In this document: positions 1 to 64,000 of the stretch, one piece after another
How the letters are laid out: the number at the start of each line of letters is the position of its first letter
Numbering within the stretch: position 1 is the first letter of the stretch
IMG/VR virus record: IMGVR_UViG_3300045988_085380
Location: 96,001 to 160,000 of that record
Strand: one strand, 5' to 3'
Length of the DNA: 64,000 bases
From: a virus
Position numbers and translations under genes: made by a program
Notes under the pieces: generated by a model
Told to the model about the DNA's origin: nothing
The model's input: the letters and a program-made list of their open reading frames with translations, nothing else
Database searches by the model: none

Positions 1-713
1 GTGAGAGCATGGTCTAACTTACTAAAGGTACCATTTAAATAAGTATCTTTAAAACAGGTAATCATAGTTCTACTTCTTTTTATAGTAGTGTATAGTCTAG
101 CTGCAAGAGAAGCATTTATCTCACTAAAGCCAATTGAACGTGCCTTCATTAAAGCAGCATTTTTATGTAATACTCTACACATCTGTAAATAATGAAAGAA
201 CATATATTGAGAAGCAAAGAATACTGGAAAACTTTCATTAGTACCTTCACCTGATGCCTTATCCATATCTACTACTGGTAACTAATAAAAATTTAAGAAG
301 AAATAGTTATCTCCAGTAATAGTGTATCCGTGTGAGGTCATACCATATTTACACCTAGTATATTGTTCTTTCCAAAATGCATCCCATCTTTTACTTCTAG
401 GTAAATAAGAACAATATCTGCCAGTTTTTAGAAATGTTTCTCTAACTTCAGTAAACCATGAAGGATCAAAATCTAAACCATGAGTTTCATCTATAGGTCT
501 ATAACCAGTTAATTCGTAAGATAGAGTAGGATCAAAACATTCTATTTTCATATCCTTAGTAATATCCCAATATGTCTTATCATTAGAACGTTCAATTCTA
601 TACTCATCAACTAATTTCTTAGCTTCTTTAGTATCTTCTTCCTACTATTTCTTTTTTACTTCATCTACAATTAACTAGATTTCATCAGGTAATACTTTCT
701 TCTTTCTAGGCAT
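1..713 (-). CDS. terminase large subunit (TerL)-like, N-terminal part; CDS runs off the left edge; TAG read as sense
   Basis: ATG at 713. The frame is open to nt 1 only if the 4 in-frame TAGs (282, 642, 645, 675) are sense; no in-frame TAA/TGA (checked codon by codon). N-terminal segment ...TITGDNYFFLNFYQLP... recalls TerL N-termini (from memory). Confidence 0.55.
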
Positions 714-718
714 ATCAA

Positions 719-1279
719 TTAAAAATCACCTGGGTCATATCCGGTATTAACTCCACCTCTAGTTGTAGACTCTTGTGATACGGACTCTTTAACTTCTTTC
801 TCTAAAGTAATTAATTGCTCATGGACATTACTTAACTAAGCCATCTCCTTCATTACTTTTTCTGCAGAGAAAATAGGTTTACCATTAATATCTCGTTCAT
901 TTAAATCTACAATAGTTTCAAAATAATCTATAAACTAATCTGCTGCCCTTCGAGCTGCTTCCAATAATTTCACAGATTTATTTGATTCTTGTAATTTCCT
1001 ATATTTTCGACAAGCTTCTCTAAATATAGGGTCATTAAACTAAGCTTCTGTCAAACCACTATCAGCTAAAGCTTCTTCATGTCTTTCCTATTCCAAATAA
1101 TTAGAATAAGGAGACTTCCAATCTAAAGCTAAATAAATGTAAGTGAGTTCTTTCATTACTCTAGTCTTAGTTTTCGTTTTATCTCTATCTAGAAGAGCCT
1201 TAAATTCTCTAATTAAAAGAATCTCAGGCTCATTTAACTCTAGAACAAGATGGTCACTATCATAATTAAATACATTCAT
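719..1279 (-). CDS. hypothetical protein, 186 aa, amber-recoded; possible small terminase by position only
   Basis: ATG 1279 to TAA 719; 4 in-frame TAGs, no TAA/TGA (checked). Lies 5 nt upstream of the TerL start. Confidence 0.6.
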
Positions 1280-1308
1280 AAATCATTAACATTAAACATA
1301 TATTTTAA

Positions 1309-2916
1309 TTATCTCTTCTTTTTATAGTTCCAAGGAGCAACTTTGGCGTCATTCTCACCCTTACCTGCACCTGCTTCTTGTCTATTTCTTCTTTGCATTT
1401 CGGCAATTTCCTTAGCTGATTTACCTCTAGTATAAGGATTTCTCTAATAAGACTGTTTTACAGCATCTTGTTCTTTCTTTTTCTTAAAGTTTTTAATAGG
1501 GTCAGATTTTCCTCCATTTTGCATCTTTTTACCTGCACATACTTTACAGATTTCTCCGCCCTTTTTAAAATATACTACTTCTTGACCTTCAGGACACTCT
1601 CCAATAGACTATTTAATATAATCTAGTTTAGCACCGAGTCTTGCTTTACGAGATCCTTTCATTTGTTGAACAATATTTTTTAATAATTGGGCTACTTGAG
1701 CTGCTTGCTAATCACCTTGTTGTGCTACCTACATAATTTTCTAAATAGTCTATTTAGCTTTCTAATCACCCTACATAGCTGCCTAAACTAAAGCTATTGC
1801 CTACTATTCCATTCCCTATTGTCCACTTGCCTATTGTGGCTGTACCATTTGTGCTCCTGCTGCGTATTTATACATTTGTCCTCCCTTTTCAAATTTTAAA
1901 TTAACTAACTAATTATTCTAACTTGGATTATATCCTAAATTAGGTTTAGTTAATTGATACTAACTAGTCTAATTCTGAACAGCATTATTTAACATATTCT
2001 ACTAGATTTTACCATCCCCTATAATTTTACTCACAGATTGAGTATAGTTATCAGTTGTAGGATTATTTAAATATGTTCTTAACTATTTTCTATCTGACCC
2101 TGAATAATCATAAGGATTTATCCCATTTGCTCTCATGCCCTATCTAATATCACCTCTATCAAAATTATGTTTAGTAAGTTCTGAATAGCTATCTAATGGT
2201 CTACTTTCTAAATAATTAGTGACTGCGTTTCCTAAATTAGGAGCTTTATAATTACCGTTATTAATTAAGGTAGATACATTATGAGAATTAGTTATATCAG
2301 TAGTTGAGCCGTTTGGAGTAGATAAAGTTACACTACCATTTCCAACATGAATGCCATACCCAGGAGTTCCTTTAATAGGAGTTGCTTGCTAAGTTGGTGT
2401 AGATGAATTAAACTAGTTACCTCCTCTTTTACTATAAATATTATTTAAATAACTAGCTAAATCTTTATGTTGAGATAAGTAACTTCCTACTTTACTAAAA
2501 TCTCCTGTCTTATAAGCATTTGCTACATCTGCTTGAGATACTCCATTATAATTCCATATTCCTCTACCCTTATTAATCCATGAATTAGATGCAGGAGTTT
2601 TTGGAGCTGACATGGTTCTTGATCTGCCAGTTGTAGAAGATGTACCGGTACGAGATTTACTTGTAGTAGGAGCTTTGGAATTTTTAGTAGCCTATGGTTT
2701 AGTTACATTAGGTTTCCAATTACTTTGACTATAAGGTCTTATTATATAATTCTGATTTCCCTATGTTTGTTCACTAATTCTATTAAAATCTTTACGAGGA
2801 ATCAATTCATCAGAATGATATAAATCTTTTTCTTTAGTACCCGGAGTATAACTTGTATCTACTAAATCTAATTCAACTCTCGGATACACTGGTGTAGTTC
2901 TCCATTTCCATGCCAT
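1309..2916 (-). CDS. hypothetical Q/N-rich protein, 535 aa, amber-recoded
   Basis: ATG 2916 to TAA 1309; 25 in-frame TAGs and no in-frame TAA/TGA (every codon checked). The standard-code ORF 2413..2613 is an internal fragment. Confidence 0.7.
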
Positions 2917-2979
2917 AATTATACAAGTATTAAATTATTCTAGTTAGTTCTATTTATCTAAGTATTCAATTCTCTCTAG

Positions 2980-3636
2980 TTAATCATGCTCTTCTATTTT
3001 AATTGTTTCATTATTAATCCTGTTTGGATATTTTACATAAAAATAATTTCCAAAATTGGGATTTTTTAATCTCTTCTATATAGTATTATACTTAACTCCT
3101 GTTCTTTCTGAAGCTTCTTTTAAAGAATTATAAATAATCCCATCTATACTGATAATAGAATGGTGAGACATACTCTTTCTTTGTTTAGCTGCCTAAGAAA
3201 GTTTTTCTTTATGTTTTTTTGTTAGCGTTCTCCCTCTTTGTCCTTCACTAATATGTTTAGCGTGCTCTTTTGACTTTTTAACGCCTGTAGTAGTTTTGCT
3301 TATCTTCTACTTTGTTTCTTCCGTGTGGTGATAACCTAAAGTACTACCTGCGGCAGGCAAGATATTATATTCAGGTTCTATAATATTTATCCAATACTGC
3401 TCTCTATCAAACAACTAATCTTTAAGATCTTCTGTAATTTCTAGCTCTTCTAAAATTTCGTAATCAAACTATGTTTCTCCATAATCATTCCATGCTTCCT
3501 AAAATCTATAAGAATGGTGTTTATTCTTTCTTAAAGAATTTAAATGCTATAATCTCCTCCTGTTCAAATCTGAAGAACTTCCAATGTAACAATCGCCTGT
3601 TACAGTATTAACAAACCTATAAATCCCTGCTTTCAT
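2980..3636 (-). CDS. GIY-YIG homing endonuclease (I-TevI-like, NUMOD3 repeats plus C-terminal HTH), amber-recoded
   Basis: Translation MKAGIYRFVNTVTGDCYIGSSSDLNRRRLQH...EQYWI...GYHHTEETKQKIS...GRTLTKKHKEKLS...GIIYNSLKEASERTGVKYNTIQKRL; 7 in-frame TAGs; ends in TAA. Confidence 0.85.
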
Positions 3637-3800
3637 CGTCCTATCTCTCTATTACTATTAATTAGGACCAAATCCTTAGTGTTGAATACTGCTTCCTACA
3701 TTAAACCTGAATCAGTAAACCATCTGCATCTCAATCCTTTCATTTCATCTTTAAATAATGCTTGCTCTTTTCTAATAACAAGCATAGCCGGACAATGCAT
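3633..3800 (-). CDS. small hypothetical ORF (55 aa, one in-frame TAG), ATGA-coupled to the GIY-YIG gene
   Basis: ATG 3800; its TGA overlaps the ATG of the downstream gene (cgATGAaa). No motif; overlaps a hairpin. Confidence 0.3.
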
Positions 3801-3852
3801 TTTGTCACGCTAACGCAGACTTACAACATCTCCCGGCTATAGATAAACTTTA

Positions 3853-4458
3853 TTACTTGTTTCCATTACTTTTAATTTGATTCTTTCTTTCTGTTAATTT
3901 CTCATTAACTATTGCCATAATTCGTGATTCATTAACTACTACAAATCCTTGCTTGAAGAATGGAACAGTAGCTTCACTAGCTTTAGTAAAGAATACTACA
4001 TCACCCTCTTTTAAGAACTCACATTTGAATCCAGTTTCAATTACAGTACCAACACGAATAAACTGTTCCAATTCGTGAATTTGACCATCCTCTTCACTCT
4101 TATATTGAGGAGTAAATCCACCTAAGTCAGTAATAATTCCACTTTCTACTGTTATCTTTTGAAAAGGATTTTCATCAAAAGGTTTAATTAATGCATAAGA
4201 ACCCATCGGTAATATCTCTAAACCATTGATGTCTTTTGAGATTTCCTTAGCATAATCTTCAAGTGCCTTATTGTGTTTTTCAAATTTATCTATATATTCA
4301 TCTACTTTAGTATTAAATTTAGATTTCTTCTCATTAGCTAAAATAATATCCGCTCTTTGTCCATTAACTACAATAGGAGTTCCTGTACTTTCCATACCGA
4401 TAAGTGATTGAGCTACTTTCTCTTTTCCATTTAATTCACTTCTAAAATCCATAGTCAT
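3853..4458 (-). CDS. hypothetical protein with GroES/Gp31-like C-terminal domain
   Basis: C-terminal pattern LEILPMGSYALIKPF...ESGIIT...VGTVIETG...LKEGDVVFF...GFVVVNESRIMAIV resembles the Cpn10 fold signature. Confidence 0.4.
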   Translation of the reverse strand: MTMDFRSELNGKEKVAQSLIGMESTGTPIVVNGQRADIILANEKKSKFNTKVDEYIDKFEKHNKALEDYAKEISKDINGLEILPMGSYALIKPFDENPFQKITVESGIITDLGGFTPQYKSEEDGQIHELEQFIRVGTVIETGFKCEFLKEGDVVFFTKASEATVPFFKQGFVVVNESRIMAIVNEKLTERKNQIKSNGNK

Positions 4459-4481
4459 TTACATTTAATTTATGGCAATAA

Positions 4482-4739
4482 TTACCATTTACCTTGTTCA
4501 CAAAATTCATCTTTAATTCTAGTTTTATTATCTAACACACATCCACATAAATCACATAAATCACCAAAGTTAGTATTTAATTTATGGTCACATCTATGAC
4601 ATATATCTAATCTTGTAATAGCTAAATCTTGATGTTTATTCTTAATATTATAATATATGCTTTTTAATATAGTTAATGGCTTAGTTAAAATGCCATGTAA
4701 CCACTTAATTAATATGTTTAATTTCATTCTGCTTCCCAT
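4482..4739 (-). CDS. Cys-rich small protein (zinc-ribbon-like), paralogue of 4724..4945
   Basis: Pattern shared with its neighbour: C..C ... C.LCGCVL..K......C...KW. Confidence 0.55.
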   Translation of the reverse strand: MGSRMKLNILIKWLHGILTKPLTILKSIYYNIKNKHQDLAITRLDICHRCDHKLNTNFGDLCDLCGCVLDNKTRIKDEFCEQGKW

Positions 4740-4945
4740 TTATTACAAGGACAATGTGAGTTTTTATTACTAATCTTAAATTTAAGTACGCATCCGCACC
4801 CCTTTAAATATCCCTTCTTAGGTGTTGTACTTACATCATTATTTTCAGGATTTAAATACAAATGTGCATTACAAATCTCATTTTCTTGGTCACAAATAGG
4901 ACAAGCTCTACATATTTTAGTACGTTTAGTTATATATTCTTCCAT
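4724..4945 (-). CDS. Cys-rich small protein (zinc-ribbon-like), paralogue of 4482..4739
   Basis: CRACPIC...C...GCGCVLKFK...HCPCNKW; 16-nt overlap with the downstream paralogue. Confidence 0.55.
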   Translation of the reverse strand: MEEYITKRTKICRACPICDQENEICNAHLYLNPENNDVSTTPKKGYLKGCGCVLKFKISNKNSHCPCNKWEAE

Positions 4946-5036
4946 ATATTAATTTGTATATTAATTCTTAGTTAATTCCATTATAGTGCTATAAATTAAA
5001 TAAGCTATTAGTAATAATGCTATACATAGTATCATA

Positions 5037-5951
5037 TTAATATTCAATTCGTTTATTCTTTAATCTACGTTCTTGTAGAAGATGTTCCTTTTCATAGTAA
5101 GATAACATACGTTCTACTTCTTTTCTAAGATAAGGTAGATGATAAACAGTCATATTGTCATTATGATCAAAATGTACTAATACTAAGTCTTCTATACTAA
5201 AATCAGGATTATATGATTCAATTATATAAGCATAAGTACTAAGCTGAAGACAATAATGATAATAATTACAATCATCTAAATTATTTAGAGGAAACTTCAT
5301 CTTAACAGAACTTCTTACTTTGGAATCAAAATAGCTCTTAGTATCAATCTTCTTATTCGTTTTCCAGTCTCCGATTATGATAGAATTTCCTTTTTTAACT
5401 AATAAATCAATCTGACCTGCAATATGTAATTTACCAGATGGAGAATCCCAATGAATTAAATACTCAGGATATACTGCATTCTCCAAATCTAAAGTTGTTC
5501 TATCTTTTTGACATTCAAATTTACCTCCTATTTGATATTTATCTAGAGTAATATTCTTTTTCTTGGTGTAAAAGGAATTCTCTAATCCTGCATGTATTTT
5601 AGTACCTCTTTCACAAGACCTTCTATTCTCCTCATCCCAAGAATCTAATATTTCTTGCTGTGCTTTATTAAAATCTAACTCTGTAATATTATGTAACTCT
5701 AACAGAACAGGATCAAATTTCTTAGTATTTAAAAGAGATTTCTTCTCAATCTTAAATTCATCAGCAGGTAATAATTTTTCTAAGGCTTTATACGCTGACC
5801 AAAATTCTTTATCAAATGGCTGACCAAATTGCTCAATCATAGTAGTTACAGAAGTAAACTTAATAGAAGGATCATTAATATCCCAATAACGATGAGCTTT
5901 CTCATTAAAAACTACTGTTCCATTTTGTTTATCAATACTTAAATTTTCCAT
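5037..5951 (-). CDS. PD-(D/E)XK (RecB/Cas4-like) nuclease
   Basis: Motifs GTKIHAGLE, GQIDLLVKKGNSIIIGDWKTNKK, YCLQLSTYAYI (D...D/ExK...QxxxY). Confidence 0.6.
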   Translation of the reverse strand: MENLSIDKQNGTVVFNEKAHRYWDINDPSIKFTSVTTMIEQFGQPFDKEFWSAYKALEKLLPADEFKIEKKSLLNTKKFDPVLLELHNITELDFNKAQQEILDSWDEENRRSCERGTKIHAGLENSFYTKKKNITLDKYQIGGKFECQKDRTTLDLENAVYPEYLIHWDSPSGKLHIAGQIDLLVKKGNSIIIGDWKTNKKIDTKSYFDSKVRSSVKMKFPLNNLDDCNYYHYCLQLSTYAYIIESYNPDFSIEDLVLVHFDHNDNMTVYHLPYLRKEVERMLSYYEKEHLLQERRLKNKRIEY

Positions 5952-6074
5952 ATAACATTAACATTTTACATTTATTTTATATTTATCTAAACTAATTTTT
6001 AACTTTTCAATAATAATATATAATTAGGTGTATAACAAATTAATTAGTAATATAAACTCTTAAATTTAATTAAA

Positions 6075-6791
6075 ATGGAAGATTTAGAAATATTTGGTAT
6101 TCCTTATCTAGCTAAAGGTTCAGGAATACATATTAAAAAGGAAAATAGAGGGAAATTTACTGAGACTAAAAAGAGAACAGGTAAAACTACTGAAGAATTA
6201 ACACATAGTAAAAATCCTCTAACTAGAAAAAGAGCCATATTTGCTTAGAATGCAAAGAAATGGAAACATGAAGATGGTGGTGAAGTACATAAGCCAAATG
6301 GTCATAGATCAATATTAGATAATGGATGGTTTAAAACAAAGGATTTAAAGAATCCTCTTACTTATTAGTAGGGTGGACCTTTTTAGATTAATAACTCATA
6401 GCCTCAAGTGTTATAGAGATATATCTCCTTAGTTAATTAGGGTATTCCACAACAAGCTGCTTTTGATACTTCACATTTATCTATGATAGAAGATGGTAGA
6501 CCTGGAAAATATTATTCATTCGGAAAAAGAGCTTCTAACTTAGGTGGATGGACTAAAAATGCAACTGATAGTCTAACTAATGGAAGATATAAAAATTTAT
6601 AGAATGTCTAGAATTTTGGATAGTTTAAATAGGGATTAAAATAGAAGAACTATAATACAAGACCAGCTTTCTATAATGTAGAAATGAATAGAGGAAGAAA
6701 TAGAGATAAATAGATTATTAATTAGTGGAATAAACAATAGGGTTTAAATCCAATTGCTCAAATATATAATTAGAATATTAACTAGGTATGA
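6075..6791 (+). CDS. hypothetical protein, 238 aa, amber-recoded
   Basis: ATG 6075 to TGA 6789-6791; 17 in-frame TAGs; frame verified across 6360-6440. Confidence 0.65.
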
Positions 6792-6916
6792 AAGATATAA
6801 ATATACAATTGAATGAATTACAAAGATTTTTAGATTTTGTAAATGAGAGAGATAAGCAACTATGGGAAAGATATTTAATTAAATGCACCCAATTAAATGA
6901 CGATATAGAATTATGA
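6788..6916 (+). CDS. small hypothetical protein (42 aa)
   Basis: ATG overlaps the upstream stop (ATGA). Its own stop overlaps the next start. Confidence 0.35.
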   Translation: MKDINIQLNELQRFLDFVNERDKQLWERYLIKCTQLNDDIEL

Positions 6917-7251
6917 AAGTAATCATAAATAATATCTTACCTCCAAAAGGTTTTAAATGTATAAATTTATTTGGTATACTATTCTGTAGAAGAATACTAA
7001 ATAAAATAGATATAAACCATGAAACTATACATACTAAATAGGGATAGGAACTATTGTGGATAGGTTTTTATTTATGGTATATAATAGAATATTTAATTAG
7101 ATTAATTATATACAGAGATACTAAATTAGCTTATAAAAATATCTCTTTTGAAAGAGAAGCTTATTAGAATTAGGGTGATTTAGATTATCTAAGTAATAGA
7201 AAACATTATAGTTGGTTATCTAAGTTAATTAATGAAAGAGTTTTTAATTAA
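6913..7251 (+). CDS. putative small zinc metallopeptidase-like protein (HExxH), amber-recoded
   Basis: ...DINHETIHTKQGQELLW...FEREAYQNQGD...; 4 in-frame TAGs; ends in TAA at 7249. Confidence 0.5.
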
Positions 7252-7441
7252 ATTAGTAACAGCACATACTGGAATAAGTAGTAAAAGAGTATGTGGAATA
7301 TTAGGATGGATAGTTAGTTTAATAATACTTATATACTGTAGTATCCTAACTAAACAAGCACCAGATATGATAGATACAGTTTTATATTGTTGTATGGGAT
7401 TACTAGGTATAGATAGTATAACTAGTATATGGAGAAAATAA
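7232..7441 (+). CDS. small two-TM membrane protein, holin-like
   Basis: 69 aa with two hydrophobic helices (ILGWIVSLIILIYCSIL; VLYCCMGLLGI); follows late genes. Confidence 0.45.
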   Translation: MKEFLIKLVTAHTGISSKRVCGILGWIVSLIILIYCSILTKQAPDMIDTVLYCCMGLLGIDSITSIWRK

Positions 7442-7470
7442 CTAATTATAGTAATTAATAGATACAATAA

Positions 7471-7502
7471 AAGGCGGCTTAGCTTAATTGCTAGGTCGCC
7501 TT
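7471..7502. terminator. bidirectional hairpin between convergent genes
   Basis: AAGGCG...CGCCTT stem with an inner GCTTAGC/GCTAGGT stem; sits between the 7441(+) and 7528(-) gene ends. Confidence 0.6.
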
Positions 7503-7527
7503 AAATATTTTATATTTATAAATTAAA

Positions 7528-7713
7528 TTAGTACCGTACCGATTGTTTATTTAATTCATCTAGATAATTAAGAAACCATTGCTTATCTTTAAATGGTTTT
7601 GCTAGTACTTTATCTACTGTGTCTTCTGCTTTATTTAAAGACAGCATAGCATTTCTATTTAAATAGTCTTCGTAAATATTATAATTTTTAGTCAACTTGT
7701 TCATAACCTTCAT
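7528..7713 (-). CDS. hypothetical protein
   Basis: Intact ORF in the minus-strand gene train. Confidence 0.5.
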   Translation of the reverse strand: MKVMNKLTKNYNIYEDYLNRNAMLSLNKAEDTVDKVLAKPFKDKQWFLNYLDELNKQSVRY

Positions 7714-8008
7714 TTATTATTCTTATATCATTATCATATATACTAGTGTGTGTATAACCAGTTTGCCTATTGACATAATGATGTAAAATTACACTACTAG
7801 TATCATCTACATTATCATCTATTACATAGTTCTTTTTAATTATGTAATCTAAATAATTCTCAGCCTCTTTTAAATCCCCCTCATAATCCTCTTGGAAAAG
7901 AATTTGTATTTTACTATCTAATTTAGACTTTTTCAACTTTTTAAGTTTCTTTTCTAAATTGGTTGTTTTTAAAAGCTTGTCATTTAGTTTATAAATTGCA
8001 ATAATCAT
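7688..8008 (-). CDS. hypothetical protein
   Basis: Intact ORF 26 nt downstream of the suppressor tRNA. Confidence 0.55.
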   Translation of the reverse strand: MIIAIYKLNDKLLKTTNLEKKLKKLKKSKLDSKIQILFQEDYEGDLKEAENYLDYIIKKNYVIDDNVDDTSSVILHHYVNRQTGYTHTSIYDNDIRIINEGYEQVD

Positions 8009-8034
8009 AATACATATCTTTTATAATTAAATTG

Positions 8035-8106
8035 TTCTCTCACAAGGATTCGAACCCTGACTAAAAGATTTAGAGTCTTCTGTGCTAACCATTACACCAT
8101 AAGAGA
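8035..8106 (-). tRNA. amber suppressor tRNA, anticodon CUA, Gln-type body
   Basis: Cloverleaf TCTCTTA-TG-GTGT-AATGGTTA-GCAC-A-GAAGA-CTCTAAA-TCTTT-TAGT-CAGGG-TTCGAAT-CCTTG-TGAGAGA-A. D-arm and T-loop match the phage tRNA-Gln(UUG) at 18775. Confidence 0.85.
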
Positions 8107-8150
8107 ATATTAGCTAGTTATCAAAACTAGCTAAATGTGTATTTAAGTTA

Positions 8151-8549
8151 TTAGTTAAATTTAACTAATTGCTCATTTAAGTATTTAGTTTTATCTGTAA
8201 TGAATTGTCGTGCATGCGCTTTAAAATAAGAAACAGCAGAACGTACAGATTCAATATTTTCTGAATCCAAACAATTCTGAATTCTTTGTAAACCATCATT
8301 ACCAATCTTCTCACAAATGTCTACAAATAATTCATCATCCAAACCATTTAGAAAATCTGTAAACTTCTCTACTTCAGATTGTACTGGATTGGTGTATTTA
8401 ACACTAAGTTCAAAACCATTATCTGAACTATTCATTGAAATATCTAAACCATTTTTATTAAATTTATAATCTTTATTATTTTCAGAAGCTTTCATAAGCT
8501 CTTGAAATTCTTCATTTGTCATTATTCCTTCTAATAAGTTTTCAACCAT
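8151..8549 (-). CDS. hypothetical protein
   Basis: Intact 132-aa ORF; first gene of the minus-strand unit. Confidence 0.55.
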   Translation of the reverse strand: MVENLLEGIMTNEEFQELMKASENNKDYKFNKNGLDISMNSSDNGFELSVKYTNPVQSEVEKFTDFLNGLDDELFVDICEKIGNDGLQRIQNCLDSENIESVRSAVSYFKAHARQFITDKTKYLNEQLVKFN

Positions 8550-8689
8550 ATTAATTAATATTTTAAATTTGTTTTAATTTAGTTCTTTTTTTAATTACAT
8601 TCTACAATAGATTAATTGTTGAAAATATAAAAGTTAAAATAATTTAAAATGCTAATTCTAACATAATATCAGTATTTTATACTAAAGCA

Positions 8690-8942
8690 AAGATGGGGGG
8701 ATAGGTATTACTTATGAAAAATTCACATAGTGATCGTAGCATGGGCTCACTACTCGTTTTAGCCCCCCTGGGCATCGAGTAGGAAAATAAATATTAAAAT
8801 AGCCAGTTATTAGCAACTATTAAAACATAGATATAAATAATTATATCGAATCTGAGCACGTCAAGCTCGTCTGGGGCAGCTGTCAGAGCACCTCATCGTC
8901 GGTCACGCATTCAGTCTGACCTTAAACTACTGAATGATTTTT
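8690..8942 (+). ncRNA. candidate structured RNA (pseudoknot plus terminator-like hairpin); strand uncertain
   Basis: GGGGGG 8695-8700 pairs with CCCCCC 8763-8768, interleaved with CTACTCG 8750-56 / CGAGTAG 8776-82. CATTCAGT 8908-15 pairs with ACTGAATG 8928-35 and is followed by a T-run. GC-rich and ORF-free. Confidence 0.3.
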
Positions 8943-9021
8943 CCCATTTCCAAGAAAATAGGATAGTCTCGTCTACTCCGAAAGAGTGGTCGGCGTAATG
9001 TTGCGCCTAATTCTGATTTAT

Positions 9022-9534
9022 ATGGCTACAGTAATCGTAAACAATGACTCTAAGGTACAGGTTGCAAATGGTGGTGAGAATATGCGTCTCAGAAATTCTA
9101 TGTCCATCGACAACTTGTTGGTGGCATTTCCAGATGGTCTCCCTACAGACTTTATGCTCAAATTCCATAACGATTTGCGCTATCAGCGAAATAGAACAGA
9201 GTGGAGCGATAAGTGCTATTGTGGTCTTGTCCCATTTTACAATGGAGTTGAGCATATAGAGTTCGCAATGCTCCAATGGGACTTGTTGGTCGAGGACATT
9301 GCAACCGTGAATGCTAATGGTGAGTTCGCTGGGTTTGTTACACCTAACGATGAACTACATACTTATGCTCGTTCCACAGCTTCTGCCGACATCACGATAG
9401 AAGCTTGGTTACAAGGAGTTGCAAAGCACTTCAATGATAATGCAAAGGATTACAAGTTCACTAAGCTGAGCTACCTCTGCAAATACGAGAGTCGCTTATA
9501 CACTCGTGTTCTGCTTGGCATTGTCAAGAAGTAA
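9022..9534 (+). CDS. hypothetical protein
   Basis: ATG 9022 preferred over the GTG at 8986; higher-GC ORF; followed by a terminator. Confidence 0.6.
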   Translation: MATVIVNNDSKVQVANGGENMRLRNSMSIDNLLVAFPDGLPTDFMLKFHNDLRYQRNRTEWSDKCYCGLVPFYNGVEHIEFAMLQWDLLVEDIATVNANGEFAGFVTPNDELHTYARSTASADITIEAWLQGVAKHFNDNAKDYKFTKLSYLCKYESRLYTRVLLGIVKK

Positions 9535-9542
9535 AACTCTTA

Positions 9543-9577
9543 AAGAGGGATTTCCACTTGGATTTCCCTCTTTTTAT
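9543..9577 (+). terminator. intrinsic terminator
   Basis: AAGAGGGA...TCCCTCTT stem followed by TTTATT. Confidence 0.7.
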
Positions 9578-9615
9578 TATTAATTTTATTTTTAACTCTT
9601 TAACACATTACCATT

Positions 9616-9939
9616 ATGATTCCAAACATTATTAAGACCATTATTAAGGATATTCCTTCAGTTGCTAACTCTTCTATTCGTCTTATAAACGAAAACAGAG
9701 ATAGAGGTCAATTCACCTTTGTAACTACTGATGCAAAGGCAGTTTCTATTGTGCTAACTAATGTACCAAAAGGTGCTCCGAAATCTATCTCTGCTCATAA
9801 AAAGCAGATGATTGCAGATTTCCTCTATTTAGTTGCTGTTGAGAGCGACCATATGTGTACCTCAGAAGGCAAAAAGTACACTCTTGCGGATATAGCAAAA
9901 GAGATTGACCTTATCATCTCACAAGATGTTGTCTTGTAG
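9616..9939 (+). CDS. hypothetical protein (TAG-terminated; 14 further sense codons before an in-frame TAA)
   Basis: ORF preceded by AACACATTACCA. Confidence 0.55.
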   Translation: MIPNIIKTIIKDIPSVANSSIRLINENRDRGQFTFVTTDAKAVSIVLTNVPKGAPKSISAHKKQMIADFLYLVAVESDHMCTSEGKKYTLADIAKEIDLIISQDVVL

Positions 9940-10041
9940 GATATGGAAGAAAATGGTGAATATCTCATTATTGAGGATTAATTCTCACGACCCAAGCAAG
10001 TCGTTAAACTGCTTATTAACAATATTAAATACAATAGAATT

Positions 10042-10563
10042 ATGATTACATTACATTTCACAGTTTCTAACTATTCAGAAGATTTTATCGAGTTGTCTTT
10101 GTGTGCTGAGGATAAAGTGCTGACTTCTCAGCAGGTCTCTAAGTACACTTGGGAAGAGAACGATAACGGTCTCCAAGATTATTGGAAGTTCAAGCTAATT
10201 ACTGAAGTCCGAAAGGACATTGAGAGTTGGCAACCAAAATATGAACTTCCTAAAGACATCTATGACGCTTGGTACAAGTGGTACTATTACGTAGACGGTG
10301 AAGACGCTTCAGAATTTATCCGTGAGATAGGATGCTCTCAGCATACACTCCATTTTCAGTCTAACTATGCCATTATATTAGGTTGGAAATACTTCAAGAA
10401 GTTGAAAGCTGCAAAGTTCAAAACTAGTACAGCTGCGATACTGGCTTATGCTCGTGGTTATCTTGGAGGAATGGATGCTAACAACCGATATGAACAAGAG
10501 GGTACAGAGGCTCTCGGCATACTCGGATTGCAGACTCTGCCTGACACAAACTTAGTTGACTAA
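10042..10563 (+). CDS. hypothetical protein
   Basis: Intact 173-aa ORF. Confidence 0.6.
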   Translation: MITLHFTVSNYSEDFIELSLCAEDKVLTSQQVSKYTWEENDNGLQDYWKFKLITEVRKDIESWQPKYELPKDIYDAWYKWYYYVDGEDASEFIREIGCSQHTLHFQSNYAIILGWKYFKKLKAAKFKTSTAAILAYARGYLGGMDANNRYEQEGTEALGILGLQTLPDTNLVD

Positions 10564-10642
10564 TATTATGACAGAAGAAGAGAAAGAGGACTATTTCTAT
10601 GAATACATAGATGCATTTGTAGAGGCTTTATATAATAACTCA

Positions 10643-10667
10643 GGAGAGCATTAATTTGCTCTCCTTT
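10643..10667 (+). terminator. intrinsic terminator
   Basis: GGAGAGCA-ttaatt-TGCTCTCC followed by TTT. Confidence 0.6.
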
Positions 10668-10682
10668 AAATATAAATAGAAT

Positions 10683-10868
10683 ATGAAAAAGGAAAACATT
10701 TTAAAATTGTTAGAAATTATCTATGATGAGACTAACAACTGCATAACTAAAAGCCGGACTAATAACTACTGGTGCACAGTTAATGAGATAAGTGAAGAAG
10801 ATTTTCAAAAGGTAAAGAGTTTCTATATTGATTTTGTTAATGAGACTCTTCCAAGATTACTAAAATAA
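10683..10868 (+). CDS. hypothetical protein
   Basis: Intact 61-aa ORF followed by a strong terminator. Confidence 0.5.
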   Translation: MKKENILKLLEIIYDETNNCITKSRTNNYWCTVNEISEEDFQKVKSFYIDFVNETLPRLLK

Positions 10869-10870
10869 GA

Positions 10871-10917
10871 AAGGCTAACCTGGGGAAATAACTTCCTTGG
10901 GTTAGCCCTTATTTTTT
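10871..10917 (+). terminator. intrinsic terminator
   Basis: AAGGCTAACC...GGTTAGCCCTT stem followed by ATTTTTT. Confidence 0.75.
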
Positions 10918-10923
10918 AATTAG

Positions 10924-10995
10924 CTTTTCTCCCCAAAATCTTCCCTAACTTCTCCCTCAACTCTTCTCTCTTTATTTTCCTCTCCAATAAAAATA
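10924..10995 (+). other. 72-nt G-free, C/T-rich tract
   Basis: CTTTTCTCCCCAAAATCTTCCCTAACTTCTCCCTCAACTCTTCTCTCTTTATTTTCCTCTCC...; no G between 10924 and 10995. Confidence 0.8.
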
Positions 10996-11001
10996 GCCAT
11001 A

Positions 11002-11036
11002 AATAGGTAGAAAATAGCCGTGTATAAGCACCTATT
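11002..11036 (+). promoter_or_regulatory. hairpin with CGTGTATAAGC-containing loop upstream of 11133
   Basis: AATAGGT / ACCTATT stem; the loop resembles the GTGWATAA loops elsewhere in the window. Confidence 0.35.
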
Positions 11037-11132
11037 GTAACTTAGCAACAAGTATAAGTGTTGTGGTAGCAAATCTTGCATACTTAATGTATAGCAAGAG
11101 ACTACATAATTAAATAATAGGAGAATTAAACA

Positions 11133-11699
11133 ATGACAGTTATTGAAAGAATCAATGCAAACAAAGCTGACGGTGCAATTAAGATGGGTCTTAGTGTATT
11201 CACATCGGGGATGAAACCAGTCTTTGACGGTGGAGCAGCTCTCAATGAGGGTGACATCTTGATCTTCCCAACACTTGAGGAGATGAAGGAGCGTATTGGC
11301 TCACGTACATTCAATGGTAATGACTATGAGTTCATGGTCATTGATGTTGAAGCACCTGATGGAACTAAGCGTGCGATTAACTGGTTCCCAACTACTTTCC
11401 AGAATCCATTGTTCGTATGGGCTGAGGATAGTGCCGGTAAACCATATCGTACATCAGACGTACTCTATCCAGAAGGTACAGCTGTCGCTGAGTTCTTGAA
11501 GGTACGTGGTCAGTCTGACCTTGATGTTAATGGTAACATCATCAAGAGCGATACTCAGAAGGGTGTTGAACTCTTGGCTGGCAAGAAAGTCAAGGTAAGC
11601 TCTAAGGCGCTCTACAAGACTACTGGTTTCAAGGATGGTGTACAGGACACCTCAAAACTCATTGACAAGGCACTCTTCAAGTATGATTTGGTAGCCTAA
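11133..11699 (+). CDS. hypothetical protein (higher GC, probably abundant)
   Basis: Intact 188-aa ORF; the two overlapping ORFs (11126..11314, 11296..11499) are judged spurious. Confidence 0.65.
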   Translation: MTVIERINANKADGAIKMGLSVFTSGMKPVFDGGAALNEGDILIFPTLEEMKERIGSRTFNGNDYEFMVIDVEAPDGTKRAINWFPTTFQNPLFVWAEDSAGKPYRTSDVLYPEGTAVAEFLKVRGQSDLDVNGNIIKSDTQKGVELLAGKKVKVSSKALYKTTGFKDGVQDTSKLIDKALFKYDLVA

Positions 11700-11709
11700 G
11701 TGAACTAAG

Positions 11710-11943
11710 ATGGCAATCTACAAAGGTCGCCATCTTAATCCTCTATCTCGGAAACTAATAACTGTAAAAGCCCATAAAAAGGCTTCAAGGTTATTAGTTT
11801 CTGAGTATAAGTATTATAAAGTTCGAGAAGACATCACCAAATATCCAGCTTGTGATTGTTGGTGGCAACTAGAACTCTTAGAAGTACTTAGAAACGGAGA
11901 ACGCCGATACTCAGTTAGACAGTGTTATTTATGCAAAACATAA
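11710..11943 (+). CDS. hypothetical basic Cys-containing protein
   Basis: Intact 77-aa ORF. Confidence 0.45.
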   Translation: MAIYKGRHLNPLSRKLITVKAHKKASRLLVSEYKYYKVREDITKYPACDCWWQLELLEVLRNGERRYSVRQCYLCKT

Positions 11944-12446
11944 GCGGATAACACAATCGAGACGGAGACAAGGTGGCGCTGGCATGGGAGAGTGGTTTTT
12001 ACTACTTTCCCATTACAAGTCAATTTTCAAACATTGGTGGCATAAGTAACTCACACTTTAATGTTTTCTTGAGATATAAACTATAGTCATAATTAAATCA
12101 GAATTAAAAACCTTTTAGTGTATAGGTTAACTAATAATATGATGTAACTTCAAAATTAAAAAACCACCTTAGTATATAGCTAAATAGTAGAACGGGTGTT
12201 TATCCTTTTATAGGTTTGTACTAGGCAGTATTTAGCGCGTCGTAACACATTGAAAGTATTACTGGTAGAACTAAAGTATTAAAAAGACTTTAGAAGTAAG
12301 AAAGCGTAAAGACAGTTAGTAGAGGGGATAGTAAGTGTTGAAGAACTCTACATTATTTATTAAGCAATAACCTCGGTGCTTAAAGAGAGGCTTCCCTTAA
12401 ACAAGGAGTAAGAGAAATTGTTTAGTCAGCCAGGAGACGTTAAAAT

Positions 12447-12507
12447 TCATACTGATGAGACTGGACGAAATACCTAGTAACAGTTGTACGTTATTAGGTA
12501 TCTATGA
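12447..12507 (+). ncRNA. hammerhead-like core (type I topology) with defective stem II
   Basis: TCATA-CTGATGA-GACTGGAC-GAAA-TACCTA...TAGGTA-TC-TATGA. Stems I and III pair; stem II cannot form. Confidence 0.2.
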
Positions 12508-12517
12508 GTATAAATTT

Positions 12518-12529
12518 AACACATTAACA
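12518..12529 (+). promoter_or_regulatory. AACACATTAACA leader motif
   Basis: Exact 12-mer 2 nt before the ATG at 12532. Confidence 0.5.
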
Positions 12530-12531
12530 AT

Positions 12532-12822
12532 ATGAAAAAGAATATTATTGACACTTTGATTCCAGCAGTATCATTAGAAGTAATAAGATTTAATGCTTCG
12601 GAAATTTTGAATGACAAAGAGCCTGCTCTTCGTGCTTTAATGACAGATAAGTCTGTTATAGTAAATTCACAAACTGAAGCCTTTGAAATAGCTGAAAAGG
12701 CTGTTTTAGCAGGTATCGTTGTAACTTCAATAGAAACTTTGTTACAAGATGGTTACACAACTATTGGTGACGTAGCAGTAGATGTATCACTTCCTGCTCA
12801 GTATGTAGTAAAATGTGAGTAA
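12532..12822 (+). CDS. hypothetical protein
   Basis: Intact 96-aa ORF. Confidence 0.6.
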   Translation: MKKNIIDTLIPAVSLEVIRFNASEILNDKEPALRALMTDKSVIVNSQTEAFEIAEKAVLAGIVVTSIETLLQDGYTTIGDVAVDVSLPAQYVVKCE

Positions 12823-12833
12823 TTAAAAACACC

Positions 12834-12856
12834 TAAGCATGTGTATAAACTGCTTA
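12834..12856 (+). promoter_or_regulatory. hairpin TAAGCA-tgtgtataaac-TGCTTA (TAAACTGCT motif)
   Basis: Related to the hairpin at 13405-13425 and the motif at 10005-10013. Confidence 0.4.
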
Positions 12857-12892
12857 ATTAACTAAAATAATAACTCTTTAACAAAATAGATT

Positions 12893-13114
12893 ATGAAGAT
12901 AGAAATTAACTTAAAAGGCAACAAAGCAGTTGTCAAAGAGAGTAACAACTTAGTTGATGCTCTTGAAGAATTTGATGCAAAAGAAATTGAGTCAGTAGTT
13001 TATACTGAAGGTGATATTACAACTTTTGCTAAACCAGTAAAAGAGTTTAGAGGTTATACTCTGAAAACTACTGGTAAGTATAATAACAAAACAGGAGAAT
13101 TTGAGTATGTCTAG
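12893..13114 (+). CDS. hypothetical protein
   Basis: Intact 73-aa ORF. Confidence 0.55.
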   Translation: MKIEINLKGNKAVVKESNNLVDALEEFDAKEIESVVYTEGDITTFAKPVKEFRGYTLKTTGKYNNKTGEFEYV

Positions 13115-13370
13115 AAAAAAGAATAAGTTACAAGGGTATGACACATTAGTGTCTACCTTTGTGCTCTTATCTAAAGAGTCTAAGGAAGAAGTATTAGACA
13201 AATTAGATAAGATGGATAAAGTCCAAGTGAAGTCTACTCATTATTACAAAGGACAATTAGTTCTTGATATTGAGTATGATGCTTATTGGGCTTCTTGTTG
13301 GTTTGACACTTCTGCAGGTATCAGAGAACACACTGGTAAATATCCAAAACGAATTTATGTAAGTAAGTAA
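13101..13370 (+). CDS. hypothetical protein
   Basis: Intact 89-aa ORF; 14-nt overlap with the upstream gene. Confidence 0.55.
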   Translation: MSMSRKKNKLQGYDTLVSTFVLLSKESKEEVLDKLDKMDKVQVKSTHYYKGQLVLDIEYDAYWASCWFDTSAGIREHTGKYPKRIYVSK

Positions 13371-13404
13371 TTCATATTCGCACATAGTTTTAAGACAAGC
13401 TCCT

Positions 13405-13425
13405 GAGCATGAGTTTAAACTGCTC
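13405..13425 (+). promoter_or_regulatory. hairpin GAGCA-tgagtttaaac-TGCTC (TAAACTGCT motif)
   Basis: Covarying stem relative to 12834-12856. Confidence 0.4.
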
Positions 13426-13431
13426 AATTTT

Positions 13432-13692
13432 ATGTATAATATTATTAACAATATCAAAAATAAATTCTATTACAAAACATTCTCTAACCAGGACATAGAA
13501 AGCTATTTAACAAAAACTGGCTGGGATTATGAAAAGGCTAAAGCTTTTGCTAAAAGATTTACTAGGTATCTTTGTCCTAAGTTTAAAAGTAACGGAGATA
13601 TAACAGAATATTATATTCCTAAAGAAGGTTTTAGTAGAAAAAACATTGATAAATTTATAGCTCACTTAGATAAAGTAGCTATTTTCTATTAG
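13432..13692 (+). CDS. hypothetical protein (TAG-terminated)
   Basis: Intact 86-aa ORF. Confidence 0.55.
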   Translation: MYNIINNIKNKFYYKTFSNQDIESYLTKTGWDYEKAKAFAKRFTRYLCPKFKSNGDITEYYIPKEGFSRKNIDKFIAHLDKVAIFY

Positions 13693-13846
13693 TTTTATTA
13701 ATAATTTAAATGGCAATAAGGAATAGAGTTGTAAAATAAATATGGTTGTAGTATCACCCGATGTGGCAACTAGTAGTATTATGCAATAAAATACTAATTA
13801 AGGTAGTGGGTTATCAGCTCTATCCCAATTACACACTTAACAGAAA

Positions 13847-14146
13847 ATGATTACAGGAAGTTCAACTCTTATTCAGGTATTCCAGTTGTATCAGAATAAG
13901 ATAAAAGAAAAAGAACATAGAAACTGGAAATTCAATGCTGCTAAATATCGTAATATAGCAATAGCTAATAGAAAGGCTCATAATTATGCAGTGAATCAAC
14001 TTATTAAAGAATCCGGATTAGAGTATACTCCTGAGATATTTAAGTTGATGTCTCTCGTAATTAATGAGAAGTTCTCAATTAGAAAGATGTCTATTGTTAA
14101 AGTAGATATTGCTCTATTTAAATTAGCTAATAATGCATTAATTTAA
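13847..14146 (+). CDS. hypothetical protein
   Basis: Intact 99-aa ORF. Confidence 0.5.
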   Translation: MITGSSTLIQVFQLYQNKIKEKEHRNWKFNAAKYRNIAIANRKAHNYAVNQLIKESGLEYTPEIFKLMSLVINEKFSIRKMSIVKVDIALFKLANNALI

Positions 14147-14167
14147 CAGTTAGTAATAAAATAATTA

Positions 14168-14179
14168 AACACATTAACA
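14168..14179 (+). promoter_or_regulatory. AACACATTAACA leader motif
   Basis: Exact 12-mer 1 nt before the ATG at 14181. Confidence 0.5.
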
Positions 14180-14180
14180 A

Positions 14181-14390
14181 ATGAAAAAATTTTATTTTTA
14201 CTTTACAGTATTCTATATCATTATTTATATATGTGGTATAGATTACATTGCCCATATGTCACTCTTTGTGGCACTCTTCATGGGCTTCGGGGCATTTGCT
14301 CTCTGTGTTCTTTGTTCTACCTTTATGAACGAAGAGCTATTTAAAGAGTATACAGGTTGGAATTGGCTTAATAAATGGGCTAATTCCTAG
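14181..14390 (+). CDS. small membrane protein (TAG-terminated)
   Basis: Two hydrophobic helices. Confidence 0.5.
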   Translation: MKKFYFYFTVFYIIIYICGIDYIAHMSLFVALFMGFGAFALCVLCSTFMNEELFKEYTGWNWLNKWANS

Positions 14391-14544
14391 TTATTAACAA
14401 TATAAATAGTAATAAAATGAAACAATTTAAGAAAAGTCGTGAGCCTACTAGTTTTGATAATGTAAGGAATTTGCCATAAATAAGTTAAAGGCATTCAATA
14501 TGATTTAGTCTAATTAAGAGTAATTAGATTGTATTTAGGTATCA

Positions 14545-14596
14545 ATTCACAATTATAGTAAAGACAGACATAGTGTCTGTTTATAGATTCACAATT
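14545..14596 (+). promoter_or_regulatory. two ATTCACAATT boxes flanking a hairpin upstream of 14614
   Basis: Boxes at 14545-14554 and 14587-14596, with the hairpin ACAGAC-atagt-GTCTGT between them. Confidence 0.45.
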
Positions 14597-14613
14597 TTTT
14601 AGATTACAACAAA

Positions 14614-15126
14614 ATGAAAAATGGAATTTTTTCTTGGACATCTGAAGGTGTCAAAGTAACTACCGAAACAGAGGTAGCTAACGGAGTGCAAAGAACTGAA
14701 ATCATCTTGAACTCAAATGGTGATTACAAGCCACATGAGTTTGATGATGTCGAGTTGTTACACTTATTCAAAGACGACATTATCTATGCGCTTAAAGAAC
14801 GTATAGATAAGTGCGAGCATGAACTCGTTAACGCTAAAGAGCGTGGCGAGCGTAAAGTAGACTCTTGGGACTATCGCACCAAGGGAGATTGTGATGATAC
14901 CTTTGAGCTCAAGTCACATCAGGCTATGCTTGATGCTATTAAGTTGGCAGAAGAGGAGAAGTTTGATGAGTTTACAGCTCATATGTGGTGCCAGTTGGAG
15001 AAAGCACTGGCTAATGTTCCTAAGAAGTGGCATCGTAAGCCATACACATTTGGTACGTTGTTTGGCTTTGTAATGGAGAAGGCACAGTATGCTATGCATC
15101 TCCTTTATAATGAGAAAAAGAAGTAA
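14614..15126 (+). CDS. hypothetical protein
   Basis: Intact 170-aa ORF with higher GC. Confidence 0.6.
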   Translation: MKNGIFSWTSEGVKVTTETEVANGVQRTEIILNSNGDYKPHEFDDVELLHLFKDDIIYALKERIDKCEHELVNAKERGERKVDSWDYRTKGDCDDTFELKSHQAMLDAIKLAEEEKFDEFTAHMWCQLEKALANVPKKWHRKPYTFGTLFGFVMEKAQYAMHLLYNEKKK

Positions 15127-15249
15127 TTTTTTCTGTTAAGTTCCATAATCAAGAGACCTAATTAGACTTTAATTATTTTATATAGTTATTGTTTAGTTAG
15201 GTCTTTACTATTTAGTAAGATTGTGGGATTCTCTAATTATGGAACAATT

Positions 15250-15453
15250 ATGACAACGGAAGAAGCAGAAAAGATTGCAGAGCAAGTAGAAACTATGTTA
15301 ATGGGTGTAGATATTAAGCCAGATACAATGACTATTGAACCTAGCATTACAGTTTCTATTCAGTATGATGAAAAGGGAGTAAATCGATACATAATATCTG
15401 ATTTACAAGGTACATGCGCAGTAAATGGACGTTCCCTGAAATGCCCTAAATAA
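15250..15453 (+). CDS. hypothetical protein
   Basis: ATG 15250 preferred over the GTG at 15223. Confidence 0.45.
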   Translation: MTTEEAEKIAEQVETMLMGVDIKPDTMTIEPSITVSIQYDEKGVNRYIISDLQGTCAVNGRSLKCPK

Positions 15454-15538
15454 CAGAAATACGAATAAAGATAAAATAGGACTCTAGTACTATAGAGTAT
15501 AATAAATAGTTGGCATCTTGGAAAGAAAATTGGTTAAT

Positions 15539-15564
15539 CATAAGACAAGACTTATGTATTTTTT
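15539..15564 (+). terminator. intrinsic terminator
   Basis: CATAAG-acaaga-CTTATG followed by TATTTTTT. Confidence 0.6.
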
Positions 15565-15590
15565 AGATAATTAATTAAATAGATAAGATT

Positions 15591-15989
15591 ATGGATTTTA
15601 CAAAGAAAGTAAACGATTTTGGTTTGTTCGGTAACGTATTGGTAGTTAACAATAACGTTATAGAGGATGTCGGTGTTATTAAGACTGACGAAGATAAGAA
15701 AGTTCTTGCGGCAGCTGCTCACATTACTAGTAAAGCTATTAGTAATCAAGTTAAAAAGGGAGAACTTAATCCTATTGAAGGATTAATTGCAGGTATTGAA
15801 GCTACAGATTCAACAAGAATCACTCTTGTCACTCCTGATATTAAGGACATTAAGCTCTTCACTGAAGCAGTAATTAAGACTGCTGAAGATGGCAATATGT
15901 GTCATATGAAAGACTATGTACATGAGACCGGTAACAATATTCCTCAAGACATCTGGGATTATATCTACAAGTTAACTAACGACAAATAA
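15591..15989 (+). CDS. hypothetical protein
   Basis: Intact 132-aa ORF. Confidence 0.6.
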   Translation: MDFTKKVNDFGLFGNVLVVNNNVIEDVGVIKTDEDKKVLAAAAHITSKAISNQVKKGELNPIEGLIAGIEATDSTRITLVTPDIKDIKLFTEAVIKTAEDGNMCHMKDYVHETGNNIPQDIWDYIYKLTNDK

Positions 15990-16145
15990 TTATGACACTA
16001 TTAAATATAATTTGTGGAGCAATTCCTATTATTATTATTTTAGTATTAAAAAGTAAAGAATAATGGAGTTTCTTAGAATTGTTTGGGCTATAGTATTTGG
16101 ATTAATATTTGTAGCTATTGTAGGTTCCGAAATGACTAAGTAATA

Positions 16146-16475
16146 ATGATTATCGATAAAGATAATTTCGAATTACTAATTGAAGCTTTAGATTTCTGGG
16201 TTAAGGATAGTGTCCTTCCAGTAATTCCTAAGAATAGAATAAGTGTTAGAAAAACCAATACTTGGTCTACTAACTATTTATGCTGTACTAAGGAATGGAA
16301 GAAGAGATACAAAACTAACCCAGCTAAAGCTTTGTGCGAGTTAGTAATAGACCATTATAAATATATTTATATTAGAAACTATCCAATTATTGAGTTAGTT
16401 AATAATTATAAATATCTTTACTATTGGTTAATAGGAAATGAGTATAAACAAAATAGAGAAACACCTCTATTGTAG
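16146..16475 (+). CDS. hypothetical protein (ends TAG-TAA)
   Basis: Intact 109-aa ORF. Confidence 0.55.
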   Translation: MIIDKDNFELLIEALDFWVKDSVLPVIPKNRISVRKTNTWSTNYLCCTKEWKKRYKTNPAKALCELVIDHYKYIYIRNYPIIELVNNYKYLYYWLIGNEYKQNRETPLL

Positions 16476-16489
16476 TAATTAATTAAATT

Positions 16490-16942
16490 ATGGTAATAAC
16501 AGGAATAGTATTAGTAGCACTAATTATATTTATTATAGTTGGAGTTACTGCGAAGAAAAATCAAGAGAAAAAGAATGAGATTAATAGATTAGAACATCAA
16601 ATTTGTCAATTAAATAAGTTTAAAGGTGAATTGATGTCTCATCACACTCTTGAAGACACTTTTAAAATCCATAAACAGTTAGGAGAAATGCATTTGGCAT
16701 GGAGTATTGCAATATGCCCTGATAAGTATGGTATGTTCAGAACTTCTAACATTGCAACTATGTCTATGGATGAAGTATTTCTTGGTGATATTTATGGTTT
16801 ATGGACTCATTCTCTTACTTACTGGTTATCTAGTAAGAATGATGAAGCAGTTTCTATAGTTACCAATCAATATTATCAACAAGTGCTCAGTGGTATTAAA
16901 GCCGAGATAGAAGAATTAAAGAAGAAAATTAGTTCTCTATAA
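16490..16942 (+). CDS. hypothetical protein with N-terminal TM anchor
   Basis: N-terminus MVITGIVLVALIIFIIVGV. Confidence 0.55.
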   Translation: MVITGIVLVALIIFIIVGVTAKKNQEKKNEINRLEHQICQLNKFKGELMSHHTLEDTFKIHKQLGEMHLAWSIAICPDKYGMFRTSNIATMSMDEVFLGDIYGLWTHSLTYWLSSKNDEAVSIVTNQYYQQVLSGIKAEIEELKKKISSL

Positions 16943-17082
16943 TCATTCTATGCCTATAAAAGAATTGGTAAGTTTTTAAGTGTTGATTACAAAATTAACA
17001 TTTATTAACTACCAATTCTAAATAACTGCTTATATAGTTAGTTCACTTGGCAAGGTTAATGAAAAAAGGCTAATTATTAGCA

Positions 17083-17156
17083 GCTTCCATAGCTCAACTG
17101 AATAGAGCAACAGCCTTCTAAGCTGTGGGTTTCCAGTTTGAATCTGGATGGAAGCA
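17083..17156 (+). tRNA. tRNA-Arg(UCU)
   Basis: GCTTCCA-TA-GCTC-AACTGAATA-GAGC-A-ACAGC-CTTCTAA-GCTGT-GGGTT-TCCAG-TTTGAAT-CTGGA-TGGAAGC-A. Confidence 0.9.
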
Positions 17157-17238
17157 CAACTACAAGTTACAACAAGGATATTTAAAATATTTTCAAGTTG
17201 TAATAATTGTGAATTAAAATAGGTCGACAAAATATAAT

Positions 17239-17269
17239 TCTACAATGGTTTGTGATAAATAGTTGTAAG
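17239..17269 (+). promoter_or_regulatory. conserved-loop hairpin (loop TGGTTTGTGATAAATAG)
   Basis: CTACAA / TTGTAAG imperfect stem; no tRNA follows this copy. Confidence 0.45.
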
Positions 17270-17871
17270 TTTCTTCAAAGATAAGTTTAGTGGATAACTA
17301 GAGTATTATTTAGGATGTACTATTTAATATATCTAGCACTCAAAGTCCACTAAACTTTCTTACTTAAATTGATATTTATGTTAGTTATATTGATACTCTC
17401 CTCTTAGAGGAAGTATAGGACATTATCTATCTAATCTATCAGCTGTGAAGAGTTGATTGGAAGAGAAGTTTAGTTTCAAAATATTGCGCAACTCCCATTA
17501 AATGGGATTAATATGAAACAATTACTAGTTAAGATAGCTAATTAATTAGTAAGCTGTAATCAATATAACCTTTTAAATATAGTGATAGAAGCAGGGGTTC
17601 GAATCCTTTAATTTTTGTAATTAGTTAGCTATCTAATTATGGAGATTTCGTCTAAATTTGGGAAGCAACGGGAGAAAAATGATTCTCTTAGTGCCTCACG
17701 TATGTAGAGTTTCTACAATCACCAGCCATGATGTGAGAGGACGCTATCACTTTAATTTGAATTTATTGTATTTAATCATATTTTGTTAGTGTGTTATGCC
17801 TATTTGGGCAAAGTTCTTACCACTATTCTACTTATAGAAATGTGGTGTGTCTAAGTAAATCTTAGACATAT

Positions 17872-17944
17872 GGAGATATAGCTTAGAAGGTCAGAGCGCG
17901 GGACTGAAAATCCCGAGATTGTGGTTCAATTCCACGTATCTCCA
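17872..17944 (+). tRNA. tRNA-Phe(GAA)
   Basis: GGAGATA...CGGGA-CTGAAAA-TCCCG...TGTGG-TTCAATT-CCACG-TATCTCC-A. Confidence 0.9.
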
Positions 17945-17948
17945 CTAT

Positions 17949-18038
17949 ATACGGATGCCTGAGTGGTCGAAAGGGTAGGTCTCCAAAACCTATAGAGACG
18001 AAAGTTGAACAGCGTAGGTTCGAATCCTACTCCGTGTG
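17949..18038 (+). tRNA. class II (long variable arm) tRNA with anticodon CCA; isotype uncertain
   Basis: ATACGGA-TG-CCTG-AGTGGTCGA-AAGG-G-TAGGT-CTCCAAA-ACCTA-(21-nt variable region)-GTAGG-TTCGAAT-CCTAC-TCCGTGT-G. Confidence 0.6.
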
Positions 18039-18253
18039 CAAATAAAAGGTGAAGTTGGGGTATCTTAGGATAGAATGAGCCTATAAGTCTTCAATGAGTC
18101 TAGTTAAATAAACTAGGCTCTACTCCCTGGCGTCATTTAAATCAGCTCTCTAAGCTTTAAGGTGAAGCACGAACCTTTTAAGTTCGGGAAGACAGGTCAG
18201 TACTGTCAGGAAGCACTCTGTATTTTATAAAAGTTAGAAGATTAACTTTATAA

Positions 18254-18282
18254 CTCTACCGGTTTGTGATAAATAGGTAGAG
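18254..18282 (+). promoter_or_regulatory. conserved-loop hairpin 4 nt 5' of tRNA-Asn
   Basis: CTCTACC-ggtttgtgataaata-GGTAGAG. Confidence 0.5.
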
Positions 18283-18286
18283 ACTT

Positions 18287-18360
18287 GTACCCTTAGTTCA
18301 GTTGGTTAGAACGCAAAACTGTTAATTTTGAAGTCGTAGGTTCAAATCCTACAGGGTACG
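18287..18360 (+). tRNA. tRNA-Asn(GUU)
   Basis: GTACCCT...CAAAA-CTGTTAA-TTTTG...GTAGG-TTCAAAT-CCTAC-AGGGTAC-G. Confidence 0.9.
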
Positions 18361-18399
18361 CAAATGTAAATTTTAAATGATTATAGAAATTATCTACAG

Positions 18400-18428
18400 G
18401 ATTCTCAGTCTGTGATAGATAGAGAATC
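18400..18428 (+). promoter_or_regulatory. conserved-loop hairpin 5 nt 5' of tRNA-Glu
   Basis: GATTCTC-agtctgtgatagata-GAGAATC. Confidence 0.5.
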
Positions 18429-18433
18429 TACTT

Positions 18434-18509
18434 GGCACTATCGTCTAGCTGGTCAGGACGGGATTCTTTCAAGATCCAAAGGCGATTTCGAGCATCGCTA
18501 GTGCTACCA
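18434..18509 (+). tRNA. tRNA-Glu(UUC), CCA encoded
   Basis: GGCACTA-TC-GTCT...GGAC-G-GGATT-CTTTCAA-GATCC...GCGAT-TTCGAGC-ATCGC-TAGTGCT-A-CCA. Confidence 0.85.
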
Positions 18510-18589
18510 TTTCAACCTTTTTTATAAAACTAATACGATTAATGTTTGAAATATAAAGTTGGTGGACTTTATAACGTTAAAGAGTTGTT

Positions 18590-18619
18590 AGGCTTCTGGT
18601 CTGTGAAGATAGGAAGCTT
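18590..18619 (+). promoter_or_regulatory. conserved-loop hairpin 3 nt 5' of tRNA-Ser
   Basis: AGGCTTC-tggtctgtgaagatag-GAAGCTT. Confidence 0.5.
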
Positions 18620-18622
18620 TAT

Positions 18623-18710
18623 GGAGAAATGGCTGAGTGGTCTAAAGCGGCACCCTGCTAAGGTGTTAGTCATATTACATGGCTCGGAGGTTCGAATCCT
18701 TCTTTCTCCG
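18623..18710 (+). tRNA. tRNA-Ser(GCU)
   Basis: GGAGAAA...CACC-CTGCTAA-GGTG, long variable arm, GGAGG-TTCGAAT-CCTTC-TTTCTCC-G. Confidence 0.9.
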
Positions 18711-18744
18711 CAACATTTATGACAAATTGTGAACTTGTAGTTGG

Positions 18745-18772
18745 AAAATATGGTTCGTGAGAATAGTATTTT
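18745..18772 (+). promoter_or_regulatory. conserved-loop hairpin 2 nt 5' of tRNA-Gln
   Basis: AAAATA-tggttcgtgagaatag-TATTTT. Confidence 0.45.
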
Positions 18773-18774
18773 AT

Positions 18775-18845
18775 TGGACTATGGTGTAATGGTAGCACTA
18801 CAGATTTTGGTTCTGTCAGTCCCAGTTCGAATCTGGGTAGTCCAA
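18775..18845 (+). tRNA. tRNA-Gln(UUG)
   Basis: TGGACTA-TG-GTGT-AATGGTA-GCAC-T-ACAGA-TTTTGGT-TCTGT-CAGT-CCCAG-TTCGAAT-CTGGG-TAGTCCA-A. Confidence 0.9.
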
Positions 18846-19010
18846 CAATTAAAATAGGTACTAAACAACTCTCAGTAACTCTATTAAATAGCGTAATTAC
18901 CTTAAAATTAATCATTTGGGTTAGAAAGAGAAAGAACGTTAGATAGCTGAGGACAATGGAATAGTTTAAATATAACCAGTGAAAATCGCCTATTATTTAA
19001 ATAGATTATT

Positions 19011-19022
19011 AACACATTAACA
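19011..19022 (+). promoter_or_regulatory. AACACATTAACA leader motif
   Basis: Exact 12-mer 9 nt before the ATG at 19032. Confidence 0.5.
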
Positions 19023-19031
19023 GATAAAATT

Positions 19032-19421
19032 ATGACAAGAGAAGAACATTTTATTAAGAAGACCCAACTATTGGCACAAATAGATAGTGCTGAGAAGTTA
19101 GGTTGTAAGAATGTACTTAAATATGCACGAGCAGAATTAGCCAAATTGGAGAAGAAATTTTGGGAGGAACATTTTTCTAATCCATTATTTAGTTATATGG
19201 TAACTAGAGAAGAAATGGATAAACTCATAGAAGATGGAGTAGATCCTACTTTTAAAATACGTGTAACCTTTAAGGGTGGTGAAGCATACGACTTAATGTA
19301 TTATCACGAAATTGCTCCAGGTGTTAAACATTCTGCTATTGAGAAATGGGCAAAGGATGAATTAGCTAAAACTATTCCTCATCCTGAAAATATTGTGAGC
19401 ACTCACTTTATTATAGGTTAA
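19032..19421 (+). CDS. hypothetical protein
   Basis: Intact 129-aa ORF. Confidence 0.6.
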   Translation: MTREEHFIKKTQLLAQIDSAEKLGCKNVLKYARAELAKLEKKFWEEHFSNPLFSYMVTREEMDKLIEDGVDPTFKIRVTFKGGEAYDLMYYHEIAPGVKHSAIEKWAKDELAKTIPHPENIVSTHFIIG

Positions 19422-19435
19422 TTAAATTAAGTAAT

Positions 19436-19795
19436 ATGGAAATAAAAACAATACAAATTGATTCTGATACATTTCTTGTATTTAAAGGTATTGAATACAG
19501 ACAAATAAATGTAGAGGATATAGTTAGTTTAGAGACATTAGATAAATATGTCTTAATAATAACTAAGGATAATAGAAAGTTTACTATTGGTTGTTCTTTA
19601 ACTAGTATTACTAAGAAATTATGTCTTGATTATATAGTAGTAACTAAAGGTTTCTTAATTAATAAGAAATATATATCTGAATTAACTAGGAAACCTGATG
19701 ATAAAGATAAGTATATTTTAGTACTTAATGATTCCTATCACACTACTAGAGAAGTATCTTTATATATTGCAAAAAATATTTTAGAACAATTATAA
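19436..19795 (+). CDS. LytTR-type DNA-binding domain protein
   Basis: 119 aa; pattern IQIDSDTFLVFKG...INVEDIVSLETLDKYVLIITKDNRKFTIGCSLTSITKKL...GFLINKKYISEL...L resembles the LytTR domain. Confidence 0.5.
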   Translation: MEIKTIQIDSDTFLVFKGIEYRQINVEDIVSLETLDKYVLIITKDNRKFTIGCSLTSITKKLCLDYIVVTKGFLINKKYISELTRKPDDKDKYILVLNDSYHTTREVSLYIAKNILEQL

Positions 19796-19796
19796 T

Positions 19797-19916
19797 ATGA
19801 AGAAAATAGTATTAAAAGTAACAGTGAAAGTTCCAGATGATTATGTACTAGATGATCCATCTTGGTTATTAGAGAACATTGGTATTGGATATGACTATGA
19901 TGTTGAACGTATTTAA
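19797..19916 (+). CDS. small hypothetical protein (39 aa)
   Basis: ATG 1 nt after the upstream stop; followed by a terminator. Confidence 0.35.
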   Translation: MKKIVLKVTVKVPDDYVLDDPSWLLENIGIGYDYDVERI

Positions 19917-19973
19917 TTTGTTTAAATCATTATACAATAAAGACGACATGTTGGTATTTACAAAAATATTGTT

Positions 19974-20007
19974 GGCAACTAGCAGATAATTAGTTGCTCC
20001 TTTTTTT
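19974..20007 (+). terminator. intrinsic terminator
   Basis: GGCAACTA-gcagataat-TAGTTGCTCC followed by TTTTTTT. Confidence 0.75.
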
Positions 20008-20061
20008 GTCTAAAGGTTGGCAGTATATTCCACCAGACATTAAACTCTAAAACTGCCAAAT

Positions 20062-20717
20062 CGCTTAGTGGTGAAACTGGGATACACGAGGGACTTATTA
20101 GAGTACCAGTAATGGTGAATTTGAGTGCCCTATGAGAAATCATAGGAGTAGAATCTCCCTAATTAAACAAGTTAATTGTAATTATATTAGATTTTTATAG
20201 TATAATCTATTAGCTTGCAACAGAAGCCTCACTTATGGTGACATAAGTTTTGGTGACGGCGAACTAAATTAAATAAAATAAGAGTGAGGGGCAACAGACA
20301 TACCTCTTAATGTATCGGTGGAGTGGCGAAGACAATAGGCATATTGTAGACTCTTATTTTGTTTATAAATGGCGTAGAGACTATATAGGAGATACCTAAG
20401 TTAGGAATTGTATATTTAAAATTAAACTGGCAAGATTCGCAGAAATAAGGGGAGCAGACTGCTATTAGAGGTTAGATTAAACCTTATATACTTACTTGCA
20501 AGATTTCTAATATGGTAGTAAAATAGTCCAGACCACAATAACTTATATGGGAGGTATTTCACAATAATTATTACTAAATGTGTTAAGTACTGTAACTCCA
20601 TGCTAGCGTTGAGTGTAATAGGTAGGACGTAAATAAGTTAGCTTGTGTAAAAGCAAGTGTGGTAGGAAAATCCCTTGGTCAGGAATGACCGTACGGGTTC
20701 GAATCCCGTCTAAGCGA
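20062..20717 (+). tRNA. tRNA-Leu(UAA) split by a group I intron (exons 20062..20096 and 20667..20717)
   Basis: Spliced sequence: CGCTTAG-TG-GTGA-AACTGGGAT-ACAC-G-AGGGA-CTT|AAAA-TCCCT-TGGTCAGGAATGACCGT-ACGGG-TTCGAAT-CCCGT-CTAAGCG-A. Perfect 7-bp acceptor stem; class II variable arm. Confidence 0.85.
20097..20666 (+). ncRNA. group I intron (IC3-like core), ORF-less, 570 nt
   Basis: Inserted between U34 and A35. The exon U pairs with an intron G (ACTT/GAGT P1) and the intron ends in G. GTAGAGACTA (20374-83) and ACCTAAG (20394-400) match the Azoarcus/Anabaena tRNA-intron core as I recall it. GAAA-capped hairpin CCTATGA-gaaa-TCATAGG. Confidence 0.75.
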
Positions 20718-20834
20718 CATAATTGATTATCTATGTTTTTTTGAAATTGAAATTATTCATAATTACTGTGAATTTGTGAAAATTTATAAGTAATGTAAAA
20801 TTTTCGTTTTGTAGAAGATTTTATCTTTCATTTT

Positions 20835-20868
20835 AAACTCATATTGCTTGTGAAAGTAGTATGAGTTT
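20835..20868 (+). promoter_or_regulatory. conserved-loop hairpin upstream of the recoded gene 20954
   Basis: AAACTCATA-ttgcttgtgaaagtag-TATGAGTTT. Confidence 0.45.
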
Positions 20869-20953
20869 TAATTTATTTGTAATTTCTATGTCATAGACTT
20901 ATAATAAATAAGTGATTAATCAATTAAAAATAATAACTTAAATATTAATATTT

Positions 20954-22015
20954 ATGACAGGAAATTTTGAAAATAGTTATCTTGGAAACATTATTGGAGT
21001 ACAAAGATAGAAAATGAAGGATTTTACTAATTCGAGATTAAAAAAGGTAAAATAGATGAATTAGAGAGCTACATAGGGTTCTAAATAGCTTTAGATTAGA
21101 AGAAAACAGCAAAATAATTATGATGCCAGATTAAGAGCTAAATATGGTGCTATGTATGACCCTAACAAAGTTCGTCAATAGCAGTAGGAATTAGTTAAAG
21201 CTGGTTATAATATTGCAGTAGATGGAGATTGGGGTGTAAAAAGTAAATAGGCATGGCATGATTATTAGTTAAAAAAGAATTAGTAGACTACCAAAGATAC
21301 CGATATGTTTACTAGTTTAACTAATTGGATTAATAAGTTTAAGCCAAAACCTTATCCATTATCTACTAACAAGAATGAATAGGCTATTATAGACCGTAAA
21401 GTACATAGCGGTGTTACTGAACCTTATTGGATACTAGATAGAAATAATCATCAATTAAAACACATGCAAGGAAACAAAGCCTTAGCACAATTTGATGTTA
21501 TGACAGGTTTATCCAATGACTAGGATGGATATAATTTTTGGGATAGTTATAAAACTGATCCAGTATACTAGAAAAATAAAAACTTTTATAATGGAAGTAA
21601 ACAAGCCTAGGTAACACCTGCTGGTATTTTTACTTTATCTTCTTCTAGTTATGAAGGACGCCCAGCATTTAGATGGAATGAGGGAAGTAGAGATAATACA
21701 AACACTAAGTAGAAAACTTCTGTTTTATTTCATATTATGCCTAAGAGCAGATAGGCTGATTTTAAAAATGGAATTAGAAATAAATCTTATGGTTGTGTTA
21801 ATTTGCCTACAGATGCACTTAACTATATGATAAATAATAACGCAGTAGGAGATTCTATATATTCTCTGCCTGTTAGATAGGGTAATTATATATATGAGTC
21901 TGAGGAAGAAGGACATCCATTAAAAGTACATTATGGAAATGCTCCTCAAAGAGTTTAGGGAAAACATTATGCAAATAAATATGATTTAAATTTAAATTAT
22001 AATAAAGGATATTAA
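20954..22015 (+). CDS. PG-binding plus L,D-transpeptidase (YkuD)-like cell-wall enzyme, amber-recoded (20 in-frame TAGs)
   Basis: ELVKAGYNIAVDGDWGVKSKQAWHDYQ (PG_binding_1-like) and TPAGIF...FHIMP...KSYGCVNLPTDALNYM...GDSIY (YkuD His/Cys motif). ATG 20954, TAA 22013; 354 codons. Confidence 0.75.
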
Positions 22016-22022
22016 TTAGATT

Positions 22023-22628
22023 ATGAAACTATTATTTAGATTATTAATAATATTATTAGTTACATCTTGTTCTAATAATGTTACAAAGGGAAATATTACA
22101 GATTGTGATAGTTTTCCTGCAGATCCAATTGCTTATATTTATTTACAACCTTATGATGATTTTACACAACAGGAAGCTACAAAGCTAGCCTCTAAAATCA
22201 CAAAGGGATTAAGTAAGGTATACGGAGGTGATTGGACTAATGTAAAAGTATTAGCTAATAAGGACTTACCAGAAAAAGCTTATTACAAGCCTCGGAATAG
22301 GTACTTAGCTAATGAGTTATTAAAAAATCTTAATATTAATAAGGAGCAATCCTATATAATAGGTTTAACTCATAAAGATATATCATACAAAATACACGGT
22401 CAAACTAACTATGGAATAATGGGATTAACTCCTTTGAATAGTAATAAATCTATAGTTAGTGATTATAGAACACATGATTTAGTTGCTGTAATAGTGCATG
22501 AATTTGGTCATGGATTTTATGGGGCAAAACATTGTACTAATCCTAAATGTATAATGTGTGATTATCAAAAACACAAAGGAAAGCCTTTTATATATAAATT
22601 ATGTAAAGAGCACTCCTTTATGAATTAA
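22023..22628 (+). CDS. lipoprotein, archaemetzincin-like (M54-type) zinc metallopeptidase
   Basis: Lipobox LLVTSCS; motif HEFGHGFYGAKHCTNPKCIMC. Confidence 0.6.
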   Translation: MKLLFRLLIILLVTSCSNNVTKGNITDCDSFPADPIAYIYLQPYDDFTQQEATKLASKITKGLSKVYGGDWTNVKVLANKDLPEKAYYKPRNRYLANELLKNLNINKEQSYIIGLTHKDISYKIHGQTNYGIMGLTPLNSNKSIVSDYRTHDLVAVIVHEFGHGFYGAKHCTNPKCIMCDYQKHKGKPFIYKLCKEHSFMN

Positions 22629-22770
22629 GGCTATATAGCAATACTAGTATAATAGCATGTCCAGATGCTTAATCGCTGGAATAGGCTGTCTGAGGCTATC
22701 CGGTTATGGCAGTATGTGGTGGCACATAATCAACTAACTAGGTTTATGTATTTAGTAAGCGTAAATACTC

Positions 22771-22787
22771 CTACGTGTGATTCGTAG
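22771..22787 (+). promoter_or_regulatory. short hairpin CTACG-tgtgatt-CGTAG 2 nt 5' of a tRNA-like gene
   Basis: GTGAT-containing loop. Confidence 0.35.
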
Positions 22788-22789
22788 TG

Positions 22790-22861
22790 GAATGCGTAGC
22801 TCAATTGGATAGAGCACCGGATGTAATCCGGAGGTTGGCAGTTCGAGTCTGTCCATATTTA
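22790..22861 (+). tRNA. non-canonical tRNA-like gene (possible anticodon GUA; anticodon arm 2 nt short; one acceptor mismatch)
   Basis: GAATGCG-TA-GCTC-AATTGGATA-GAGC-A-CCGG-ATGTAAT-CCGG-A-GGTT-GGCAG-TTCGAGT-CTGTC-CATATTT-A. Confidence 0.4.
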
Positions 22862-23101
22862 CCCCATTATTATTCATATTCGATGTTTTATACTCATAAG
22901 TTTGAAAACTTTCTAAGTTTTCGGTAAAGGGTTCTGTTTGTGAAAATGGAATTATTTATCTGTTTTTGGTTATGAATATATGTGAGAACTTTAATAAGTC
23001 GGAGGACTTACAAAACTCAAAAAGTGTGTCTTAGTGGCAAGTGCACGCCCTGCTAGCAATTAGGGAGGAGAGGAAGTAGCGACCCTCAGGCACTTTTATA
23101 T

Positions 23102-23178
23102 CCGTGTTTAACTCAGTTGGTCAGAGTGCTCAGCTTATACCTAAGTGGTCGGGGGTTCAAGTCCCTCAACACGGACCA
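23102..23178 (+). tRNA. tRNA-Ile(UAU), CCA encoded
   Basis: CCGTGTT-TA-ACTC-AGTTGGTCA-GAGT-G-CTCAG-CTTATAC-CTAAG-TGGTC-GGGGG-TTCAAGT-CCCTC-AACACGG-A-CCA (one C.A mismatch in the anticodon stem). Confidence 0.75.
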
Positions 23179-23256
23179 TTTCTTTTATCATATTATTATT
23201 ATTTTGGAGAGTCTAATTAGTTAATCTAGTTAGGCTCTTTTATTGTTTAATTAAAT

Positions 23257-23268
23257 AACACATTAACA
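23257..23268 (+). promoter_or_regulatory. AACACATTAACA leader motif
   Basis: Exact 12-mer 1 nt before the ATG at 23270. Confidence 0.5.
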
Positions 23269-23269
23269 T

Positions 23270-23488
23270 ATGGAAAAAGTAAACTTAAAAGTAAATGACA
23301 TCTTTTCCCAAGCGTGGAAGGGATGTCAAAAACCTATGTGGTTTAAAGTTCTTAATATAGATAGAACTAATAACAGCATAGAAGTAGAGTGCCATTCATT
23401 TGATGGTCTTAATGTATTTCCTGAAGTTTGGTCTTTAGATTCTACAGAAATAGGATTTGAGATTGGTGATTATAAAGTAGTTAAATAA
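23270..23488 (+). CDS. hypothetical protein
   Basis: Intact 72-aa ORF. Confidence 0.55.
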   Translation: MEKVNLKVNDIFSQAWKGCQKPMWFKVLNIDRTNNSIEVECHSFDGLNVFPEVWSLDSTEIGFEIGDYKVVK

Positions 23489-23490
23489 TT

Positions 23491-23928
23491 ATGTGTTGGA
23501 TGGGTAATGCTACAGCTATTAAAAAGATAGCTGAAAGAGATTTCTATGTCTATAAAATAGGGCGAGTTCCATGGAATAGTATTTTTGTTAGCCATTTTAA
23601 AAATTTCGATTACATTCCTAAAGTTCGTAATAGAAAGATTCCTCTAATAGTTCAGTGTCCTTGTAGAGATACTTATATAATACAAGAGGGTTATCATTCT
23701 TACAAGTGGATAGCTATAGATAATACTAATCCATATGAGAGATGTTTACATTTAGGTAACTATGATCCTACCTTAAAGGAAAATTTATCACTATATGAGT
23801 ATTGTTGTATAGGTACATTTATAATTCCTAAAGGCGCTAAATACTTTGAGAACGAGTGTGGTTGGATAGTATCTTCTGAAATTATTTATACTGGTAAATA
23901 TTTAAGAATAAGTAATTTTAACAAATAA
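23491..23928 (+). CDS. MCW-family paralogue 1 (unknown function)
   Basis: Starts MCW; shared motifs VYKI, EGYHSY, TFIIPKGAKY...VSSEIIYTGKYL. Confidence 0.7.
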   Translation: MCWMGNATAIKKIAERDFYVYKIGRVPWNSIFVSHFKNFDYIPKVRNRKIPLIVQCPCRDTYIIQEGYHSYKWIAIDNTNPYERCLHLGNYDPTLKENLSLYEYCCIGTFIIPKGAKYFENECGWIVSSEIIYTGKYLRISNFNK

Positions 23929-23930
23929 TT

Positions 23931-24374
23931 ATGTGCTGGATTGAAATTAAAGATAATATAAATGTTCAAATTGCTGATAAGGGCTTTAAGGTTTATAAGA
24001 TAGTATTAGATGCTAGTAAGCAATCTTGTAAATCTATTGTTAGAGGCTTTAATTATACAGTAGACACTCTATATACTATACCCACTATAGAATATGAAGT
24101 ATTTAATCACCATTATAGAGAAATCAAAATAGAAAAGGCATACCACAGTTATACTGGAATACATTTTATATGCGGTACTTCTTACTGTATTCACGATGGA
24201 GCAACTAGATGTAGAGACTTGTTATTTGGAAATAGAGCAGTATGTATTCCTTTCGAAAATAAGGCTTATATAGCAACTTTTATAATCCCTAAAGGTGCTA
24301 CATATATTATAAATACTAAAGGTGAAGTTGTATCCGATAAAATCATTTATACTGGTAAACATTTAAAACTATAA
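23931..24374 (+). CDS. MCW-family paralogue 2
   Basis: MCW..., VYKI, KAYHSY, TFIIPKGATY...VVSDKIIYTGKHL. Confidence 0.7.
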   Translation: MCWIEIKDNINVQIADKGFKVYKIVLDASKQSCKSIVRGFNYTVDTLYTIPTIEYEVFNHHYREIKIEKAYHSYTGIHFICGTSYCIHDGATRCRDLLFGNRAVCIPFENKAYIATFIIPKGATYIINTKGEVVSDKIIYTGKHLKL

Positions 24375-24378
24375 GACT

Positions 24379-24969
24379 ATGTGTTGGACTTGTAATATTA
24401 ATAAATTAAAAGCTCAAACAGCTAAAGAAGATATTAATGTATATAAAGTAGTTAAAAAAGCTACTAAAAAGTCTTGTGTATCTCTATTTATGGATTATAC
24501 TTATTATTCAAAGGATATACAACCTTCTTTAACTTTAGGAGTAATAATTGAATCTAGTTCAATTTTTGCAAAAATTACAGAAGGTTATCATAGTTACTCT
24601 TCTGTAAATTTCGTATGCGATTCAATAGTGGAAGGAATCCTTGGAGGTTATGTAAAAACTATACAATGTGGAAATCGTAAGGGAACATTTAGAGTAGACA
24701 ATTCTTTATATTTAGCTGCATTTATAATTCCTGTAGGTTCTGTATATTTTACAAATGAAGAAGGTGTAATAGTATCTAATAAAATGGCAAAAATATTTAA
24801 ATGTAAGGGCATTCCTTATTATATTACAGGATGTTCTGACAAGCTAACAGCATCAGTAGTTGCAATTAAAAATCGCTGGGGAGTTACTCCAGGTGATTTA
24901 GTTGAGGTTGAATCTATTGATGATACAAATGCTCATATAGTAGATAAGTCTAAATTCTATTCTGAGTAG
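24379..24969 (+). CDS. MCW-family paralogue 3 with about 50-aa C-terminal extension (ends TAG-TAA)
   Basis: MCW..., VYKV, EGYHSY, AFIIPVGSVY...IVSNKM, then a unique tail. Confidence 0.7.
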   Translation: MCWTCNINKLKAQTAKEDINVYKVVKKATKKSCVSLFMDYTYYSKDIQPSLTLGVIIESSSIFAKITEGYHSYSSVNFVCDSIVEGILGGYVKTIQCGNRKGTFRVDNSLYLAAFIIPVGSVYFTNEEGVIVSNKMAKIFKCKGIPYYITGCSDKLTASVVAIKNRWGVTPGDLVEVESIDDTNAHIVDKSKFYSE

Positions 24970-24984
24970 TAACAATATTTATCT

Positions 24985-34057: not shown

Positions 34058-34332
34058 TGAGTATAGAAGAAAAAGTAATAAGCATTGTTAGTGAAGTCCT
34101 TGGCATAGAGAGAGAAAAAATAACTAGTGCAGATACTTTCGATGATTTGTACGCAGACAGTCTTGATTTAGTAGAAATTACCATTGAATGTGAAAAGGAG
34201 TTTAGTTATCCTATCACAGATGATAAAGTTCAGAATCTAAAGACTGTAGGAGACTTAGTTAATCTTATTAAAGACTTGGATAATAGGGATTACTTAGAAA
34301 GTACTCAGGCTGATTTACAAATAGATGAGTAA
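34057..34332 (+). CDS. acyl carrier protein-like
   Basis: FDDLYADSLDLVEITIECEKEF (DSL phosphopantetheine-attachment-type motif); 91 aa, acidic. Confidence 0.65.
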   Translation: MSIEEKVISIVSEVLGIEREKITSADTFDDLYADSLDLVEITIECEKEFSYPITDDKVQNLKTVGDLVNLIKDLDNRDYLESTQADLQIDE

Positions 34333-34366
34333 TCATCTAATTATTATATTAATTCAATTCACAATT

Positions 34367-34969
34367 ATGATTCAATTAAGTAAAGGAGGTAACATCAACC
34401 TCGCTAAAGAAGCAAATGGTGTAACAGAGTTTTCAATTGGTTTGGGTTGGGATGTAGCAGCTCAGGCAGGTGTAGAATTTGATTTGGATGTAGCTGCTAT
34501 TCCTTTGAATGCACAGGATAAGGCAGATGATACAGATGCAGGTTTGGTATTCTATAACAATCCAAATTGGAAAGATGCTATTAAGCACTCAGGTGATAAT
34601 CGTACAGGTGCTGGTGCTGGAGATGATGAGACAATTGTAGTAGATACCACTAAGGTTCCTGCAAGTGTTGAGAAAATTATCGTAGTAGTTAATATTCACG
34701 ATGCTAAGAATCGTCAGCAGAACTTTGGTATGGTTAATAATGCTTATTGCAACTTGTATGCTAAAGGTAATACTACTCCTCTGGCTAAGTTTGACCTTAC
34801 TGAGGATGCAAGTATGTCTCGCTGTATTGTATTCTGCCAACTTTATCGCCACAATGGTGATTGGAAATTCAAGGCTCTTGGAGAGGACAAGGGTAGCTAT
34901 CAGAACGTTATCTATCGTGATATTCTTCGTGGCTATGGATTCATCTTGCCAGATGCTCCAGCTATTTAA
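34367..34969 (+). CDS. terD: TerD-domain protein
   Basis: MIQLSKGGNINL...GLGWD...FDLD...HSGDNRTGAGAGDDETIVVD...GDWKFKALGE; start moved to ATG 34367. Confidence 0.85.
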   Translation: MIQLSKGGNINLAKEANGVTEFSIGLGWDVAAQAGVEFDLDVAAIPLNAQDKADDTDAGLVFYNNPNWKDAIKHSGDNRTGAGAGDDETIVVDTTKVPASVEKIIVVVNIHDAKNRQQNFGMVNNAYCNLYAKGNTTPLAKFDLTEDASMSRCIVFCQLYRHNGDWKFKALGEDKGSYQNVIYRDILRGYGFILPDAPAI

Positions 34970-35070
34970 TTAATTAAGTTAATTCGGTTTTAATTCTTGA
35001 TTCTATAAGGGAGTATCTTTAATTAGGTACTCCTATTTTTAGTTAATTCACAATTATTTAATAAAGTTTT

Positions 35071-35697
35071 ATGATTAATTTAAGTAAAGGTGGCAGAATC
35101 AATCTGTCTAAAGAGTCTAACAATGGTTTAAGTAAATTGTTCTTTGGTTCAAACTGGGGTGCCATTCAGCATCGTGGACTGCTTGGCATTGGTAGGTCTA
35201 TTGAGAAAGTAGATTTGGATTCTACTGTTCTTCTGTATGACACCAATAAGAATTGTATTGGTGAAGTAGCTTATTACAATTTAAGTGCTCCAGGTATTCG
35301 TCATAGTGGTGATGATCGCTCAGGTGATACTAATGGTAATGATGGTCTTGATAATGAGACTATTGAAGTACGTCTGAATGAGCTTGACCCACGTGTTGAG
35401 TATATTGCATTTACTCTCAATAACTTTACACATCAGACATTTGGTGAGATTCCTTATATGGGTCTTCGTATTTACACAGGTGACCAAGTACAGAGAAACA
35501 CTAATACTCCTGTAAATGTCTTAGCTAAGTTTAATCTTGAAGACGGTAAGGAAGGTACCAAGATTTCTGATAAGCAGGCGGTTATTCTTGGTATTGCCTA
35601 TAAGAAGGATGGTGAATGGCGCTTTAAGGCAGTTGGTGAGTTTGGAGGTTGGACTTCAATTGATGCTATGAAGCGTCCAACAATTGCATTTCTTTAA
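35071..35697 (+). CDS. TerD-domain protein (divergent second copy)
   Basis: MINLSKGGRINLSK...HSGDDRSGDTNGNDGLDNETIEV...GEWRFKAVGE. Confidence 0.8.
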   Translation: MINLSKGGRINLSKESNNGLSKLFFGSNWGAIQHRGLLGIGRSIEKVDLDSTVLLYDTNKNCIGEVAYYNLSAPGIRHSGDDRSGDTNGNDGLDNETIEVRLNELDPRVEYIAFTLNNFTHQTFGEIPYMGLRIYTGDQVQRNTNTPVNVLAKFNLEDGKEGTKISDKQAVILGIAYKKDGEWRFKAVGEFGGWTSIDAMKRPTIAFL

Positions 35698-35718
35698 TTA
35701 ATTATAATAACAGAAAAA

Positions 35719-38178
35719 ATGACAGATATAAATTACGGTCTTAGCTTAACAGAAGTAGAAGATTCACGTGCTAGACATGGTATTAATGTATTGACACCTC
35801 CAAAGAGGGATGCTTGGTATGTAATGTTACTTGATGGATTTAAAGATCCACTTATTGTAATATTACTTATTGCAGCTGCAGTATCTATCGCCTTGGGTTT
35901 TGTAAAGGGTGAATTTACAGAGCCTATTGGTATTATTGTAGCTATTGCTTTAGCTGTAGGTATTGGTTTTTGGAATACTTGGTCAGCAGCTAAGAAGTTT
36001 GACCTTCTTTTAACTAGTAGTGATGATACTCTAGTTAAGGTAAGACGAGATAATGGAGTAATTCAAGTAGCTCGTAAAGACTTAGTTGTAGGAGATATTG
36101 TAATACTTGAAGCTGGTGAAGAAGTTCCTGCTGATATTATTATTAAGGAATATAGCAATTTGAAAGTAAGTGAGGCTTCTTTAACTGGAGAAACAAATCC
36201 TGTAACTAAAACTAATTTTGAATCAGAAACTGCTACCTATCCTACAAATAGAATTTATAAAAGCACTATTGTGGCTGAAGGTACTTGTGTAGGTGAAGTA
36301 TTTGCAGTAGGAGATGAAACAGAAGTAGGTAAGACTGCTAGAGAAGCATCTTCTATTACTGATGTAGAAACACCTCTTAATAAACAGCTTAATGGATTAG
36401 CTAGCTTAATTAATAAGATAGCATTCACAGCTGCAGGTATTCTTATTGTATCTCTTGCTATACGTTATATATTTATAGAGCAGGGATATGTAGGCAAAGA
36501 TACTATTGATATTGTAAATGATTGCTTACAATTCTTAATGATTGCAGTAGCCCTTATTGTAGTAGCAGTACCAGAGGGTTTACCTATGGCTGTAACTCTT
36601 GCTCTTGCCTATTCTATGAAGAGAATGGCTAAAGCTAACAATCTTATTAGAAAGATGCATGCTTGTGAAACTCTTGGTGCTACAACTCTTATTCTTACTG
36701 ATAAGACAGGAACTCTTACAGAGAATAAAATGAAAGTAGTATTCCAGGACTTTACAGACAGAAATGCTGTTATAAATAATATTGTACTTAATTCTACTGC
36801 TAATCTTAGTCCTGTAGGAGAAGTAGTAGGAAATCCTACAGAAGGTGCTTGTTTGCAATATATACAAAAATCAGTTGATATTACTGATAAAAGAAATAAA
36901 ACTCATATAACAGATAGAGTAGAATTTAATTCTAAGAATAAATATATGATTACTAGCGATGGAGTAGTTACTTATATTAAGGGAGCTCCAGAAATAGTAA
37001 TGAATTTCTGCTCTAATGAGAAAATACCTAATTTTGTAGAACAACAATCTAAAGGCAGAAGATGTATAGCTTTTACTCACAAGGTTGGTTCTGATATAAA
37101 TACTCTCTCAGACTTCATATGGGATGGCTACGTAGCTATCGAAGACCCGGTGAGAAGTAATGTACCTGATGCAATTCAGGCTGCTAGAAACGCTGGAATT
37201 AAAGTTAAGATTGTGACAGGTGATAATCCTGAAACAGCCGCCTCTATTGCTGCTCAAGCTAATATCTCTCAAATTCCTAACACAATGCTTGGTAAGGAAG
37301 TTAAAACTCAAACAGATACTAATTTACGTAAAGTAGATGTATTTGCTAGAACTAAACCTGAAGACAAGCAGACACTTGTTAAGAGATTCCAGAATATGGG
37401 AGAAGTAGTAGCTGTAACTGGTGATGGTACAAATGATTCAGCTGCTCTTAACCAAGCTGAGGTGGGTGTAGCTATGAATAATGGTACTGATATTGCTAAG
37501 AATGCAGCTGATGTTATTCTTCTTGATAATTCGTTCCCTTCTGTTATCTTAGGAGTTAAGTGGGGAAGAAGCTTGTATAAGAATATTCAGCACTTTATTC
37601 TCTTCCAGCTTACTGTAAATGTTGTAGCTATTGGTATTGCTTGTGTAGGTCCATTTATTGGAGTAGACTTACCATTTACTGTTATCCAAATGCTATGGGT
37701 TAACTTAATTATGGATACTTTTGCTGCTTTAGCATTAGCCACAGAACCAGCTAATGAAGCAGTAATGTCTGAACAGCCTCGTGATCCTAAGGCATTTATT
37801 ATTACAAAGAGAATGTGGTATGAAATCTTTGGCGTAGGTATTTTGTATTTTGGCATATTATTATATTTGCTAATTAGTAATACATATAGCCTTACAGAGT
37901 TCTTCACTATCTTTGTTATGCTGCAATTCTGGAACTTGTTTAATGCAAGAGTATTTGGACAAGACAGAAGTATCTTTAACGGTTTGTTAAGTAATCCTGC
38001 ATTTATTGGAATATGTTTGGTTATATTTATTGGTCAAATTTTGATAGTTCAATTTGGTGGCGATGTATTCAGAACAGAACCATTAAGTATTGAAACATGG
38101 TTAGAAATTGTAGGTCTTACTGCAATTGTACCAGTTTGTAGAGAACTCCTATATTGGATTAAAAAGTTATTTAAGTAA
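35719..38178 (+). CDS. P-type (type II, Ca2+-transporting-like) ATPase
   Basis: TGET (A domain), VPEGLP (M4), DKTGTLT, TGDN, GDGTNDSAAL; about 10 TM segments. Confidence 0.9.
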   Translation: MTDINYGLSLTEVEDSRARHGINVLTPPKRDAWYVMLLDGFKDPLIVILLIAAAVSIALGFVKGEFTEPIGIIVAIALAVGIGFWNTWSAAKKFDLLLTSSDDTLVKVRRDNGVIQVARKDLVVGDIVILEAGEEVPADIIIKEYSNLKVSEASLTGETNPVTKTNFESETATYPTNRIYKSTIVAEGTCVGEVFAVGDETEVGKTAREASSITDVETPLNKQLNGLASLINKIAFTAAGILIVSLAIRYIFIEQGYVGKDTIDIVNDCLQFLMIAVALIVVAVPEGLPMAVTLALAYSMKRMAKANNLIRKMHACETLGATTLILTDKTGTLTENKMKVVFQDFTDRNAVINNIVLNSTANLSPVGEVVGNPTEGACLQYIQKSVDITDKRNKTHITDRVEFNSKNKYMITSDGVVTYIKGAPEIVMNFCSNEKIPNFVEQQSKGRRCIAFTHKVGSDINTLSDFIWDGYVAIEDPVRSNVPDAIQAARNAGIKVKIVTGDNPETAASIAAQANISQIPNTMLGKEVKTQTDTNLRKVDVFARTKPEDKQTLVKRFQNMGEVVAVTGDGTNDSAALNQAEVGVAMNNGTDIAKNAADVILLDNSFPSVILGVKWGRSLYKNIQHFILFQLTVNVVAIGIACVGPFIGVDLPFTVIQMLWVNLIMDTFAALALATEPANEAVMSEQPRDPKAFIITKRMWYEIFGVGILYFGILLYLLISNTYSLTEFFTIFVMLQFWNLFNARVFGQDRSIFNGLLSNPAFIGICLVIFIGQILIVQFGGDVFRTEPLSIETWLEIVGLTAIVPVCRELLYWIKKLFK

Positions 38179-38330
38179 TTAATGAGAGAGGACTGGTTAA
38201 TAGCTAGCCCTCTCTATAAATATTAGATTATGATTGTACTTAATATTGGAACCTTTATTATTACAATACTAGTTTGGTTTATAATTGGTATTGTATTAGG
38301 TTTATGGTTTCGATGGAAAAAGAAACATAA

Positions 38331-38738
38331 ATGATTAAATTTAAGCCATTAAGTAGTCGAAACGAGAATTGGATTTATCAGCCTGATTTTTATTTGCATG
38401 GTAAACTGTCTACTAATTATGAAACTGATGAGGTAGTTATGCAGGATGATATATTTAATACTCGAATATCTAGATATTATCGAGAGGGGGTAGGTTTAGC
38501 TCCAACATTCTTAGATATTCCAGAAGGCAAACATTTATGTGAAGTTGATGGGATATTATGTGCTATTTTTGTTTGGAAGAAAATAGTATTTTGTAAAGGA
38601 GGTTGGGTTAGCGACCTAGGGTATAGTGGCCCATTTGATGTTTGGTTACGACAAATAGGACTTATTGTAGATATTACAGATAAAGAAGGAGTACTTGATG
38701 CTCAAAATAAATTTAATAATAGAGAATCTTTTATATGA
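38331..38738 (+). CDS. hypothetical protein
   Basis: Intact 135-aa ORF. Confidence 0.55.
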   Translation: MIKFKPLSSRNENWIYQPDFYLHGKLSTNYETDEVVMQDDIFNTRISRYYREGVGLAPTFLDIPEGKHLCEVDGILCAIFVWKKIVFCKGGWVSDLGYSGPFDVWLRQIGLIVDITDKEGVLDAQNKFNNRESFI

Positions 38739-38948
38739 AATTTGAAGTAACTTATTTTGATTCTTTAAAAAATAGGGAACAAACAATTAGACTTACAGGT
38801 ATTAATGAAGCTAAAGTAAAAGAAAACTTCATTAGTAGTTATGATCAGAAACGTTATCCATTTAAGTCCATTAGAGCTATTTGAATGTTTATAGATATAT
38901 TAGGAACAGCTTTAGTCATCTTATTAATCTATTTAGTTATAGTAAAAG

Positions 38949-39176
38949 TTGACGGAAGAGAATGCTAAGAAAGCTAGTGAGTTATTAAATAAAATAGCAC
39001 TAGCTAAGAATCTAATGCAACATGAAAGTAGGTCTGACATACCTGATTATTATATAAAGAGCATAAAACAATTAGTTAGTTCTGATGATGGATTTAGGTC
39101 GGGATTTTATAAAATAATGTGTGCATTAGGTTCTAAATATTTAGATAGATACAAAGATATACTTAATAATTTATAA
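38949..39176 (+). CDS. hypothetical protein (TTG start)
   Basis: No nearby ATG. Confidence 0.4.
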   Translation: MTEENAKKASELLNKIALAKNLMQHESRSDIPDYYIKSIKQLVSSDDGFRSGFYKIMCALGSKYLDRYKDILNNL

Positions 39177-39265
39177 TTATGGTAATTAGGGGTATATTTA
39201 CAAATACTAAATTAAGTTCTATAAGATGAATTCAGATTATAAGAAATCTATTGAAAAATTATTTA

Positions 39266-39598
39266 ATGACTGATTCTGAAACTTTAAAAGATATAAGTAA
39301 ACAAATAGCTGATTTATTAGTTAAACAAAGTGAGATACAAGATACAATATTGAAAGCTGAATTATCCAAAAATAGATATAGATATTGCGATTATGGTGAA
39401 GATATGTATTGGTATAAAATCATTTCTGTTAATGAATGTAACTGTACTGTTCTAGAATTGCACTTGAGAGAATCTAACAAATTTGGTTCTATTTCATATT
39501 GCGAAGAATCTTTAACTTTGGCTAATAGGGGCGATATAATTACAGAGCAAGAATTCCTTGATAAATATAATGAATTTATAAACAAGATTAAATTATGA
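39266..39598 (+). CDS. hypothetical protein
   Basis: ATG 39266 preferred over the TTG at 39251. Confidence 0.5.
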   Translation: MTDSETLKDISKQIADLLVKQSEIQDTILKAELSKNRYRYCDYGEDMYWYKIISVNECNCTVLELHLRESNKFGSISYCEESLTLANRGDIITEQEFLDKYNEFINKIKL

Positions 39599-39891
39599 AA
39601 ACAGATAATTATTTTAGTGAGACAACACCTACAAATAGTTACCCATCTGCAAAATAGTGTGATTATTTAGGTGGAGAGCATTTCTTAATCTCTGTTTAGA
39701 ATTTTTAACATTTCTTAACTTGGAGAGAAGGAAATGCTCTTATATTGTTCTCGTAGAGAACTTGCCGTTAAGGCAAAGACTACCTATATAGGTAGTACTA
39801 TAAATATATATATTTAATATTTATTAACTATTTAATTTCAGTAATTTACTATACTGTTGACTTGTTAAGTTAATAAATAAACTTTTTACTC

Positions 39892-39969
39892 GTAGAATTA
39901 GTGTAGCTGGAGGCGCATACCTGACTTCCATTCAGGAGGCTTGCGTGGGTTCGATTCCCACATTCTACA
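39892..39969 (+). tRNA. tRNA-Gly(UCC), somewhat non-canonical (extra nt after the D-arm, 8-nt variable loop)
   Basis: GTAGAAT...CCTGA-CTTCCAT-TCAGG...GTGGG-TTCGATT-CCCAC-ATTCTAC-A. Confidence 0.6.
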
Positions 39970-40199
39970 CGATGTTTACTTCTTCTTCCTTCTATACAAT
40001 TAGATTATTTAATTAACAATTAAATTTTAAACTGTATGAAAAGAATTATCAAATCATGGTGGAAAGGAATGAAAACTGTAGCAGCTTGGTATAATGTTAG
40101 AGATTATCGAGTGTTACCCTTTACAGTAATCTAATTAGATTTCTACTAGTAAGTGCCAAATGGGTACTTACTGATGTTGGGAGAGTAAATTTAAATATT

Positions 40200-40276
40200 G
40201 GAGTATTAAGCCCTGTTGGTAAGGGAACTAGACTGTCACTCTAGTAAAACTAAGGGTTCGAGTCCCTTATATTCTG
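40200..40276 (+). tRNA. tRNA-Asp(GUC), weak D-stem
   Basis: GGAGTAT...CTAGA-CTGTCAC-TCTAG...AAGGG-TTCGAGT-CCCTT-ATATTCT-G. Confidence 0.7.
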
Positions 40277-40421
40277 CAAATAATGGAGAGGACCTAGCAT
40301 TTAACTAGGCGGTTGTTAGAGGTAGCGGTGGCAATCCACGAGTATGCCTGATAGCTCAATGTATTATTAGAATATGGTCACGATAGTTTGCCCGTCTAAT
40401 GCCATATTCGCCTTTATTCTA

Positions 40422-40494
40422 GCTTCTATAGCACAATTGACAGTGCAGCTCACTTGTAATGAGCAGGTTATTGGTTTGAGTCCAATTAGAAGCT
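40422..40494 (+). tRNA. tRNA-Thr(UGU)
   Basis: GCTTCTA-TA-GCAC-AATTGACA-GTGC-A-GCTCA-CTTGTAA-TGAGC-AGGTT-ATTGG-TTTGAGT-CCAAT-TAGAAGC-T. Confidence 0.9.
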
Positions 40495-40574
40495 CTTTTT
40501 AATATCTCAGAGTAGAGAACTAGTAATGGTAGAGAATAAGATCCTATTACAAAGTCAACCTACTTATAGTATAT

Positions 40575-40606
40575 AGCTCATCTATTAATTTAGGTGAGCT
40601 ATTTTT
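40575..40606 (+). terminator. intrinsic terminator after the tRNA cluster
   Basis: AGCTCA...TGAGCT stem followed by ATTTTTG. Confidence 0.65.
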
Positions 40607-40637
40607 GTATAGATTAATATTTAACAGATTAAAAGAA

Positions 40638-41279
40638 ATGAACAAACTTGAAAAATGGCTATGGACTAATTGTGAAATAAAAGATAGTGCACAAGCTACT
40701 AATTCTCTGTATTTTATATATGGGATATTAGAAATTCGTTATTCAGATCATCAAGCACATAATAGTACAGGAGATTTACAAATTATAAGGTCATCTGTTT
40801 ATGAATCTAAAGTATACGCAGTTATATTAAAAGGCTGTTCTAAAATTATGATAATTAATGCAACTCAAATTATAGAGTTTATAAAGCATTTTCGCATAGT
40901 TAAAGAACTAAATACTCTTAACACTATTAAGCTTGTTCCTTCTAATAAAGAGATTAATAACTTAGTACTTCCTGGATGCCTTTTTGAACCTTATAAAGTA
41001 AATTCTAAACATGTAAATAAGATATTTTTTAAGGGCAATTATAGATGGTCTAATACAGAAGTTAAATGTCTTAAACAAGCAGTATTATGCTATTTTAAGC
41101 AGTCTTGTGGATTTAATACAATATTCACCCACTATTTAAAGGAGAATACAGTAAGTTTTATTGAAGCAATAAACTTATATAAAATAATAGTATGTGACAA
41201 TAAGCAAACTTTTACTATTATAACTATAGATAAAGCAATAAAATATATAAATAGCATTAATGATAGTTCAACAAGTTAG
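40638..41279 (+). CDS. hypothetical protein
   Basis: ATG 40638 preferred over the TTG at 40605, which lies inside the terminator. Confidence 0.55.
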   Translation: MNKLEKWLWTNCEIKDSAQATNSLYFIYGILEIRYSDHQAHNSTGDLQIIRSSVYESKVYAVILKGCSKIMIINATQIIEFIKHFRIVKELNTLNTIKLVPSNKEINNLVLPGCLFEPYKVNSKHVNKIFFKGNYRWSNTEVKCLKQAVLCYFKQSCGFNTIFTHYLKENTVSFIEAINLYKIIVCDNKQTFTIITIDKAIKYINSINDSSTS

Positions 41280-41574
41280 ATGTGTTAATTATAATCTGTA
41301 TATTACAGGTTTAGTCCCCACTTCAGAATGGGAAGGCACAATAGTTTATAGAACTTATAAAGATGGACAGATAAATAAGTTTGTAGAGAAGTATGTTAAA
41401 GATACTCAACATAATAATTGTGTCACTACTCTGACTAGATTTATACCTATTGATTATCTTTACAACTTTGTATATAATAATGTAGAAGTTAAGGGAAAAT
41501 CTTTTAAATTACAAGAAGTTCTTATAGATAATTTAGATACGCCAGAAGAACCATTAGGGGGTAATTTCGGATGA
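41260..41574 (+). CDS. hypothetical protein
   Basis: Intact 104-aa ORF. Confidence 0.5.
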   Translation: MIVQQVRCVNYNLYITGLVPTSEWEGTIVYRTYKDGQINKFVEKYVKDTQHNNCVTTLTRFIPIDYLYNFVYNNVEVKGKSFKLQEVLIDNLDTPEEPLGGNFG

Positions 41575-41906
41575 TATTTAAAGTAAGTACATTTGGATAT
41601 ATTGATGACTGGGATAAAGCTTCTTTGAAAGAGAAGGATGCTATAATGAGAGCTCTTGAAAGGGTTAGAACAGCTTACATATTTGAAACTCGGAGAATAA
41701 TAAAGAGTTCAGAGGATGCTAAAGATTGTAATCCTCAAGTACAAGAATTAATGCCTTTTATAGGACACAAGTGTAAATCACATGATATAGTAGGTGTGTT
41801 TAAAGGCATAGAAGAAACTTGGGAGGACTATTATTATATCATAGAACAAGAAGATGGTAAAGTATCATATAATACAATGGTAGATACTATTGAATTTATT
41901 GATTAA
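41571..41906 (+). CDS. hypothetical protein
   Basis: Intact 111-aa ORF; ATGA overlap. Confidence 0.55.
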   Translation: MIFKVSTFGYIDDWDKASLKEKDAIMRALERVRTAYIFETRRIIKSSEDAKDCNPQVQELMPFIGHKCKSHDIVGVFKGIEETWEDYYYIIEQEDGKVSYNTMVDTIEFID

Positions 41907-41951
41907 CAATTATTAACTAATAAGTAATTAAATATTATATATCATAGGAAC

Positions 41952-42848
41952 ATGAATAATGTATTTTTTAAGAATGGGTTTCTTACGTCAACAGAAGCTC
42001 AAAATATTTGTAATGTAGCTAACGAGATTATTGCAAAATTAACAGAACATATTAATTCTGTTGGATTTTACGATACTTCTATAATTAGTATTATATCTTC
42101 AGATAATGAAATACATGCAGGTATAGGTAATAGAAATGTATCTTGGATTAAAGATGAAATAGCTACAATAGGTAAGTACAATTCTTTGATTGCTTGGCTT
42201 AAAGAGGCTATTAAAAATAAAGAGGAAGCTCTTGAAGAATTATCAGATATAGAACTTCGAGATTGGTCAGAATATAAAGATTATCCTACTCCTAAATCAC
42301 CAAGTAGAAAAGCTACGGTAACTAAAGATGATGTAATTAGAAACTTGGGAGCTACAGAACTCAATAAATACTTTACTTTGCAGTCTAAAGCAGCAGCTAT
42401 TGGTAAGTTTATACATGAAGGTGGTAGCGTTTCTAAGGCTAAGATAATGTTAGGCAAGGTAATTGCTGAACCAAATAAGATTAGTGGAGCTGGTAGGGAT
42501 ACTGTAGTATATAAGTACACACCTTCTGTGAATGTTGATGATGTGGATAATATGTTCTTATCTTTAATGTCAGAACATAGAAATTTAAATGCCCAACTCA
42601 ATAGTATTAAAGCTGATGCTATTGAAGAAGCAAATAAACAGAATATAGCTAATGAGCAAGAGTATCAGAAAGCTAGAACTGCTTATTCAAAAGAATATAA
42701 TGATTGGCTTGACAAAATTGAAGATTTACAGTCAAGATTTAATCAATATATAATTACTGAGAAAGAAAAGATTAGTAAACTTAAAATTAATGTTCCTGAT
42801 TCTTTGATGGAAACATATAAGTCTATTAAGGCTTTACTTACTGAGTAA
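41952..42848 (+). CDS. hypothetical protein, coiled-coil C-terminus
   Basis: Intact 298-aa ORF. Confidence 0.6.
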   Translation: MNNVFFKNGFLTSTEAQNICNVANEIIAKLTEHINSVGFYDTSIISIISSDNEIHAGIGNRNVSWIKDEIATIGKYNSLIAWLKEAIKNKEEALEELSDIELRDWSEYKDYPTPKSPSRKATVTKDDVIRNLGATELNKYFTLQSKAAAIGKFIHEGGSVSKAKIMLGKVIAEPNKISGAGRDTVVYKYTPSVNVDDVDNMFLSLMSEHRNLNAQLNSIKADAIEEANKQNIANEQEYQKARTAYSKEYNDWLDKIEDLQSRFNQYIITEKEKISKLKINVPDSLMETYKSIKALLTE

Positions 42849-42899
42849 TTAATAAGAATAGATTAAGGATTAGTATTAAATATATTACAGGAATATATA

Positions 42900-43250
42900 A
42901 TTTGTTGCGAGGATTGTCGCGATACCACATATTAGGTATGTTTAATGGTCGTTTCCACACATATTTTTATTTTTAAGTATCACCTAAAACATAATTGGGT
43001 TAAAAGTATTATGTGGTGTTACTAAGTCTAAGTCTAAGTCGTGGGAACGAGTCTAAAGCTAAGACACATTCTAAGTCTGTGCTGCTAATCCTTATGATAT
43101 TCTTTAGTTTGTCCTATGTTTCTTTAAACTGTAGGTGCTTCTATAATTAAGATTATAGTGACTTTTAATTCCTATACTTTTCAAGATGAGAAATCGGGAG
43201 GTTGATTTCCTACAATCATGGGTGGAGAAACTCTCCACCCTTTATTATTT
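42900..43250 (+). ncRNA. candidate about 350-nt ncRNA ending in a strong terminator; contains (TAAGTC)3
   Basis: ORF-free. CCACAT 42925-30 pairs with ATGTGG 43010-15. (TAAGTC)x3 at 43023-43040 plus further CTAAG copies. Terminator GGGTGGAGA-aac-TCTCCACCC followed by TTTATTATTT. Confidence 0.4.
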
Positions 43251-43267
43251 ATCTAATTTATTTAATT

Positions 43268-43456
43268 ATGAAGAAATTATTTATTTTTGCTTTCGCAATC
43301 ATTGCCCTCTGTTCAAGTTGTGGTAATGGTTGTTCTAGGACAACAGACAGTGTAGATTCTACATCTGTCGACACTTGTGATACAGTAGATTCTGCTAAAG
43401 TTGATACTGTAAATTCTGTAGATAGCACATCATTTTCTATGGTGTGTCCTGATTAA
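43268..43456 (+). CDS. small lipoprotein with VDS/VDT repeats
   Basis: MKKLFIFAFAIIALCSSCG lipobox; DSVDSTSVDTCDTVDSAKVDTVNSVDSTS. Confidence 0.6.
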   Translation: MKKLFIFAFAIIALCSSCGNGCSRTTDSVDSTSVDTCDTVDSAKVDTVNSVDSTSFSMVCPD

Positions 43457-43491
43457 GCTACTCTGAACGGGGTAGCTCTTTTTATTTATTT

Positions 43492-43878
43492 ATGTTAGAG
43501 CCAAAGAAAATTAACCTAGAGAATGCTTATAGAGGTAGCTTAGAAGTACAAAAAAGAGATATTCTGAGTAACTTCCGTTTTGAACAAGTAGCTATGATTA
43601 TGGCTTCCCCATGTTTACCTATTTATAAGAACGAAGAGGATAAGCCAGAAATCATTGGATATGAACCTTGGAAGATATTTACAGGGTATGAACTCAGAGT
43701 ACCTAGTATTTACGATTTGTATTGTTGTGCAGAAAGATTACTTGATGATGTAATTAAAGAAGTACATAAAAATCCTAAAAGTAATTATCAAAGTATAGCT
43801 TCAGGTCCATTTAAAGTAACTTATTTATATGGTAATTTAACTCTTGATTTCGTAGTAGAATCATGGGGAAATTATTAA
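43492..43878 (+). CDS. hypothetical protein
   Basis: Intact 128-aa ORF. Confidence 0.55.
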   Translation: MLEPKKINLENAYRGSLEVQKRDILSNFRFEQVAMIMASPCLPIYKNEEDKPEIIGYEPWKIFTGYELRVPSIYDLYCCAERLLDDVIKEVHKNPKSNYQSIASGPFKVTYLYGNLTLDFVVESWGNY

Positions 43879-44282
43879 CCATATATACAGATGGAGCTTG
43901 TCAAGTATCTACAGGTAATGGAGGTGTTGGAGTTGTATTTATTAAAGATAATAAAGTAATTTATCAATTTAATAAACACTTCAAAAATGTAACTAATAAT
44001 CAAATGGAAATAATGGCGGTTATTTATGCTCTACATGCTATTAGTACAAATTTTGATTCTATTACTGTAGTATCTGATTCACAATACGTTTTAGGATGTA
44101 TAAATAAAGGATGGAAACGCAAGAAGAATCAGAATTATTGGCAGTTATTTGATAAAGTATATAATATAGCTAAAAAGTTTTGTTCAGATATAAAATTTGA
44201 ATGGACTAAAGGACATAATATAGATGAGTATAATAATCTAGCAGATAGATTGGCTGTGGAAGCTAGTCACTTTGCAGATTAG
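43863..44282 (+). CDS. rnhA: ribonuclease HI (TAG-terminated)
   Basis: IYTDGAC, NNQMEIMAV, VSDSQYV, KGHNIDEYNNLADRLA (DEDD plus H). Confidence 0.85.
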   Translation: MGKLLTIYTDGACQVSTGNGGVGVVFIKDNKVIYQFNKHFKNVTNNQMEIMAVIYALHAISTNFDSITVVSDSQYVLGCINKGWKRKKNQNYWQLFDKVYNIAKKFCSDIKFEWTKGHNIDEYNNLADRLAVEASHFAD

Positions 44283-44546
44283 TTAGATTACAATTAAATA
44301 TTCTAATTAATTTGGAAATGAAAGCAAAGCATAAGCGTGAGTGGTTACAGATGAAGCAGAATTGGTGGTCAAAATTACCAGCTTCAGTACAGAAGGCGAC
44401 AACTAAACCAGGTTCAGTAAAGACTCGATGATTATCTTAATTATTGTTTTAATATGTCTTATATTATTAAATCCTTATATAGACGTACAACAAGATAAGA
44501 TAATTATTTGGTATAATTGGTTTACTGAAAGAAAATATTATATTTT

Positions 44547-44774
44547 ATGGAAACCCCAAAATTCTTGAGAAAGTATAAATTGGTTTTTAAAGTTATTAAA
44601 TATGTCATTGGTTTTATAGCTATGATGTACTTAATAAGTATGTGTACTTATTTAATTAGTAGTGAGAGTACATTTTGTTGCATTATGGGTATACTAATAT
44701 TAGCAACTATTGCTGTGTTAGTAGTTACCCTAATTTCCGAAAATATTAATAAATTAAAAAGTTTATTTAAATGA
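44547..44774 (+). CDS. small membrane protein
   Basis: Two TM helices. Confidence 0.5.
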   Translation: METPKFLRKYKLVFKVIKYVIGFIAMMYLISMCTYLISSESTFCCIMGILILATIAVLVVTLISENINKLKSLFK

Positions 44775-45550
44775 GAAAAGTCTTTTTATTTGCGAGTGCT
44801 TTAATGTTGTCATTAAGTTTCACTAGTTGTGAACGTATTGATGCTGGTTGCGAAGGTATCTTAGTTAATCTCTATGGCTCTGAAAGAGGTGTAGATGATG
44901 TATCTATGGTAACTGGACGAGTATTCTATAACCCAGCTACTCAGGAAGTATATGAGTATCCTACTTATGTTCAGACTATTGACTATGAACCATTTACAAT
45001 TAATGCTAAGGATGGTTCTGAATTTAAAGTTGATCCAAATGTCAATCTTAAAGTTAAGGACGGTGCCGCTCCAAAGGTATTTCGTAAGTATCGCAAAGAA
45101 TTAACTGATGTAATTAATGGTCCCGTATTTAAGTATGTAAAGGATGCTTGCCGTATTGAGATTAATAAATTTACTACAGACCAGATTGTGTCAAATCGTG
45201 AAGCTGTAGAACAGGCAATTGAGAAGCGTCTTTCTAAACTTCTTGATAAGGAAGGATTTGTGCTTGACCAGTTTACTAGTGGTTTGCAATATCCTAAGAC
45301 TATTGTAGATGCTGTAGATGCTAAGAATAGAGCTATTCAGTTGGCACAGAAAGCAGCCAATGAGGTGCAAGTAGCTGAGGCAGAAGCAAAGAAGAAGATT
45401 GTAGTAGCTGAAGCAGAAGCTAAAGCTAATGCCATTGTGAATGCTTCTCTTACACCATTACTTCTTAAGAAGCAGTGGATTGAAAAATGGTCTGGAGATC
45501 TTCCTAAGGTTACTGGTAATTCATCAACATTAGTAGGACTTGATAAATAA
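44771..45550 (+). CDS. SPFH/band-7 (prohibitin-like) lipoprotein
   Basis: Lipobox LSFTSC; SPFH-like core; AEAEAKKKIVVAEAEAKANAI tail. Confidence 0.7.
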   Translation: MRKVFLFASALMLSLSFTSCERIDAGCEGILVNLYGSERGVDDVSMVTGRVFYNPATQEVYEYPTYVQTIDYEPFTINAKDGSEFKVDPNVNLKVKDGAAPKVFRKYRKELTDVINGPVFKYVKDACRIEINKFTTDQIVSNREAVEQAIEKRLSKLLDKEGFVLDQFTSGLQYPKTIVDAVDAKNRAIQLAQKAANEVQVAEAEAKKKIVVAEAEAKANAIVNASLTPLLLKKQWIEKWSGDLPKVTGNSSTLVGLDK

Positions 45551-45555
45551 TTGTT

Positions 45556-45810
45556 ATGTTTGGTTTATTTATATTCTGTTTAGTTGTGGCAGCTATTGAA
45601 TTTATGCTTGTCATAGATTTAAAGCCAAAGATAGGTATACCTCTCTATGTATTTATAATAGCATTACTAATACTGTTTGTTCCCGGACTTAATATCATAG
45701 AGGTAGTAATATCTGGTGTATTATTAACTATGGCTTGTCATAATGGTTATGATTTAGCAGGCTCTAATCCAGTTTCTAAATTCTTCAAAATGCTTAACCG
45801 AGATATTTAA
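45556..45810 (+). CDS. small membrane protein
   Basis: Three hydrophobic segments. Confidence 0.5.
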   Translation: MFGLFIFCLVVAAIEFMLVIDLKPKIGIPLYVFIIALLILFVPGLNIIEVVISGVLLTMACHNGYDLAGSNPVSKFFKMLNRDI

Positions 45811-46086
45811 ATGATAATTCAAGGTAATTTTTATCGAATTGAACCAATAAATGATAATTCTCCATTATGGGATTTGTATTTGCTTAGAAAAGTAAATAGT
45901 AAAACTAATCCTAGAGAAGAATTTCAATTAGAGGGCTATGGTATGCCTTTAGATTCTGCTATTGGTAGAATAATTAGATATGCTATTAATAGCAAATATG
46001 GAAAAGATGAGATTACGACCTTGAAAGAATATTTAAATGTTTTTAAACAAATTCAAGAGGAGATCTATAAAGAAGTCGGAAGATAA
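45811..46086 (+). CDS. hypothetical protein
   Basis: Intact 91-aa ORF. Confidence 0.5.
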   Translation: MIIQGNFYRIEPINDNSPLWDLYLLRKVNSKTNPREEFQLEGYGMPLDSAIGRIIRYAINSKYGKDEITTLKEYLNVFKQIQEEIYKEVGR

Positions 46087-46546
46087 TTACTTAGACCTAT
46101 TTAATAAAATAAATAGTTTGTGTGATTGTTTAAATACAATATATCATACAAACTCTGGAGGTTGTTGTTATGTAGCCTATGTAATAGCAGAAATACTTGA
46201 AAGAGAGGGTATCCCGTTTGAAGTATTAGTTTCAGAACCTTGCTATGAAGATGATGGTTATCCTGATGATTTTGAGGATTTAAATGATTCAGTATATCAT
46301 ATATGTCTAGAGGCTAAACCTATTAAGGATACATATAGAATCAATGTTGGTACATATAGTGATGAAGAGTATTTTTATTATAGTAATGTAACTTCACAAG
46401 ATATATACAACTTCTATATAAATAATATTTGGAACTCTTTTTATGAAATTGCTAAAAATAAGTTTATTAAGTATATAATTAATTTAATATATGATAACTT
46501 CAGTAGCGATTTACGAGAAGGACGGTCAAATAGTTCAAACACATAA
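46037..46546 (+). CDS. hypothetical protein (possible Cys/His hydrolase fold; speculative)
   Basis: GGCCYVAYVIAE...VYHICLE. Confidence 0.45.
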   Translation: MFLNKFKRRSIKKSEDNYLDLFNKINSLCDCLNTIYHTNSGGCCYVAYVIAEILEREGIPFEVLVSEPCYEDDGYPDDFEDLNDSVYHICLEAKPIKDTYRINVGTYSDEEYFYYSNVTSQDIYNFYINNIWNSFYEIAKNKFIKYIINLIYDNFSSDLREGRSNSSNT

Positions 46547-46769
46547 TTCTTTTATTTATGAAGATTCTATCTATAAGGTATTTAAAGGTGGAATTTCTTT
46601 ATTTGAAGAAAAACAATATAGTACTAATAAACCTTTAAAACTTAAAAAGAAAGACTTTATAAATAGGAAGAAAAAAGCAGATGAGTATTTTATTAGATTT
46701 TTAACTCTGGAATTTGCTCCAGAATCCTACTTAATTAAAGAGGGTTACACACTAATTAATAGTAAATGA
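46491..46769 (+). CDS. hypothetical protein
   Basis: Intact 92-aa ORF; 56-nt overlap with the upstream gene. Confidence 0.4.
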   Translation: MITSVAIYEKDGQIVQTHNSFIYEDSIYKVFKGGISLFEEKQYSTNKPLKLKKKDFINRKKKADEYFIRFLTLEFAPESYLIKEGYTLINSK

Positions 46770-47320
46770 AAATGAAGAAAGAAATTGCTAGTTATAAGCT
46801 TGGTCAGTTTGTTGATTTTAAGGATGTTGAAAGATTGATAGTTGCTTGTGCTGTAAGTATGCCAGTGAAGGAGGGTCTTACTGCAACTTGGAATATTCCA
46901 GGTGTTGAGGATTCTTTTGAAATTGTACGAGCTGTATCTATCGGCATTGCAGTATATAATCCAGAAGATGAGTTCAATCTCACTTTTGGTAAGGAACAAG
47001 CTTATAAGAAGGCTCTTGCAGGAGATCCTTGTTGGTTTATTGGTAAAGGTGGTGTAATTACTAAAGAGTGTATTGATGCACTTTTGACAGAGAAAATTGA
47101 TCACTTTACTAAGAATCCTGAGATAGTCATTAAGGACTATAATGCTAACAAGGCTAAATATGAGAAGATTCAGGAAGAGAAAGAGTACATTCAGAATGCT
47201 TCTCCTGAAGAACAAGCGATATTAACTTTAATGTCTAAAGGTGTAGATGTGCAGGGAGTTCTTGATAAGACAAAGACTCTAGTAGATGCAATTGAGAACG
47301 GTTCTAGCCTGGTTGATTAA
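46766..47320 (+). CDS. hypothetical protein
   Basis: Intact 184-aa ORF. Confidence 0.6.
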   Translation: MKMKKEIASYKLGQFVDFKDVERLIVACAVSMPVKEGLTATWNIPGVEDSFEIVRAVSIGIAVYNPEDEFNLTFGKEQAYKKALAGDPCWFIGKGGVITKECIDALLTEKIDHFTKNPEIVIKDYNANKAKYEKIQEEKEYIQNASPEEQAILTLMSKGVDVQGVLDKTKTLVDAIENGSSLVD

Positions 47321-47603
47321 GCTATTTATAATTGTAGGAATCATATTTATAATTGTACGTATAGAACAATTAAATAACAATGTACAGAGTATCCCTTCTA
47401 ATAAAGAAATAATTAGAGATTCTTTAGTTAGGGACACTCTGAATCACACTAAAGATTCCTTAACAATTAAAATAGTAAAAATAAGAGAGACGTATGAAGA
47501 TAAGAAAGCTATTATTATGTCTAATGATACTTCTGCCGACATACAGTTTTTCACAAACTACATCAACCATTACAATAACTCCGGAACAACTAAAAACAAC
47601 TAA
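47286..47603 (+). CDS. hypothetical membrane-anchored protein (3' end overlaps the next gene by 110 nt)
   Basis: TM segment LFIIVGIIFIIV; the overlap lowers confidence. Confidence 0.35.
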   Translation: MQLRTVLAWLIKLFIIVGIIFIIVRIEQLNNNVQSIPSNKEIIRDSLVRDTLNHTKDSLTIKIVKIRETYEDKKAIIMSNDTSADIQFFTNYINHYNNSGTTKNN

Positions 47604-47862
47604 TCTTATATTTCTAGAGCATGAGAAATATACAAAAGAAGTTCCATTATTAAATAAGAAGATTGAAACACTAGAAGAGATAAATAAATCTTGGTTACAT
47701 ACTGATTCTATAAGAAGAATTAACGAAAAACAGTATAATACTATTATTAAAAAGGATAGTATTAAAATAACACAATTACAAAGTTCACACAAAAAATATA
47801 AAGTTGTAACTAAGATTAGTATAATATTAAATATCATTCTTGCATGCCTATTGGTAAAGTAA
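47494..47862 (+). CDS. secreted/membrane protein
   Basis: Signal peptide MKIRKLLLCLMILLPTYSFSQ; C-terminal TM segment. Confidence 0.55.
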   Translation: MKIRKLLLCLMILLPTYSFSQTTSTITITPEQLKTTNLIFLEHEKYTKEVPLLNKKIETLEEINKSWLHTDSIRRINEKQYNTIIKKDSIKITQLQSSHKKYKVVTKISIILNIILACLLVK

Positions 47863-48017
47863 ACTATAAAGACCCAAATGGATTAACTTATAAACATCCA
47901 GAAAGAAGTTGTAAAAGATGTTTAAAATATCCATGTATAGCTAATATGGATAAGTTATATAGTGATTTTGCTAAATATGGGTGTAAGCACTTTGATGATA
48001 TGAATGTGTTTCATTAA
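47844..48017 (+). CDS. small Cys-containing protein (57 aa)
   Basis: CKRCLKYPC...GC; its stop overlaps the next ATG (TAATG). Confidence 0.4.
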   Translation: MPIGKVNYKDPNGLTYKHPERSCKRCLKYPCIANMDKLYSDFAKYGCKHFDDMNVFH

Positions 48018-48334
48018 TGGAGCAAATAACAATTCATGCTAAACTAGTTGCGAAACAAATAGATGGAATGGGATATACTAATTATGTATTTGAAGACTTA
48101 AATCCTAAAGATGAAGACTTTAGATATATAATGTGTGTCCGATTTCCTAATTGGGAGCAAAAAAGTATCGAAATTGATGAAATTGGATATTTAAATATAA
48201 GATATGTAGAAGGGGGAAAAGATACATGGTTTGATGGTCAGAACCTAATACCTTATAAATATACTAATGTCATATTTCTCAAGTTTATTGAGGATAAACC
48301 TAAAGTTGATATAAGTGAAATTATTTTAGATTAA
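48017..48334 (+). CDS. hypothetical protein
   Basis: Intact 105-aa ORF. Confidence 0.55.
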   Translation: MEQITIHAKLVAKQIDGMGYTNYVFEDLNPKDEDFRYIMCVRFPNWEQKSIEIDEIGYLNIRYVEGGKDTWFDGQNLIPYKYTNVIFLKFIEDKPKVDISEIILD

Positions 48335-48394
48335 ATTTATATTGTAGATTATTAATTATTAGATTACTATGAAACATTATTTGAATTTAATTAT

Positions 48395-49264
48395 ATGACA
48401 GTATTAGGAGATAAGCTTCAGGAAGCTATGAGTAAGAAGGCAAGTGATATTACTACTTATGTATGGAAGGGTCCAAAGGTTAATGGAGAGCAGCAGGAAA
48501 TCTTAATGATTGATGCCTCCTTTGATCAACTTAAAAAGTGGTATCGTCATTGTCAACAAATGCTTTATAATGAGGATTCTAAAAATCCAGGAAGAGTTAC
48601 CTTACTTGAGATTGTACAGGATCAAATTAATCGTTGTAGAGCAGAACTTCTTATAAGATGGCTCATGGCTGAGAAGCAGTATTCTAACACAAGATGTTTG
48701 GAAGATTTACGAAAAGTAATCAGTAACAATAAAGATACACTAACCCCGGAGGCTATTAAATCATTCCCTATTAGTAAGGTAATGGATGGTCTTCCTATCG
48801 ATTATCAGCAAGTACCTATTAAATTGGTAATGGATGCTTGTCTCGACCTTTTAGGAATTTTTGACAATAGTCATATCACACTTAACTTTATTCTTAAAAT
48901 GGGTCTGTGGTTTACACCACGTGAAATGCAAAAGGATTTGTATCGTAAAGACCCAGAAACTGGTAAAGCTAGAAATCGTCTTGATGTAGTTAAGGAAGAA
49001 CTTAGAATTAGTTTGAGACCTAATCAGTATTTACGTATTTGTGATACTGGTTTGTCTTATACTGAGTTTAAGGCAATCTATATGTTGCAGAGAGATAAAT
49101 ATTCTAACTTAACTAGTGAGCAGCTTAAGTTACTTTCTAATAAAATTCTGTATCGTTTTCAGATTCAGTGTGAAGAGCAAGCTAAACAATGGCTTACTAA
49201 GATAGATGAAATTAATAAGGTTGCTGCAGATAAGGGTTGGGATGTAACACGTGCTGACTTGTAA
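48395..49264 (+). CDS. hypothetical protein
   Basis: Intact 289-aa ORF heading the replication module. Confidence 0.6.
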   Translation: MTVLGDKLQEAMSKKASDITTYVWKGPKVNGEQQEILMIDASFDQLKKWYRHCQQMLYNEDSKNPGRVTLLEIVQDQINRCRAELLIRWLMAEKQYSNTRCLEDLRKVISNNKDTLTPEAIKSFPISKVMDGLPIDYQQVPIKLVMDACLDLLGIFDNSHITLNFILKMGLWFTPREMQKDLYRKDPETGKARNRLDVVKEELRISLRPNQYLRICDTGLSYTEFKAIYMLQRDKYSNLTSEQLKLLSNKILYRFQIQCEEQAKQWLTKIDEINKVAADKGWDVTRADL

Positions 49265-49307
49265 TAAGTTAGCATATTAGTAAAAAATATTATTATAAGT
49301 GCCAGTA

Positions 49308-50582
49308 ATGCACGATTTATTTGAGCCTATCTCTCGAGATGAAAGGCAGGCTCAAGCACTTAAAGCTTGGATTAAAGCTAAAGGACACGGGACTATTGTA
49401 GGATGCACTGGTTTTGGTAAGACTTGGGTAGCTATGAATGCTATAACTAAATTACGATCAAAATATCCTACAATGTCAGTACTAGTGGTAGTACCTTTTG
49501 ATAACTTAAAAGAACAATGGTCTAAAGAACTTGACGAGAGAGGTTTGGGATTTAATACTGATGTAAGAGTAATGATGGGAGCATCTAAAAAGGAATGGTC
49601 TTGTGATTTACTAATTATTGATGAAGCCCATAAAATCAATAGTGAAGTTCTTAGTAATGTTCTTACAAATACTAAGTTTAAATTGATACTTGGTTTAACT
49701 GCTACTTTTGAAAGACTGGATGGAAGACATGAAATTTTAGCTAAATATGCTCCAGTTGTAGACACTATAACTATGGAGGATGCTCTCTTTAATGGGTGGG
49801 TAGCTAAATATAAAGACTATGTAGTTGTTATTGATGTCCTCGATATTGATGTTTATCAGAGATATAATAAAGAATTTAATGAACACTTTGAATTCTTTCA
49901 ATGGGACTTCAACAAGGTTATGTCTATGACAGGTAAAAATGGTTTTACTAATAGATGGCAATATTGTAAGGATACCTATCCTGATGATTATGCTATGCAA
50001 AAGGACTATTTAAAATCTGTCACATTTCATGCTATGGGTTTTATGAAAACTATGCAGTCTAGAAAGAAGTTTGTACAAAATCATCCTGAAAAAATAAGAA
50101 TAGCTAAAGAGATAATTAAGTACAGAAGTGATAAGAAGATTGTTACTTTTAATGCTAATACCACTATGGCTGAAGCATATAAAGAGGGATATGTTTATAC
50201 TGGTAAAGAAGGTAAAAAGAAGAATAGAATAACACTAGAAGAGTTCTCTAAAATGCCCAGCGGAATATTAAACAGCTGCAAGATGGCAATTGAAGGTTTA
50301 AATGTACCTGATTTATCAGTAGGTATACAAACTGGTATAGATAGTAGTAAAACTAAAGCTGTACAGTCTCTTGGAAGAGTAGTACGATTAGCAAAGGGTA
50401 AACTAGGTGCTGAATTTTTTACATTAGTAATTAATGATACTGTAGAAACTAAATGGATGCAAAATGCCAAAAAGGATTCTAGGATTGAAATTATTGATGT
50501 AGAGAATTTAATGCACGTTCTTAAAGGAGAGCCATACGAGCTTTATAAAAGAAAGATTAAGAATTTTACATTTAGGTTTTAA
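49308..50582 (+). CDS. superfamily 2 DNA helicase (DEAH box)
   Basis: GCTGFGKT (motif I), LIIDEAHK (II), GLTATF (III), QSLGRVVR (VI). Confidence 0.8.
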   Translation: MHDLFEPISRDERQAQALKAWIKAKGHGTIVGCTGFGKTWVAMNAITKLRSKYPTMSVLVVVPFDNLKEQWSKELDERGLGFNTDVRVMMGASKKEWSCDLLIIDEAHKINSEVLSNVLTNTKFKLILGLTATFERLDGRHEILAKYAPVVDTITMEDALFNGWVAKYKDYVVVIDVLDIDVYQRYNKEFNEHFEFFQWDFNKVMSMTGKNGFTNRWQYCKDTYPDDYAMQKDYLKSVTFHAMGFMKTMQSRKKFVQNHPEKIRIAKEIIKYRSDKKIVTFNANTTMAEAYKEGYVYTGKEGKKKNRITLEEFSKMPSGILNSCKMAIEGLNVPDLSVGIQTGIDSSKTKAVQSLGRVVRLAKGKLGAEFFTLVINDTVETKWMQNAKKDSRIEIIDVENLMHVLKGEPYELYKRKIKNFTFRF

Positions 50583-50592
50583 GACATTAGAA

Positions 50593-50778
50593 ATGGAAAT
50601 GTATTACACAAAGCGAGAGTATAATCAAATGAAAAATACTCTTACTAGTGAGAATAAGCGTTTGAAGAAGCAGATTGAAAAGCTTCAGAAGAAAGTAAAG
50701 GAATTAGAATACACTAAAGAGGTAGTATTCGAACCAGATTTTGAAATGAATCCAGTAGTAGAAGAGACTATTGGATAG
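50593..50778 (+). CDS. small coiled-coil protein (TAG-terminated)
   Basis: Intact 61-aa ORF. Confidence 0.45.
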   Translation: MEMYYTKREYNQMKNTLTSENKRLKKQIEKLQKKVKELEYTKEVVFEPDFEMNPVVEETIG

Positions 50779-50867
50779 ATAAGTCTATAATATTCACGTA
50801 ACTAGACTCTAAAGCTATAACAAGTATTATAAGTCTAGTGTTAACTATCTAAATATGTTAATTATAC

Positions 50868-51473
50868 GTGAAGAATTTAGAACTGAAACAGCAACTTGTA
50901 TTTTGTGAAAAATATAAAATTGATGCAAATCAATTATTGTTGCTAGAAATTATTCTCATCGCTCAAGAGGGTGACGATGCAGAACTTGTCCAGCTTTATT
51001 TTCAATCAGAGGCAAAGGGAAGCCTATTGGAACAATTAATTAGATTACAAGAAGTAGGAGTAATATTAAAGTCTTATAAGTTACCTAAAAAAGGTGAACG
51101 ATTAGATTTATTTAGTATTCCTATTAATAGAAATCTTGTAAAAGACTTTTATAAGTGTTCTTTTGAATTAGGTAAAGAACTATTTGAAGAATATCCTCAA
51201 TTCGGTTTTATCAATGGGAATCCAGTTGGTATACGTAGTGTTTCTAAGAAGTTTGATAGTCTAGAAGACTTTTATCGTTTCTATGGAAAGACTATTAGGT
51301 GGAAACAGGAAACTCATGACCATATTATAGAATTAGTTAAATGGGCTCGAGAGAATAATATTCTCTGTGTAAGTCTGTGTAACTTTGTAATAGATCATAG
51401 ATGGGATGAATTAGAAGCACTTCGTAATGGAGATTTAGCTAATACTAATTTTGATGCTATTAAGGTTGTATAA
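50868..51473 (+). CDS. hypothetical protein (replication-module position; GTG start)
   Basis: Intact 201-aa ORF upstream of the helicase. Confidence 0.5.
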   Translation: MKNLELKQQLVFCEKYKIDANQLLLLEIILIAQEGDDAELVQLYFQSEAKGSLLEQLIRLQEVGVILKSYKLPKKGERLDLFSIPINRNLVKDFYKCSFELGKELFEEYPQFGFINGNPVGIRSVSKKFDSLEDFYRFYGKTIRWKQETHDHIIELVKWARENNILCVSLCNFVIDHRWDELEALRNGDLANTNFDAIKVV

Positions 51474-51482
51474 TTAAATATT

Positions 51483-52616
51483 ATGGCAGAGAAAATTAGT
51501 GGTTTAGAGGAATTCTTTCAATTAGTTAAAGAAGGAAGAGAAGGACACAATATAGGACTTAGTACAGGTTCACCTAAGTTAGACTTATATACTGATGGAG
51601 TTCTTCCAGGTACCTCTTATTTAATAGGAGGTGCTTCAGGCAGTGGTAAATCTACCTGGGCACTCTGGACTTATGTATATCAACCATTAATACATTATTT
51701 AAATGGGGATAGTCCAGAAAGAGACCCTAGATGGTTATTATTCTCACTAGAGATGACTCGTAGTCAAGTATATGCTAAATTAGTTAGTATGTACATATTT
51801 GACAATTATGGAGTTGAATTGCGATTTAAGCAGATATTCTCTAGAGGAAAGGACTGCGTATTGTCTGATGAAGAATATGAACTCTTAGTTAAGAGTTCTG
51901 AATTTATCAAAATTCTTGATGAAAGATTATCTTTTTATGAAGGTAGTCTTACAGAAGCAGTTTATTTAAAGGAGGTAAATGAGGAATTATTGAAATGGGG
52001 TAAATTTGAGAATGGTAAATACATTCCAAATAATCCTAACATGTTTCTAGGTATTATGATTGACCATATGACCTTGGTAAAGGCAAGTGGCGGTCGAACT
52101 AAGAAAGATGAAATTGATGCAATTTCTAGAGATTCTGTTCAAATCAGAAATAATACTAAAATTGTATCTCCTATAATGATTTCTCAGTTTAATAGAAATG
52201 CTAATGGTCAAGAGAGAATGAAACAAGGTCTACAAGACCCGTCTATGGAGGACTATAAAGACAGTGGAGCATTACTTGAGGATTCACAAGTAGCTATAGG
52301 TTTATTTAGTCCACATAAATATAAATTATCTACTTATAAGAAATATAATATCAAGATACTAGAGCAGTGTTTTATTGGTGTATTTATCTTAAAGAGTAGA
52401 TTTGGTTCTTCTGACTTAATGATTCCTACTGGTTTTTATGGTGATTGTAGTCATTATGCAGATTTACCTAAACCTGAGAACATATTTGACTGGGAGAAAT
52501 ATACTAGTCCTAATTATTTATTAGAAGATGGTGTTCAGCAATTAAATGTTGAACTTAATAATATAGATGAGCCAAAAGAAATAGATAATAATTCAAATCT
52601 TTCATTTATATTATAA
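51483..52616 (+). CDS. DnaB-like replicative helicase (RecA-type C-terminal domain)
   Basis: Walker A GGASGSGKST; IMIDHMTLV; QFNR. Confidence 0.7.
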   Translation: MAEKISGLEEFFQLVKEGREGHNIGLSTGSPKLDLYTDGVLPGTSYLIGGASGSGKSTWALWTYVYQPLIHYLNGDSPERDPRWLLFSLEMTRSQVYAKLVSMYIFDNYGVELRFKQIFSRGKDCVLSDEEYELLVKSSEFIKILDERLSFYEGSLTEAVYLKEVNEELLKWGKFENGKYIPNNPNMFLGIMIDHMTLVKASGGRTKKDEIDAISRDSVQIRNNTKIVSPIMISQFNRNANGQERMKQGLQDPSMEDYKDSGALLEDSQVAIGLFSPHKYKLSTYKKYNIKILEQCFIGVFILKSRFGSSDLMIPTGFYGDCSHYADLPKPENIFDWEKYTSPNYLLEDGVQQLNVELNNIDEPKEIDNNSNLSFIL

Positions 52617-52620
52617 AAAT

Positions 52621-53316
52621 ATGTCAAATTTGGTGTGTTTAGCAGGTCTTTCAAATTCCGGAAAATCAACTAGCCTTCGTACTCTCGACCCAGAATCTAC
52701 ATTCATTATAAGTTGTACCAATAAACAGCTTCAAATTCCAGGATTTCGTAAGAAGTATCCTAAAGTAGCTATTAAAGATAAAAAGCTTATTGGCAATTGG
52801 TATGTTCAAAATAATTATACTAAGATTGAGAATGTATTACATATGATTTCTGATTCACGCCAAGATATAAAGGTAGTAGTTCTTGATGATTTAAATTATT
52901 TACTCTCAAATGAGACTTTTGAGAATGCTAGTATCAAGGGCTATGATAAATTTGTAACTATGGCTAAGAATTACTATGATTTGTTAACAGAGTGTCAACT
53001 TCTTAGAGATGATTTAACTATTGTAGTTATTTCTCATATAGAGAATTTTGGTACTGAACTAGATCCACAGTATAGATTGTGGACTACGGGCAAAATGTTG
53101 ATAAATCAGATAAATCTTGATGGTTTGTTCTCATATATTATTTATTCTGAGCGGTATGTGGATGATGTAGATGGGGAAGTACATTATCGTTTTAAAACTA
53201 GAACAGATGGTAATGATACTTGTAGAAGTGTGGCAGGCTGTTTTGATGAAAAATATATTGAGCCTGATATGAAACTAGTTATAGATACTATCAATGCATT
53301 TGAAAACGAAGATTAA
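52621..53316 (+). CDS. Sak4-like/AAA_24-type phage ATPase
   Basis: Walker A GLSNSGKST; Walker B VVVLDDLN. Confidence 0.6.
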   Translation: MSNLVCLAGLSNSGKSTSLRTLDPESTFIISCTNKQLQIPGFRKKYPKVAIKDKKLIGNWYVQNNYTKIENVLHMISDSRQDIKVVVLDDLNYLLSNETFENASIKGYDKFVTMAKNYYDLLTECQLLRDDLTIVVISHIENFGTELDPQYRLWTTGKMLINQINLDGLFSYIIYSERYVDDVDGEVHYRFKTRTDGNDTCRSVAGCFDEKYIEPDMKLVIDTINAFENED

Positions 53317-53353
53317 GACTATTTAACTAACTAATTAACTAATTATTGAATAT

Positions 53354-53914
53354 ATGAAGCTAGACATTGTAATGCACTATTCTGTTGATGAAACTACAGG
53401 AGAAATCGTTTTTCTTGGTAAAGATGAGATTAAGGTAGACACTGCTAAGAAAACTACTACTTCTAGAAAGAGTTCTACTAAGAAAGACGAAAATCCTGAG
53501 CCTATTGTAACACTTGATTCTACTAAATTAACGCTTACCCAAGGAGCAGTTGATTTATTACAAGTCTGTGAAGACTGTCGTATAGACATCAAGTATGATA
53601 AGAAGGGCAAGCAGTTGCTTCCAAAGATTGGAACAGATGCTGCTTTTAAGTCTAAGGGAGGTAATTTACTTTCAAGTAAGAATACTGTAAGATACGGAGG
53701 TGCTAATAATAAGAAGTTAGCAGAATATGGCACTACCTTTAAAATGGAACCAACTGAAGATGATGGCATTTATTGGCTTGTAGGAGACAAAATGCCTGAA
53801 GAACAAGAGGTTCCAAAAGAGTTAGTTAATATTGAGGATGAACTTGATATAACTAACTTGGATGCTATAGAAGAGGAATCTACAGACTTATCTAGTCTGA
53901 GTTATACTCTCTAA
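53354..53914 (+). CDS. hypothetical protein with acidic C-terminus
   Basis: Intact 186-aa ORF. Confidence 0.5.
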   Translation: MKLDIVMHYSVDETTGEIVFLGKDEIKVDTAKKTTTSRKSSTKKDENPEPIVTLDSTKLTLTQGAVDLLQVCEDCRIDIKYDKKGKQLLPKIGTDAAFKSKGGNLLSSKNTVRYGGANNKKLAEYGTTFKMEPTEDDGIYWLVGDKMPEEQEVPKELVNIEDELDITNLDAIEEESTDLSSLSYTL

Positions 53915-53995
53915 TAAAATAGAGTTAATTAAATATATTAGATAACATTAATTTATTAGATTATGATTACTTAAATTTTGAAAATTATATAATAT

Positions 53996-64000: not shown

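Follow-up and report, generated by a model that had tools for sequence, protein, structure and literature searches.

The window, by which we mean the whole 64-kb stretch of viral DNA analyzed here, begins with genes that are interrupted by in-frame TAG codons. An earlier note on this DNA had proposed that TAG is a sense codon in six CDSs, four on the minus strand (1..713, 719..1279, 1309..2916, and 2980..3636) and two on the plus strand (6075..6791 and 6913..7251). Counting codons, we confirmed 4, 4, 25, 7, 17, and 4 in-frame TAGs, respectively, and found no internal TAA or TGA in any of the six. Each of them begins with ATG, and all but the truncated 1..713 reach a stop within the window, which is TAA or TGA in all five. 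The list was correct as far as it went, but it had overlooked two recoded CDSs, 3633..3866 on the minus strand and 20954..22015 on the plus strand. With these included, the eight CDSs contain 84 in-frame TAGs and not one internal TAA or TGA. From base composition, 10 to 35 TAA/TGA codons would be expected per reading frame of the recoded genes, and the remaining two frames of the same strand contain 8 to 19 and 14 to 70. The probability of finding none lies between 4e-5 (for a 113-codon gene) and 3e-16 (for a 536-codon gene), which rules out chance as the source of TAA/TGA-free frames with so many TAGs. TAG accounts for 48 to 100% of the Gln codons in these eight late, lysis, or mobile genes, and the first in-frame TAG of each lies at codon 13 to 64.

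Recalling genes with TAG as a sense codon restored coding density over 1..3650, where the standard code (code 11) yields no ORF of at least 100 amino acids. Coverage of this region was 97% with TAG read as sense and 0% with TGA read as sense. From 9 to 64 kb, coding density was nearly unchanged, long-ORF coverage being 0.684 versus 0.706 between the two codes, with the gene at 20954..22015 making up the difference.

Several of the recoded translations have recognizable relatives in Pfam and PHROG, and the three identities suggested in the earlier note were borne out. The CDS at 1..713, cut by the window edge, encodes the first 237 codons of the large terminase subunit TerL (phrog_6681, 5.8e-17), the full orthologue of which, in the related genome L026, has 786 amino acids and 18 TAGs. 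Directly upstream of terL, 719..1279 encodes a 186-amino-acid protein (phrog_16390) in which Gln is the main alternative in relatives at three of the four TAG columns. The 535-amino-acid, Gln-rich product of 1309..2916, in which TAG makes up 48% of the Gln codons, had no match in Pfam, PHROG, or PDB. The gene at 2980..3636 encodes a free-standing GIY-YIG homing endonuclease (PF01541, 2e-7, scoring 31.6 bits where the cutoff is 22.6; phrog_314, 3.8e-37), with candidate DNA-binding modules that score below their cutoffs (NUMOD3, 19.0 bits against 20.4; I-TevI_DNA-bd, 20.4 bits against 27). On the plus strand, 6075..6791 encodes a 238-amino-acid protein with the densest recoding (77% of Gln codons), residues 14 to 70 of which match virion cargo protein 1 (gp45) of crAss001 (PDB 7qog_M, E 2e-6, or 9e-6 with the TAGs masked). 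The 112-amino-acid HExxH protein encoded by 6913..7251 belongs to phrog_15610 ("protease"; 3.7e-46); TAG supplies all of its Gln codons, and its gene is missing from most close relatives.

The 77-amino-acid protein encoded by 3633..3866 is conserved in relatives, which have TAG and Gln interchanged at the same columns, and its gene contains three TAGs. Its last codons have been replaced by an insertion of ~730 bp (about 2936..3665) that carries the endonuclease gene, so that stop and start now overlap as ATGA at 3633-3636. The insertion is missing from near-identical relatives; in one of them (L037), window position 2935 is joined straight to ~3666, exactly without the inserted DNA. An endonuclease homologue was present in only 3 of 104 related loci. 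Judged by its presence and absence among near-identical genomes, the GIY-YIG gene is mobile.

The recoded genes do not form a single block with one border, and the "code boundary" of the earlier note is better described as a gene-by-gene mosaic. Recoded genes occupy 1..3866 on the minus strand, TAG-free genes 3853..5951 on the same strand, and recoded genes 6075..7251 on the plus strand; from 7.2 kb on, the genes are TAG free, with 20954..22015 as the exception. The TAG-free block wedged between recoded genes encodes a GroES-like protein (3853..4458), two small phrog_13558 proteins (4482..4739 and 4724..4945), and a PD-(D/E)XK exonuclease (5037..5951). On the same strand, the last 14 nt of the GroES-like gene, stop included, also hold the start of the recoded 77-amino-acid gene, so recoded and TAG-free genes are not sorted by transcription unit. 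From 9616 to 61592 on the plus strand lies a replication and nucleotide metabolism block that uses the standard code and encodes helicases, DnaB, primase, Sak4, RNase H, exonucleases, 12 tRNAs, and a transfer-messenger RNA; NrdD is also among the TAG-free genes. The replication genes contain 366 CAA or CAG codons and no TAG in about 12,000 codons. As the earlier note had stated, the genes in 3853..5951 and almost all plus-strand genes from 9 to 64 kb lack internal TAGs; the exception is 20954..22015, which has 20. This lone recoded gene within the replication block encodes a 353-amino-acid cell wall enzyme with a peptidoglycan-binding domain and a YkuD domain (L,D-transpeptidase fold; PF03734, 6.8e-6; endolysin phrog_2649), and TAG makes up 67% of its Gln codons. 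Its homologues have 11 to 18 TAGs, and down to 37% identity the family as a whole is heavily recoded, with 11 to 20 TAGs and no TAA or TGA.

Just past the left edge of the window, as seen in a near-identical relative, lie the rest of terL, a portal gene with 39 TAGs (phrog_6547), and tail-fiber-like genes, all recoded, which justifies the label "late/structural" that the set had been given. By gene function, the recoded set comprises packaging, virion, and lysis genes, and the replication genes use the standard code. The division of the genes into early and late is our reading of these functions and of the literature. Homology runs across the TAGs in TerL, the GIY-YIG endonuclease, phrog_15610, YkuD, the portal, and the gp45 cargo motif.

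We compared codons across about 100 related viral loci. Wherever a window TAG was replaced in relatives that are at least 90% identical, the replacement was CAA or CAG (21 of 21). Over 56 TAG columns, Gln had the highest summed BLOSUM62 score (96), followed by Lys (12), with Glu (−7) and Arg (−56) below zero, and controls for this scoring recovered the true residue. Gln was the top alternative in 20 of the 56 columns, followed by Lys in 7. The same TAG columns were retained in relatives of 60 to 90% identity, and dozens of contigs that come from different samples and were assembled independently have TAGs at identical positions.

The genome also encodes a candidate decoder. The matching suppressor tRNA that the earlier note had mentioned lies at 8034..8106 on the minus strand; its anticodon is CUA, as befits an amber suppressor, and the Rfam tRNA model gives it 63.5 bits. 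It folds into a canonical cloverleaf with U1-A72, G18G19 in the D-loop, and a canonical TΨC loop. A 10-bp hairpin (8110..8134) sits 3 nt upstream of its 5' end, and a 13-bp GC-rich hairpin (7471..7502), possibly a bidirectional terminator, separates the rightward genes 6075..7251 from the leftward unit bearing the tRNA. The same tRNA is present at the same position in four relatives (L001, L026, L028, and L035), and two more (L039 and L041) have suppressors at comparable positions. Its D-arm equals that of the phage tRNA-Gln(UUG) but for one extra D-loop base, and genes annotated as tRNA-Gln(UUG/CUG) in other phages match the suppressor as well. At acceptor positions 2-3 and 73, it departs from the identity set of E. 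coli GlnRS. The suppressor is tRNA-Gln-like, though similarity of the body alone does not fix the isotype. The replacements, the column scores, and the CUA tRNA together support sense decoding of TAG in the recoded genes, most probably as Gln and by the phage suppressor tRNA.

TAG has nevertheless kept its meaning as a stop in this genome, as the ends of standard-code early genes indicate. Nine genes of the replication block, all on the plus strand, terminate with TAG (9616..9939, 12893..13114, 13432..13692, 16146..16475, 24379..24969, 25875..26318, 40605..41279, 43863..44282, and 60075..61592). In seven of the nine, a TAA or TGA follows within 4 codons of the stop, compared with 23 of 71 other genes (Fisher P = 0.012). 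Such enrichment of backup stops specifically behind TAG suggests that TAG is meant to terminate the early genes.

The interrupted genes might in principle be pseudogenes or artifacts of assembly or sequencing, since every gene in 1..3650 is fragmented under the standard code. We give this explanation practically no credence: it is effectively refuted by the complete lack of in-frame TAA and TGA, by the recurrence of the TAGs across independent assemblies, and by amino acid conservation that runs across them. It is also very improbable that TAG specifies a residue other than Gln, be it pyrrolysine or, through another suppressor lineage, Lys, Glu, Arg, Tyr, Leu, Ser, or Trp. ARAGORN did label the tRNA "Pyl," a label that it put on every CTA-anticodon tRNA found and that we therefore take to reflect the anticodon only. 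Unlike tRNA-Pyl, the tRNA described here has a D-loop (G18G19) and a TΨC loop of canonical form. The TAG columns fit Gln rather than Lys, and no Pyl-related family was found among the scanned ORFs, all of which speaks against pyrrolysine decoding. In a sensitive BLAST search, most of the near matches of the suppressor in GenBank phages were annotated as tRNA-Arg(UCU), from phAPEC8-like phages. The phAPEC8 "Arg" tRNA, however, begins with G1, whereas the suppressor, five of six aligned orthologues, and the aligned tRNA-Gln genes begin with U1. At several TAG columns, distant relatives have mostly Lys, Glu, or Arg; against this stand the uniform CAA/CAG replacements in close relatives and the wide lead of Gln in the column scores.

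More plausible than either of these, though still unlikely, is that TAG is sense throughout infection, by a constitutive code 15 or a TAG-reading host, and that its uneven use reflects history or mutation bias. The border between recoded and TAG-free genes crosses transcription units at the 14-nt overlap, and read-through of the early genes would be mild: because a TAA or TGA follows closely in most of the genes that end in TAG, Gln insertion would add only 1 to 5 residues to seven of the nine, so that constitutive read-through stays compatible with the data. Yet the specific enrichment of those backup stops behind TAG, the sharp functional partition in TAG use, and the YkuD gene, a lone recoded island that is heavily recoded in distant relatives too, all speak against this reading. 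The published hosts of crAss-like phages, members of the Bacteroidota, read their genes by the standard code (10.1101/2021.08.26.457843; PMC7886860), and the nine early genes ending in TAG point indirectly to such a host here.

We consider it very likely, then, that TAG has two readings within one crAss-like gut phage genome of ~188 kb, in which late and lysis genes are recoded by way of a Gln suppressor and early genes keep the standard code. Early in infection, host RF1 would terminate translation at the first TAG of each recoded gene, and no functional late or lysis protein would be made. As the suppressor tRNA accumulates, presumably charged by host GlnRS, UAG could be decoded as Gln in competition with RF1, and the late program would become translatable. 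At that stage, the backup TAA and TGA codons may limit read-through of the early genes. Insertion of Gln at UAG in this genome is what the sequence comparisons predict.

From TerL similarity, genome size, GC content, and suppressor type, rather than from phylogeny, we infer that the window comes from a large "Zeta" crAss-like phage. The best annotated TerL matches are crAss-like phages (30 to 34% identity), and the relatives, from the human gut, have genomes of 185 to 190 kb (~188 kb) with a GC content of ~31%; contigs with a TerL 97 to 98% identical are mostly 162 to 190 kb, the window itself being 64 kb. Zeta group phages have genomes of 145 to 192 kb (Yutin et al. 2021, PMC7886860), and one of them, ctkor1, has 187,612 bp, 31.36% GC, a CTA suppressor, and the designation "amber" (Table 1 in PMC12386605). 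TAG stops with a TAA closely behind have been described in this group (PMC12386605). The window and its relatives share with it crAss-like TerL and portal proteins, the GC content, the human gut habitat, many tRNAs and homing endonucleases, a CTA suppressor, and TAG-then-TAA stops.

The recoding is real, but it is already well documented for this phage group, as the earlier note had recognized for some crAss-like phages; its novelty is low, and it stands as a valid annotation point. [quoted passage not shown] 2022 (PMC9523058). From other clades, dispersal of recoded modules in the genome is known, as is a recoded homing endonuclease (Borges et al., bioRxiv 10.1101/2021.08.26.457843). The present genome does not differ in kind from the published cases, sharing TAGs in the genes for TerL, the portal, the tail, and lysis, equivalence of TAG and Gln, a CTA tRNA, a standard-code replication module, and a cell wall or lysis enzyme among the most strongly recoded genes. 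TAG=Gln translations are already present in public protein sets. Particular to the window are the YkuD fold of the lysis-type enzyme and its solitary position inside the replication block, the insertion of a free-standing recoded GIY-YIG gene in the last codons of a recoded 77-amino-acid gene, and the finding of no release factor or synthetase within its 64 kb.

A laboratory parallel is supE (glnV44) of E. coli, a weak amber suppressor that arose by a change from CUG to CUA in the anticodon of tRNA-Gln. Both tRNAs have a tRNA-Gln-type body and the anticodon CUA, and both would compete with RF1 for UAG and insert Gln there. Unlike supE, the tRNA in the window is phage encoded and conserved, and dozens of essential codons would depend on it.

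Under the standard code (code 11), nt 1..3650 of the window contains no ORF of at least 100 aa, as the earlier note had implied in describing this stretch as fragmented. When we called genes again with TAG as a sense codon, long ORFs filled 97% of the interval. A TGA-sense reading restored nothing there, and a TAA-sense reading only fused ORFs everywhere. We then checked every codon of the six recoded CDSs that had been proposed: 1..713, 719..1279, 1309..2916 and 2980..3636 on the minus strand and 6075..6791 and 6913..7251 on the plus strand. The in-frame TAG counts claimed for them (4, 4, 25, 7, 17 and 4, respectively) were exact. All six start with ATG and lack internal TAA or TGA, and the five complete CDSs end in TAA or TGA. 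From base composition, 10 to 35 TAA/TGA codons would be expected per frame in each recoded gene, and the alternative frames on the same strand contain 8 to 19 and 14 to 70. The probability of finding none is 4e-5 in the 113-codon gene and falls as low as 3e-16 in the 536-codon gene; the open frames are products of neither chance nor gene decay. The set of six was right but incomplete, since it missed two further recoded CDSs, 3633..3866 (−) and 20954..22015 (+).

To identify the amino acid encoded by TAG, we masked TAG as X in the recoded genes and set their codons against those of TAG-sense ORFs at 104 related viral loci. Where identity was at least 90%, relatives either kept the window's TAGs or had only CAA/CAG in their place (21/21 replacements). 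After dereplication, 56 TAG columns had at least one non-TAG residue. Gln was present at 35 of these; it was the most frequent alternative at 20, and Lys, the runner-up, at 7. Over the 56 columns, Gln had a summed BLOSUM62 score of 96, against 12 for Lys and −7 for Glu; as a control, the same statistic recovered the true residue for eight amino acids. TAG is thus a sense codon in these genes, most probably for Gln, and another amino acid, pseudogenes and artefacts are effectively excluded as explanations.

Homology searches with TAG translated as Gln gave matches that span the TAG positions and bore out the proposed identities. The TerL-like N terminus encoded by 1..713 is a crAss-type large terminase (phrog_6681, 5.8e-17), with its best annotated relatives in crAss001, Kehishuvirus and Azobacteroides phage ProJPt-Bp1. 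The GIY-YIG endonuclease 2980..3636 matched Pfam PF01541 (2e-7) and phrog_314 (3.8e-37), the HExxH protein 6913..7251 matched phrog_15610 end to end (3.7e-46), and 719..1279 matched phrog_16390. Residues 14 to 70 of the 6075..6791 protein matched crAss001 virion cargo protein 1 (gp45; PDB 7qog) with an E value of 2e-6, which became 9e-6 when TAG was masked; repeat-protein ("Bagel") matches of the same protein in the PDB sequence search were spurious. Pfam, PHROG and PDB sequence searches gave no identity for the 535-aa Gln-rich protein 1309..2916, and the PDB search gave no match for the full TerL or the 20954..22015 protein. Full-length TAG=Gln translations of the latter and of the 6075..6791 protein are already in public protein collections.

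In L026, a related locus whose TerL is 98% identical, the genes just past the position of the window's left edge are all recoded: the full TerL (786 aa, 18 TAGs), the portal (39 TAGs, phrog_6547), four genes of unassigned function (6 to 15 TAGs) and a tail-fibre-like protein (4 TAGs). These neighbours justify the label "late/structural block" given to the region. The plus-strand module 6075..7251 is variable among relatives. Most close relatives are without the HExxH gene, homology to them stopping at ~6918 and resuming at ~7227, and most have a 379-aa version of the 6075..6791 protein, which is 238 aa in the window.

The first missed CDS, 3633..3866 (−), is a seventh recoded CDS in nt 1-7251. 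It encodes 77 aa with 3 TAGs, is conserved in relatives and has columns that switch directly between TAG and Gln. Next to it, the GIY-YIG gene is carried on an insertion of ~730 bp that is missing from near-identical genomes; the related locus L037, for example, joins window position 2935 to ~3666. In the 77-aa gene, the final codons gave way to inserted sequence, which rewrote the C terminus, and the new stop overlaps the endonuclease start (ATGA). With 7 TAGs, 70% of the Gln codons of the endonuclease, the mobile element is itself written with sense TAGs.

The other missed CDS, 20954..22015 (+), encodes a 353-aa protein with 20 TAGs and is isolated among the standard-code genes of the replication block. 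An N-terminal region similar to the peptidoglycan-binding part of endolysins (phrog_2649) is followed by a C-terminal YkuD domain of the L,D-transpeptidase fold (PF03734); the protein is probably lysis related. Homologues down to 37% identity have 11 to 18 TAGs and no TAA or TGA. The 1.1 kb upstream of this gene (19795..20954) reaches a GC content of 0.43, compared with ~0.30 around it, and contains no ORF under any code and no Rfam family except a 17-nt T-arm-like fragment. The related locus L108 has a 1.9-kb gene-free gap in the same place, which holds a tRNA-Leu and is without DNA similarity to 19795..20954.

The window does not have the single code boundary that had been proposed. Recoding is instead a gene-by-gene mosaic. 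Minus-strand genes in 1..3866 are recoded; those in 3853..5951 (−), a GroES-like gene, two small genes and a PD-(D/E)XK exonuclease, are free of internal TAG, as had been noted; plus-strand genes in 6075..7251 are recoded; and from 7.2 kb onward genes are TAG free, the YkuD island excepted. The TAG-free GroES-like gene and the recoded 77-aa gene lie on one strand and share 14 nt, and so the code changes per gene and not per transcription unit. The two small genes, 4482..4739 and 4724..4945, are apparent tandem paralogues (both phrog_13558). On the plus strand, the 9- to 64-kb block contains genes for helicases, DnaB, primase, Sak4, RNase H, exonucleases and NrdD. The near-absence of internal TAG claimed for it held, long-ORF coverage being 0.684 versus 0.706 between the two codes, a gap accounted for by the YkuD gene.

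TAG still keeps its stop meaning in the window. It terminates nine genes of the 9- to 64-kb block (span 9616..61592), for example, 16146..16478 and 24379..24972. A TAA or TGA lies 0 to 4 codons behind the TAG in seven of the nine, and in two TAA follows directly. Among genes ending in TAA/TGA, 23 of 71 have another TAA/TGA within four codons, making the enrichment of backup stops behind TAG modest (Fisher, P = 0.012; Mann-Whitney, P = 0.027). Since standard-code annotation shatters the terminase, portal, virion, endonuclease and lysis genes into fragments, a defined subset of genes should be annotated with TAG=Gln (code 15), with TAG still ending at least nine early genes.

The matching suppressor tRNA was also confirmed. 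It lies at 8034..8106 (−), has the anticodon CUA and reaches 63.5 bits with the Rfam tRNA model, with a canonical cloverleaf, the usual D- and T-loop sequences and U1-A72 as its first pair. Its D-arm is that of the phage's own tRNA-Gln(UUG) except for one extra D-loop base, and it aligns well with annotated tRNA-Gln(UUG) and tRNA-Gln(CUG) of other phages. By these alignments it looks like a supE-type CUG-to-CUA tRNA-Gln. Nearest neighbours were ambiguous: tRNA-Gln in near mode and, in the more sensitive, distant mode of BLAST, mostly tRNA-Arg(UCU) of phAPEC8-like phages. Similarity of the tRNA body alone is therefore insufficient, and it is the codon evidence that fixes the isotype. ARAGORN labelled every CTA-anticodon tRNA found "Pyl," and we thus took this as an anticodon label only. 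Near-identical relatives have the identical tRNA at the identical position, and CTA suppressors were found in more distant relatives too.

A theta (HDV-like) ribozyme at a suppressor tRNA 3′ end has a precedent (PMC10879173). Here only 25 nt separate the 3′ end from the next ORF start, and an Rfam scan of the window at gathering thresholds found no such ribozyme. A 10-bp hairpin (8110..8134) lies 3 nt upstream of the tRNA, and a 13-bp GC-rich hairpin (7471..7502) separates the converging recoded pair from the unit that contains the tRNA; both may be processing or terminator signals. A promoter scan of 5.9 to 9.7 kb, whose models did not include Bacteroidota/crAss promoters, gave 26 sites against 23.6 expected by chance, an uninformative result. 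No release factor, GlnRS or other code-change gene was found among the window ORFs scanned, and a sweep for GGQ, HIGH and KMSKS motifs gave a single match, a GGQ that the Gln-rich protein contains by chance.

Read-through of UAG or UGA, chiefly in late genes, was described together with suppressor tRNAs in crAss-like phages by Yutin et al. (PMC7886860); these phages include a 145- to 192-kb Zeta group with branches that reassign TAG, TGA or neither. Borges et al. (10.1101/2021.08.26.457843) reported TAG=Gln with recoded structural and lysis genes, the latter preferentially recoded, dispersed recoded modules and a recoded homing endonuclease. Peters et al. (PMC9523058) validated TAG=Gln in crAss-like phages by proteomics. 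A table of Zeta genomes (PMC12386605, which also remarks on TAA following TAG stops) includes ctkor1, an "amber" genome of 187,612 bp and 31.36% GC with a CTA suppressor. The window has ~31% GC and relatives with 97 to 98% identical TerL are mostly 162 to 190 kb, from which we infer, with good support, that the phage belongs to the Zeta group. The lineage of phAss-1 (PMC10607447), a different, sipho-type phage group, was rejected. The window is a clear-cut example of a system that was known before, in a phage group that has already been described, and the earlier interpretation stands once the two missed CDSs, the mosaic and the surviving stop function of TAG are taken into account.

The best-supported reading of the window is the published model of late and lysis translation gated by stop-codon recoding. 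It starts from what is observed: the recoded sequences, the equivalence of TAG and Gln, the tRNA and the functional partition of the genes. Early in infection, UAG would act as a stop via host RF1, and every recoded gene would abort at its first TAG, at codon 13 to 64. As the suppressor tRNA accumulated, UAG would be decoded as Gln, allowing synthesis of packaging, virion, endonuclease and cell-wall-degrading proteins; backup stops would leave early proteins nearly unchanged at that stage. The charging enzyme, the competition with RF1 and the timing are the parts of this scheme that we infer. The chief alternative, which we regard as unlikely, has TAG read through constitutively and the partition of genes as a product of history and not of regulation. 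It fits poorly with the sharp functional split, with the way a lone lysis-type gene has stayed heavily recoded in relatives and with the enrichment of backup stops.

A further reading extends beyond the phage's own late-gene timing and makes the suppressor part of a package that hits host translation while the phage protects itself. The suppressor would flood the cell and extend or stall host TAG-terminated proteins, the phage's own early proteins would stay intact, and ribosomes running off host messages would be rescued. Backup stops behind early TAGs, gene-by-gene recoding and a phage tmRNA would fit such a package, and host damage by the suppressor has already been speculated (PMC12386605), but we regard this reading as improbable. 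The tmRNA (30716..31049, +; Rfam, 50.4 bits) has the tag peptide GEVNNTSVSYAIAA and a tag ORF ending in TAA; it may be linked to what follows from amber suppression. The window opens no new question. It is of use for correct annotation and for a few illustrative details: the lone recoded cell-wall enzyme in the replication block, the recoded mobile endonuclease inside a recoded gene and the backup stops behind TAG terminators.

A further tRNA, 91 nt long (17949..18039, +), is of type II architecture, its variable arm being long and its D-arm Ser/Leu-like; it has the anticodon CCA (Trp codon) and G73 and recurs without change in 7 close relatives. It would misread UGG if an anticodon-blind synthetase charged it. 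L010, a more distant relative (contig 109388, 173,865 bp), has a CTA suppressor (13585..13657) plus a 96-nt long-arm tRNA with the anticodon TCA, an opal suppressor type (14473..14568). These two tRNAs suggest that the stop codon being suppressed differs within the clade; no homology was evident when the window's tRNA(CCA) was compared with the long-arm tRNA(UCA) of a relative. An intergenic gap in the early block holds a RAGATH-1 hammerhead ribozyme (12423..12507, +; RF03152, 70.6 bits versus a gathering threshold of 56.3). Two further pairs of plus-strand genes are apparent tandem paralogues: 24379..24969 and 25875..26318, whose N termini are alike by eye and which both end in TAG, and 34325..34969 and 35071..35697, both phrog_5698.

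Follow-up and report, generated by a model that had tools for sequence, protein, structure and literature searches.

A probable Gln-type suppressor tRNA(CUA) and TAG-recoded late genes in a crAss-like phage

We analysed a 64,000-nucleotide stretch of a viral genome (hereafter the window) with a focus on a tRNA gene on its minus strand. ARAGORN, which called 13 tRNAs and one tmRNA in the window, placed this tRNA at 8034-8106 (-) with the anticodon cta at position 34, and Rfam RF00005 matched it over its full length at 8035-8106 (-) (63.5 bits against a gathering score of 29, E = 1.9e-11). The initial annotation had described a minus-strand 72-nt cloverleaf with anticodon CUA at 8035-8106. Both programs bore this out, with ARAGORN returning the same anticodon, and the quoted D-arm, variable loop, T-loop and anticodon loop agree with the sequence, so that the observation is confirmed. 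The gene reads TCTCTTA TG GTGT AATGGTTA GCAC A GAAGA CTCTAAA TCTTT in its first half and TAGT CAGGG TTCGAAT CCTTG TGAGAGA A in its second, and does not encode CCA; its 7-nt anticodon loop (C32 U33 C34 U35 A36 A37 A38) carries CUA at 34-36, as in an amber suppressor. When 12 distinct CUA relatives and two Gln(UUG) tRNAs were aligned, the cloverleaf was paired in 99.7% of the alignment cells, compensatory (two-sided) changes were present at 13 of 21 pairs, and none of 500 shuffles matched this level of covariation; pairing fell to 44-56% in slid registers. The tRNA is therefore real and under purifying selection, a canonical CUA cloverleaf that belongs to the tRNA class (RF00005) by both its above-threshold full-length match and its covariation-backed fold. 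Its single-sequence fold energy was no better than that of shuffles (z = -0.42). In view of the covariance-model score and the covariation, this is nothing out of the ordinary for an AT-rich tRNA.

The tRNA sits in a small minus-strand unit located at a strand-composition switch. Its conserved upstream partner is s132 (8151-8549, -), a 132-aa acidic ORF; s106 (7688-8008, -) starts 27 nt downstream of the tRNA, and s61 (7528-7713, -) is the last gene of the unit. All three ORFs are TAG-free in the window, and their proteins had no match in PHROG, Pfam or PDB. A 13-bp GC-rich bidirectional terminator-like hairpin (7471-7502) marks the boundary with a convergent cassette of g6051, g6901 and g7232 (6075-7441, +), whose families have the highest TAG share of Gln codons and whose read-through ORFs (plus strand, 6051-7251) hold 17 and 4 TAGs. 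Gene g6051 has 17 TAG against 5 CAA/CAG; g6901, with an HExxH motif and a match to PHROG 15610 'protease' (3.7e-46), has 4 TAG against 0 CAA/CAG; and g7232 encodes a small membrane protein. TAG-free genes for a GroES-like co-chaperonin and a PD-(D/E)XK-type exonuclease (Exo) (3853-5951, -) lie between the tRNA unit and a TAG-recoded late block (1-3651, -), which comprises the TerL N-terminus (4 TAG; PHROG 6681, 5.8e-17), g719 (4), g1309 (25) and a GIY-YIG endonuclease gene (7-8; Pfam, 2e-7). The last of these (2980-3651, -) is homing-endonuclease-like and presumably mobile, and TAG makes up 7 of its 10 Gln codons, which suggests that it has adapted to the late code of the phage.

The plus strand from 8.9 to 64 kb is mostly TAG-free and encodes DnaB-like and SF2 helicases, NrdD, an AAA ATPase, a P-type ATPase, TerD and SPFH; the replication and host-takeover genes have no in-frame TAGs. 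Within this standard-code block, a YkuD L,D-transpeptidase/peptidoglycan-binding gene with endolysin-like PHROG matches (20954-22015, +; read-through ORF 20942-22015) forms a TAG island with 20 in-frame TAGs. The P-type cation-transporting ATPase (35719-38178, +; 819 aa; E1-E2 ATPase, 6.5e-39), the TerD-domain protein that precedes it (35071-35697) and the SPFH/Band 7 protein further on (44771-45550) are unusual phage cargo. The window also contains a RAGATH-1 hammerhead ribozyme (12423-12507, +; 70.6 bits against a gathering score of 56.3) and the tmRNA (30716-31049, +; tag peptide GEVNNTSVSYAIAA; ARAGORN, and Rfam 50.4 bits against 47), which deserves note alongside stop-codon reassignment. 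Another tRNA (17949-18039, +; 91 nt) has the anticodon CCA (Trp), a class-II-like D-arm and a variable region of ~20 nt, and is 74% similar to an annotated tRNA-Ser of phage C48C1, with 96% similarity to a human-gut phage contig that lacks annotation; a Trp anticodon on a Ser/Leu-type body would be unusual.

[quoted passage not shown] Across relatives, TAG made up 36-63% of the Gln codons in each late, packaging or lysis-type family (g6051, 0.63; g7232, 0.57; g6901, 0.54; TerL, 0.45; g719, 0.43; g1309, 0.36), and single genes of the window held up to 25 TAGs. For the families around the tRNA, TAG occurred in 0 of 61 relatives for Exo, 2 of 62 for GroES, 0 of 16 for s106 and 1 of 19 for s61, and in 26 of 43 for s132. 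Naive ORF totals per reassigned stop codon were uninformative in AT-rich DNA and were replaced by gene-level and ortholog tests.

For the amino-acid test, every TAG of the window was masked as X and compared by tblastn with 98 loci from relatives. At identities of at least 90%, all 12 exchanges between TAG and a sense codon were with Q, and over all identity bands the residues aligned to TAG were Q (145; CAA 94, CAG 51), E (66), R (43) and K (39). The likelihood was best for Q by 163 nats from raw counts and by 12 nats with each site counted once, the substitution profiles being taken from the same alignments. Most of the aligned Gln codons are CAA, two steps from TAG, which argues that the signal is not merely mutational proximity. 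In ortholog comparison, TAG thus behaves as Gln, exchanging with both CAA and CAG. The genome shows the pattern of code 15, with in-frame TAGs in conserved genes, aligned to Gln and limited to late and lysis genes.

TAG terminates eight standard-code ORFs, six of which are followed by a TAA at a distance of 0-4 codons. To the next in-frame stop, the median number of codons was 2.5 after TAG-terminated, 8 after TAA-terminated and 5 after TGA-terminated ORFs, an enrichment of backup stops that is marginal (one-sided Mann-Whitney, p = 0.04) and weakly consistent with TAG changing its meaning during infection; the nearby TAA would limit read-through tails on some of these genes. The two most distant TerL relatives fetched (L097 and L098, 43-52%) have no in-frame TAG and 2-4 in-frame TGA codons in TerL, which indicates code switching (TGA recoding) within the wider group.

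We further compared the body of the suppressor with cellular tRNAs. We scanned a genome collection for its D-arm in combination with a Gln anticodon and obtained at least 120 loci, many of them from Bacteroidales. Among the 154 tRNAs of the fetched cellular loci, all 121 carriers of the D-arm motif were tRNA-Gln and none of the 33 other tRNAs had it, a count in which the Gln set shares the motif by selection, the loci having been retrieved by D-arm motif and Gln anticodon. The suppressor carries this Gln D-arm, GGUGUAAUGG(N1-2)AGCAC, with G10; a D-arm almost identical to it also occurs in one phage tRNA-Arg(UCU). Outside the anticodon, the suppressor and cellular tRNA-Gln had a median identity of 0.69 and a maximum of 0.80, whereas other isotypes reached at most 0.58; the Gln side of this comparison likewise shares the motif through its retrieval. 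Measured over fixed structural segments, it was 72-79% for the top 15 cellular tRNA-Gln, the identifiable ones being Bacteroidales-type, and 61% for the phage's own tRNA-Gln(UUG). The suppressor also has the weak U1:A72 pair and the discriminator A73, found in 97 and 78 of 106 cellular tRNA-Gln, respectively. The identity set of E. coli GlnRS consists of G2:C71, G3:C70, G73, U35 and G36, of which the suppressor keeps U35 alone, having C2:G71, U3:A70, A73 and A36. Natural tRNA-Gln with the suppressor-type D-arm have C:G at 2:71 in 14 of 106 cases and U:A at 3:70 in 37 of 106; since these pairs and A73 occur in natural tRNA-Gln, the E. coli rule set is not directly transferable.

Phage tRNAs gave a less distinct picture. 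In phage tRNA panels the Gln margin was thin (0.61 against 0.58 for Arg in L004; 0.66 against 0.63 for Met), and blastn against annotated phages returned mixed labels, namely many tRNA-Gln, the coliphage tRNA-Arg(UCU) and some tRNA-Trp. The tRNA-Arg(UCU), from Escherichia phage phAPEC8 (L014, 297-371) and ~60 related coliphage records, matched the suppressor at 87% over positions 5-65, with 75-87% of the body shared; it appears to be a Gln-type body, Gln-like D-arm included, that was re-used for another isotype. A vote by blastn nearest neighbours was thus ambiguous, and the isotype was settled by the A20/U20 difference, the cellular tRNA-Gln comparisons and the codon evidence. The D-loop reads GGATA in the Arg look-alike and GGTTA in the suppressor, the differing base (A and U, respectively) lying at what we take to be position 20, and A20 is a determinant for ArgRS. 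RefSeq labels the orthologs in cr7_1 and cr53_1 as tRNA-Gln, and both are in fact CUA suppressors. The Gln isotype is accordingly a probable one, drawn mainly from the comparison with cellular tRNAs and from codon evidence.

The alternative that the tRNA inserts another residue (Trp, Arg, Lys, Glu, Tyr or pyrrolysine), or is a relic while a host factor decodes TAG, would account for the ARAGORN label Pyl, the likeness of the body to phage tRNA-Arg(UCU) and some tRNA-Trp, and acceptor pairs 2:71 and 3:70 unlike the E. coli GlnRS identity set. The Pyl label, however, merely reflects the anticodon CUA. The fold of pylT lacks G18G19 and T-psi-C and has a 3-nt variable loop and a 6-bp anticodon stem, and the system includes pylS and pylBCD genes; the suppressor, in contrast, is a canonical cloverleaf with G18G19 in its D-loop, a TTCGAAT T-loop, a 4-nt variable loop and a 5-bp anticodon stem, and none of the 20 largest ORFs of the window is an aminoacyl-tRNA synthetase. 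Q gives the best fit to the ortholog columns, whereas W, Y and R fit poorly, the presumed position 20 is U rather than the A of the Arg look-alike, and the compensatory changes mark a tRNA kept by selection, which argues against a relic. We therefore regard this alternative as highly improbable and retain the Gln-type suppressor, a claim of the initial annotation that is upheld by the Gln-type body, the TAG-recoded genome and the Gln-like behaviour of TAG.

The phage's own tRNA-Gln(UUG) (18775-18846, +; ARAGORN, Rfam) is host-like (Bacteroidales-type). Its likeness to the suppressor had been remarked on at the outset and holds for the D-arm and T-loop, with the D-loop of Gln(UUG) one base shorter. 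The further proposal, that the suppressor arose recently by duplication of this gene followed by anticodon mutation, did not stand. Both tRNAs do share the D-arm (bar the one D-loop base), the T-loop, U1:A72 and A73, a Gln-to-suppressor conversion is also apparent at a second suppressor locus of relatives, and one-step conversions of this kind are reported in other crAss-like phages (PMC7886860). Yet the shared D-arm and T-loop are generic features of tRNA-Gln, and outside the anticodon the identity between the two is 61-66%, with the acceptor, anticodon and T stems all different. The suppressor is nearer to distant crAss-like CUA tRNAs and to cellular Bacteroidales tRNA-Gln (up to 0.80): with the anticodon excluded, it is 94-99% identical to the copies of its own clade and 74-84% to the CUA tRNAs of other crAss-like clades (Suoliviridae genomes, cr7_1 and cr53_1 included). 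Its position, 5-9 kb upstream of TerL in TAG-recoded relatives, is kept down to ~67% TerL identity, within the conserved order s132, tRNA, small ORFs, opposite-strand cassette, Exo, GroES, g1309, g719 and TerL. The same flank of two TGA-recoded relatives contained no suppressor tRNA. A recent duplication therefore has very little probability. From these identities and the conserved position, we infer that the suppressor belongs to an old lineage common to crAss-like phages, either inherited vertically or exchanged repeatedly; the distances obtained here already favour a placement apart from the clade that holds the phage's own Gln(UUG).

The anticodon loop has been remodelled beyond position 36, with C32, A37 and A38 in place of the U32, G37 and U38 of the phage's own Gln(UUG), which are also the prevailing bases in cellular tRNA-Gln. 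All 55 distinct viral CUA tRNAs have A or C at position 38, where 59 of 97 sense UUG tRNAs have U; C32 and A37 were imposed by the viral CUA search pattern and were seen independently in tRNAs found by synteny. The difference of C32 and A36-A37-A38 from sense Gln is that expected for efficient reading of a codon that starts with U. In one clade of relatives (L056, L059, L062 and L066), the syntenic CUA tRNA, also Gln-type, has an insertion of ~19 nt in the variable region (AGCCCTCTGAAGGCGTAAG), giving a long extra arm.

Relatives L035-L089 carry the second suppressor tRNA, unrelated to the first and absent from the window, 2.4-3.4 kb beyond the CUA tRNA on the opposite strand (for example L035 2100, L045 707 and L044 116; L005 1470-1540). 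Its body is near-identical among contigs while the anticodon varies, being CUA in some, UUA (ochre) in others and CUG (normal Gln) in L044. The TerL genes of the UUA-bearing contigs have no in-frame TAA and so give no sign of TAA recoding.

A perfect 10-bp stem-loop (TTAGCTAGTT-ttgat-AACTAGCTAA; 8110-8134, -), ending 3 nt before the 5' end of the suppressor, is the longest perfect hairpin in the window and scored as terminator-like on both strands. Its candidate roles are a leader processing or stability signal, or an attenuator. Positional analogues of unrelated sequence precede the CUA tRNA in cr7_1, cr53_1, L062 and L066, and others precede the second suppressor of the sister clade. In a viral sample, such a stem was present before 21 of 64 stand-alone CUA tRNAs (33%) and 5 of 74 sense UUG tRNAs (7%) (Fisher, p = 1.3e-4), two sets that come from different phage groups, which confounds the comparison. 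The stems comprised 10 distinct sequences, and across crAss-like lineages, with at least 10 unrelated stem sequences, the stem-loop ends 2-6 nt before the tRNA 5' end. Hairpins of this kind stand before suppressor and stand-alone tRNAs in many crAss-like contigs, among them stand-alone tRNA-Arg(UCU) genes in relatives, and another perfect stem-loop (17848-17868, +) ends 3 nt before tRNA-Phe, which opens the tRNA run at 17.9-18.8 kb. Two functions proposed for the 5' hairpin were set aside: a Bacteroides-type -7 box (TAGTTTTG) in the loop, read as a promoter, is not conserved in relatives with other loops, and an intrinsic terminator is a weak proposal, other lineages having no T-run after the stem.

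At the 3' side, Rfam gave no ribozyme match at E <= 1 in 6800-9200, and the 27 nt between the tRNA and the next ORF hold no such element, unlike the theta (minimal HDV-like) ribozyme-tRNA units of gut phages (Kienbeck 2024, PMC10879173). Two relatives with 97% TerL identity, L023 (2489-2544) and L090, have an insert of ~56 nt exactly at the 3' end of the suppressor tRNA, where the likeness to theta units lies in HDV-like matches below the Rfam threshold (CPEB3, 23.8 bits; HDV-F-prausnitzii, 23.6 bits) and in plausible helices P1 (AAUAGC/GCUAUU) and P2 (GUAGAA/UUCUAC). This theta-ribozyme-like candidate is present or absent between near-identical phages, the equivalent site in the window being 8008-8034. 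It is a rather remote conjecture that maturation of the suppressor tRNA, besides its transcription, may be a regulated step of the code switch; if true, the 5' stem-loop and the 3' HDV-like ribozyme polymorphism would form a processing or attenuation module that times the functional suppressor tRNA.

The placement of the unit bears on when the tRNA might be expressed. The initial annotation had described the unit (8549 to 7528) as free of internal TAG, separate from the recoded genes and fitting expression before the late genes. The first point is true of the three ORFs in the window and fails in the sister clade, in which the s132 homologs that immediately precede the tRNA contain 1-4 in-frame TAGs beyond the start codon. 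The separation is likewise partial: the unit is TAG-free here, but it shares its strand with the TerL late block and stops 87 nt short of the convergent cassette, where TAG usage is highest. In the clade of the window, early expression is plausible; conservation lends it no support, since s132 is recoded in the sister clade, and timing is not readable from sequence. Matches to sigma-70-type promoters around the unit showed no excess (11 against 12.1 in shuffles).

The position of the suppressor at the head of the late block and on its strand, the recoded s132 upstream of it in the sister clade, the terminator-like hairpin immediately before it and the Zeta crAss-like phages on record with Sup(CUA) but no recoding (PMC12386605) would suit expression together with the late genes or constitutively, in which case recoding would not time the late and lysis genes, or a tRNA whose main benefit would be to disturb host translation or defence. 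We consider this unlikely, if clearly less so than the alternatives on origin and amino acid. The whole tRNA unit and the next two minus-strand genes (Exo and GroES) are TAG-free in the clade of the window, and with essential late genes so rich in TAG, decoding is indispensable whatever other roles the tRNA has. The TAG share also peaks in lysis-type genes, the YkuD island in the early block included, as in the lysis-timing model (10.1101/2021.08.26.457843).

Taken together, the locus very probably encodes a Gln-type amber-suppressor tRNA of an old crAss-like Sup(CUA) lineage that serves TAG-recoded late genes. The tRNA would be transcribed with or just after the s132 gene and matured by host RNase P, 3' trimming and the addition of CCA, which would be needed since none is encoded. 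Host GlnRS probably charges it with Gln, given the Gln-specific D-arm with G10, U1:A72, A73 and the retained U35; CUA anticodons are known substrates of GlnRS in E. coli. The charged tRNA would then out-compete RF1 at UAG, and the recoded late and lysis genes would become translatable only after the suppressor had accumulated. Against this reading, the 2:71 and 3:70 pairs are not those of the E. coli GlnRS identity set, and up to 25 TAGs per gene would need near-complete suppression, for which one tRNA in competition with RF1 may fall short; the 20 largest ORFs of the window included neither a release factor nor an aminoacyl-tRNA synthetase.

Single-mutation suppressors are known from cellular genes: E. 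coli supE (glnV, CUG to CUA) and supB (glnU, UUG to UUA) are weak suppressors. They share with the phage tRNA a Gln body with a stop-reading anticodon, and in E. coli they are charged by GlnRS through U35 and body determinants. The phage tRNA differs in being a dedicated gene with a remodelled loop (C32, A37, A38) that must support up to 25 TAGs per gene, and it is the CUA/UUA/CUG series at the second locus of relatives that mirrors supE and supB exactly. The closest counterparts among the crAss-like phages are cr7_1 (NC_055895; Suoliviridae, Burzaovirus) and cr53_1 (NC_055889; Blohavirus), TAG-recoded genomes with 74-79% identical Sup(CUA) tRNAs that have the same CUCUAA loop, Gln-type D-arm, T-loop, U1, A73 and 72-nt cloverleaf and a stem-loop just upstream. 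They differ from the window in the acceptor stem (G2:C71 and C3:G70 against C2:G71 and U3:A70), in the neighbours of the tRNA (a dUTPase and a tail gene in cr7_1; directly upstream of TerL in cr53_1) and in genome size (~100 kb, against ~185-190 kb for the relatives of the window). A crAss-like family with genomes of 145-192 kb has been described (PMC7886860), a range that spans these relatives, and the window would belong to it.

The finding is correct and already known as an instance of a published TAG-to-Gln suppressor system. In crAss-like phages, TAG is reassigned to Gln mostly in late genes (Yutin 2021, PMC7886860), code 15 has been validated by mass spectrometry (Peters 2022, PMC9523058), Sup(CTA) has been catalogued in the Zeta group (PMC12386605), and a model of late-gene and lysis timing presumes charging by host GlnRS (Borges 2021 preprint, 10.1101/2021.08.26.457843). 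Like other code-15 gut phages (crAss-like Beta, Delta and Zeta; Lak and others), the window combines a phage-encoded suppressor with recoded late and lysis genes and standard replication genes, and its lysis-type genes also prefer TAG. Nothing categorical sets it apart; its TAG-rich lysis-type genes are split between the tRNA-adjacent cassette and the island in the early block. It is thus one further example, without a new principle, of the model in which a phage suppressor tRNA gates the translation of late and lysis genes. It adds the modest refinements that the suppressor is of an old shared lineage and not a recent duplicate, and that its TAG-free neighbourhood is not conserved. For this code-15 crAss-like phage, gene calls made with the standard code would break up TerL, g1309 and the YkuD gene, among others, and the late genes need translation with TAG = Gln for correct annotation.

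Follow-up and report, generated by a model that had tools for sequence, protein, structure and literature searches.

We describe a 570-nt group I intron with an IC3-like layout that interrupts a phage tRNA-Leu(UAA) gene between U34 and A35 in the 64-kb stretch of viral DNA analyzed here (hereafter, the window). The intron represents a new lineage of a known kind of intron, distinct from the cyanobacterial lineage and possibly nearer to the tRNA-Leu introns of Bacteroidota. At least one widespread family of gut-phage tRNA introns is thus a bona fide group I family residing at the classical tRNA-Leu site, and the same intron, devoid of open reading frames (ORFs), occupies one and the same guide-matching sequence in tRNA genes and in an essential primase gene, which makes this system a concrete and testable one for studying the arrival of group I introns at new sites when no homing endonuclease is present. 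Taken as a whole, with the pathway of splicing and spread proposed below included, we consider this reading very probable.

The split tRNA-Leu(UAA) gene

When introns were allowed, ARAGORN identified one split gene in the 64-kb window, tRNA-Leu(taa) at 20062-20718, whose first anticodon base is followed by an intron of 570 nt; default ARAGORN combined with Rfam yielded 13 tRNAs and a tmRNA over the window, with no entry at 20062-20717. Exon 1 (20062-20096; this and all features described below are on the plus strand) comprises the acceptor 5' strand, the D-arm, the 5' strand of the anticodon stem (AGGGA), and C32, U33, and U34, as called by ARAGORN. Exon 2 (20667-20717), likewise called by ARAGORN, begins with A35, A36, A37, and A38 and the 3' strand of the anticodon stem, and its remainder, within the same interval, consists of the long variable arm, the T-arm, the acceptor 3' strand, and the discriminator A. 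Joined, the two exons form a perfect 86-nt class II cloverleaf with the anticodon stem AGGGA/TCCCT, the anticodon loop CTTAAAA (CUUAAAA in RNA), the variable arm GGTCA-GGAA-TGACC, and a 3' end at which CCA is not encoded. The interruption of tRNA-Leu(UAA) at U34/A35 by a 570-nt insert, which the initial annotation of this locus had proposed, is therefore borne out by both the intron-aware gene call and the cloverleaf.

The intron (20097-20666) is preceded by U20096 and its last base is G20666, the omega-G, in line with the terminal G noted initially. Because the intron and exon 2 both start with A, both boundaries could be shifted by 1 nt by sequence alone, but among the possible boundaries, U(-1)/omega-G is the only choice consistent with group I rules. 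The predicted ligated junction of the window allele reads GGGACUU/AAAAUCCC (here and below, a slash between exon sequences marks the point of insertion), and this allele is marked by the exon polymorphisms CGCTTAGTGGTGAAACTGGGATA and GGTCAGGAATGACCGTACGG. Dozens of independent contigs contain this split gene, each with a homologous intron, so the split is not a product of chance. As had been stated initially, the intron carries no homing endonuclease ORF: its longest stop-free run in any frame spans 71 codons, a limit that holds with TAG or TGA readthrough as well, and the sole ORF listed within it is a 59-aa antisense one. No endonuclease match was recognized among the ORFs adjoining the tRNA-Leu(UAA) gene, and the two ORFs upstream of it gave no informative family match. 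The G+C content is 31% for the window and 31-32% for the intron. TTA, which accounts for 39.5% of the Leu codons in the window ORFs, is the top Leu codon, and no second tRNA-Leu was found in the window. Standard annotation is blind to such a locus, with default tRNA finders skipping the gene and the Rfam model missing the intron; hence, phage tRNA repertoires, and with them inferences on codon use, are probably undercounted.

Comparative structure and class assignment

Copies of the intron family consist of conserved blocks separated by hairpin tips that vary in both length and sequence. After trimming these tips, we built an alignment of 22 distinct cores (alignment A1) and used it to score a P1-P10 structure drawn by hand. 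Standard pairs occupy 93.8% of the cells, compared with 34.5-42.5% when the partners were slid by 1 to 3 columns, both-sided change is seen in 43 of the 93 pairs, and the covariation score is 0.309, whereas the slid controls score 0.04-0.07; in 500 shuffles, the observed value was not reached for any measure. The sixteen scored helices are colinear with P1-P10 across the 22 cores, with compensatory changes in P2, P3.1, P5a, P6, distal P8, P9.0, P9a, P9b, and P10. Conversely, P3, P7, and proximal P8 are complementary in all 22 cores and never vary; because the sampling pattern covered exactly these three elements, covariation is silent on the P3/P7 pseudoknot. Minimum-free-energy folding of the precursor returns the peripheral hairpins without any of the long-range core helices, so this fold alone cannot decide the structure.

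P1 (20093-20126) pairs the exon sequence ACUU (20093-20096) with the guide GAGU (20123-20126), placing the U20096.G20123 wobble at the splice site, as the initial annotation had suggested; it is paired in 100% of the cells, with U.G in 21 of the 22 cores. The P1 loop contains the hairpin ACCA-GUAA-UGGU (20105-20116), and the window copy alone has a second GAGU, at 20101-20104. The P10 guide UUU (20120-20122) pairs with A20667-A20669 of exon 2, and it is precisely in the tRNA-Lys hosts, in which the 3' exon starts with UUAAU, that its U-A pairs are replaced by A-U, a compensatory change that co-varies with the 3' exon. P2 (CCUAUGA-GAAA-UCAUAGG, 20129-20146), the GAAA-capped hairpin recognized at the outset, shows both-sided change in six of its seven pairs and is present in the minimum-free-energy fold, and its GAAA loop, L2, is invariant in the family. 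The 5' strand of P3 (AUCUCC, 20153-20158) pairs with GGAGAU (20388-20393), the same helix being P3 in the alignment of RF00028 (Intron_gpI) to L025, a compact 214-nt relative hosted by tRNA-Thr(UGU). At the boundary of J3/4 and P4 lies an extra hairpin, P3.1 (20168-20217), with the stem CAAGUUAAU/AUUAGCUUG, which is 97% paired, with four compensatory pairs, and is missing from L021, the Lak megaphage copies, and L025.

P4 (20218-20222 with 20257-20261) encloses P5 (20226-20228 with 20252-20254) and P5a (ACUUAUG-GUGA-CAUAAGU, 20231-20248), with P5 forming a simple, GNRA-capped hairpin. The window version of P4, C-G, A.C, A.G, C-G, A.C, has two Watson-Crick pairs out of five and is the weakest in the family; the register is fixed by compensatory variants of other members, CGUUA/UGACG (L007), CGACA/UGUCG (L011, a perfect P4), and CGGUG/CGCCG (L025). 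A second candidate register for the window copy, U20215-C20218 with G20259-A20262, would provide 4 bp but competes with P3.1. The motif GCGAACTAAAT (20259-20269), present as reported but initially taken for J3/4, is instead the 3' strand of P4 with the entry into P6, that is, the classical 'Q' region. P6 (20271-20364) has a stem of 15 bp (20271-20285 with 20350-20364) and a long extension at its distal end; all 10 of its scored pairs show both-sided change, and the helix is found in the minimum-free-energy fold.

J6/7 and the 5' strand of P7 (20374-20384) are formed by GUAGAGACUAU, which is invariant in the family, matches the RF00028 consensus through L025, and pairs with AUAGUCC; the first 10 positions of this element (20374-20383) are the motif GTAGAGACTA of the initial annotation. 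On the opposite side, J8/7 and the 3' strand of P7 are formed by AGUAAAAUAGUCC (20517-20529), and GUAGAGACUA and AAAAUAGUCC of the window intron align to the RF00028 consensus through the same relative. P7 consists of G20377-C20529, the bulged A20378, and G20379-C20528 through U20384-A20523, where G20379-C20528, beside the bulged A20378, is presumed from the sequence to be the guanosine-binding pair. The 3' strand of P3 (GGAGAU, 20388-20393) closes the P3/P7 pseudoknot, and its position directly 3' of P7 leaves no P7.1 or P7.2. P8 (20394-20516) is composed of ACC/GGU and UUAGGAAU/AUUUCUAA, with a long distal extension, and its distal part is 100% paired, with compensatory change in six of eight pairs. 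CCUAAG (20395-20400) and UAUGG (20511-20515) in P8 form what we take to be the 11-nt GAAA-tetraloop receptor sequence, so that ACCTAAG (20394-20400), previously read as part of the J6/7-P7 region, is reassigned as the presumable 5' half of this receptor.

The P9 domain (20532-20663), which displays compensatory changes and appears in the minimum-free-energy fold, comprises P9.0 (ACCACA/UGUGGU, 20532-20537 with 20658-20663), ending 3 nt before G20666; P9a (AACUUA/UAAGUU, 20540-20545 with 20634-20639), with an 88-nt insert; and P9b (CUUGU-GUAAAA-GCAAG, 20642-20657). All family members end with ...GTRGYARG before the 3' exon. The layout is that of IC3 introns, with P2 present, no P5abc, no P7.1 or P7.2, and P9.0 beside the omega-G. 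The greater-than-usual length of the intron, which had been pointed out initially, is explained by hairpin extensions in the P1 loop, J3/4, P6, P8, and P9.

The search suggested by the initial annotation did not retrieve the window copy: RF00028 gave no match to the whole window at the gathering score or to 19900-20900 at E <= 10. Nor did this model match the four first relatives when run on them together; on narrower stretches, it scored only the compact L025 and the D-loop intron of Lak, while missing the 340-nt Lak version of the intron family. L025, aligned over the full model (positions 1-253), reached 43.6 bits (E = 5e-10), short of the gathering score of 50. A covariance model that we built from 22 cyanobacterial tRNA-Leu intron cores (R1) assigned to the window intron, with filters off, 3.7 bits (E = 0.93) with a wrong P3 partner, and detected no other group I core across the whole window; by comparison, R1 gave 152 bits for an Anabaena locus outside the training set, 62.7 bits for a tRNA-Leu(UAA) intron from Cytophagales, and 44.5 bits (E = 7e-11) for L025. 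Of 97 cyanobacterial tRNA-Leu introns extracted, the 87 with lengths of 200-330 nt were made into an nhmmer profile, which had no match in the window. In the reverse direction, the nhmmer profile of alignment A1 matched L025 (66.5 bits, E = 5e-20) and the Cytophagales tRNA-Leu(UAA) intron (L059; E = 1e-10) and, weakly, Anabaena and Nostoc (E = 0.001-0.01 in a 46-kb search). L025 has the 23-nt P7-P3'-P8 core in common with the phage intron family. Furthermore, when AGAGACTNNANNGGAGNTACC, a 16-base pattern abstracted from the phage core, was scanned in bacterial contigs representing one genome per species, about 100 cyanobacterial tRNA-Leu(UAA) introns were among the matches listed, indicating that the P7-P3'-P8 layout is common to the classical lineage.

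Given that neither model matched the window copy directly, the class assignment rests on comparative structure and the compact relative. The group I identity proposed initially is supported by the covariation across P1-P10, the J6/7-P7 and J8/7-P7' elements, and the P7 G-C pair with the bulged A and, further, by the U.G at the 5' splice site, the terminal G, and the transitive homology to sequences that match covariance models. Catalysis and the timing of splicing, which we infer, would follow the established group I pathway. The pre-tRNA would fold such that exon ACUU pairs with the guide GAGU in P1, with U.G at the splice site; a free guanosine would then bind G20379-C20528 of P7 and attack the 5' splice site. 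Subsequently, G20666 would occupy the same P7 pocket, with the start of exon 2 kept in place by UUU (20120-20122) through P10, and exon ligation would release the 86-nt tRNA-Leu(UAA), to which CCA would still have to be added. The spliced tRNA would serve the commonest Leu codon of the phage, TTA.

Distribution, mosaicism, and possible mobility of the intron family

The family includes more than 80 copies from IMG/VR and mostly human-gut metagenome contigs, with two exact-pattern scans of IMG/VR yielding 34 loci and one scan of the metagenome contigs yielding 56. Judging from the joined exons, the host of most copies is tRNA-Leu(UAA), interrupted at the same position; the hosts also include tRNA-Lys(UUU), in two IMG/VR loci and one metagenome locus, and primase genes, which harbor several copies. 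A blastn search against GenBank phages identified homologous introns in two crAss-like phages, IAS virus and cr116_1, and in Lak megaphages. The introns of IAS virus and cr116_1 lie between two annotated 'DNA primase' CDS halves, and the Lak megaphage genomes with a homologous intron are unannotated. The primase exon context, ACTT/AAAAT, is made of the same nine bases as the tRNA-Leu anticodon loop, and removal of the intron at the U and G boundaries yields uninterrupted primase ORFs of 330 codons in IAS virus and 343 codons in cr116_1. At least 120 viral loci contain the predicted ligated sequence CACGAGGGACTTAAAATCCCTTG in the form of ordinary tRNA-Leu genes without an intron; one of these (L199) is an intron-free allele at a syntenic locus, with the same upstream sequence as in the window. 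One intron-bearing contig, OLYV01000018, belongs to a Zeta-group crAss-like phage in which TAG is read as Gln, according to the tables of Yutin et al., and shares only short patches with the window. A megablast search of 19 kb of the window against GenBank phages returned nothing useful.

The window copy is a mosaic. Over 20120-20170 (P1-P3), it shares 100% identity with the primase introns carried by IAS virus and L012; over 20204-20545 (P4-P8), it shares 97.7% identity with L033, which resides in a tRNA-Leu gene; and over 20493-20664, with the whole P9a insert included, it shares 92% identity with the primase intron of IAS virus, the P9 insert of L033 being different from that of the window. 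Because the window copy combines both sources, tRNA-resident and primase-resident copies have swapped modules recently, and recombination between co-infecting phages is the demonstrated route of change. Lacking an endonuclease of its own, the intron apparently would persist and spread by such recombination. For movement to new sites, we infer that reverse splicing or trans-acting endonucleases may also be involved, acting at 9-nt guide-matching sites (ACUU/AAAAU). In cr116_1, an HNH endonuclease gene is located directly downstream of the primase; it could be a source of enzyme in trans, with ACTTAAAAT-containing DNA as a candidate target. The guide-matching hosts seen are the anticodon loops of tRNA-Leu(UAA), tRNA-Lys(UUU), and tRNA-Thr(UGU) and the primase mRNA of Crassvirales (ACUU/AAAAU). 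That this endonuclease-free lineage moves between unrelated genes wherever an RNA matches the 9-nt guide is a tentative possibility, well short of an even chance. If true, this would be among the clearest natural cases in which reverse splicing carried group I introns to ectopic sites, with modules then shuffled among the copies present in co-infecting gut phages, and guide-directed movement would also account for the tRNA introns called 'enigmatic' in Lak megaphages.

The weak P4 bears on whether the window copy is active at all. In a decaying intron that does not self-splice, tRNA-Leu(UAA) would be a pseudogene or would be produced at a very low yield. P4 of the window copy, C-G, A.C, A.G, C-G, A.C, indeed compares poorly with the three to five standard pairs of its relatives, neither covariance model recognizes this copy, and the intron-free alleles in related phages imply that the intron is dispensable. 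However, both exons are intact and make a perfect cloverleaf, all helices besides P4 are intact, as are the guide, the P7 pocket, and the terminal G, the alternative 4-bp P4 register (U20215-C20218 with G20259-A20262) is available, and 20204-20545 is 97.7% identical to the corresponding part of a copy located in another intact tRNA-Leu gene. Furthermore, no other tRNA-Leu was found in the window, whose most frequent Leu codon is TTA, and we regard decay as improbable. A different possibility is that the intron is a true group I ribozyme but needs, in the cell, a phage or host protein cofactor to fold an RNA that is oversized and AT-rich, which would make splicing, and thereby the supply of tRNA-Leu(UAA), conditional. 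Protein-assisted splicing of group I introns is well established, as exemplified by CYT-18, and the 31-32% G+C content, the four long peripheral extensions, the weak P4, and a minimum-free-energy fold with peripheral helices but no long-range core helices would all fit such a requirement. Against it, no candidate cofactor was identified, the two upstream ORFs being without an informative family match, and the GAAA tetraloop, together with the presumed 11-nt receptor sequence, suggests self-stabilization of the RNA; we give cofactor dependence a minor but appreciable chance.

It seems hardly conceivable that the insert is another kind of element, such as a group II intron, an archaeal-type bulge-helix-bulge intron, or a non-splicing insertion. 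The lack of a direct covariance-model match to the window copy is what this reading has in its favor, but neither group II boundaries (GUGYG...AY) nor a domain V match was found, the helices that show covariation line up with P1-P10, and both canonical elements, GUAGAGACUA and AAUAGUCC, are present. Moreover, the compact relative matches RF00028 over all 253 positions, and primase ORFs are restored by excision at the U and G boundaries. The evidence as a whole favors a group I intron with an IC3-like layout.

Relation to known introns

Phage-borne group I introns include those in td, nrdB, and sunY of T4 and in other phages (IA2), which are self-splicing, as proposed here for the window intron. 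Unlike the latter, the T4-type introns have protein-coding hosts, belong to the IA type with P7.1/P7.2, and usually carry homing endonuclease genes. According to a 2014 review (PMC3984707), every phage intron then known had a protein-coding host gene, although tRNA genes are numerous in phages, and our literature search, of incomplete coverage, found no paper assigning a phage tRNA intron to group I. Group I introns in the primase and other genes of crAss-like phages have been detected via their endonuclease domains (Yutin et al. 2021; PMC7886860). The primase introns of IAS virus (NC_049978) and cr116_1 (NC_055882) belong to the same family as the window intron and have the same flanks, ACTT/AAAAT, but differ in that their host gene is protein-coding; these family copies, too, are without an ORF.

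Lak megaphages are Prevotella-infecting gut phages that use TAG as a sense codon and have introns in tRNA genes. The initial annotation was not aware of intron-split tRNA-Leu(UAA) in gut-phage tRNA arrays; introns in gut-phage tRNAs do have a precedent, given that the Lak preprint (Devoto et al., 10.1101/356790) had reported introns in tRNA-Phe, Gly, Thr, and Tyr, although not in Leu; these were left unclassified, as 'enigmatic' after Rfam searches, whereas the family described here is assigned to group I. We found that Lak-C1 and Lak-B1 contain a 340-348-nt member of the window intron family in tRNA-Leu(UAA), and that the Lak tRNA-Leu holds two introns.

Group I introns split many bacterial tRNAs, and the insertion site in the window is of the classical 'Leu.3Ug' type (Williams 2020). 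The cyanobacterial tRNA-Leu(UAA) introns occupy the identical site, CUU/...g/AAAA, and, like the window intron, have no ORF, no P5abc, and no P7.1 or P7.2. The cores of the two are colinear, with the P2 GAAA loop, P3, P4-P6, and P9.0 just before the terminal G, and have in common AGAGACU-N2-A-N2-GGAG-N-UACC across P7-P3'-P8. However, the cyanobacterial introns are mostly 220-310 nt long, compared with 570 nt in the window, and there is no significant primary-sequence match between them; in addition, the window intron has the extra J3/4 hairpin and long P6, P8, and P9 extensions, and its family, unlike the cyanobacterial one, resides in phage genomes and also in other host genes. The IC3 intron of Azoarcus tRNA-Ile presumably resembles the window intron in its GAAA L2, the CCUAAG...UAUGG receptor in P8, and GUAGAGACUA in J6/7-P7. 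It is a compact, G+C-rich intron of ~205 nt without peripheral extensions and differs from the window intron in both the host tRNA and the insertion site.

Two group I introns in a single tRNA-Leu gene

In the Lak megaphages, one and the same tRNA-Leu(UAA) gene is interrupted by two group I introns (L002:1154-1888 in Lak-C1 and L003:1153-1896 in Lak-B1). The intron in the anticodon loop, 340-348 nt long in L002 and L003, is a member of the same family as the intron of the window, and the one in the D-loop (308-309 nt; L002:1174-1481) matches the Rfam group I model RF00028 with 41.8 bits (E = 3.5e-9; gathering score 50) and has a U immediately before its 5' boundary and a G immediately before its 3' boundary. 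The middle exon between the two introns is only 15 nt long, and excision of both yields a perfect tRNA-Leu(UAA). To our knowledge, group I introns have not previously been described in the D-loop of a tRNA.

Related introns and the tRNA-like module in P9

Two further split tRNAs (L025:5636-5957 and L025:7886-8174) were found in the tRNA array of a 95-kb IMG/VR contig, L025: a tRNA that ARAGORN identifies as tRNA-Ile(UAU), whose 228-nt group I intron reaches 48.5 bits against the classical tRNA-Leu intron model built from cyanobacterial cores, and a tRNA-Thr(UGU) interrupted by a 214-nt compact relative of the window intron family. With the same model, an additional partial group I core (39 bits) was detected in cr116_1 (L004:6073-6148), directly 3' of a CDS that carries the annotation 'intron-encoded endonuclease', at the point where the locus sequence stops. 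Outside phages, the P7'-P9.0 segment (ATAGTCCAGACCACAAA) of a tRNA-Leu(UAA) intron from a Cytophagales bacterium MAG (L059:1-230; JAAFKE010000040) matches the phage family (nhmmer E = 1e-10), a match that hints at a derivation of the phage lineage from tRNA-Leu genes of the host phylum.

Many introns of the family carry a tRNA-like module (ATATGGCGGAATTGGTATACGGCAG...GAGGGTTCGAATCCCTTTAT) inside the insert of P9, the helix domain near the 3' end of the intron (loci L016, L017, L018, L019, L020, L023, L027, L029 and L031), and in another locus, L178, a free-standing copy lies directly downstream of an intron-free tRNA-Leu. The module is absent from the window intron. A possible tRNA within a tRNA intron has also been mentioned for Lak megaphages (10.1101/356790).

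RNA genes and helicase-like ORFs of the window

About 50 nt 5' of the split tRNA-Leu gene, a terminator-like hairpin followed by a T-run (GGCAACTAGCAGATAATTAGTTGCTCCTTTTTTT; 19973-20012, + strand) is kept in related contigs, and the gene may therefore be a transcription unit of its own. The + strand also encodes a RAGATH-1 hammerhead ribozyme (12423-12507; 70.6 bits, gathering score 56.3), with a similar patch in the Zeta crAss-like contig L279, and a tmRNA (30716-31049; Rfam 50.4 bits, gathering score 47) with the tag peptide GEVNNTSVSYAIAA according to ARAGORN. Two ORFs on this strand (49299-50582 and 51483-52616), which may be pieces of split genes, each have only a partial match to a helicase profile, to positions 277-604 of 986 in phrog_16 (DNA helicase) and 315-584 of 621 in phrog_19 (DnaB-like helicase); the classical tRNA-Leu intron model detected no group I core in the stretch that separates these ORFs.

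The variable region of the 91-nt tRNA-Trp(CCA) (17949-18039, + strand), unusually long for a Trp tRNA at ~21 nt, could hide a short insert. On the opposite strand, a tRNA with anticodon CUA ('Pyl' per ARAGORN; 8034-8106, - strand), an amber suppressor, suggests that TAG is a sense codon in the window phage; such recoding has been reported in Lak (10.1101/356790) and Zeta crAss-like phages (PMC7886860).

Follow-up and report, generated by a model that had tools for sequence, protein, structure and literature searches.

A TAG-recoded YkuD-fold gene and its TAG-free archaemetzincin-like lipoprotein neighbor in a probable crAss-like phage

A 64,000-nucleotide stretch of viral DNA (positions 96,001 to 160,000 of IMG/VR record IMGVR_UViG_3300045988_085380; here, the window) carries two adjacent, co-oriented genes that appear to be held in different genetic codes. 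The first (20954..22015, plus strand) encodes a 353-aa protein with an N-terminal module and a predicted YkuD-fold catalytic domain and contains numerous in-frame TAG codons. The second (22023..22628, plus strand) is TAG-free and encodes a putative lipoprotein with an archaemetzincin (M54-like) fold. For the sake of brevity, we refer to them as the YkuD gene and the lipoprotein gene. The explanation that we consider best overall, and on balance probable, is that a late peptidoglycan (PG) enzyme gated by the genetic code and a TAG-free lipoprotein form an exchangeable cassette. As far as can be read from its sequence, the YkuD gene is a stop-codon-recoded gene of a code 15 phage, with in-frame TAG standing for Gln, a phage-encoded suppressor tRNA, and standard-code neighbors that use TAG as a stop. 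Recoding as a means of timing has been described previously, and the pairing of YkuD with an archaemetzincin-like lipoprotein is new.

The YkuD gene runs for 354 codons on the plus strand, from an ATG at 20954 to a TAA at 22013-22015, and contains 20 in-frame TAG codons, no TGA, and a single TAA at its terminus. A first-pass annotation of the sequence had proposed this frame with its 20 TAGs, and our recount bore it out. The peptides quoted there were also found in the TAG=Gln product (ELVKAGYNIAVDGDWGVKSKqAWHDYq at aa 79 to 105, FHIMP at 259 to 263, and SYGCVNLP at 278 to 285). The TAGs occupy codons 19, 34, 37, 41, 45, 47, 76, 78, 99, 105, 110, 111, 143, 190, 206, 219, 253, 267, 309, and 335, and they account for 67% of the Gln codons in the gene. 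At the base composition of the sequence (31% G+C), the probability that 353 codons contain neither TAA nor TGA is approximately 1e-10. The TAG=Gln product has 76 homologs among database proteins (E <= 0.001); the best 15 of the 76 are 87 to 96% identical, and 14 of these 15 are full-length. The family is located on phage contigs of 127 to 192 kb, and the homologous loci are likewise untranslatable in the standard code, as expected of recoded genes. The copy in the related locus L002 keeps all but one of the 20 TAGs (TAG37 is CAG there), and the comparison with it gives a dN/dS of 0.195. A tblastn search with the TAG=Gln protein against 50,697 GenBank phage records returned no match, which is uninformative for a recoded gene because TAG interrupts the translation of the database records. 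The open frame, the homologs, and the dN/dS value together argue that 20954-22015 is a genuine gene under selection.

We assessed the meaning of TAG in a codon alignment with L006 (44% identity), L036 (57% in the catalytic part), and the N-terminal modules of L034 and L035. Five window codons (TAG19, TAG37, TAG45, TAG76, and TAG105) lie opposite CAG or CAA in the relatives. In the other direction, 23 sense codons of the window lie opposite a TAG in a relative, and 11 of these are CAA or CAG, against a sense-coded Gln content of only about 3% of the protein. The phage also encodes a putative suppressor tRNA(CUA) (8034..8106, minus strand; anticodon CUA), whose best match among the phage tRNAs is tRNA-Gln(UUG) at 18775-18846. 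The two align with a score of 21, in contrast to 12 or less for all other phage tRNAs, and have a near-identical D-arm and the U1:A72 pair in common. ARAGORN labels tRNA(CUA) “Pyl,” which is merely the default of the tool for that anticodon; the tRNA is most Gln-like. Translation of TAG as Gln in Crassvirales is cited in PMC11210395 as proven by proteomics. Because TAG, CAA, and CAG interchange between homologs and tRNA(CUA) resembles tRNA-Gln, we read TAG as Gln throughout 20954-22015, in agreement with the first-pass annotation. The accompanying suggestion that several TAGs fall on the Gln positions typical of PG-binding domains was only partly upheld in an alignment with 4xxt: TAG105 is on the conserved “FQ” Gln, but the “LQ” Gln is the sense-coded Q77, situated between TAG76 and TAG78.

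The YkuD gene is set apart from the other recoded genes of the window. Two other TAG-rich frames are bounded by TAA or TGA only, at 719-3636 (minus strand) and 6075-7251 (plus strand), and the nearest of them ends at 7251, 13.7 kb upstream, so the gene was rightly called isolated. The first-pass annotation had put it about 13 kb from a structural block; the recoded block upstream, a putative structural block, comprises a gene resembling that of a crAss001 cargo protein (6075-6791, matching gp45), a GIY-YIG endonuclease, and proteins without assignment. Transfer RNAs lie on either side of the YkuD gene (17083-18846 and 22790-23178), and an intron-containing tRNA-Leu(UAA) at 20062-20718 was seen only by ARAGORN with an intron search, having been missed by the standard scan. 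The conserved left neighbor of the locus is a LytTR-domain protein (19436..19795, plus strand), and neither this gene nor the lipoprotein gene on the other side contains a TAG. Downstream are genes for helicases, a primase, an exonuclease, and ATPases, which supports the reading of this part of the window as an early or replication region in the standard code. Substantial ORFs at 7.6 to 20.9 kb and at 22.0 to 62 kb are TAG-free or have TAG at their very end only. Within 22 to 62 kb, TAG occurs in ORFs of at least 100 aa only at or adjoining their ends, where it serves as a stop and a second stop follows nearby, and the early genes of the window that end on TAG have a backup stop 0 to 13 codons further on. 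The placement of a recoded gene inside a standard-code region, between tRNA clusters and TAG-free flanking genes, is thus as originally described.

Three diverged phage lineages have a YkuD gene followed by a lipoprotein gene: the window with L002 to L005, L006 with L007, and L036 with L037. The YkuD genes of these lineages carry 20/19, 18, and 10 TAGs, respectively, whereas their lipoprotein genes have no internal TAG against a total of 18 sense Gln codons. At the TAG rate of the YkuD partners (0.57), the probability of finding 0 TAGs in 18 is approximately 2.5e-7. The lipoprotein gene of L006 terminates on TAG. Since one transition suffices to turn CAR into TAG and the YkuD genes often show this change, a TAG-free lipoprotein gene implies selection for translation at a time when TAG is still a stop, and it is probably this selection that keeps the gene TAG-free.

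The conserved N-terminal module of the YkuD protein (aa 1 to 111; 20954..21287, plus strand) combines a long helix with a PG_binding_1-like domain and accounts for 12 of the 20 TAGs. It also occurs in proteins that bear at least three other C-terminal domains. The putative catalytic domain (aa ~133 to 353; 21350..22012, plus strand; H-x17-SYGCVN) is recognized by its profile, its fold, and its invariant residues His260 and Cys281. Pfam YkuD (PF03734) matches the TAG=Gln translation with 27.2 bits against a gathering cutoff of 23.4 (E=6.8e-6; aa 159 to 302; profile positions 4 to 144 of 146), so the YkuD-type domain named in the first-pass annotation passed the profile check. The PG_binding_1 repeat named with it did not, as PF01471 scores 16.5 bits, under the threshold of 23. 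The module is nonetheless PG-binding-like: PHROG endolysin families match it at aa 27 to 109 (E=5e-5), and it can be aligned with the PG-binding domain of 4xxt, which supports its interpretation as a relative of PG_binding_1.

We made an AlphaFold (AF2) model of P0001, a 96%-identical homolog, with a moderate pLDDT of 74.6 overall and values of mostly 76 to 95 in the catalytic part. It predicts a long N-terminal helix, a small helical domain, a disordered linker at aa 111 to 130, and a well-predicted beta-rich domain. Foldseek returned 50 PDB matches with E <= 1e-3, nearly all of which are YkuD-fold L,D-transpeptidases or L,D-carboxypeptidases. The best are the L,D-carboxypeptidase Bd1075, the PG-binding and YkuD protein 4xxt, and LdtMt2 (E ~2e-5), and Csd6 ranks 25th (E=2.5e-4). 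The canonical YkuD motif is H-x(16-19)-[ST]-H-G-C-h-N, with a catalytic His and Cys (SHGC). His260 and Cys281 are invariant in 16 homologs, in which the motif reads H-x17-S-Y-G-C-V-N, with Tyr in place of the second His. The model and the motif point to a divergent YkuD-fold domain with its Cys/His pair intact.

The lipoprotein gene starts after a 7-nt gap (22016-22022) behind the stop of the YkuD gene, and its product contains HEFGHGFYGAKHCTNPKCIMC. A signal peptide with a lipobox (LLVTSC), a hydrophobic segment at aa 1 to 18 (MKLLFRLLIILLVTSC), and a Cys16 with a family-wide conservation of at least 90% mark the product as a predicted bacterial-type lipoprotein; the Pfam LPAM_1 match is weak. 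The family profile matches the archaemetzincin structures 2x7m, 4axq, and 3zvs with E=1e-18 to 7e-16 (1e-18 for 2x7m). A structural model (pLDDT 88.8) matches archaemetzincin structures at TM 0.64 to 0.78, and Foldseek pairs it with 2x7m at E=2e-10 (TM 0.64/0.70). In comparison with the M54 motif (HExxHxxGxxxC, C-x4-C-x-M, plus a second Cys pair), the zinc region, HEFGHGFYGAKHC-TNPK-C-I-M-C...C194, keeps the conserved His, Glu, and Met of an HEFGH...H site and has four Cys, with one extra residue and no CxxC. The NCBIfam archmetzin model NF033823 gives 66.9 bits, below its cutoff of 145. Pfam PF07998 has no match in the window lipoprotein at E <= 1 and is carried only by the distant homologs P0131 to P0137. 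Because of these two results we call the protein archaemetzincin-like, that is, an apparent relative of the archaemetzincins rather than a curated member of the family. Profile, fold, lipobox, and the lack of TAG all agree with the first-pass description of the next gene as a TAG-free archaemetzincin-type lipoprotein. A tblastn search with it against the 50,697 GenBank phage records found no homolog at E <= 1e-3.

The catalytic domain and the lipoprotein gene together make up an exchangeable cassette (21288..22622, plus strand), which was delimited by blastn against L034 and MT835539.1. Similarity to L034 ends at 21287, where the N-terminal module ends, and restarts at 22623, and the LytTR neighbor is 97% identical; the L034 sequence between these points comprises another C-terminal domain, in a gene with 12 TAGs altogether, and a YkuD_2 gene free of TAG. 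In MT835539.1, all of 20870-22622 is absent. In the IMG/VR contig L040, an internal deletion at an 8-nt microhomology has frameshifted the YkuD gene, and the lipoprotein gene is intact. A copy in Prevotellamassilia timonensis (L010), adjoining groES/groEL, consists of a truncated YkuD fragment followed by an intact lipoprotein gene. The right junction does not differ between the cases compared; an invariant 27-nt motif, TAAGGCTATATAGCAATACTAGTATAA (22626..22652, plus strand), lies at the right edge of every cassette variant and occurs once in the window. A terminator-like hairpin (20835..20868, plus strand) lies just left of the indel boundary and is conserved in the cassette-less relative. 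We found no direct or inverted repeats flanking the cassette, which rules out a transposon-like element. Exchange probably occurs by homologous recombination through the N-terminal module or the hairpin at the left end and through the invariant motif at the right end. The conserved stretch at 22629-22792 folds no better than shuffled sequence (z=0.43), and Rfam has no family other than tRNAs in 19700-23400. Sigma-70 promoter matches, from a tool without Bacteroidota promoter models, are no commoner than in shuffled sequence.

The N-terminal module is common to at least four types of C-terminal domain, and one of the alternative proteins sits among Amidase_3 and lipoprotein-GH25 genes. The alternative domains (P0030, P0046/P0057, and P0044 types) have no sequence match in Pfam, NCBIfam, PHROG, or PDB; their motifs would suit papain-like Cys/His peptidases. 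Because the YkuD gene is absent from MT835539.1, frameshifted in L040, and truncated in the bacterial copy L010, it is dispensable and accessory, and not the essential or sole endolysin of the phage. A canonical endolysin gene is part of a lysis cassette and is conserved in relatives, whereas the cassette considered here is missing, frameshifted, or, in L034, swapped. No holin or spanin candidate and no recoded membrane protein adjoins 20954-22015 in the window, and no annotated complete relative was found in the phage collection. The YkuD gene of the distant lineage L036 does follow a TAG-rich gene whose product has segments of weak hydrophobicity. We do not rely on a SAR-endolysin reading of the L036-type YkuD proteins, for which hydropathy supports a membrane anchor weakly.

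At the DNA level, the window matches IAS virus and further crAss-like phages, and its recoded gene at 6075-6791 matches the crAss001 cargo protein gp45. Zeta crAss-like phages have genomes of 155 to 189 kb, CTA suppressors, and predicted Prevotella hosts (PMC12386605), and these matches, contigs of 176 to 192 kb, many tRNAs, and a CTA suppressor fit this group. This gut phage looks like a Zeta-type crAss-like phage of ~180 kb, and its host is probably in the Prevotellaceae, which also hold the nearest cellular homologs of the lipoprotein. In Xylanibacter ruminicola and other Prevotellaceae and Bacteroidaceae, the lipoprotein (AMZ) homolog is part of a co-oriented cluster in the order DUF4846 (CHAP-like), AMZ lipoprotein, small secreted protein, YkuD_2, unassigned gene, LytTR, and NAGPA-like. 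Across 25 cellular AMZ loci, YkuD_2 is found within 4 kb in 5 and LytTR in 6. The phage locus has a LytTR gene followed either by YkuD and AMZ or by another domain and YkuD_2, so that the gene families of the cassette resemble those of the Prevotellaceae envelope cluster. Given this match, together with the truncated pair in the Prevotellamassilia chromosome, gene exchange with the host is likely.

We infer a lytic role for the YkuD protein, and YkuD is a listed although uncommon lytic domain (PMC8310338, PMC5017753); PhaLP has 10 entries for it (PMC8310338). YkuD enzymes may be LD-carboxypeptidases or LD-endopeptidases, or they may detach proteins from PG, but the family is mainly synthetic (PMC12729407), and its members are usually transpeptidases and not lysins. 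This favors an alternative in which the YkuD protein is a nonlytic wall remodeler, a true L,D-transpeptidase or exchange enzyme from the host envelope cluster that modifies PG at a late stage of infection. Such a change might prepare the wall for a different lysin, affect how the outer membrane is tethered, or shut out competing phages. In support, Prevotellaceae AMZ genes adjoin YkuD_2 and LytTR, suggesting a housekeeping partnership in the envelope; the cassette is dispensable, as judged from MT835539.1 and L040; and a phage-type muramidase in Salmonella requires LdtD-modified PG (PMC12729407). However, one N-terminal module is joined to a number of unrelated C-terminal domains and is found next to genes for Amidase_3 and GH25, as is typical of lysins, and the top fold matches include the hydrolytic LD-carboxypeptidases Bd1075 and Csd6. 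Hydropathy and signal analysis also detected neither a signal peptide nor a hydrophobic segment in the YkuD protein, which should thus be unable to reach PG in an intact cell. We consider nonlytic remodeling unlikely.

The YkuD protein could alternatively be packaged in the virion or ejected as an entry PG enzyme and be TAG-recoded simply as a late virion component. The gene that matches crAss001 cargo protein gp45 lies in the other recoded island, the YkuD protein is best matched in BFVD by the folds of viral proteins of 920 to 1122 aa that are possibly virion proteins, and the long N-terminal helix could serve in packaging or assembly. Even so, this seems very unlikely: the family profile has no match among the solved crAss001 virion proteins, and the gene is located in the early/tRNA region by the lipoprotein gene, away from virion genes, and is lost or frameshifted in relatives. 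A decaying pseudogene, a chance frame, or a non-Gln meaning of TAG such as pyrrolysine might be read from the 20 in-frame standard stops and from the “Pyl” label, but is effectively refuted by 353 codons free of TAA and TGA, by the dN/dS value and dozens of full-length homologs, and by the specific interchange of TAG with CAA/CAG, the Gln-like suppressor, and the proteomics cited for Crassvirales in PMC11210395.

Under the favored explanation of a code-gated enzyme and a TAG-free partner, the phage would use two genetic codes, and the YkuD gene would be read only when the phage's own Gln-type tRNA(CUA) suppresses TAG. Codon 19 is already a TAG, and codons 1 to 111 contain 12 of the 20, so the full protein could not be made before suppression. 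Its production would be restricted to a late, code-15 phase despite the location of the gene in the early region, and it would reach the periplasm and wall only when the membrane is breached at lysis. Its likeliest activity may be the cleavage or exchange of L,D bonds in stem peptides (mDAP-D-Ala or mDAP-mDAP) or the release of PG-linked proteins. The lipoprotein would be a zinc protease of the Sec/lipoprotein pathway, and selection against TAG suggests that it can be synthesized and positioned in the envelope ahead of the code switch. The catalytic domain and its partner represent a cassette that is accessory and exchangeable and sits at a hot spot of recombination. The idea of a translational timer, as in the model of Borges et al., fits these data, and the interpretation in the first-pass annotation, a timer acting on a lysis-type enzyme, is partly supported overall, with the lysis pairing of YkuD and M54 proposed there being putative. 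A further elaboration, which we regard as quite unlikely, is a two-step, dual-code disruption of the envelope in which the lipoprotein, produced in the standard code of the host and pre-placed in the periplasm or outer membrane, and then the TAG-gated YkuD enzyme jointly cut stem peptides or the tethers between outer membrane and wall, constituting a spanin-independent form of late lysis in Bacteroidota phages borrowed from the host AMZ/YkuD_2/LytTR cluster.

Recoding as a lysis timer is widely cited, and we know of no direct experimental test of the idea. The locus offers a compact natural test case, with adjacent co-oriented genes held in different codes across three diverged lineages. Under the timer model, swaps between TAG and CAG in either gene should shift timing and fitness predictably. 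The locus also ties phage YkuD-fold enzymes to bacterial archaemetzincin-like lipoproteins, both of which are poorly understood, and it points to the Prevotellaceae envelope cluster as a source, providing a first functional lead for the archaemetzincin-like proteins of Bacteroidota. In practical terms, code-15-aware gene calling is needed even within the “standard-code” regions of crAss-like genomes.

Borges et al. found recoding to be biased to lysis and late genes, with lysis genes the most recoded, and described both clades that scatter recoded modules over the genome and crAss-like phages with one contiguous recoded unit of structural and lysis genes (bioRxiv 10.1101/2021.08.26.457843). 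The phage studied here is like the gut phages of that model (crAss-like, Lak, Agate, Jade, and others) in having TAG in a subset of genes, a phage tRNA(CUA), and standard-code replication genes. The cell-wall enzyme is likewise among the most TAG-rich genes, and the recoded genes of the window include one for a homing endonuclease. Unlike in the crAss-like phages of the model, a single recoded gene lies 13.7 kb off among early genes and tRNAs, and a TAG-free partner directly follows it, putting two codes on one co-oriented pair.

The YkuD protein resembles the modular endolysins of phages of Gram-negative bacteria (KZ144/EL188 type) in its N-terminal PG-binding-like module, its C-terminal catalytic domain, and its lack of a signal peptide. 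As in modular endolysins, C-terminal domains are shuffled onto a constant binding module, and YkuD is listed as lytic in PhaLP. It differs from the KZ144/EL188 type in that PG_binding_1 is subthreshold, the catalytic domain is a divergent YkuD and not a glycosidase, no holin is adjacent, and the gene is dispensable in relatives. With the YkuD-fold hydrolases (Bd1075, Csd6, the Tlde1/Tae5 type VI secretion effectors, and DpaA/LdtF), it shares the fold and, apparently, the catalytic Cys/His pair, and these enzymes provide a precedent for cutting rather than building and for a directly downstream partner gene. The window protein is only 13 to 18% identical to them, however, and its downstream partner is an intact lipoprotein with a metalloprotease fold, not a known immunity protein. 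That partner matches the archaemetzincins (MEROPS M54; AmzA, 2x7m, 3zvs, and 4axq) in its fold (TM 0.64 to 0.78) and apparently in its HExxH...H zinc site, Met-turn, and four Cys. It departs from them in that it is a bacterial or phage lipoprotein made with a signal peptide, its zinc motif is longer by one residue, and its Cys are spaced differently.

The YkuD gene and the TAG-free lipoprotein gene that follows it were compared with related loci in other phages, which revealed two variants. In L040, an IMG/VR contig of 224.7 kb, the YkuD gene (about 2900-3600) has lost codons about 15-158 at a TTATTGGA microhomology, and the deletion has shifted the reading frame; the lipoprotein gene downstream of this damaged gene is intact. 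The locus of a distant phage lineage, L036 (3890-7763), contains a YkuD gene that carries a Gly-rich, weakly hydrophobic segment and no PG-binding module. Upstream of this YkuD gene lie a TAG-free OmpA-like gene and a TAG-rich gene for a 294-amino-acid protein, itself with Gly-rich, weakly hydrophobic segments; the TAG-free lipoprotein gene follows it. This gene layout resembles that of a lysis cassette.

Counterparts of the locus also occur in bacteria. A conserved cluster in two Prevotellaceae genomes (L020, 3163-7833, and L022, 3175-7290) has gene families in common with the alleles of the phage cassette and encodes, in order, DUF4846, an archaemetzincin-like lipoprotein, a small secreted protein, YkuD_2, LytTR, and a NAGPA-like protein, with an additional gene of no assigned family between YkuD_2 and LytTR in L020. 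The chromosome of Prevotellamassilia timonensis (L010, 3484-4612) carries a truncated YkuD fragment with an intact archaemetzincin-like lipoprotein gene, adjoining groES/groEL and a HigA-like gene, which shows that the phage-type YkuD/lipoprotein pair is present in a bacterial chromosome.

Sequences on both sides of the recoded gene were also characterized. To the right, a stretch from the cassette to tRNA-Tyr (22623-22790, +) is kept in three related phage contigs (L034, L002, and L006) and opens with an invariant 27-nt motif, which is also found in the cassette-less phage MT835539.1. This stretch, whose predicted folding is no better than that of shuffled sequence, could serve as a promoter or as a site of recombination. 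To the left, 235 nt upstream of the ATG of the recoded YkuD gene (20954), ends a tRNA-Leu(UAA) gene (20062-20718, +) that ARAGORN detected only with its intron search enabled. A 570-nt intron splits this gene at the classical 34/35 anticodon position, and it is 86-93% identical to an insert that splits the IAS virus DNA primase and to Lak phage segments. No Rfam family matched the intron in a scan of the window.

Two further RNA elements were identified in the window. A RAGATH-1 hammerhead ribozyme (12423-12507, +) scores 70.6 bits, above the Rfam gathering score of 56.3 bits. The second is a phage-encoded tmRNA (30716-31049, +) with the tag peptide GEVNNTSVSYAIAA; its presence stands out in a genome where stop-codon read-through is deliberate. 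Six standard-code early genes terminate in TAG (9616-9981, 16146-16478, 24379-24972, 40638-41288, 43863-44297, and 60075-61604), and each has a backup TAA or TGA 0-13 codons downstream. Such tandem stops fit the view that these genes tolerate read-through at the late stage, after the suppressor tRNA becomes active.

Recoding in the window extends to a second small island of two genes. The first (6075-6791, +) encodes 238 amino acids with 17 TAGs, or 77% of its own Gln codons, and residues 14-70 of its product match the crAss001 cargo protein 1 gp45 (7qog, E=2e-6). The second (6913-7251, +) encodes a 112-amino-acid membrane protein with an HExxH motif and four TAGs, which matches phrog_15610, annotated as "protease." A GIY-YIG homing endonuclease gene (2980-3636, -) also contains seven in-frame TAGs, paralleling the recoded intron endonuclease described by Borges et al.
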